Shown here in pieces: positions 1 to 32,000 of a stretch of 32,000 nt of DNA; position 1 is the first letter of the stretch; every line of letters begins with the position of its first letter. Both the position numbers and the translations under genes were made by a program. Under the pieces are notes generated by a model. It was not told where the DNA came from. It did not search any database and saw only the letters and a list, made by a program, of their open reading frames with translations. Origin of the DNA: Methanothermus fervidus DSM 2088 (GTDB lineage: Archaea; Methanobacteriota; Methanobacteria; DSM-2088; Methanothermaceae); the NCBI GenBank assembly GCA_000166095.1, contig CP002278.1:270001-302000 (forward strand), given 5' to 3'.

Positions 1-1887
1 GCCTTCTTCAAATGAATATTCGGGCTTCCATCCTAATTCATTTTTAATTTTGCTAGAATCTAATGCATATCTATAATCATGGGCTGGCCTATCTTTAACA
101 AACTTTATTAGTGATTGTGGTTTATTTAATTTTTTTAATATTAATTTTACTACCTCTATATTCCTCTTTTCATTGTTAGCACTCACGTTGTAAATTTCAC
201 CATTTTTACCTTTATGTAAAATTAGATCAATAGCTTTACATGTATCTTTAACATATAACCAATCTCTGATATTTGATCCATCACCATAGATAGGTAATGG
301 TTTATTTTCAAGGGCATTGGTAATCATTAACGGTATAAATTTTTCTGGGAACTGATAAGGACCATAATTGTTTGAAGGTCTAACAATGTTAACAGGTAAA
401 CCATAAGTTTTGTGATAAGATCTAACAAGTAAGTCAGCTCCTGCCTTACTAGCTGCATATGGACTGTTTGGTTTTAATGGCGAATCTTCTGTGAAATATC
501 CTTCATCGCCTAGAGTTCCATATACTTCATCTGTTGAAATTTGTATAAATTTTTCAATACCATATTTGCGGGCAGATTCTAGTAGTACTTGAGTACCTAA
601 TACATTTGTTTTAACAAATCTACCTGGTTCCATTATGCTTCTGTCAACGTGTGTGTTATGAACTACTATGTTTCCTACGCCAGCAACAAAATTATGAGAT
701 CCTTCAACTTCTAAGTCATATACAAATCCTTCATATTTTTTTTCCGTAATTTTTTTACTTTTAAATTTACAATTTCCTACTTTGATATTATATGCATTCA
801 TTTTATAGTCCACATAAAACTCTTTACCTATTAATAAAAGCAATAAACAAACTTCAGCTGCTAATCTTCTTGAGCTTGTCAAAAATTCTTCTTTTCCATT
901 GTTAATTCCTTTCACTAAACTTTTCCAAAATATTTCTTGATACTCTTTTCCAATGTTAAATACAAAATTAGGAATTTTTTTACTATCACCATCATTACAA
1001 AATTTTGTACAGATTTTATAAAAATCTTTATTTTTCAACTTAAGTTGTAGAGTACCATTGTTTTCTGTTATTAAGCTGTTTCCATCAAAAATATTTTTAA
1101 AATCGTCAGATAAAATTTCTAACCAGCTTTTGTCATTGTCATTGATAATGACATAATTTTGTTTGAGATAACCACTTGAAATATAAGCAGCAAGTAATCT
1201 ACATAGAAACTTTAATTTTTTATCATTAAACATTCCTAATATTTTTGGATGTTTTATCTTTTTATCTCTGCATGAGAAATTCATGTCTCTTACATATAAT
1301 AGAGAGGGATTGGATTTCGCTGCTACAACCTTTCCATGTGTATTGTATACAGAGTGATTTGGTGTTACAAGAACTTCTCCTTGTTTTTGTTTTAATTTTA
1401 GAATCTTTCCTCTATATGGATGTCGAATAATTTTCCGAAGAGGTAGGAAAGTCCCAGAATTATTATAAAAAGATAATACCTTTATTTTTTCATTTGATGT
1501 ATCAATGATTTCATGTTTTCCATCCCAAATTACTTTGTTGCTTTCTTTCAATCTTTCGAATAATTTTTTCATGCTAAGTACTTGTATTTCACCATTCCAA
1601 TGAACAGTCACAAATTCTTCTTCAGCAACACTTTCAGCTGCAAAATTTACAATATAATCACATTCATACTTTTCAATTAATTTTTGAATTAGCTTTCCAT
1701 CAGTTATGCAACCTTTAACAAAGCTATAATTAGGAGCATCTTCAACATCTTTAAGATTTTCTAAATTACCTGAATATGTTAATTTATCTAGATTTATTAT
1801 TTTATATTGTGGATATTTATTCACCATATAACGTACAAAATTACTTCCAATAAACCCAGCTCCTCCAGTAACTAATATAACACTCAT
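1..1887 (-). CDS. rfbB: dTDP-glucose 4,6-dehydratase (RmlB/RfbB) interrupted by an in-frame intein. The 3' end runs off the left edge of the window.
   Basis: Hand translation of the minus strand from ATG 1887..1885 (SD GGTGGTGAG upstream) is open for all 629 codons to position 1. The N-extein reads MSVILVTGGAGFIGSNF...NFAAE. The C-extein reads THVDRSI...STDEVYG...YAASKAG...DRPAHDYRYALD, which are SDR/RmlB hallmarks. The gene is missing from the supplied ORF track because it has no stop codon in the window. Confidence 0.9.
   Translation of the reverse strand, partial: MSVILVTGGAGFIGSNFVRYMVNKYPQYKIINLDKLTYSGNLENLKDVEDAPNYSFVKGCITDGKLIQKLIEKYECDYIVNFAAESVAEEEFVTVHWNGEIQVLSMKKLFERLKESNKVIWDGKHEIIDTSNEKIKVLSFYNNSGTFLPLRKIIRHPYRGKILKLKQKQGEVLVTPNHSVYNTHGKVVAAKSNPSLLYVRDMNFSCRDKKIKHPKILGMFNDKKLKFLCRLLAAYISSGYLKQNYVIINDNDKSWLEILSDDFKNIFDGNSLITENNGTLQLKLKNKDFYKICTKFCNDGDSKKIPNFVFNIGKEYQEIFWKSLVKGINNGKEEFLTSSRRLAAEVCLLLLLIGKEFYVDYKMNAYNIKVGNCKFKSKKITEKKYEGFVYDLEVEGSHNFVAGVGNIVVHNTHVDRSIMEPGRFVKTNVLGTQVLLESARKYGIEKFIQISTDEVYGTLGDEGYFTEDSPLKPNSPYAASKAGADLLVRSYHKTYGLPVNIVRPSNNYGPYQFPEKFIPLMITNALENKPLPIYGDGSNIRDWLYVKDTCKAIDLILHKGKNGEIYNVSANNEKRNIEVVKLILKKLNKPQSLIKFVKDRPAHDYRYALDSSKIKNELGWKPEYSFEEG
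655..1632 (-). mobile_element. Intein (326 aa, Ser1...His-Asn, Thr+1) with an internal LAGLIDADG-type homing endonuclease-like domain, inserted in rfbB
   Basis: Block A is SVAEEEFVTV. Block B is GEVLVTPNHSVY (TxxH). Blocks F/G are YEGFVYDLEVEGSHNFVAGVGNIVVHN, followed by T. LAGLIDADG-like motifs are LLAAYISSG (1171..1197) and SLVKGINNG (895..921). The element is exactly 978 nt and in frame. Flanking residues rejoin to AAE-THVDRS. Confidence 0.85.
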
Positions 1888-1997
1888 CTACTCACCACCA
1901 AAAAATCTTTAGATTTAGAATGTATAATTTTTTTGGAAGAAATTTTATAATTAAAAATATGTTATTAAAAATTTTTTAGATTTTTTGAGGTGAGATT
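1888..1997. promoter_or_regulatory. Divergent promoter region between rfbB (-) and rfbC (+)
   Basis: 110-nt AT-rich spacer with TATA-like TTTTATAA at 1944..1951 and TGTATAATTTTTT at 1921..1933. SD GAGGTGA at 1987..1993 serves rfbC. SD GGTGGTGAG (complement of 1891..1899) serves rfbB. Confidence 0.4.
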
Positions 1998-2555
1998 ATG
2001 GGCAAGTTTAAATTTAAAAAAACTTCTATACCTGGCCTATATGTGATAAAACCTAAAGTTTTTGAAGATGAAAGAGGGTACTTTATGGAAACTTATAATG
2101 CTAAAGAATTCAAGAAAGCAAATATAAATGCAAAGTTTGTTCAAGATAATCAATCGTTTTCCAAAAAAGGCGTGTTACGTGGTCTACATTTCCAATATCG
2201 TAGACAACAAGGAAAACTCGTGAGGGTTATAAAAGGTAAGATATTTGATGTTGCAGTAGATTTAAGAAAAAATTCTGAAACATATGGAGAATGGGAATCA
2301 GTAATATTGTCAGGTAAAAATAAAAAAATGTTTTATATTCCTGAAGGTTTTGCCCATGGCTTTTTAGTACTTTCCGATACAGCAATTGTAACTTATAAGT
2401 GTACTGATTTTTATTATCCTGAATATGAGGGAGGAATAATATGGAATGACCCTGACATTGGGATTGAATGGCCAATTGATGAAGTAGATAAATTAATAAT
2501 TTCAGATAAAGATAAAAAATGGAAACCACTGAAAGAAAACCCTGTGAAGTTATAA
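1998..2555 (+). CDS. rfbC: dTDP-4-dehydrorhamnose 3,5-epimerase
   Basis: 185 aa with FEDERGYFMETY, FVQDNQSFSKKGVLRGLHFQ and GFAHGF, which are RmlC cupin motifs. SD GAGGTGA lies upstream. Confidence 0.92.
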   Translation: MGKFKFKKTSIPGLYVIKPKVFEDERGYFMETYNAKEFKKANINAKFVQDNQSFSKKGVLRGLHFQYRRQQGKLVRVIKGKIFDVAVDLRKNSETYGEWESVILSGKNKKMFYIPEGFAHGFLVLSDTAIVTYKCTDFYYPEYEGGIIWNDPDIGIEWPIDEVDKLIISDKDKKWKPLKENPVKL

Positions 2556-2567
2556 TGAGGTATAAAG

Positions 2568-3317
2568 ATGAAAGTTGAAAAATATTTTGAAAAAATATTG
2601 TCAAAACGTAAAATCCATTTAACATTGATAGACCCTGAGGAACAAGAACCAAAGAAAGCACTTGAAATTGCAAAATTAGCGATAAAAGGAGGCACCGATG
2701 GAATAATGGTAGGAGGTTCTACTAGTGATCAGGAAGATCTAGATACAACAGTTAAAATATTAAAAATGAATCTAAATGTTCCTATCATACTTTTTCCAGG
2801 GAACATAACCGGTATAAGTAAATATGCTGATGCAATATTTTTCATGAGTTTATTAAATTCTACTAATCCTTATTGGATAACTGGTGCACAAGCTTTAGGT
2901 GCACCAACTGTAAAAAAATATGGTATTGAGGCATTACCAGTTGCATATTTGATTATAGAACCTGGTGGAACTGTAAGTTGGGTTGGAGATGCCAAACCAA
3001 TACCTAGAAAAAAATATAAACTTGCAGCTGCATATGCGATGGCTGCCGAATTATTAGGAATGAAATATGTTTATTTAGAGGCTGGATCTGGAGCCAAACA
3101 TCATGTACCTACTAAAATGATATCTAAAGTTAGAGATAGCACAAATTTGAAAATAATTGTTGGTGGAGGTATTAAAACTCGTGAAGATGTAGAAAGAGTT
3201 ATTAAAGCTGGTGCAGACATAATAGTAACTGGCACTATTATTGAACGTGCGTCTGATATCAAGAAGAAAATTTCTGAAATTGTTGAACCTTTAAAGTCAA
3301 CAAGTAACGTGGATTAG
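2568..3317 (+). CDS. Geranylgeranylglyceryl phosphate synthase (PcrB/GGGPS family)
   Basis: 249 aa TIM-barrel-like pattern: GGTDGIMVGGS, YLEAGSGA, IVGGGIKT, GADIIVTG. These are typical of archaeal GGGP synthase. Confidence 0.82.
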   Translation: MKVEKYFEKILSKRKIHLTLIDPEEQEPKKALEIAKLAIKGGTDGIMVGGSTSDQEDLDTTVKILKMNLNVPIILFPGNITGISKYADAIFFMSLLNSTNPYWITGAQALGAPTVKKYGIEALPVAYLIIEPGGTVSWVGDAKPIPRKKYKLAAAYAMAAELLGMKYVYLEAGSGAKHHVPTKMISKVRDSTNLKIIVGGGIKTREDVERVIKAGADIIVTGTIIERASDIKKKISEIVEPLKSTSNVD

Positions 3318-3659
3318 TGCATTCACTTTTTTACCTTCTTTTTTCAATTTATTAAATTTCTTTATTGCTTCAGGAGTAGGCAATGACACAAGTTTTATCC
3401 CATTTTCTTTAACTAAATTTTTTGCTTCATCGCTTACCTTTAATGCACCAACTTCGCCACATCCTACAACAAGTACATCAGGATTTTCATTAACTAGTTT
3501 TTCAATTTCTCTATCAGAAAGTATATGTGAAGTTCCATATTTCTCCCTTGAGAGAGACTTTTCTCTCTTACTAACACTCCCATCTATATGCACTATTATA
3601 TCGTGGTTATATTCTTTATTTCCATATTCTATACTTCCAAATCTATAACGTCCAAACAT
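3297..3659 (-). CDS. Mth938-like (DUF498) domain protein
   Basis: 120 aa with HDIIVHIDGSV, SHILSDREIE, VLVVGCGEVGALKV and a C-terminal ALIHVTC, matching my memory of the Mth938 family. Its 3' end overlaps the GGGPS 3' end by 21 nt (convergent). Confidence 0.65.
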   Translation of the reverse strand: MFGRYRFGSIEYGNKEYNHDIIVHIDGSVSKREKSLSREKYGTSHILSDREIEKLVNENPDVLVVGCGEVGALKVSDEAKNLVKENGIKLVSLPTPEAIKKFNKLKKEGKKVNALIHVTC

Positions 3660-3720
3660 ATTATCACAACTTTTTTTATTTCTAAATAAGAATTAACTTA
3701 ATTTTAGCATTAAAAATTTT

Positions 3721-4632
3721 TTACAGTAAGAACATTAAGAAAAATATCATGATAAATTTTGAAAATATACTTGCCATATAATCGATAATTCCTACCTTAA
3801 TACCAAATTTCCCAAACAACCCTATATACATAGGAAATGTATATTTTAGATATATAGATGTTATAACTGCCATGCTTCCCAAAAGAAGTGTTATAAGAGC
3901 TTGTTTTAAGGTTAAAGTGCCACTATAGAATAATGTGGCGACAGTTGTATATCCTGCAGAAAAATGGATGAGTTGTGCAATAATTACAATAGCTGACATT
4001 CCAGGTATGCCAAAAAATTTTAAAAATGGACTAAAAAGAATGTTTAAATATTTATATCCGCCTATTTCAAGTAAAAAATTTATAAGAAAAAATGTTACAA
4101 TTATGGTTGGTATAGTTTTTTTCAAAATCTTTATAGATCTCTTAATGGCGTTTCCTTTTGGTTTTTGGATTAATGGTATTTCTTCAATATTTATTGTTTT
4201 AGTATTCTGATATTTATGGATGTAAACAACTCCTGCAAGCAATTGTAAAAATGAGGAAAATAAATTTAAAAACAAATATATTATACCAAGCTTTAATCCT
4301 AAGATGGCTATGGTTATCAATGCCTGAGCTGTTAATAAATATTCTCCAAGTACTGTAGAAAAAGTGCTCATTACAATAGTTAAAATTACATCTATATCAT
4401 TTATTTCTTTATTTTTATAAAAATTTGCCAATGCGGATTTTCCAGCAGTTGAATTAAAAAAACATAAAACAAAAGAAAACACACAAGGATATGGAAGTCT
4501 TAAAAATTTTGTTAATGGAGTGATCAAAGAAATAATACTATTTCTTATTTTGTTATTTTCAAGAATGAAATTTGTGAATAAAACACTGATTATAACTAGT
4601 ATAAGCATCCTAAATAAAAGAGAAAAATTCAT
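3721..4632 (-). CDS. Polytopic integral membrane protein. It may belong to the nucleoside-recognition/Gate-domain family, but the function is uncertain.
   Basis: Highly hydrophobic protein of about 303 aa with multiple predicted TM stretches. The ORF track starts at GTG 4641, but AGGGTGA followed by 5 nt precedes ATG 4632, so I prefer 4632. Confidence 0.7.
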   Translation of the reverse strand: MNFSLLFRMLILVIISVLFTNFILENNKIRNSIISLITPLTKFLRLPYPCVFSFVLCFFNSTAGKSALANFYKNKEINDIDVILTIVMSTFSTVLGEYLLTAQALITIAILGLKLGIIYLFLNLFSSFLQLLAGVVYIHKYQNTKTINIEEIPLIQKPKGNAIKRSIKILKKTIPTIIVTFFLINFLLEIGGYKYLNILFSPFLKFFGIPGMSAIVIIAQLIHFSAGYTTVATLFYSGTLTLKQALITLLLGSMAVITSIYLKYTFPMYIGLFGKFGIKVGIIDYMASIFSKFIMIFFLMFLL

Positions 4633-4674
4633 ATTTTTCACCCTTTAGAAAATTTTTAAAGGAAGATGGTATTC

Positions 4675-5517
4675 ATGAAAGTTTTGGTTACAGGTTCAAC
4701 AGGAATGTTAGGTAAAGAATTAATAAATGTCCTTAAAGATGAATATGAAGTAAAAGGTGTAAGCAGTAAAGACTTTGACATAAGAAATTTAAATGAAACT
4801 ATTGAAGGTATTAAAGAATTTAATCCAGAAGTAGTTATACATACTGCAGCATTTACAGATGTTGATGGTAGTGAACATAAGAAAGACCTTGCATATAAAG
4901 TGAATTCAATAGGGACTAGAAATGTTGCTGTTGCATGTAATATAACTAATAGTTCTCTGCTGTATATTTCAACTGATTATGTCTTTGATGGTAAGAAAGG
5001 AAGTCCTTATTATGAATATGATAAACCAAACCCAATAAATGTCTATGGAAAAACAAAATACTTAGGAGAAGTATATGTAAGAGATTTGTTAAACAAATTT
5101 TATATTGTACGTACTTCTTGGTTATATGGACCTTATGGATCTAATTTTGTAGATACTATGTTACAACTTGCTGAAAATAAAGATGAAATAAAAGTGGTCG
5201 ATGATCAAGTTGGATCTCCTACCTACACCCTAGATTTATCATTAGCAATTAAAAAATTGATAAAAGAACCTAGATATGGAATATATCACCTAACCAACAG
5301 TGGACATTGTTCTTGGTATGAATTTGCTAAACAAATTTTCAAAGAAATGAATTTGGATGTCAAATTAACACCAATTAAAACTGAAGAGTCAAGGCGTCCA
5401 GCCAAACGTCCTAAATTTTCTGTTTTAAAAAATTATAATTGGGAAGTTGAGGGATTTAAAAAGTTAAGACATTACAAAGATGCCTTAAAAAATTACTTAA
5501 GGAGGATTAGAACATGA
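4675..5517 (+). CDS. rfbD: dTDP-4-dehydrorhamnose reductase
   Basis: [13 protein letters not shown] Rossmann N-terminus, [19 protein letters not shown] and QVGSPTYT, which are RmlD motifs. The ORF track start at 4666 is an alternative. The 3' end overlaps the rfbA start by 4 nt. Confidence 0.9.
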
Positions 5518-6407
5518 AGGGGATAGTACTCGCAGGTGGGGAAGGAACACGATTACGTCCAATAACAACGGCTGTATCAAAACAATTACTTCCAGTCTAT
5601 GATAAACCAATGGTTTATTATCCTATTTCTGTTTTGATGCTGGCAAATATAAGAGATATCCTCATTATATCCACTCCAAGAGATTTACCTCTCTATAAAG
5701 ATCTTTTAGGAGATGGAAGTGATTTTGGAGTTAGGTTTACATATAAAGAACAAAAGGAACCTAGAGGTTTAGCAGATGCATTTATAGTAGGAGAAGATTT
5801 TATTGGAAATGATAAGGTAGCATTGGTTTTAGGTGACAATATATTTTATGGTCATAGATTTAGTGAAGTACTGGAGAGAGCTACATCATTTAAAAAAGGT
5901 GCAGTAATTTTTGGATATTACGTAAAAGATCCCAGACCCTTTGGTGTTGTAGAATTTGACGAAGATGGAAATGTAATTTCCATAGAAGAAAAACCAAAGC
6001 ACCCAAAATCTAATTATGTGGTTCCAGGACTTTATTTCTATGATAATAAAGTGGTTGATATAGCTAAAAATATAGAACCTTCTGAGAGAGGTGAGCTTGA
6101 AATAACATCTGTAAATCAAGAGTATTTAAAAAGAGGTGAATTAAAAGTCGAAATTTTAGGTAGAGGAATGGCATGGATGGATGCAGGAACTCCTCAAGGA
6201 TTATTAGAAGCTAGTAATTTTGTTGAGGCAATACAAAGAAGGCAAGGTTTTTATATAGCATGCTTAGAAGAAATTGCATATAATAAAGGTTGGATAACAC
6301 GAGAACAACTTATAGAGAGAGCAAAAAAATTAAAGAATAGTGAATATGGTCAATATTTAATGGACATAGCAAAAATTGGTCCAACTGCTCCATATCTATC
6401 TAGGTAA
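5514..6407 (+). CDS. rfbA: Glucose-1-phosphate thymidylyltransferase
   Basis: [51 protein letters not shown] is a near-consensus RmlA N-terminus. SD GGAGGA lies upstream. Confidence 0.93.
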
Positions 6408-6412
6408 TTGAT

Positions 6413-6559
6413 TTATCCTCTAGGTTCTTTTGCTTTAAACCTTAAGCCCTTATAACCACATTTTCTACATTTTTTTGCTTTAGGTGCATTTCTTGCATTG
6501 CATCGAAGACATATTTTGACGTTAAAAAGTCTTTTTTCTGCCACCTCAAATCTAGCCAT
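6413..6559 (-). CDS. rpl40e: 50S ribosomal protein L40e
   Basis: Hand-translated 48 aa: [48 protein letters not shown], with a CxxC...CxxC zinc ribbon. This matches my memory of archaeal L40e. It falls below the ORF-track size cutoff. The start overlaps the tsr3 stop (ATGGCTAG). Confidence 0.85.
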
Positions 6560-7076
6560 TTTTTATGCCCTCCATCACTTCTTTTTGGATTTTTACAACT
6601 TCTTTACTTGTTTTTGCTTTTGAATATGCATCTAACAACTCTTTATTGAGTTGTAAAAAATGTGGACCCCATTTAAAGTTTGACATTATCTCTTTTGCCA
6701 TGTCTTTTAAACCTATTATATAAAGCGTTGATGCTATTGCCTCAGCTGTGGATAGGACAAATGGTCTACCATATGCAATAGGATTCGCCGCAACTAAAAA
6801 CGGCAAAGCCCTGTGATATCTCCCGACTTTAAATATTTCTGAGGACTTTCTAACATTTTTCCATGAACAGTCGATTGCTGCTAAACCATGTCTGATAATT
6901 CTCTGCTTGTCTTCTCTAGATAGTGCCTTTTTTGATAATGGATTTAATACAATTGCGCCACGAGGTATTTGATTCATAGTTTTTACAATTTTTGCAAAAC
7001 CTTTTCTACCTAGCCTCAAACTTGTACATTTTTTTCTGTTACATTCTTCTTCATGATAAATAAATATTTTTATCAT
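6552..7076 (-). CDS. tsr3: 16S rRNA aminocarboxypropyltransferase Tsr3
   Basis: [23 protein letters not shown]-terminus, AIDCSWKNV and LSTAEA, as in the Tsr3 family. The ORF-track TTG start at 7118 would add 14 residues that look unlike Tsr3. ATG 7076 overlaps the upstream VWA gene by 26 nt. Confidence 0.8.
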
Positions 7077-7860
7077 TGTAAAATAATGAATTTCTTTCGT
7101 GTTTAATAATTGATCCAACAGTTTCTACAATATTTCTATTTCCTACCTCATAATATTTGCCACCAGAAGTTAGTGCTAATTCAAAGTTGAAGTTTCTACC
7201 CCGCATAATCCTTTTCTCAAAATTTATAATCACGGTATGTATATCACTCCTATTTAACTCTTTTGCTAATTCGAGCACGTCACGTGTAGGACTATTTTTT
7301 AAGGCAATATTAGGCATGCCATCACTTAGCAATACAAGTATTGGTACATATTCGTTTGATTTTTTCTTTTCTCTTTTTAAAATTTCTATAGCTTTTTTGA
7401 GACCATGAGCCATTGGAGTAGTTCCACCTACAGAAATATTTTCAATTTTATCTTTGAACGAAAATATCCTTCTCGTACTGGGTAGAATAACTCTAGCCTC
7501 TCTACCTTTAAACCCTATAATTGCTAACTTATCTTTATGTCTTTGAGCATCTAACATTATTCTCTTTAAAACTCCTTTAACTTTCTCAGCTTTATCTTCT
7601 GAAGACATTGATCCACTTATGTCCACAACTAAAACTATTAATGCCTTTGATCCATGTTTTCTTATTTTTTCTCTTAAATCTTCTGGTTCAACATTAATTT
7701 TACCTTCTGATTTAATCGCTGCTGCCCTAATCGTTGCATCTATTGCAATATCTTTTGGATTCTTCAATGGAATTCTACTTTTTACATATTTTCCCCTTTC
7801 TGTTTGAGATTCAACTTTGTTACCATACTTACGTCTTCTCTTATCACCTTTAAATTTCAA
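7051..7860 (-). CDS. VWA/MIDAS-domain protein resembling the C-terminal half of chelatase subunit D (ChlD/BchD/CobT-like)
   Basis: [11 protein letters not shown] is followed by the MIDAS motif VVDISGSMS, then [10 protein letters not shown] and LLSDGMPN. The only start-like codon in the open frame is TTG 7860..7858, which overlaps the upstream TGA. Confidence 0.75.
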
Positions 7861-9035
7861 AATTTTTTTAAATCGATATTAACGTCTTTATCTTCAATAT
7901 TTCTCTTACCTACAGCCTGAATGTGAGATGTTGATTTACTTCCTAGAAAAAATTCACCACTTCCTTTTGTGAGTTCTTTTGCTCGTGCTTTTGCACTCGT
8001 TTCAATTTTATCTTTTTTCATCTCTTCTTTTGCTCTTTCTACTACTTTACTTATTTGATTTTTTCCAAGCTTTCTTCCTAAAATTCTTTCTTCTAAAACA
8101 AGAGAAATTGCTTCTTTTATATCATCTATATTAACTTCTTTTCTTCCATTATATGCTGCAATTGTTTTAGATGTTTTAAGTATAGCTATGTCTGCTCTGT
8201 GACCATCTACACCAGCATTTAAACATACTCTAGCTATTAATTCCATTAATTCTTGAGATATTTCAACTTTGTCTAACAACTTTCGTGCTTTAAGGATTCT
8301 TTTTCTTAATTTTTCTTGTTTGTCCTTAAATTCTTCTCTAAATCCAATAGGATCTCTTTCAAATCTTTCTCTACGTTCCATGATTTTTACTCTGTCTTTA
8401 ATGTCAGTAATACTTTTGGCAGTGATATGAAGTCCAATCCTATCAGCAAGCTGGGGTCTGAGCTCTCCTTCTGCTGGATTCATTGTTCCAACCAAAATAA
8501 ATCTTGAAGGATGAGAAATTGATATCCCTTCTCTTTCAACACGATTTATTCCATATGCAGCTGCATCTAACAGGACATCAACCAAATGATCATCTAAAAG
8601 GTTTATTTCATCAACATAAAGTATATTTCTGTTGGCTTCTGCTAATAATCCTGGTTCTAAAGCTTTAATACCTTCATTTAACGCTTTTTTTATATCAAGT
8701 GTTCCTACTACTCTATCTTCTGTAGCTCCCAGTGGGAGCTCCACAACTTTCATTTTCTTTTTCTCAACTTTTATTTTATCTCTTGATTTACAAAGAGGAC
8801 ACATGTTTGTTTTGTCATCAGGGTCACAATTGAAAGGACAGCCTTTTACAACTTTTATTGATGGCAAAAGATCTGCCAGTGCCCTAACAGCTGTAGTTTT
8901 GCCTGTACCTTTATCTCCTTTTATCAGCACTCCACCAATACTAGGATTTATAGCATTAAGTATAAGTGATTTCTTTATTTTCTCTTGGCCTACTATAGCT
9001 GTAAAAGGAAAAGTAAAATTATCCAACGGACTCAC
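7857..9035 (-). CDS. ChlI/BchI-like AAA+ ATPase (chelatase subunit I family) with a Cys4 insert and a Lys/Glu-rich C-terminal tail
   Basis: [13 protein letters not shown], Walker [10 protein letters not shown], Walker [33 protein letters not shown], and a [17 protein letters not shown] cluster. The start may be GTG 9035 (embedded in AGGTGA) or TTG 9026. Confidence 0.85.
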
Positions 9036-9128
9036 CTATTAATAAAGTTTTCTATTTAAGAATTTATGTAACATAGTAGATATAATTTACTACGCTAAGA
9101 AAAATTAAACTAAAATTATGATTTTTTT

Positions 9129-10190
9129 CTATCCTTCCAACTCCTCTAATTTTTCTGGTAGATATGTATCAACTACATATTCTAACCCATATTTAGAAAA
9201 AGACTGTTGTTCAGCTTTTTTCTTGATTTTTAACATCTTTTTAATTTCTCTTCTCCAAAATTCATCTTTATATCGTGGATCTCTTAATAATTCCTTTAGT
9301 CTAATTATATCAACTTCTTCTAGAGGATCTGTAGGTAAATCATAATTTATAATATCTGTTGCAGTTACACCTAAAAATTTAGCATTTGGAGTAGCTAACT
9401 CATGATTTACATGTGCTAACTTTGCACTACCGGAAATTATGACCATAGCTATGTGAAATCCCCATGGATCTCCATCATTGCATATGTAAACAGGCAATTT
9501 CAACTCTTCGTTTAATCTTTTTAAAAATCTTCTTGTTGCTCTTGCAGCTTGTCCTTTCAACCCAACTATTAAACAATCAAACTTTTTGTGAGCTTTTTCT
9601 TGGACCAATCGATGATACATACCCATAGTTTCTACTGCTATTACTCTTTCAACATCGTGGTCAACAAATTCTATTTCATCAACTGTCGGCGGTATTGTGT
9701 ATCCAGATTTACCAGCCTTCATAGCATCTATTTCTATATCACCTTCTCTAACTGTTAATTTACCATATACTGATGCCCCATCCTCTTCAGGTAATAAACC
9801 TAAATCTTCTCTTGTTACACCAAGTACTATTTCTAAATCCTCACTAATATTATTGGATTCTTGCTGATCATTAAAATCTACATCCCATCCTTCTGATACA
9901 TAATACATTTCCCTAAGCGTAGCTGTTTTACCTTTTTTAATTAATTCTTTACAGAAATTTGCAACATACAACATCTGACCAATTTTTCTTAACTGTTTAA
10001 CATTTCCCAATGACCTAACCCCATATTTGTCGCCAAGAACATAATGACGTTTATTATCATCATAAATAATATTAGAAGTGCTTCTTGAAGGTACTTTTAT
10101 TTTAGGTATTTTCTTGTTTTGAATATCTGTAATTATTCTTTTGCCAAGATTTTTGAGCTTCTTTAAAGTCTTTACTTTCCTATTTTTCAT
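9129..10190 (-). CDS. top6A: DNA topoisomerase VI subunit A (Spo11-like)
   Basis: Toprim motif [11 protein letters not shown], plus [16 protein letters not shown] followed by 5 nt precedes ATG 10190, so I prefer it over the ORF-track start at 10220. It overlaps the top6B end by 11 nt. Confidence 0.9.
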
Positions 10191-11745
10191 TAATTTCACC
10201 TGGAATGTTTCTTTTCTCAACTATTTTCTTTAAAAAATTGTTATAATTTGGAGTGCTAGTTTCAGCAAGCTTTGCAGCCTCTTTAATTATTATAGGTATG
10301 TATTTCTTGAATAATCTATATTTTTGTAATTCTTCTCTGGCAATTGCTTTAGACCTTAAATATCTACGAAGTTTTCTAGCAACGTCCATAACTGCCTGCC
10401 TAACCTCATGTAATATTTCAGGTTCTGGTGCTATACTTTGTTTACCTGTAGATAAATATGGAACATTTGTTGAAACTATGTTGACAAAAACTGAAATTGG
10501 TGAATTTTCAAAATCCCTAACACCGTATCTCTTCCAGTCGATGCTCTTAACAGCTTCAGTTATTGCACAACTTCCTTGATCAAAAGTTAAGGGAACTCTA
10601 TTTGCGAATCGTATTATTTCAGATTTTCTTTGATCTCCTACTTTTCTGCCCGCATTGCCACCATATGCTATGGCAGCTTCCGTTATAAATGGTATTCCTC
10701 CTTTGTATGTTGCAGGTTTTCTTGTTGTGGATGCAACAAACTCAGGATTTAACATTTTCTTCATGCTTTTCTCTATTTGTGATTCTCCAATAGGTATTAA
10801 ACCAGAAGTTGGTGGTGACATGAAATCCATTTTTTTGAAAGCATTGACAATTTCTTCGGCTTCATCCCATTTTAAATCTTTAGGTCTTTTATCTAAATCA
10901 ACATTTACAAGTTTTTCAAGTTCTTTAATTTTATTTTGAGACATCCTAGATAAAGAAGCCATTAAAAAGGTTTTAATTTTTCGTCTATTACTGTGTTTGG
11001 CCATATACAACAGATCATCGGCTGTTATTCCTTTAGGATGTGGTGGAATTTCTTTTGGTAGCGGTGGAATTTTCGTAGATGCTCGTTTAAATTTGTAAAT
11101 TTTTCCTCTAGGATCTTTAAATGTTATTTGAGCGTGAGGATTTCCTATCATGGTTCTTCTTATATACTCAAAAGCTCCCTGCTCTGACCTAGAATAAGTT
11201 ACATCTTTTAAATGTAACTCAACAAATACACCAGTACCATCAGGATCTACTTCATTTTTCTCAAGAATAACACCTTCATTTTTCTTTTCATCTAATTGTA
11301 AAAGCATTTCAACGCCTTTAATTTCTCCATCTTCTTTATATTTTGATATAACCCTCACTGGCTTCCCAGTTGTCATTTGTGAGAATAAAACACATCCACT
11401 ACATCCTAATCCTTGTTGGCCTCTTGATTGTATATTCCTAAATTTTGATCCAGCAAACATTTTGCAAAACACTTTTGGAACATAATCTTCTGGGATTCCT
11501 GGACCATTATCTTGATGACGTAATACATAATAATCTTTATCAATCCTTTCCAATTCTATTTCTATGTTTGGAAGTATACCTGCCTCTTCAGCAGCATCTA
11601 AACTATTAGTTATTAATTCATGAAATACCATTGTAAGAGACCTTATTTTTCCAGAAAAACCCAACATTTGTCTATTTTTACGGAAAAATTCTGATGGCGT
11701 GAGTTCTTTGAACTCTTTGAATAAATCGGAAGCTTGTTTTTCCAA
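10180..11745 (-). CDS. top6B: DNA topoisomerase VI subunit B (GHKL ATPase)
   Basis: Bergerat-fold boxes ELITNSLDA and DNGPGI, plus GQQGLG. 521 aa, lying directly upstream of top6A. Confidence 0.9.
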
Positions 11746-11773
11746 GATGAACCCCCTTTTAATTTATTGAATA

Positions 11774-12340
11774 TTATTTTATCCCAAAGGTTTCTTTGAA
11801 TCTTTTTACTTTCATTTCTTGTTGCTTCTTTTCTAAAAATCTATAAACAGTGCCGTGTTTTGCACCCTCTAATAACATTTCAACAGCTTCTCTTGCTATT
11901 CTAATTTCTTCTAAGTCTCCAATTAATGCCACAGTTTTTCCATACACTGAAATATTTGCTCCAGTCATGTTCTCAATTATTTGTCTTGTTTTCCCATCTT
12001 TTCCAATTATACGACCTTTTTGTCTTCTTATGGCCTTTTTGGATCTACCTACATAATCAGATATATCAATCACATCAAGCATGACATCTTCATTAAGTAA
12101 TCTTAAAGCAACTTCTGGACTAAATCCCCTACCTATAGCTCTAACAATGTCTCTAGCTTTTAACACATACATAGGATCTATACTTTCTGATTTAGGAATT
12201 ATTGTAACCATTCCACTTTCACTATCAATTTCTAGTTTTGTTTGTGTAGAATTTTCAATGTGTTTTTTAGTACTTCCATTTTTGCCTATCAACACTCCTA
12301 TTCTTTCCCTAGGAATCCTAATGTACTCTTCTGTTACCAC
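11774..12340 (-). CDS. KH-domain RNA-binding protein (archaeal Dim2/Pno1-like)
   Basis: Two KH GxxG loops (VLIGKNGSTKKHIE and RIIGKDGKTRQIIE). GTG start with GGAGGT SD. It sits in the conserved position after rio1. Confidence 0.8.
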   Translation of the reverse strand: MVTEEYIRIPRERIGVLIGKNGSTKKHIENSTQTKLEIDSESGMVTIIPKSESIDPMYVLKARDIVRAIGRGFSPEVALRLLNEDVMLDVIDISDYVGRSKKAIRRQKGRIIGKDGKTRQIIENMTGANISVYGKTVALIGDLEEIRIAREAVEMLLEGAKHGTVYRFLEKKQQEMKVKRFKETFGIK

Positions 12341-12353
12341 AAACTTACCTCCA

Positions 12354-13118
12354 CTAATCTAAAATCATATTTTTTACTTCATCAAAAGAAGTTTTGACAC
12401 CTAGCTTTCTAAAGTCATTAACTATATTGTGGATATCTCTATTTAGCAATTCCATTGATAAAGGATGATCAACTACAACAGCTTGTGACAAATCAATTAT
12501 AACAGGTTCACCATCTAAATTTAATATATTAAATGTTGAAAAATCACCATGAACAAGTTTTGCATCATTATATAATCTTTTATAATATAATATAATTTTT
12601 TCAAAAGTTTTATCAGGGTCATCAGGAGGTAATTCCCTAAGTGTGGGTGCAGGATTTCCATATTTGTCTCCAATAAATTCCATAACTAAAACATTATTTC
12701 TTGAGGTGATGGGTTTTGGTACTCTAACTTTTGCTTTGTATGCTCTTTTAAGATTGGAATATTCCTTTTTAACCCACGTGTATACAATTTGTCTCCTATT
12801 TGACATCCTTACATCAAATCTAGGGTCTCCTAAAATATAATTCTCCATTTTTCTAAAATCAGAGGTTGCAATCCTGTAAATTTTAACTGCAACGATGTCA
12901 CTATTGACAAAACCTTTAAACACGTTTGCCTCTTTTCCTGTACTAATTACTCCATTGAGTACCTCAATGTATCCTTTGTTAGCAATTTTATACAATGTTT
13001 GCAATGTTTGTTGATCAAATACTTCACTAGCTATCTTTCTTTCTTCACTATCTTTTAATATTTTACGTGATCTGATTTTTTCCAATGCTTCATCAATTTT
13101 GTCAATTTTCTTAGGCAT
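12354..13118 (-). CDS. rio1: RIO-type serine/threonine kinase Rio1
   Basis: ISTGKEANVF nucleotide loop, LVHGDFSTFNIL catalytic loop and IDLSQAV. 254 aa without an N-terminal wHTH, which favours Rio1 over Rio2. Confidence 0.88.
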   Translation of the reverse strand: MPKKIDKIDEALEKIRSRKILKDSEERKIASEVFDQQTLQTLYKIANKGYIEVLNGVISTGKEANVFKGFVNSDIVAVKIYRIATSDFRKMENYILGDPRFDVRMSNRRQIVYTWVKKEYSNLKRAYKAKVRVPKPITSRNNVLVMEFIGDKYGNPAPTLRELPPDDPDKTFEKIILYYKRLYNDAKLVHGDFSTFNILNLDGEPVIIDLSQAVVVDHPLSMELLNRDIHNIVNDFRKLGVKTSFDEVKNMILD

Positions 13119-13123
13119 TTAAA

Positions 13124-13429
13124 TCATCCTAGATCCTTAAGATATCCTCTTCTTTCTAGCCAATTAGCTTCTGTTCTTGTATATCTCCATACAACATCTG
13201 CCCTTTCATCTTTCTGGAACTCCCATGGCTTCACAAGTACAATGTCACCTTCTCTTATCCACACTCTTTTTTTCATTTTCCCAGGTATTCTTGTCAATCG
13301 CACTTTTCCATCTTCACACCTTACCATAAGTTTCCCATGACCTAATATTTGTTCAACTACACCAGCCATTTCTCCTTTTTTAGGTATTCTTACACGTCTC
13401 ACTTCTTCATTTTTTCCTTTCCTCGACAC
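13124..13429 (-). CDS. eif1a: Translation initiation factor aIF-1A
   Basis: 101-aa S1/OB-fold pattern: GEMAGVVEQILGHGKLMVRCEDGKVRLTRIPGKMKKRVWIREGDIVLV. GTG start with GGGAGGAG SD. Confidence 0.9.
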   Translation of the reverse strand: MSRKGKNEEVRRVRIPKKGEMAGVVEQILGHGKLMVRCEDGKVRLTRIPGKMKKRVWIREGDIVLVKPWEFQKDERADVVWRYTRTEANWLERRGYLKDLG

Positions 13430-13662
13430 ATTACTCCTCCCTCACATTGATTTAACAAATAATTTTATCTTTTATTTTTTATGTTTGTCCTTATATCTAA
13501 AATTTTCGTCGGTATTTTTTACATAAAATTATTTTAGCCTTAATTTGCCTCTACATAAAATATTATAGTTAGAATAGCATATTGATGCTTCTTGAAAAAA
13601 TTATTTAAAGTTGATTTGACCTGATTTAATGTTAGAAAATTAAATGTAAAGGTGAAAAAATC
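13430..13662. promoter_or_regulatory. Divergent promoter region between the aIF1A operon (-) and moeA (+)
   Basis: This is the longest non-coding gap in the window (233 nt). It is AT-rich with several TATA-like elements, including two copies of TACATAAAAT. I could recognise no structured RNA. Confidence 0.35.
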
Positions 13663-14880
13663 GTGACATCTGAATATCTTCAGACTGTAGAATTAGACAA
13701 GGCAAAAAAAATTGTTGAGGAGCTTTTCACAAATTTTTACACTACTAAAATTGAAAAAATTAACATAGAACGTGCTCACGGGAGAGTATTGGCAGAGAAT
13801 GTATATTCACCTATTGATCTTCCACCATTTGATAGAGCTACACGGGATGGATTCGCTGTAAAAGCTAGTGATACATTTGGTGCAAATGAAGAAAATCCAG
13901 TTAAATTAAAATGTATTGAAAATATTGAAGCTGGTTACATTCCAAAAAATACAATTACTGAAGGACATTGTGCTAGAATAAGTACGGGGGCGTTAATACC
14001 ATCAGGATCTGATGCTGTAGTAATGGTAGAATTCACTGAGAAAAAAAACAACGATATATTAATTTATAAAAGCGTTTATCCAGGCCAATATATCGCAAAA
14101 AAGGGATCTGATATCAAAAAAGGAGAATTACTCCTCAAAAAAAATACAATATTATCTCCAGATAAAATAGGGGCTTTGAGTGCTGTTGGGATTAAAGAAA
14201 TACCTGTGTATTCAAAGCCAAAAATTGCAGTAATATCCACAGGAAATGAGTTAATAGAATTATCTGAAAATCTTAAAAAAGGAAAAATTTTTGATGTTAA
14301 TAGTTATAGTATAGCAGCTTCTATAGAAGAATGTGGTGCAAAAGCAATCAATCTTGGAATTGTTAAGGATAATTATGAGGATATAAAAAACATGATATTA
14401 AAAGGATTAAAGGTTGCAGACATAGTTGTAATTTCTGGAGGCACATCTGCAGGAAAAGGTGATATCGTAGCAGAGGTAATTGATGATATGGGGGAAGTGA
14501 TATTACATGGTATTGCGATGAAGCCCGGTAAACCAACTATAATTGGTAAGATAAATTCTAAAATCATAATAGGGTTACCAGGATATCCAGTATCTGCATT
14601 AATTGTTTTTAGAGTGTTAATAGCACCTATCCTCTGTAAAATAACAAAAGCTTTTAAATTGAAAGAAAAAATTGTCAGGTTGCCTATTTCACAAAGATTT
14701 CATTCTACTAGGGGAAGATTAGAATTTGCTTTAGTCAGTATAGAAAACAATAAAGCAGTTCCAATATTAAAAGATTCAGGTGCTATAGCATCATTGGCAA
14801 TGTCTGATGGATATATAGAAATTCCTAAAAATGTGGAAATTATAGAAAAAAATGAAAAAGTGGAAGTAAAAATATTCTAA
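13663..14880 (+). CDS. moeA: Molybdopterin molybdenumtransferase MoeA
   Basis: PPFDRATRDGFAV, ISTGNEL, GGTSAGKGD, MKPGKP and LPGYPVSA. GTG start with AAGGTGA SD. Confidence 0.88.
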   Translation: MTSEYLQTVELDKAKKIVEELFTNFYTTKIEKINIERAHGRVLAENVYSPIDLPPFDRATRDGFAVKASDTFGANEENPVKLKCIENIEAGYIPKNTITEGHCARISTGALIPSGSDAVVMVEFTEKKNNDILIYKSVYPGQYIAKKGSDIKKGELLLKKNTILSPDKIGALSAVGIKEIPVYSKPKIAVISTGNELIELSENLKKGKIFDVNSYSIAASIEECGAKAINLGIVKDNYEDIKNMILKGLKVADIVVISGGTSAGKGDIVAEVIDDMGEVILHGIAMKPGKPTIIGKINSKIIIGLPGYPVSALIVFRVLIAPILCKITKAFKLKEKIVRLPISQRFHSTRGRLEFALVSIENNKAVPILKDSGAIASLAMSDGYIEIPKNVEIIEKNEKVEVKIF

Positions 14881-15641
14881 TTATATACGTTAGCTAAGAT
14901 TCTTTCAATTTCTTCTAAACTCTTGCAGACCACTTTATTTTTTAGCTTTTTTATTACAGGTCTTTTGACTATTATAACTTTGGTATCGAGTTCTAATGCA
15001 GCATCTACTTTATTTTTTAATCCACCTTCTTTACCACTGTCTTTTGTGATAATGGCTTCTGCTTCATATTCTTCTATTAATGCCATATTTAATTTTTTTG
15101 AGAATACTCCATACATTGCAATAATGTTTTTTGGAGGAATTCCCAATTTTAGACATTTTTTGATAGAATCTGGCCATGGCAATACTCTAACTACAAGTTT
15201 ATTATTATCTAAATATTTAACAATTTTAGGCAATGTAGACACGCCAGCTAAATGCATTACTTTCCCATCAATTTTCGCTGCAATTTCACCCGCCTCATCA
15301 AATGAATCTACATATATTACATTAGGATGTTTATAATTAATAGAAGGCCTTTCAAAACGTATGTATCTAATTCCTGTTTTTTCACATGCATCTATTGCAT
15401 TTTTAGTCGCTTCTTTAGCAAAGGGATGAGTAGCATCAATTAAAACTTTAACATCTTTTTTATTAATTAATTCAACTAAATCGTCTTTGTCTAGCGGCCT
15501 ACTTATTACTTCATCTGCACCAGAATTTTTTGCTAGATTGGCACCATAATTTGTAGTCGTCGTTGCAACAATTTTAAATTTATTTTTTAGCCTTTTTATT
15601 ATTTTATTGCCATTAACGGTTCCACTCATTACTAATATCAT
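14877..15641 (-). CDS. cbiJ: Cobalt-precorrin-6A reductase (CbiJ/CobK)
   Basis: 254 aa with N-terminal ILVMSGTVNG, HPFA and ITKDSGKEGGLKNKVDAALELDTKVIIVKRP, which match the CbiJ family pattern. Confidence 0.78.
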   Translation of the reverse strand: MILVMSGTVNGNKIIKRLKNKFKIVATTTTNYGANLAKNSGADEVISRPLDKDDLVELINKKDVKVLIDATHPFAKEATKNAIDACEKTGIRYIRFERPSINYKHPNVIYVDSFDEAGEIAAKIDGKVMHLAGVSTLPKIVKYLDNNKLVVRVLPWPDSIKKCLKLGIPPKNIIAMYGVFSKKLNMALIEEYEAEAIITKDSGKEGGLKNKVDAALELDTKVIIVKRPVIKKLKNKVVCKSLEEIERILANVYN

Positions 15642-18120
15642 ATTTTTTCCTTCTCAAAAGTTTGTTGATTAAGATAGTTGAAGAAACTAAAACGATAAAC
15701 AACCAATCAAATGGAAGTAGTGAGGTTGTTCCAAATATTTTTTGCATAAACGAATTATAAACAATGATTATTTGTAATAAAATTGATGCTAACAATGCTA
15801 TCAACAAAAATTTATTACCAGGCTCATTTGATTTGCAATTAAACACATTGAATAATTGAAAGAAAACAAAAGTTGTGAATGCAACGGTAACAGCCTTAGA
15901 AGGAAATTTGTTTAAATAAAAGTAATAAATTAGGAGAGTTCCAATAGCCATAATAACTCCACTATACAATATTTCAGTTAAATACTTAGATGATAGAATA
16001 TCTCTTTTGACAGGTTTTTTTGCCATTATATCTTTTTCAGGAGGTTCAAGTCCCAATGCTTGAGCTAATGGTCCATCCATTATTATGTTAATCCATAATA
16101 TCTGTATAGGTGTGAACGGAGTAGGTAAATCAGCAATAGAGGATGATAAAATTGATAATATAGCTCCAATGTTAGTTGATAATTGAAATTTTACAAATCT
16201 TCTTATATTGGCGAATATTGTCCTGCCTTCCTTTATAGCAAAAACTATTGTTGCGAAATTATCGTCTTGAAGAACCATGTCCGCGGTATCTTTAGCAACG
16301 TCTGTCCCACTCCCCATTGCAACTCCTATTGAGGCTTTCTTGAGTGCTGGAGCATCGTTGACACCATCTCCAGTCATTGCAACTATATAACCCTTCTTTT
16401 GTAAAGCTTTGACAATTCTTAATTTTTGTCTTGGAAGAGTTCTTGCATAAACTTTAATATCCTCTACTATTGATTCAAATTCTTTGTCACTCATTCTATC
16501 TAATTCTTCCCCTGTTAAAATTTTATCCTTATCATTTAGTATTCCCAGTTCTTTGGCTATGGCAAAGGCTGTATCTTTATGATCTCCAGTTATCATTACA
16601 ATATCTATACCTGCTTTTTTACATAATTTTATAGCTTCAAATACTTCTTTTCTTGGGGGATCCATCATTCCAACAAATCCTAAAAATATTAAATCTTCCT
16701 CAAATCCATTTAATTCAGTAGTTTTTTTATAAGCTAAAGCCATAACCCTTAATGCTTTATTTGCCATTTTTTTAATTACATATTTAAATTCCTTTATGTC
16801 TTCTTCTTCCAATTTTTGAACTTTACCATTTGATTCAAAATATTTGCATTTTTTTAATACAACTTCTGGAGCCCCTTTTGTAAAAACATAATAATTTGAA
16901 CCTTTTTTATGTATGGTACTCATCATTTTTCTTGAGCTATCAAAAGGTATTTCCTTAATTCTAGGATATTTCTTTTCTAAATCTTCTTTTTTGTATCCTT
17001 TTTCTTTTGCAAAATGTAGTAGAGCTATCTCCGTAGGATCGCCAATTGCTTTTTCATTAATTGTTGCATTGTTACAAAGAGTGCAAACCTTAAACGCATT
17101 TTCAGAAAGTAAATAACTTTCTCTTACACGCATTTCATTTTTTGTCAAAGTTCCAGTTTTATCTGTACATATTACATTACAAGAACCTAATGTTTCAACT
17201 GCGAGTAATTTCCTTATTATAGCATTATTCTTCGCCATTTTTTGCATTCCTAAAGCTAAAGTAAGTGTTAAAACTGCAGGTAAACCTTCAGGTACAGCAG
17301 CTACAGCAAGTGCCACAGCAGTTAAAAATGTTTTAAATATTGGCAATCCTTTTAGGGTTTGTAATATAAAAACAAGGACACAAACCGAAAGTGCAAAAGC
17401 ACTTAATGTTTTGCTTAATTTTGCTATTCTTTTTTGTAATGGTGTTTTTTCTTCTTTTTCCTGAATTACTTCAGCTATTTTACCTACTTCAGTGTTCATA
17501 CCAGTTGCTATTACCACACCTTTTCCCCAACCAGATACAACCTTTGATTGCATGTACACGATTAAATCTTTAGTATTTTTTGCATTTTTAGGATTATCAG
17601 CTTTTTTTACAGGCACAGATTCTCCAGTAATGCTTGATTCATCTATAGTCAAATTTGATGCATCTAATATACATAAATCTGCAGGAACTGTATCACCTTC
17701 TCTGATTATTACAATATCTCCAGGAACTAATTCTGAAGATGGTATGTATCTTTTTTTGCCATTTCTTATTACTACCGCCTCAGGAGAAATTAATTTTTTT
17801 AGTTTTTCCATCGCTGCTTCTGCTTTATACTCCTGTATAAATCCAACTACAGCATTTATAAAAACAACTGCCAGTATTACCGTTGCATCTAAAATATCAC
17901 CAACAAACCATGATATTATACTAGCTACAAGCAATATAACCATAGGATATTCCATAAATTGAGATATGAATTGTCTGAATGGGCTTACTTTTCTTTCAAT
18001 CAATTCATTTTTTCCAAATTTTTTTAATCTTTTTTTAGCTTCCTGTTCTGATAGCCCTGTTTCCTTTGATTTAAATTTTTTTAAAATCTCTTGAGTATTC
18101 ATAGAAGCTAGCTTTTCCAT
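15613..18120 (-). CDS. P-type cation-transporting ATPase, P2 (SERCA/PMCA-like, probably Ca2+) type
   Basis: TGES, PEGLPAV (TM4), the phosphorylation site ICTDKTGTLT, MITGDH and TGDGVNDAPALKKA. SD GAGGT lies upstream of ATG 18120. Confidence 0.9.
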   Translation of the reverse strand: MEKLASMNTQEILKKFKSKETGLSEQEAKKRLKKFGKNELIERKVSPFRQFISQFMEYPMVILLVASIISWFVGDILDATVILAVVFINAVVGFIQEYKAEAAMEKLKKLISPEAVVIRNGKKRYIPSSELVPGDIVIIREGDTVPADLCILDASNLTIDESSITGESVPVKKADNPKNAKNTKDLIVYMQSKVVSGWGKGVVIATGMNTEVGKIAEVIQEKEEKTPLQKRIAKLSKTLSAFALSVCVLVFILQTLKGLPIFKTFLTAVALAVAAVPEGLPAVLTLTLALGMQKMAKNNAIIRKLLAVETLGSCNVICTDKTGTLTKNEMRVRESYLLSENAFKVCTLCNNATINEKAIGDPTEIALLHFAKEKGYKKEDLEKKYPRIKEIPFDSSRKMMSTIHKKGSNYYVFTKGAPEVVLKKCKYFESNGKVQKLEEEDIKEFKYVIKKMANKALRVMALAYKKTTELNGFEEDLIFLGFVGMMDPPRKEVFEAIKLCKKAGIDIVMITGDHKDTAFAIAKELGILNDKDKILTGEELDRMSDKEFESIVEDIKVYARTLPRQKLRIVKALQKKGYIVAMTGDGVNDAPALKKASIGVAMGSGTDVAKDTADMVLQDDNFATIVFAIKEGRTIFANIRRFVKFQLSTNIGAILSILSSSIADLPTPFTPIQILWINIIMDGPLAQALGLEPPEKDIMAKKPVKRDILSSKYLTEILYSGVIMAIGTLLIYYFYLNKFPSKAVTVAFTTFVFFQLFNVFNCKSNEPGNKFLLIALLASILLQIIIVYNSFMQKIFGTTSLLPFDWLFIVLVSSTILINKLLRRKKYDISNEWNR

Positions 18121-18469
18121 AATTTATCAACCTCATGCCGTTAATCTTATAACTTTCAGTGCTTAACGGCCTTATAATAAGCTTTGAGCTTGTTTTTTCT
18201 GCAATTTTTATTAAATATGGATATAATTCTATTGGAGGTCTTATGGAATAAATAATTTTAGCATTTTCATATATTTTGATATTAGGCGATGTTATATCAT
18301 CTTTTACAACATCACTACGCATTGGTTTTACATCAGTTAAAATTATATGAAGATTGGAATTAAGTTTTATATAGTCAGCTACTTTGAAAAACTTTCCTAC
18401 ACCTACTTCAACAACTTTGTCTTTATCAGAACATTGTTGGATGATATACTTTGCTAAATCAACCCACAT
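18071..18469 (-). CDS. UPF0146-family protein (small Rossmann/methyltransferase-like fold, function unknown)
   Basis: VVEVGVGKFFKVA, DVKP, DDITSPNIKIYENAKIIYSIRPPIEL. This matches my memory of archaeal UPF0146 proteins. It overlaps the ATPase start by 50 nt. Confidence 0.65.
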   Translation of the reverse strand: MWVDLAKYIIQQCSDKDKVVEVGVGKFFKVADYIKLNSNLHIILTDVKPMRSDVVKDDITSPNIKIYENAKIIYSIRPPIELYPYLIKIAEKTSSKLIIRPLSTESYKINGMRLINYGKASFYEYSRDFKKI

Positions 18470-18484
18470 TTTACCACTGATAGA

Positions 18485-18916
18485 ATGATAATAAGAGAGT
18501 TTAACCCTTCAGACTTAAAAAGAGTATTTGAAATCGAAAAAGCATCCTTTAAAGACCCATATCCTCTTGGCGTATTAAAAATGATGTATGATATTGGCGC
18601 AGGTTTTCTTGTAGCTCAAAAAAATAATAATGTAGTAGGGTATATAATATTTTGGATTCAAAAAAATAATGAAGGTCACATAATTTCACTGGCTGTGGAT
18701 GAAAAATATCGGAGACAAGGTATAGGAACCCGCCTTGTAAACTCTGCTATAAAAATTCTGAAAAAATTTAATGTTAAAGAAGTATCATTAGAAGTTAGAA
18801 AAAGCAACAAAGTGGCTATAAAATTTTATAAGGCTTTGGGATTTAAAAAAGAAGGAGTGGTGCATAAATATTATGATGATGGAGAAGACGCATTAGTAAT
18901 GAAAAAATATTTATAA
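18485..18916 (+). CDS. rimI: GNAT N-acetyltransferase, RimI-like (ribosomal-protein-alanine / N-terminal acetyltransferase)
   Basis: IREFNPSDLKRVFEIEKASF, acetyl-CoA loop YRRQGIGTRL, and FYKALGFK. Confidence 0.8.
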   Translation: MIIREFNPSDLKRVFEIEKASFKDPYPLGVLKMMYDIGAGFLVAQKNNNVVGYIIFWIQKNNEGHIISLAVDEKYRRQGIGTRLVNSAIKILKKFNVKEVSLEVRKSNKVAIKFYKALGFKKEGVVHKYYDDGEDALVMKKYL

Positions 18917-18925
18917 TGAAGTGAT

Positions 18926-19999
18926 ATGATGGAAGCAAAACTAGTATTGGAAGATGGTACAGTTATACATGGAAAAGGTTTTGGTAGTGAAACAACAAAA
19001 TTTGGAGAATTAATATTTTGTACATCCATGACAGGCTACGTGGAATCACTTACAGATCCATCATATAAAGGACATATATTAATGATGACTTATCCATTAA
19101 TAGGAAATTACGGTGTAAATCCTGAATGGTATCAATCTGATGGTATAAAGGCAGAAGGTTTAGTCATTAGAGAACTATGTCAACAACCTTCTCATTATGC
19201 ATGTGAAAGTAATTTATCAAAATTTTTGGAAGATTATGGAATTCCAGGAATATGTGAAGTCGATACGAGAGCATTGACAATTAAAATAAGAAAAATTGGA
19301 AGCTTAAAAGGAGCTATAAGTACAGAAGATATTTCAGACAAAGAATTATTAAGTATGGTACGTGAATATCCTGATATTACTGAAATAGATCTTGTTGATG
19401 AAGTATCAACTAAAAAACCTAAATTTTTTGGTGAAGGAAATAGAACTTTAGTAATTTTAGATTGTGGTGTCAAAAGAAACATAATAAGATCTTTTGTTGA
19501 AAGAAAAACACAAGTAATTTTGCTTCCTTATCATGCCGCGCCGACCGAAATATTAGAATATGATCCAGACGCTGTTTTAGTCTCAAACGGTCCTGGAGAT
19601 CCTAGAAGAGTAAAGAATGTCATTTACACAATTAAAAAATTGTCAAACAAATTACCTATTTTTGGAATATGCTTAGGTCATCAACTAATTTCTTTAGCTT
19701 TTGGAGCTAAAATATTTAAAATGAAATTTGGACACAGAGGATCAAATCATCCTGTAAAAGACATTGAAAGTGGAGAGGTATATATAACTTCACAAAATCA
19801 TGGTTTTGCTGTGGATATTTCATCTTCAGATCTCCCAATAGAAATAACACAAATTAATCTTAATGATGGTACTATAGAAGGCATTAAACATAAAGAATTA
19901 CCGATATTGAGTGTCCAATATCATCCAGAGGCTGGTCCTGGACCATATGATACTAGGTGGTTATTTGACAAATTTATTAAGATTATGGATGAATATTGA
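18926..19999 (+). CDS. carA: Carbamoyl-phosphate synthase small (glutaminase) subunit
   Basis: FGICLGHQL nucleophile elbow, [16 protein letters not shown] and QYHPEA. Confidence 0.93.
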
Positions 20000-20008
20000 G
20001 GTGTTATA

Positions 20009-23000
20009 ATGCCAAAATACAAAGATATTGATAGTGTACTAGTCATAGGCTCGGGTCCTATACAAATAGGGCAGGCAGCAGAATTTGATTATTCAGGATC
20101 ACAAGCTTGTAAATCTTTACGTGAAGAGGGTGTAAAAACAATCCTTGTTAATTCAAATCCGGCTACAATACAGACAGATTTGGAAATAGCTGACAAAATA
20201 TATTTAGAACCTTTGACACCAAAAATTGTTGCTAAAATAATAGAAAGAGAAAATCCTGATGCCTTACTTCCAACAATGGGCGGACAAACAGCGTTAAATG
20301 TTGCCACAAAGCTATCAGAAATGGGGGCACTTAAAGATATAAAAGTTATAGGGTCATCAATTGAAACAATACAAAGAGTTGAAGATCGTGAAATGTTCGC
20401 TAATTTTATGAAAAAAATTGGTGAACCTGTACCTAAATATAGGGCTGTAAATTCTGTTGAAGAAGCATTTGAAGCCGTTGAAGAAATAGGATTCCCAGTT
20501 ATAGTACGTCCTGCATACACCCTTGGAGGAACTGGCGGTGGAGTAGCTAAAAATAAAAAAGAGCTTGAAGAAGTAGTTTCTCATGGACTTAAGATGAGTC
20601 TCGTAAATCAAGTTTTAATAGATCAATCCGTCATTGGATGGAAAGAGTTTGAATATGAAGTGATGAGAGATAGAAAGGGCACATGTATCACTGTATGTAA
20701 TATGGAGAATGTAGATCCTATGGGTATTCATACAGGTGAAAGTATAGTAGTTGCTCCAGCCCAGACTCTAAGCGATGAAGATAATCAAAAACTACGTAGT
20801 GCTGCATTAAAAATAATAGATGCATTAGGTATAGAAGGTGGATGTAATATTCAATTTGCATTAAATCCTGAAACTGGAGATTATTTAGTAATAGAGGTGA
20901 ACCCAAGAGTTAGTAGAAGTAGTGCTTTAGCTTCTAAAGCCACTGGATATCCAATAGCAAAAATAGCTGCAAAAATTGCTATTGGACTTACATTAGATGA
21001 AATTCAAAATGATATTACAAAAGAAACTCCTGCTTCTTTTGAACCTACTTTGGATTATGTTGTAACAAAAATACCAAGGTGGCCGTTTGACAAATTTAGA
21101 GAAATAGACAGAAGAATAGGAGTTCAAATGAAATCTACAGGAGAAGTAATGGCAATTGGACGCACAATTGAAGAATCTTTCCATAAAGCAATAAGATCTC
21201 TAGATATAGGAAAAGAAGGATTTTATGATACAAATGTAACTGAAGAAGATTTGAAATATCCAACCGATAAAAGATTATTTAAGATATATTCTGCATTAAA
21301 AAAAGGTTGGAGTATTGAAAAAATTCACAAACTTACAAAAATTGACAAATTTTTCTTGTATAAAATTTTGAACATAGTTAAGTTTGAAAAAAAATTAACT
21401 AAAAAATCTATTAAAGATCCCAAGATTCTTCGCAAAGCAAAGAGGATGGGATTTTCTGATAAAAAATTAGCTGAGATATGTAATGTAAGTGAAAGATACA
21501 TTAGGAAATTAAGAAGAAAATATGGCATAAGACCTGCATATAAAATTGTTGATACATGTGCCGCAGAATTTGAAGCTAAAACTCCATATTATTACAGTAC
21601 TTATGATGATGTTGATGAAGTAGAGGTAAGTGATAAAAATAAGGTGTTAATAATTGGATCAGGACCTATAAGAATAGGACAAGGAATAGAATTTGATTAT
21701 TGTTGTGTACATGCAGCTTTAGCACTTAAAAATGAAGGATTTGAAACTATAATGGTTAATAATAATCCAGAGACTGTTAGTACTGATTATGATGTGTCTG
21801 ACAAACTTTATTTTGAACCACTTACTGCAGAGGATGTTTTAGAAATAATTGAGAAGGAAAAACCTGATGGTGTTATTGTACAATTTGGTGGTCAAAGTTC
21901 CATAAATTTAGCTGAAGATTTGGAAAAAGAAGGGGTTAAAATATTAGGTACACCTTATGAAAGTATAGATAAAGTAGAAGATCGTGAGCGATTTACTAAA
22001 GTTTTAAAGAAGTTAGGTATACCACATCCGCCTTATGGAATTGCCAGATCATTTAAAGAAGCAAAGAAAATTGCAAAGAAAATAGGGTACCCTGTTTTAG
22101 TAAGACCTTCCTATGTTCTTGGTGGAAGGGCAATGGAAATTGTATATAATGATAAAGAACTTAAAGAATATATAGAAGAAGCTGTTAAGGTTTCTCCAAG
22201 ACATCCAATATTAATAGATAAATTTCTTGAGGATGCTATTGAGGTAGATGTTGATGCTTTATCTGATGGTGAGGATGTCTTTATAGCTGGAATAATGGAG
22301 CATATAGAAGAAGCTGGAGTCCACTCAGGAGATTCTGCTTGTGTAATACCTCCTCAAACTTTAAGTAAAGAAACTATTGAAACTATAGAAGAATATACTA
22401 GAAAACTAGCATTAGAGTTAAAAGTAGTTGGATTGATAAACATACAATATGCTGTTAAAAATGAAAATGGAAAACCTAAAGTATATGTGTTAGAAGCTAA
22501 TCCACGTGCAAGTCGTACAGTTCCATTTGTTAGTAAAGCAATTGGTATCTCTTTAGCTAAAATTGCGGCAATGCTAATGGTTGGTAAAAAATTATCTGAT
22601 TTTAACTTAAAAAATAGAAAACTTAAACATGTGGCTGTGAAAGAATCTGTTTTTCCATTTGTTAAATTGCCAGGGGCTGACGTAAGATTAGGTCCAGAAA
22701 TGAAATCCACAGGGGAAACTATGGGAATTGATAAAAATTTTGGATTGGCATATTATAAATCACAACTTGGGGCTGATATGAAAATCCCAACAAGCGGTAA
22801 TATATTAATTAGTGTTAAGGATTCTGATAAAGGAAAAATAAAAGATATTGTTAAAAAGGCTGAAAAACTAGGATTTAACATTATTGCAACAAAAGGAACT
22901 GCTGAAGCCATCAAAGATGTTGTAAAGAATGTTAAAGTTATAAATAAAGTAAGTGAAAAATCACCAAATATCAAAGATGCTTTATTAAATGGAGAGATCG

Positions 23001-23209
23001 ATTTAGTTATTAATACACCTCATGGTAAACGATCTATGGATGATGGATATATAATGCGTAGAATGGCTGTAGATTTGGGAATTCCATATATAACTACACT
23101 TGCTGGAGCCAGAGCAGCTTTAAATGCAATTGAAGCTGTTAAACAAGGTAAGATAAATGTTAAATCATTAAATGAATATCATAAAGAGCCGGACCCTGCA
23201 GTTACTTAA
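20009..23209 (+). CDS. carB: Carbamoyl-phosphate synthase large subunit (unsplit, 1066 aa)
   Basis: Duplicated ATP-grasp halves ([21 protein letters not shown] and [21 protein letters not shown]), [16 protein letters not shown] / [16 protein letters not shown], and a C-terminal MGS-like domain. Confidence 0.95.
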
Positions 23210-23549
23210 GGAAATCCTTTATCCTCTCAGCACTCCTTCTCATCTCCAACCTTATTAATCCCAAATTAACATCCTCATCTGTCAAAACGACCAATATTCC
23301 TTCACCAACATCCTTCATAAGCATTTTTCCTCTTGATCCTTCAATCATTACCTGTTCCAAAGGTTCCTGTTTTAATTCTTCAACAGATTCCTTTGCAGCC
23401 CCAAAAATAACTGATGACCTTGCAGCAACAATTTCAGCATCCATATCTGAACCCAATTCACTCTCAATTATCAATCCATCCTTACCAACAACCAACGACC
23501 CATTAACACCATCTATTCTGGTTAAATCTCTTAACACTCTTGAGATCAT
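23202..23549 (-). CDS. Roadblock/LC7 (MglB-like) domain protein
   Basis: 115 aa with the typical pattern [22 protein letters not shown]......AE.VAA, plus [28 protein letters not shown] lies upstream. Confidence 0.8.
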
Positions 23550-23617
23550 TTTACTCCCTCTAAAATCTTTTTATTGTTGATGTAATAATATTTATTTTAT
23601 CATGAAATTAAAATAAT
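23550..23617. promoter_or_regulatory. Divergent promoter region between the Roadblock gene (-) and the DUF1611-sepF-minD string (+)
   Basis: 68-nt AT-rich spacer (TTTTTATTGTTGATGTAATAATATTTATTTTAT) between divergent genes. Confidence 0.35.
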
Positions 23618-24721
23618 TTGGTAGGTATACAACAAACTAAGGGTGGTTCTTTGTTTACAATATCATCAGTTGAAGAGTTATGGGAACTTAATCCATTTAT
23701 AGTAGTTGGATGTGGAGGTGGAGGAGAAAAATTTGCAAGTTTTGAAGGAGTGGAAACTGTAGGTTTTGTAGATGATGATCCAAAGAAACAAGGGAAAAAA
23801 TTTTGTGGACTAAAAATACATTCAAGTTTAGAATATTTATTAAAAACAACAGATGCTAAAAGTGTTGCTATAATGTTGCCAATAGGTGCTGAAGCTTCTG
23901 CATTAAGATATGCTGTACAAGCTATCGAGCATGGTAAAAATGTAGTAACATCGTTTAGGTCCCTACCATTGTCTGAAAATCCTTCATTAGTAAAACTGGC
24001 ACAAGAAAGAAATGTTGTTATAAAAGAAATAAGTCCTAGGTTAGACAATGTAAAAAAGATTTTTGGAGTTGCACCTTCTAAATGTACAGAAGTTTTACCT
24101 AAAATAACTTATAAACATAAATCTCCTGTTGTATATGTTGGAGGTACTTCACAAGAATGTGGAAAACGCACAACTACAAGATTATTAGGAAAGGAAGCTA
24201 AAAAAAGAGGTATAAATGCGGCGGTGATTTCAACTGACGAGATGGGGATAGAAAGAGATATAGATTTTAATTTCAGAGCAGGTAGCCTATCAGCTATGGA
24301 TGTAGCTTCAGCTGTCATGGGCGCAATAAAATATATAGAAGAAAAAAAAGATCCCGACATAATTTTTGTTGAAAGTCAAGCAAGCTTAACAGAAAGAGGG
24401 AATCCGCACCCAAGAGGATTGTCAGCCTCAATACTCATAGGATCAAGTCCGGATGTTACAGTTTTATGTCATCGTCCAAATCACCCATTTAGAAAACCTC
24501 GTGGTATAAAAGATGAAATAAGAGCTATAGAGGCATTAGAGCCTACTAAAGTAATTGCTATTTCTTTAAATCTTCGAAATATAGTGAAAAAAGAAGATTT
24601 AATTCAAAAATATAAAGAAAGGTATAATTTACCTGTGTTTGATGTTAAGAATGATGGAGCATCTGAATTATTAGATATAATTCTGGAATATATAGGTGGG
24701 TCAAATGAAAAAATTAATTGA
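23618..24721 (+). CDS. DUF1611-like protein (N-terminal Rossmann-like domain plus C-terminal P-loop-like domain)
   Basis: [13 protein letters not shown] resembles the GTDxxxGK(M/R)TT signature I associate with DUF1611. FVESQASL and the roughly 360-aa length also fit. The start is uncertain: TTG 23618 has no SD, and TTG 23651 is preceded by GGGTGG. The 3' end overlaps sepF by 17 nt. Confidence 0.6.
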
Positions 24722-25058
24722 TACATTTAAAAAAAATTTGGGTTTAAATGAAGAAATTACAGAAAAAGAAGTTATAGTGCCAGAACATGAACCTTATAAA
24801 ATAATACTCTCAAAGATAACTACGGCAGAAGAGTTAGATGAACTTATTGATGAATTGATAGATGGAAACACGTTAATTTTAAATTTAGATTATTTAGAGA
24901 AAAATTTTCCTGAAGATGTTGAAAAAGTCGGCGAAAAAATAAAGGAAATAAAGAAAGAATTAGATATTGAAACTATATTACTATGTAAAAATGAAAAAGT
25001 ATTAATGATTACACCACCTGAAATCAAGATTGTCAAAAAATCTAGCCCTGGTGTTTAG
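24705..25058 (+). CDS. sepF: Cell division protein SepF (DUF552) homologue
   Basis: N-terminal amphipathic [14 protein letters not shown], a linker, then the core [34 protein letters not shown]...[13 protein letters not shown], which follows the SepF pattern. AGGTGG followed by 5 nt precedes ATG 24705. Confidence 0.7.
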
Positions 25059-25059
25059 T

Positions 25060-25896
25060 TTGGAATTACCTATAACAAGGCCAATTAAAGAGGGGTTTGG
25101 GGACGAAATAAATTTCAAAAAACTTCTGGAAAATTTGACAAAGGAAGAATTTACAGGTTTTATTAGAGTTACACATGGTTCTGATGAGGGTTACATTCTT
25201 TTTAAGAAAGGCTATCAGGTTGCCGCATCATACAGTTCGGATGTTAGGGAAAAAGCTTTAAATAAAATATTAGAAGTATCCAATGATGAAAAATCGTTTA
25301 TAGAAGTTTTTAAATTAAAAAATGATCAAATTGACTACTTAATAGATATAAACAAATTTTACAAATTAGATAAACCAGTTAAATATTCAGAATCAACTAG
25401 CAAGAAAAAATTGAAAAAAGAAAAAGCTGAAGTGAAGAAGGAGAAAGCTAAAAAAATAAAGAAAAGTAGTGTTAGTCGCGAAGAATTATTAAAGAAATAT
25501 CGTATAAAAGAATTAAATGAAGAAGAAGTTGAAAAGATTTTAGGTGAATTTCTACCAAAAAAGAAAAAGGAAGAAGTAAAGTCAAATAACATAAATATAA
25601 AATTGGATGAAATAAAGCCAAAATTAATTCAAAAAATAAAAAAATCGGTCTCTAACATTCCAAATATAAGGGATGTAAATGTTTTGTTGACTTTTGAAAA
25701 TAAACCTAATTTTAAAGGGAAAATTAAAATCGCTGCTAAATACAAAAGAGGATTATTATTGAAATTACAAGATGTAAAGGAGGAAATTAAAAAATTAAAA
25801 GAAAAAATTATAAACACTGTGGAAAAGATTCTTGTCGATGTTTTCGGCAGTGAAAAGATTCTTAAAAAAGTTGAGATCGAGGTAACAATAAGGTGA
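25060..25896 (+). CDS. Hypothetical tripartite protein: a globular N-domain of about 110 aa, a Lys/Glu-rich linker, and a C-domain of about 90 aa
   Basis: The frame is open from 25009. There is no ATG anywhere in the N-domain. Candidate starts are TTG 25030 (ORF track), GTG 25051 and TTG 25060; the last is preceded by TGGTG at a 6-nt spacing and lies immediately after the sepF stop. The gene ends 4 nt before minD. I do not recognise a characterised family. Confidence 0.6.
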
Positions 25897-25900
25897 AAAA

Positions 25901-26677
25901 ATGACGAGAGTTATAGTTGTTGCTTCTGGAAAAGGCGGTGTTGGAAAAACTGTAGTTACAGCAAATTTAGGTGTTGCACTAGCAAAATTTGGTAAAAATG
26001 TTGTAATTTTAGATGCAGACGTTGCAATGGCTAACTTAGAATTGATTCTTGGAATGGAAGGAAAACCTGTTACATTACACAATGTTTTAGCTGGCGAAGC
26101 TCCAATAAAAGATGCTATTTATGAAGGACCAGAAGGTGTAAAAGTAATACCTGCAGGTATTTCTCTCAGTAGTCTTCGTAAAGTTAAATTAGAAAGATTA
26201 GAGAAAGTTTTGGAAGAATTGTTGGAAGAAACTGAAATATTGCTAATTGACGCACCTGCTGGGCTTGAAAAGGATGCAATTACAGCTTTAGCAGCTGCAG
26301 ATGAAGCCTTATTAGTAACAACGCCTGAAATTCCTTCAGTCAGTGATACACTCAAAACAAAAATTGTTGCATCAAAACTAGGCCTTGATATCTTAGGCGT
26401 TGTTATAAACAGATATCAAGATAATGACATGTTTTTAACTCCAGAAGAAGTTGAGAAAATATTGGAAACACCTGTTTTAGCAATAATACCTGAAGATCCT
26501 GAAGTTAGTAGAGCCAGTGCATTTGGAGAACCATTAGTTACTAAAAATCCAAAATCTCCAGCCGCAAATAGTATAATGAAATTAGCTGCAGATTTAATTG
26601 GTGAAAAATATAAACCAAAACTACCTGATAAGACAAGTGTTATTGAAAAATTAATTTCAGTTTTTAAAAGAAGGTGA
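25901..26677 (+). CDS. minD: MinD/ParA-family ATPase (archaeal MinD-like)
   Basis: Deviant Walker [28 protein letters not shown] and LLIDAPAG. The C-terminal amphipathic [13 protein letters not shown] resembles a membrane-targeting helix. SD AAGGTGA lies upstream. Confidence 0.88.
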
Positions 26678-26683
26678 ATAATT

Positions 26684-27538
26684 TTGGATTTAGATGTTGT
26701 AAGTATTGGAAGCTGTAATATGGATATTATTTTAAGAGTACCATCATTTGTAGAGCCAGACAGTGAAATGTATGTAGAAAAAATATATATGCAACCAGGT
26801 GGCCCTGCTTTTAATTTTGCAGTTAACATGGCTCGTTTAAAATTTAATACATGGATAATAGCAAGAATAGGCATGGACAGATTTGGAGAGATAATTAAAA
26901 AAACTCTTAAAAAAGAAGGTGTGAATATCGAATATTTACAGGAATCAGAAATTCCTACAGGTGTAGCATTTATTAGTGTAGATAAAAAAGGTAGAAGATC
27001 TGTATATTCATATATGGGTGCAAATGCAACATTAGATTTCAGTAAAAAAGATATTAAACGTATCAAAACTGCTGATGTAGTATATTTATCTGGAACTTAT
27101 TGGGAAACTGCACTAAAAGTTTCTAAAAGAGCAAACATTTTTATCTATAATCCAGGATCTATTATAGCGAACTTTGGAACAAAAACATTGTCAAAAATTT
27201 TCAAGCACACCTATATTTTGTTTGCAAATGAAAAAGAATTGAAAAAACTTACAAATTTAAATATTGAAAAAGGTGCTAGAATTTTACTAGATTTAGGTGT
27301 GAAGATTGTTGTAATTACAAGAGGAAAAAAGGATGCAATTGCAATAACAGAAAATAAAATAGTTAGATGCCCAGCAAAAAAATTAAAGGTTGTAGATACA
27401 ACAGGAGCCGGCGATGCATTTGCGGCAGGATTTATAGCTAAATGGCTAAAAAATGAAAATTTAAAAAATTGTTTAAGATTTGGGCATCAAAAAGCAGCTC
27501 AATGTATAAAAAATTATGGATCAATGCAATTATCTTAA
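26684..27538 (+). CDS. PfkB/ribokinase-family carbohydrate or nucleoside kinase
   Basis: GGPAFNFA, the C-terminal signature DTTGAGDAFAAGF, 284 aa. TTG start with AGGTGA SD overlapping the minD stop. Confidence 0.82.
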   Translation: MDLDVVSIGSCNMDIILRVPSFVEPDSEMYVEKIYMQPGGPAFNFAVNMARLKFNTWIIARIGMDRFGEIIKKTLKKEGVNIEYLQESEIPTGVAFISVDKKGRRSVYSYMGANATLDFSKKDIKRIKTADVVYLSGTYWETALKVSKRANIFIYNPGSIIANFGTKTLSKIFKHTYILFANEKELKKLTNLNIEKGARILLDLGVKIVVITRGKKDAIAITENKIVRCPAKKLKVVDTTGAGDAFAAGFIAKWLKNENLKNCLRFGHQKAAQCIKNYGSMQLS

Positions 27539-27540
27539 AC

Positions 27541-28998
27541 TTAACCTAAGAATTTTCTAAGATTTGCAGCCTCAAGTATACTTTCTTTTATGCTATCTGT
27601 TCCATCTGTTGCTAAGAGATGATATATTTTTCTACTAATGTTTACATGTTTTCTATCTTCTTCAACTTCTGGGAAATGTTCTCTAACAGATTTTTTTAAA
27701 GAATCTGTTATAAGTGGAGATTCCCAGTCAAGATATTTTAATGCATCATAAAAATCTTTTTCAAAATTAACATATATATCGCTCAGAAAATCTATATCTT
27801 TCTCTGATAATGCATCAAAACCAAGAATTTCTGGTGGTACTCCAATAGAATACAACACACAGGTAAAGGTTATTGCTCTTGGTAATACAATATTTCCCAT
27901 TTTTCTAGAGTATCCAAAAAGACCTATATGCAGTTTTCTTTTTCTTCTACTAGGTACAAATCTAGATAACCTATTGATTATAGATGCAACATTTGTAATT
28001 TGTTTTTGATATTGTTCAGTATATTTATTTATGATATCTAGGGATTTTTCAATGTCAACAATGTCAGCATTTTTTTTCTTTTTTGATTTGAGTTTTTTAA
28101 TGGCCTTTGAAACATCGCTAGGTGGATTGTCATATTTAAATGAAGATTGAATTGTGAAAGTATGAACACTTGGGTATTCCGCTATAATTTGATCAACTGT
28201 TTTAGGTTTTAAATTTCCCCGGAAAGGAGCAGATCCAATTCCTATAATGGGATATATATCTATGGATATTTTTTCAGCTAGTTCATCTAACTTCATTAAT
28301 GCTATTTTATTCAATAACAAGGCAGAAATCATTCCATAATTCATGGCTGGGTCTGAACGTGCAAGAAAAACTCTTTGATATTCAAAATTTTTATCTCTAA
28401 GATAATTTTCTGTAATCTTATCAGAGTTTAACATTGATTTGTAATCCTCAAATAAAGGTATTACGTTTATTTCTTTAGGTTTAAAACTCCCAATCCATTC
28501 TTTTACAGTTATATCTTTCTTCCTAATTAACATCTTTTCTTTTCCAGCTACAAACTTCTTATAATAATAATATATCCTATTTAAATCATTGGCTGAAGTT
28601 GTCATTGGTAAAATTACTTCAAAAATAGGGGCAATATCTTCACCATAGAATACCTTTGCTGTATCGTAGGATCGAGGTATACTTTCCAATGTTTCAATTA
28701 AAATTTTAGATTCGGCTCTTTCTATTGCGGGATTTGGTACTCTTAATGTCAAAAATACATCTTTTCCTAATTTATTTTCTCTAAAGAATAATTCATATTT
28801 TGTTAAAAGTTTTTTTACTACATAGTTATCTACTTCTTTTCCTTCACAATCCCACATCTGTTCATCGCAACCCAAATGTGAAAAAACATAGTAAGTTTCT
28901 GTAACTTCATCTTCACCTTTTATTTCACTGTTAGGTGAAAAGAAAGGAGGGTTAACATTGTCAGGGTGTTGAGTACTCATACATCTTGGTATATACAT
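27541..28998 (-). CDS. ppcA: Archaeal-type phosphoenolpyruvate carboxylase (PepcA)
   Basis: The N-terminal IPRCMSTQHPDN signature and the roughly 485-aa size are typical of the short archaeal PEPC. SD AGGGTGA is embedded in the end of the upstream ORF. Confidence 0.85.
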   Translation of the reverse strand: MYIPRCMSTQHPDNVNPPFFSPNSEIKGEDEVTETYYVFSHLGCDEQMWDCEGKEVDNYVVKKLLTKYELFFRENKLGKDVFLTLRVPNPAIERAESKILIETLESIPRSYDTAKVFYGEDIAPIFEVILPMTTSANDLNRIYYYYKKFVAGKEKMLIRKKDITVKEWIGSFKPKEINVIPLFEDYKSMLNSDKITENYLRDKNFEYQRVFLARSDPAMNYGMISALLLNKIALMKLDELAEKISIDIYPIIGIGSAPFRGNLKPKTVDQIIAEYPSVHTFTIQSSFKYDNPPSDVSKAIKKLKSKKKKNADIVDIEKSLDIINKYTEQYQKQITNVASIINRLSRFVPSRRKRKLHIGLFGYSRKMGNIVLPRAITFTCVLYSIGVPPEILGFDALSEKDIDFLSDIYVNFEKDFYDALKYLDWESPLITDSLKKSVREHFPEVEEDRKHVNISRKIYHLLATDGTDSIKESILEAANLRKFLG

Positions 28999-28999
28999 T

Positions 29000-29407
29000 C
29001 TATTTCACCCTTTTCCCGCATTTTAATTTTAATTCTTTTTTTACTTCACTTTTTAGTTTTCTGAATTTTTCTCTGGTCTTTTCAAATTCCTTTAAATTTG
29101 TAATTAAAACTCCTTTCTTTAATTCTTCTTGCCTAGATGCAACAAGTTCATCTAAAGATATTAACATTCGTAGAATGCTCATATACAATTTTTTATATTG
29201 TCCAGGAGGTGTTATTTTTTCATAATCAAAAAATATTGATTCAATATTTTTCTTTAAAATATTTAAGTTTTCTATTTCATTTTCTCTTTCTGAAAGATCT
29301 TTTAAATTTTTGCTAAATGATTTTAACAAGGATAAAACTACATATGTAGTATCTGTAATAGTTTTTTGACTTTTTCTCAAAAATTGGCATTCAGTCATTT
29401 CAAACAT
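29000..29407 (-). CDS. Hypothetical helical protein (about 135 aa), family not recognised
   Basis: ORF with heptad-like Lys/Glu/Leu-rich segments. The ORF track starts at GTG 29416; ATG 29407 is preceded by GTGAT. Its stop TAG (29000..29002) lies 1 nt from the ppcA start, and its last codons supply the ppcA SD. Confidence 0.5.
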   Translation of the reverse strand: MFEMTECQFLRKSQKTITDTTYVVLSLLKSFSKNLKDLSERENEIENLNILKKNIESIFFDYEKITPPGQYKKLYMSILRMLISLDELVASRQEELKKGVLITNLKEFEKTREKFRKLKSEVKKELKLKCGKRVK

Positions 29408-29431
29408 CTTAATCACTAGGAATAACTATGT

Positions 29432-29920
29432 TTAACTTTTGGCTTTAAAGAATTCATCAGGTTTTAAAACACTTATTCCTGTTATCTTACCCACAATTTC
29501 TATCTGAATAACCCATTTTCCATTTTTGTCTGGGATTAAGTTTAATTCATCTGTTAAAGCTTCTTCCACCTTTTCCACAACTTCATCTTTGTTTATTTCA
29601 CTTCCTCTTAAATCACATCTAACACTGAAAGTATCATTAGCCTTTACTTTTTTACGACATAAATTGACCACCTTATTGACAATACTGTTGATATTTGTTT
29701 TTACTACGGCTTCAATGGGGATAATTTTAGAAATATTTGGTAAATTTGCATTTGCTATTATTTTCACTGCTAATTTAGGATCCATCGTCAAATTTATTAA
29801 AAGAAGATTTGGAAAATTTGATTCTTTTATATCTAAAACTGGTTCATAATCTTTTAACAATAATTCTATCTCTTCTGATCCAACAATTTCTTCTCCTTTA
29901 CGACCAGCAAATGTAACCAA
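29432..29920 (-). CDS. Stand-alone THUMP-domain protein (predicted RNA-binding)
   Basis: LLVTFAGRKGEE at the N-terminus, a ferredoxin-like then THUMP-like layout, TFSVRCDLRG and GISVL. The start codon is uncertain: TTG 29920, or an upstream in-frame ATT 29941 that has a GGAGGA SD. Confidence 0.65.
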   Translation of the reverse strand: MVTFAGRKGEEIVGSEEIELLLKDYEPVLDIKESNFPNLLLINLTMDPKLAVKIIANANLPNISKIIPIEAVVKTNINSIVNKVVNLCRKKVKANDTFSVRCDLRGSEINKDEVVEKVEEALTDELNLIPDKNGKWVIQIEIVGKITGISVLKPDEFFKAKS

Positions 29921-29942
29921 AAGATTAAATTTTGTACTAATT

Positions 29943-30575
29943 TTACTTCCTCCTGTCTATTTCATCTCCATAAGCTTCTTTTGGTACTATTGCCTTAGTA
30001 ACAATGGAAACACCAAAAATTTTTATTAAATCACCAGGTATGAATGGTAAAATACCCATTGCAAGTATATTCCAAATTGTGGGTTGGATGCCCTTGCTCA
30101 TTTGCCAAAATGCTAAACCAATTGCACCTGGTACATAAATAAGTACAAAGTTAGCTATCAACATTAATATCAATATATGCTTAAATTTTCTTGCAGAAAT
30201 ATATCTGTCAATGAAATGACCTATAAATAATGATGCAAGGATAAATCCAATTAAGTATCCTCCTGTTGCACCTAATAATACTGTAATACCTCCTTTTGCA
30301 CCTGCAAACCATGAAATACCTGCTGCTCCTAAAATTACATAAAATAGTTGGCTAATACCTCCCCAATATCTACCAAGAATAACTCCAGACAATAAAACAG
30401 CGAAAGTTTGTCCGGTTATAGGTACAGGAGTCCAAGGTAATGGTATGACAATTTGTGCCATAATGCCAGTCATGGCTGCAACTGCCAGTGACATAATAGT
30501 CTTAACTACAACGCCTTGCGATGTCCTCCATTTAAAAAAGTTGTAACGTATTTCATAATATTTTTCTAAGTTCAT
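29943..30575 (-). CDS. bioY: Biotin transporter BioY (ECF S-component)
   Basis: PITGQTFAVLLSGVILG, GAKGGITVLLGATGGYLIGF, and about 6 TM segments. Strong SD AGGAGGTGA lies upstream. Confidence 0.85.
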   Translation of the reverse strand: MNLEKYYEIRYNFFKWRTSQGVVVKTIMSLAVAAMTGIMAQIVIPLPWTPVPITGQTFAVLLSGVILGRYWGGISQLFYVILGAAGISWFAGAKGGITVLLGATGGYLIGFILASLFIGHFIDRYISARKFKHILILMLIANFVLIYVPGAIGLAFWQMSKGIQPTIWNILAMGILPFIPGDLIKIFGVSIVTKAIVPKEAYGDEIDRRK

Positions 30576-30602
30576 TTAGCTCACCTCCTTTTAAAACTTA
30601 AA

Positions 30603-31787
30603 CTAAGTAAATAAAAATTCACAAGCCTCTATAACATGTTTTTTGTCTTCTTCAGCAGCTTTTCTAATTTTGACAGTAATATCATGGAATAGCTTGTTAA
30701 TTATAGATCTTGTTAAATCATTAAAAATTTTTTCGGGATTATTAGAAGTTTCCAACATTTTTAAAGCTTTTTTAACTTCTTTATTTCTTATCTTCTCTGC
30801 CTTAATTCTAATTTTTGATATGATTTCTTCAACCTCTTTATGTTTTAACATTTTTTCAAGAGATATCATTTCTTCCTCTATAATTTTCTCCGCCTTTTCT
30901 GCTTCTTTTTCTCTTTTTTTACGATTTTTTTCAGCTATAACTCTAAGGCTATCTATGTCAAATACATTAACTCCAAGATCTTTTACTCCTTCCTCTACAT
31001 CTCTAGGATTTGCTATATCGATTATTATTACAGACTTCCGCCTTTCAGGAGGAATTTTTTTAATTCGTTCCCGAGTTATTACAGGGTGTGGAGCTCCTGT
31101 AGCACTTATGATTATGTCCACATCTTTTATTACATCTTTTAATTTTTCAAAACGTATAGCACGTCCTCCTAATTCTTTTGCTAATTTTACAGCCCTATCA
31201 TATGTCCTATTAGCAACTAAAATTGCTTCAAGATTTTTATCTGCCAATGATTTAGCAACCAATGTACCCATTTCTCCAGCTCCAACAACTAAAACTTTTT
31301 TATTTTCCAAACTTCCACATATAGATTCTGCTAACTCAACTGCTGCAGATCCTATAGATACAGATCCCTCACTAATTTTTGTTTTTTTCCTTACTACTTG
31401 TCCAACATGGATCGCCTTATTGAATATTAATTCCAAAAGGTCACCACATGTTCCATTATTTTGTGCTTGTAATTTAGCATCCTTTATTTGTCCCAAAATT
31501 TGTGTTTCACCTATTATCATTGATTCTAGGCCAGACGCTAATTTTAATAAATGCAATATTGCTTTTTTATTTTTTTCAATGATTACATCCATATTTTTAA
31601 AGATATTTTCATCAAAGTTATCAGTCACAATATAATATTCCACGCGATTACAAGTTTTTATGCTGACACATTCTTTTATTTTACCTGCTTTCCATAAAGA
31701 TTTAATGATTTTTGCCATCCTTGGAGCAGATTCCTCCAATGTTTTTACATCTGCCATCTTGTGGTCAACTCTAATGTTGATGATCAT
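30603..31787 (-). CDS. hemA: Glutamyl-tRNA reductase
   Basis: Catalytic-Cys motif KTCNRVEYY, ESMIIGETQILGQIK, and the NADPH loop VVGAGEMG. ATG 31787 is preferred over the ORF-track GTG 31802, because GAGGTGAGG lies upstream. Confidence 0.9.
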   Translation of the reverse strand: MIINIRVDHKMADVKTLEESAPRMAKIIKSLWKAGKIKECVSIKTCNRVEYYIVTDNFDENIFKNMDVIIEKNKKAILHLLKLASGLESMIIGETQILGQIKDAKLQAQNNGTCGDLLELIFNKAIHVGQVVRKKTKISEGSVSIGSAAVELAESICGSLENKKVLVVGAGEMGTLVAKSLADKNLEAILVANRTYDRAVKLAKELGGRAIRFEKLKDVIKDVDIIISATGAPHPVITRERIKKIPPERRKSVIIIDIANPRDVEEGVKDLGVNVFDIDSLRVIAEKNRKKREKEAEKAEKIIEEEMISLEKMLKHKEVEEIISKIRIKAEKIRNKEVKKALKMLETSNNPEKIFNDLTRSIINKLFHDITVKIRKAAEEDKKHVIEACEFLFT

Positions 31788-31798
31788 TGAAATTTTCC

Positions 31799-32000
31799 TC
31801 ACCTCTGCAATAATTTATCAACATAATTTTTGGCTTTTTCTAAGTTTCCATCTTTTAGATATTCTTTGATTTTTTTGTCATTAAATAGTTTGTATAATAT
31901 TTTTTTCCTTTCTCTATGGTCATTGAATAAATTTTTAATTTTTTTTCGTGCATAATTTTGTAGTTCAACATTTAAAACATCTTCTTCATTGATACAGGAT
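31799..32000 (-). CDS. 3' end (67 codons) of a gene whose 5' end runs off the right edge. It may be a precorrin-2 dehydrogenase/sirohydrochlorin ferrochelatase (SirC-like), based only on its position upstream of hemA.
   Basis: The open frame ends ...KDGNLEKAKNYVDKLLQR with stop TGA at 31799..31801, immediately before hemA. The function is inferred only from common archaeal synteny, not from motifs. Confidence 0.4.
   Translation of the reverse strand, partial: SCINEEDVLNVELQNYARKKIKNLFNDHRERKKILYKLFNDKKIKEYLKDGNLEKAKNYVDKLLQR

Follow-up and report, generated by a model that had tools for sequence, protein, structure and literature searches.

The dTDP-glucose 4,6-dehydratase gene (rmlB) of the thermophilic methanogen Methanothermus fervidus DSM 2088 carries an in-frame insert of 326 residues that is a canonical class-1 intein, with splicing predicted from its sequence. 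In our overall reading, to which we assign a probability of roughly 0.88, this RmlB intein would be spliced from its precursor, would be a remnant with a dead endonuclease, and would have a Thermococcales-like, horizontal origin. The gene lies at the left end of the window, by which we mean the whole stretch of 32,000 nucleotides analysed (contig CP002278.1, positions 270,001 to 302,000), and an initial annotation had already placed an intein there at 655–1632.

Translation confirmed the minus-strand frame on which this proposal was built: it begins at ATG 1887 and stays open for 629 codons up to the left window edge (window 1–1887), with 629 of its 667 codons inside the window. The complete 667-aa product matches ADP77083.1 / WP_013413361.1 of M. 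fervidus DSM 2088 at 100% identity. A Shine-Dalgarno-like element, GGTGGTGA, read from the sequence at 1892–1899 (minus strand), stands 4 nt 5' of ATG 1887 and supports this ATG as the start codon. The supplied ORF list omits rmlB, as had been remarked, because frames running off an end go unlisted.

Residues 1–85 and 412–629, which had been assigned to RmlB, match the dTDP-glucose 4,6-dehydratase model TIGR01181 with 455.9 bits (cutoff 365.1); this equivalog cutoff is exceeded although the match is interrupted by the intein and truncated at the C-terminus. The N-extein (codons 1–85; 1633–1887, minus strand) contains the NAD-binding glycine motif GGAGFIGS, ends in ...IVNFAAE and aligns with residues 27–111 of the RmlB structure PDB 6bi4. 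The C-extein (codons 412–629; 1–654, minus strand) starts with Thr+1 (652–654) in THVDRS and carries the catalytic motifs STDEVYG and YAASKAG, its final 38 codons lying beyond the window. When the exteins are joined, the spliced sequence is gapless over AAE-THVDRS against the solved RmlB structures 6bi4 (448 bits), 2hun and 1g1a, and AAE[ST]HVDRS is present in 74 close intein-free homologues. Extein alignment thus upholds both the junctions AAE/S...HN/THVDRS (slashes mark splice junctions) and the expectation that excision restores a conserved motif. On an AlphaFold (AF2) model of P0047, a homologue that lacks the intein, the insertion point follows strand 83–87 by 3 residues, which, on this model, puts the site in the loop after strand β4 of the Rossmann domain of RmlB.

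The intein itself (codons 86–411; 655–1632, minus strand) consists of a HINT domain split by a LAGLIDADG-fold domain. Residues 86–411 score above the cutoffs of three curated models, namely Pfam Intein_splicing PF14890 (48.2 bits; cutoff 35.8), TIGR01443 (30.4 bits; cutoff 15.6) and TIGR01445 (28.2 bits; cutoff 24.5), and the boundaries originally given hold exactly, as do the places of the motifs quoted with them (Ser1 block, TxxH, terminal HN and Thr+1). A survey for occupied and empty alleles yielded 46 occupied protein clusters, M. fervidus included, and 74 close empty alleles. Splicing block A (SVAEEEFVTV; 1603–1632, minus strand) opens with the first nucleophile Ser1 (codon 86, 1630–1632), which, like Thr+1, is found in 46/46 RmlB intein alleles. 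Block B (VTPNHSVY; 1345–1368, minus strand) provides Thr90 and His93 of the intein, and T90, P91, N92 and H93 are invariant across 47 sequences. In the same 47 sequences the block F motif VYDLEV..HNF (VYDLEVEGSHNFVAG; 679–723, minus strand; Asp306, His313) has V304, Y305 and D306 invariant and H313 nearly so, while the penultimate His325 and terminal Asn326 of block G (GNIVVHN; 655–675, minus strand) never vary. The AF2 model of the intein (pLDDT 93, pTM 0.92) matches the endonuclease-containing archaeal inteins PhoVMA, PI-PkoII, TliVMA and PI-PfuI in Foldseek (7qst, 2cw7, 7qss and 1dq3; TMq 0.65–0.75), and the HINT fold is recovered with probability 1.00 against crystal structures of inteins, the mini-inteins 5o9i and 4e2t among them. 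A split intein or bacterial intein-like (BIL) domain was ruled out, given the single contiguous frame, Thr+1 and a site inside an invariant motif.

With these residues, we propose the following course of splicing. The gene would be translated as a 77-kDa precursor (computed 77.1 kDa), in which an N-to-O acyl shift would place Ser1 onto the carbonyl of Glu85, assisted by Thr90 and His93 of block B. By transesterification the N-extein would then be transferred to the hydroxyl of Thr+1, and cyclisation of Asn326, with His325 and the block F residues Asp306 and His313, would free the 37.7-kDa intein. A final O-to-N shift would form the Glu-Thr peptide bond, giving RmlB with AAETHVDRS; its computed mass of 39.4 kDa replaces the earlier estimate of about 35 kDa. 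Such Ser1/Thr+1 all-oxygen splicing chemistry is often slow away from the native temperature. Since the NAD-binding fold is interrupted before splicing, RmlB activity should depend on splicing, and so should the dTDP-rhamnose pathway of the rmlABCD genes.

This dependence leads to the alternative that survives best, in which the host would have recruited the intein as a post-translational switch: splicing, restricted to high temperature or to certain conditions, would gate the supply of dTDP-rhamnose for the cell envelope. An insert within the cofactor-binding fold should indeed leave the precursor inactive, and a hyperthermophilic RadA intein is documented to splice conditionally (PMC4513877; discussed in PMC4760082). 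Furthermore, Thr+1 is present in 46/46 intein-bearing alleles versus 2/74 close empty alleles, a bias that suggests intein-extein co-adaptation. However, the persistence of the intein after loss of the endonuclease has an equally good explanation in how hard it is to delete an insert precisely when the gene is under selection. RmlB-site inteins are also distributed sporadically, the majority of RmlBs having none. We therefore regard such a switch as rather improbable.

Considerably less likely is that the intein has decayed and lost its ability to splice, with RmlB a pseudogene or bearing a permanent 326-aa insertion and rhamnose synthesis lost or carried out by another enzyme. The endonuclease part is clearly degenerating, and sequencing run ERR9765778 has a 2-bp deletion within the intein, in an A4T4 run, which breaks the frame and hints that the gene may be dispensable in culture; if the deletion is real, RmlB was dispensable in that culture. 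Against decay, all splicing residues are intact and invariant, and the chance of 326 stop-free codons at this base composition, in a genome of 31% GC, is 1.3e-12. The exteins also keep GxxGxxG, STDE and YxxxK and reach 456 bits against the equivalog model of RmlB, and an unspliced insert in the β4-α4 loop of the cofactor-binding fold would hardly be tolerable.

The endonuclease domain, as distinct from the splicing domain, bears the marks of decay. Its two-motif αββαββα LAGLIDADG fold is retained, and Foldseek on the AF2 model matches the central domain to I-DmoI and I-Tsp061I (TMt 0.52–0.64, rmsd 3.1–4.2 Å). In motif 1 (LLAAYISSGY; 1168–1197, minus strand) the catalytic Glu, present in 41/46 alleles (motif type LLAAYISEGN), is replaced by Ser153. 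In motif 2 (FWKSLVKGINN; 898–930, minus strand) the catalytic Asp, part of a G-D-G in 40/46 alleles, is Ile243, followed by a 7-residue deletion; short segments are missing after each of the two motifs. Pfam LAGLIDADG_3 (PF14528), for which most sister alleles have a precomputed match, finds nothing in the window protein even at E <= 1. Judged from two residue positions, the endonuclease looks inactive. The M. fervidus intein has probably gone to fixation and lost its mobility but must still splice, and it is most likely a host-adapted remnant at a late stage of the homing cycle.

An active mobile intein, with an endonuclease that still cleaves intein-free rmlB alleles and so promotes homing, is hard to reconcile with this picture. 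Such a reading can draw on the conserved LAGLIDADG fold, modelled with high confidence, and on the family, which is probably mobile overall, as both catalytic acidic residues occur together in 39/46 alleles and these look intact. In M. fervidus, however, both metal-binding acidic residues are replaced, two motif-adjacent segments are deleted, the Pfam model has no match, and the intein's composition is fully host-like, and we give this possibility very little weight. Finally, an assembly or sequencing artefact, suggested solely by the 2-bp difference at A4T4 in the one aberrant run, is effectively refuted by the identical 667-aa product of the finished genome and of 8 contigs from independent sequencing runs, which also bears out the integrity of the frame, and by equal architecture in 45 homologous clusters from unrelated organisms.

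These 45 other clusters (at 90% protein identity) have an intein at exactly the M. fervidus RmlB site, and carriers include Thermococcus, Nitrososphaeria, candidate-phyla-radiation (CPR) bacteria and Chloroflexi. The site had been suggested to be rare or new: it is rare, with at least 26 of 185,579 species representatives occupied in a pattern-limited genome scan that missed M. fervidus itself and whose counts are thus lower bounds, but the 45 clusters show that it is not new. As to novelty in the literature, RmlB is absent from the frequent-host tables of Novikova et al. 2016 (PMC4760082), but ADP77083.1 was deposited with a precomputed Pfam intein match. The family was recovered by a full-length search of the protein index and by an index-free search. 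An intein-only search of a word index of 5.8 billion proteins returned one weak match and missed the intein itself, and is not evidence of rarity.

The nearest relatives found are the RmlB inteins of Thermococcus prieurii / T. henrietii (WP_460129120.1, WP_099209626.1; P0007), with further near alleles of metagenomic origin (P0003–P0006, P0010). These Thermococcus-type alleles share with M. fervidus the site AAE/S...HN/THVDRS, Ser1/Thr+1 and equal block sequences, and are 47–50% identical across the full intein. They are longer (363–364 versus 326 aa), and all but P0006 keep both catalytic residues (ISEGN, GDG), Pfam detecting the endonuclease. Among solved inteins the closest in sequence is PI-PkoII, intein-2 of the Thermococcus kodakarensis DNA polymerase (PDB 2cw7; phmmer E = 7e-13), aligned over the N-splicing, endonuclease and C-splicing segments. 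Structurally, PI-PkoII and PhoVMA/TliVMA (7qst, 7qss) combine HINT and LAGLIDADG as in M. fervidus (Foldseek E about 1e-19, TMq 0.70–0.75), yet they occupy other hosts and sites (DNA polymerase, V-ATPase) and are 15–17% identical when structurally aligned. PI-PkoII, at 537 aa, has Glu and Asp at the aligned motifs (LLGYYVSEGY, GDGD), unlike M. fervidus.

The intein and the exteins of M. fervidus RmlB point to different relatives. The exteins share 70% identity with Clostridia-type RmlB that lacks an intein, 63–65% with WOR-1-type alleles, whose inteins reach only 36%, and only 50–56% with Thermococcus-type exteins. The intein clusters with the Thermococcus alleles in a neighbour-joining (NJ) tree of 117 related inteins, which was computed without bootstrap and is indicative. 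An intein closest to Thermococcus in exteins closest to bacterial RmlBs suggests horizontal acquisition, and pairwise identities together with this one unbootstrapped tree argue that the intein was probably acquired from a Thermococcales-like allele. GC content is 27.4% in the intein, 30.3% in the exteins and 30.9% in the window; a foreign composition was rejected, GC and GC3 being host-like, and the composition is read as amelioration to the host. A co-conversion tract was considered as well, but the rise in extein identity to the Thermococcus type from about 52% to 55–60% over the 60 residues around the junction is too weak.

Related inteins also sit at the homologous β4-α4 site of SDR paralogues: in GDP-mannose 4,6-dehydratases (P0138, P0143, P0145, P0150), an RmlD (P0137; junctions INCAAF/S...HN/TDVDGC), a GalE-like (P0135) and a LegB-like enzyme (P0152). 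The initial annotation had mentioned neither this occurrence of the family in paralogous nucleotide-sugar SDR enzymes nor the degenerate endonuclease. The paralogue-site inteins, none of which is from M. fervidus, share with those of RmlB the SDR profile HMM position 82/83, Ser1 and Ser/Thr+1. At 33–37% identity (E 1e-30 to 1e-41) they are as close to the M. fervidus intein as many RmlB alleles and interleave with these in the NJ tree, while their hosts catalyse other reactions and have flanking motifs of their own (AAMS/../SHV, CAAF/../TDVD). Five inteins from non-SDR hosts are also placed inside the SDR clade. We tentatively raise the idea, which we hold to be less probable than its negation, that all these form one coherent, undescribed SDR-site intein lineage with Ser1, Ser/Thr+1 and LAGLIDADG. 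It would target the β4-α4 NAD-binding loop of extended-SDR nucleotide-sugar enzymes (RmlB, GDP-mannose dehydratase, RmlD, GalE-like), would have jumped between paralogues and domains (Thermococcales, Methanothermus and Nitrososphaeria; CPR, Chloroflexi, Rokubacteria and Planctomycetes), would enforce Thr+1 in RmlB, and might gate envelope-sugar synthesis in some hosts.

In the genome, rmlA, rmlC and rmlD are all linked to rmlB within 6.4 kb. Divergent from rmlB is rmlC, dTDP-4-dehydrorhamnose 3,5-epimerase (1998–2555, plus strand; 185 aa, PF00908), which holds an equal position in L071–L073. It is followed by rmlD (4666–5517, plus strand), whose homologous SDR site IHTAAF/TDVDGS is empty, and by rmlA, glucose-1-phosphate thymidylyltransferase (5514–6407, plus strand; 297 aa, NTP_transferase). 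The window holds no tRNA and no Rfam family, and the other large ORFs nearby are ordinary housekeeping genes free of inteins.

Most discussion of inteins treats them as parasites of proteins that act in replication, recombination and repair. The host described here differs in being a nucleotide-sugar enzyme, occupied in the loop past strand β4 of its NAD-binding Rossmann domain. Inteins designated 'Ter Ndse', from Trichodesmium erythraeum, have an InBase entry with a predicted nucleoside-diphosphate-sugar epimerase as host; they are a lead only, our literature search on them found no paper, and the host, if correctly assigned, would be an SDR-type nucleotide-sugar enzyme like RmlB. A frequent archaeal host is UDP-glucose/GDP-mannose dehydrogenase (UDP-GlcDH, COG1004; PMC4760082, Table 2), which resembles RmlB as an NAD-dependent nucleotide-sugar enzyme hosting inteins in Euryarchaeota (PMC4760082), although enzyme family and insertion site are unrelated. 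Our literature search found no paper linking inteins to dTDP-glucose dehydratase, rmlB/rfbB, GDP-mannose dehydratase or M. fervidus RmlB; a prior listing in intein tables is possible.

In summary, the RmlB intein is real and rarely noted, an otherwise ordinary representative of a well-known kind of selfish element, and leaves the current understanding of inteins unchanged. With intact and decayed endonucleases at one site, it would allow the homing cycle to be followed, and together with the inteins of Gmd, RmlD and GalE-like enzymes it would permit study of movement among paralogues with only a short motif in common. It could also yield a thermostable all-oxygen (Ser1/Thr+1) splicing domain, which may serve protein engineering. 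For annotation, the intein explains a double-length rmlB that is easily missed or misnamed, and for the biology of M. fervidus it predicts a dTDP-rhamnose synthesis that relies on protein splicing.

The minus-strand frame that opens at ATG 1887, with a Shine-Dalgarno-like GGTGGTGA 4 bases 5' of it, translates without a stop for 629 codons up to the left window edge, as the initial annotation had read it. These codons are the first 629 of the 667 residues of ADP77083.1 (WP_013413361.1, UniRef E3GXQ1) from M. fervidus DSM 2088, named in databases either 'NAD-dependent epimerase/dehydratase' or 'dTDP-glucose 4,6-dehydratase'. That the ORF track misses rmlB is explained by the ORF running past the window edge, since such ORFs are not listed. 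RmlB exteins surrounding an intein, as had been proposed, are recovered by curated models: residues 1–85 and 412–629 score 455.9 bits against TIGR01181 (RmlB equivalog; cutoff 365.1), and residues 86–411 (window 655–1632) lie above cutoff in the intein models PF14890, TIGR01443 and TIGR01445. Joining residue 85 to 412 yields a 341-aa protein that aligns without gaps over the predicted AAE-THVDRS junction with solved RmlB structures (ivnfaaeThvdrsi versus ivnfaaeShvdrsi in PDB 6bi4, 448 bits; likewise 2hun and 1g1a). The canonical splicing blocks are indeed all present, namely the class-1 residues Ser1 at intein position 1, Thr90-x-x-His93 (block B), Asp306 and His313 (block F), His325-Asn326 (block G) and Thr+1 as first C-extein residue, and across 47 aligned homologues they vary little or not at all.

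At the base composition of the window, the chance of 326 stop-free codons in succession is 1.3e-12. The identical 667-aa product is found on 8 contigs from independent sequencing runs, and two variants differ by one residue each. In the Logan assembly of ERR9765778 (locus L074, 1501–3502), and likewise in another contig (55,973 bp), the run ACAAAATTTTGT inside the intein has lost 2 bp, AT (window 1002–1003, rmlB codons 295–296), which breaks rmlB into ORFs of 296 and 343 aa; the frame is intact in all other assemblies. Either a homopolymer error or a genuine loss of function could underlie this deletion, and in the latter case its likeness to a split intein would be due to chance.

An AlphaFold2 model of the intein, built on the 47-homologue alignment, reached a pLDDT of 93.1 and a pTM of 0.92. 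Its top PDB matches (TMq 0.65–0.75) are the endonuclease-containing archaeal inteins PhoVMA (7qst), PI-PkoII (2cw7), TliVMA (7qss/7qsu) and PI-PfuI (1dq3); PI-PkoII is also the closest solved protein by sequence (E = 7e-13), and the central domain matches I-DmoI, a free-standing LAGLIDADG enzyme. With all testable defining features found, sequence and model identify the insert as a standard class-1, LAGLIDADG-type archaeal intein in mechanism and structure. In the AlphaFold2 model of an intein-free homologue, P0047, the insertion point (E90/S91, the slash marking the junction here and below) lies 3 residues past strand 83–87, in the loop before helix 100–120. This is the beta4-alpha4 loop (motif hhHxAA, then S/T), which in Rossmann-fold and extended-SDR enzymes borders the cleft for NAD; the unspliced RmlB precursor should therefore be inactive.

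The divergent neighbour of rmlB is rmlC (1998–2555); rmlD (4666–5517) follows after three unrelated genes and adjoins rmlA (5514–6407), so that the complete dTDP-L-rhamnose pathway lies inside 6.4 kb. The intervening stretch (2568–4641) holds a PcrB-type gene, which probably encodes a GGGP synthase, a DUF498 gene and a gene for a Gate-domain membrane protein. Positions 6500–32000 carry ordinary housekeeping genes, including those for topoisomerase VI A/B (9129–11745), a P-type ATPase (15613–18120), the small and large subunits of carbamoyl-phosphate synthase (18926–23209), an archaeal PEP carboxylase (27541–28998), MoeA and glutamyl-tRNA reductase; this part contains no tRNAs and no Rfam matches, and its ten largest ORFs no further inteins.

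The suggested survey for occupied and empty alleles turned up both, the empty ones being represented by the 74 closest intein-free RmlBs. A full-length search returned 45 other clusters (90% identity) of intein-bearing RmlB of 645–737 aa, with the insertion site AAE/S...HN/THVDRS common to 45/45; named sources include Thermococcus prieurii, T. henrietii, a WOR-1 bacterium, Gemmataceae, Omnitrophica and Anaerolineales. When one genome from each of 185,579 species was scanned by pattern, 70 loci emerged, 26 of them with RmlB exteins split at residue 85/86. Archaeal examples are from Thermococcus and from a Nitrososphaeria MAG, the latter being the closest at 45% identity, the others from Saccharibacteria and other CPR, Omnitrophota, Chloroflexi, Rokubacteria, Armatimonadota and Planctomycetia. 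The site suspected to be rare or new is thus rare yet widespread, and it is already present in databases. Genome matches at 20–25% identity (within loci L026–L064, and L066), for example L028 of Thermus tenuipuniceus, L034 of Herpetosiphon llansteffanensis and L050 of Oscillochloris trichoides, were not RmlB in any of the six ORFs examined. In five, the intein host is a PrkA-like AAA protein (four full ORFs of ~1070–1100 aa and one truncated by its contig; junctions ...GH/SV[AS]G...[IV]VCHN/TNE[PA]EY), and L066, from a Bathyarchaeia MAG, is an intein in a Ski2/Hel308-type helicase.

A cyanobacterial nucleotide-sugar epimerase is reported in InBase as host of the 'Ter Ndse' inteins. The frequent-host tables of Novikova et al. 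2016 (PMC4760082) include UDP-glucose dehydrogenase and lack RmlB. None of the articles covered by our literature search, InBase and the supplement of that paper lying outside it, describes an intein within a nucleotide-sugar enzyme of the SDR type, RmlB and Gmd included.

The family extends beyond RmlB. Searched with HMMER without an index, 1.84 billion representatives yielded 473 matches at E <= 1e-3. Of the best 150, 27 carry the intein at profile position 82/83 of an extended-SDR protein, as in RmlB; by NCBIfam, several of these hosts are GDP-mannose 4,6-dehydratase, RmlD, GalE-like or LegB-like. Inteins of such paralogous hosts are 33–37% identical to that of M. fervidus, equal to many RmlB alleles, and an NJ tree of 117 related inteins, computed without bootstrap, places the 33 SDR-site sequences inside one clade of 38, the remaining five being from DNA ligase or HerA-like hosts. 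This suggests that the intein may have moved between paralogues having the short AAx/[ST]xV motif in common; the homologous site of M. fervidus rmlD is empty (IHTAAF/TDVDGS). The same search returned five close relatives in non-SDR hosts (P0133, P0148, P0166, P0168 and P0170; E 1e-47 to 1e-21), namely an ATP-dependent DNA ligase, a HerA-type helicase, a phage terminase large subunit and family-2 glycosyltransferases, the ligase intein P0133 being the best single match, above every SDR-hosted representative in score. A Saccharibacteria MAG (L023, CAYTBY010000001.1, locus 3001–4023 within the ORF) encodes a 1089-aa GDP-mannose 4,6-dehydratase-like protein with two inteins, one at the SDR site of the M. 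fervidus intein (YNLGAQ/SVTGE...VVHN/SHVKVSF) and one downstream (NHEC/ITAQT...TWIHN/SPRRGE).

Intein and host appear to differ in origin. The M. fervidus intein is 47–50% identical to Thermococcus-type alleles and at most 40% to all others, whereas its exteins share only 50–56% with Thermococcus-type hosts, 63–65% with WOR-1-type hosts and 70% with intein-free Clostridia-type RmlB. The exteins also score 448 bits against 6bi4, which we take to be Bacillus anthracis RmlB, versus 384 bits against 2hun, presumably that of Pyrococcus horikoshii, which suggests a host gene itself of bacterial type, closer to Firmicutes/Clostridia RmlB. The incongruent identities are read most simply as the entry of an intein, donated by a Thermococcales-like organism, into a bacterial-like rmlB already resident; such a transfer would be plausible between hyperthermophiles with a common habitat. 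A co-conversion tract near the junction was rejected, as extein similarity to Thermococcus alleles is only slightly raised there. Thr+1 (window 652–654) occurs in 46/46 intein-bearing alleles, whereas the 74 intein-free RmlBs carry Ser in 72 cases and Thr in 2 (Fisher's test p = 3e-31, uncorrected for phylogeny). This bias points to intein-extein co-adaptation or a homing footprint, and the two intein-free AAETHVDRS alleles could descend from precise intein loss.

In an alignment of the 46 RmlB inteins, the nearest relatives carry the LAGLIDADG motifs LLAAYISEGN and FWETLLEGDG, and 39 alleles keep both Glu and Asp. In M. fervidus the motifs read LLAAYISSGY and FWKSLVKGINN, Ser153 and Ile243 taking the places of Glu and Asp, and a short segment is missing after each motif. 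Pfam LAGLIDADG_3, precomputed as a match in most sister alleles, finds no match in the M. fervidus intein even at E <= 1. Two of the three testable features of an active homing endonuclease are thereby lacking, and alignment and model indicate that the LAGLIDADG fold is kept and its catalytic centre lost. Neither GC (intein 27.4%, exteins 30.3%, window 30.9%) nor GC3 tells the intein apart. We infer a long-resident, immobile intein, retained only since splicing is still required. Altogether, the RmlB intein is a real and tidy case that holds no surprise for a specialist, and its mild interest lies in a family found across paralogues and in the decay of its endonuclease.
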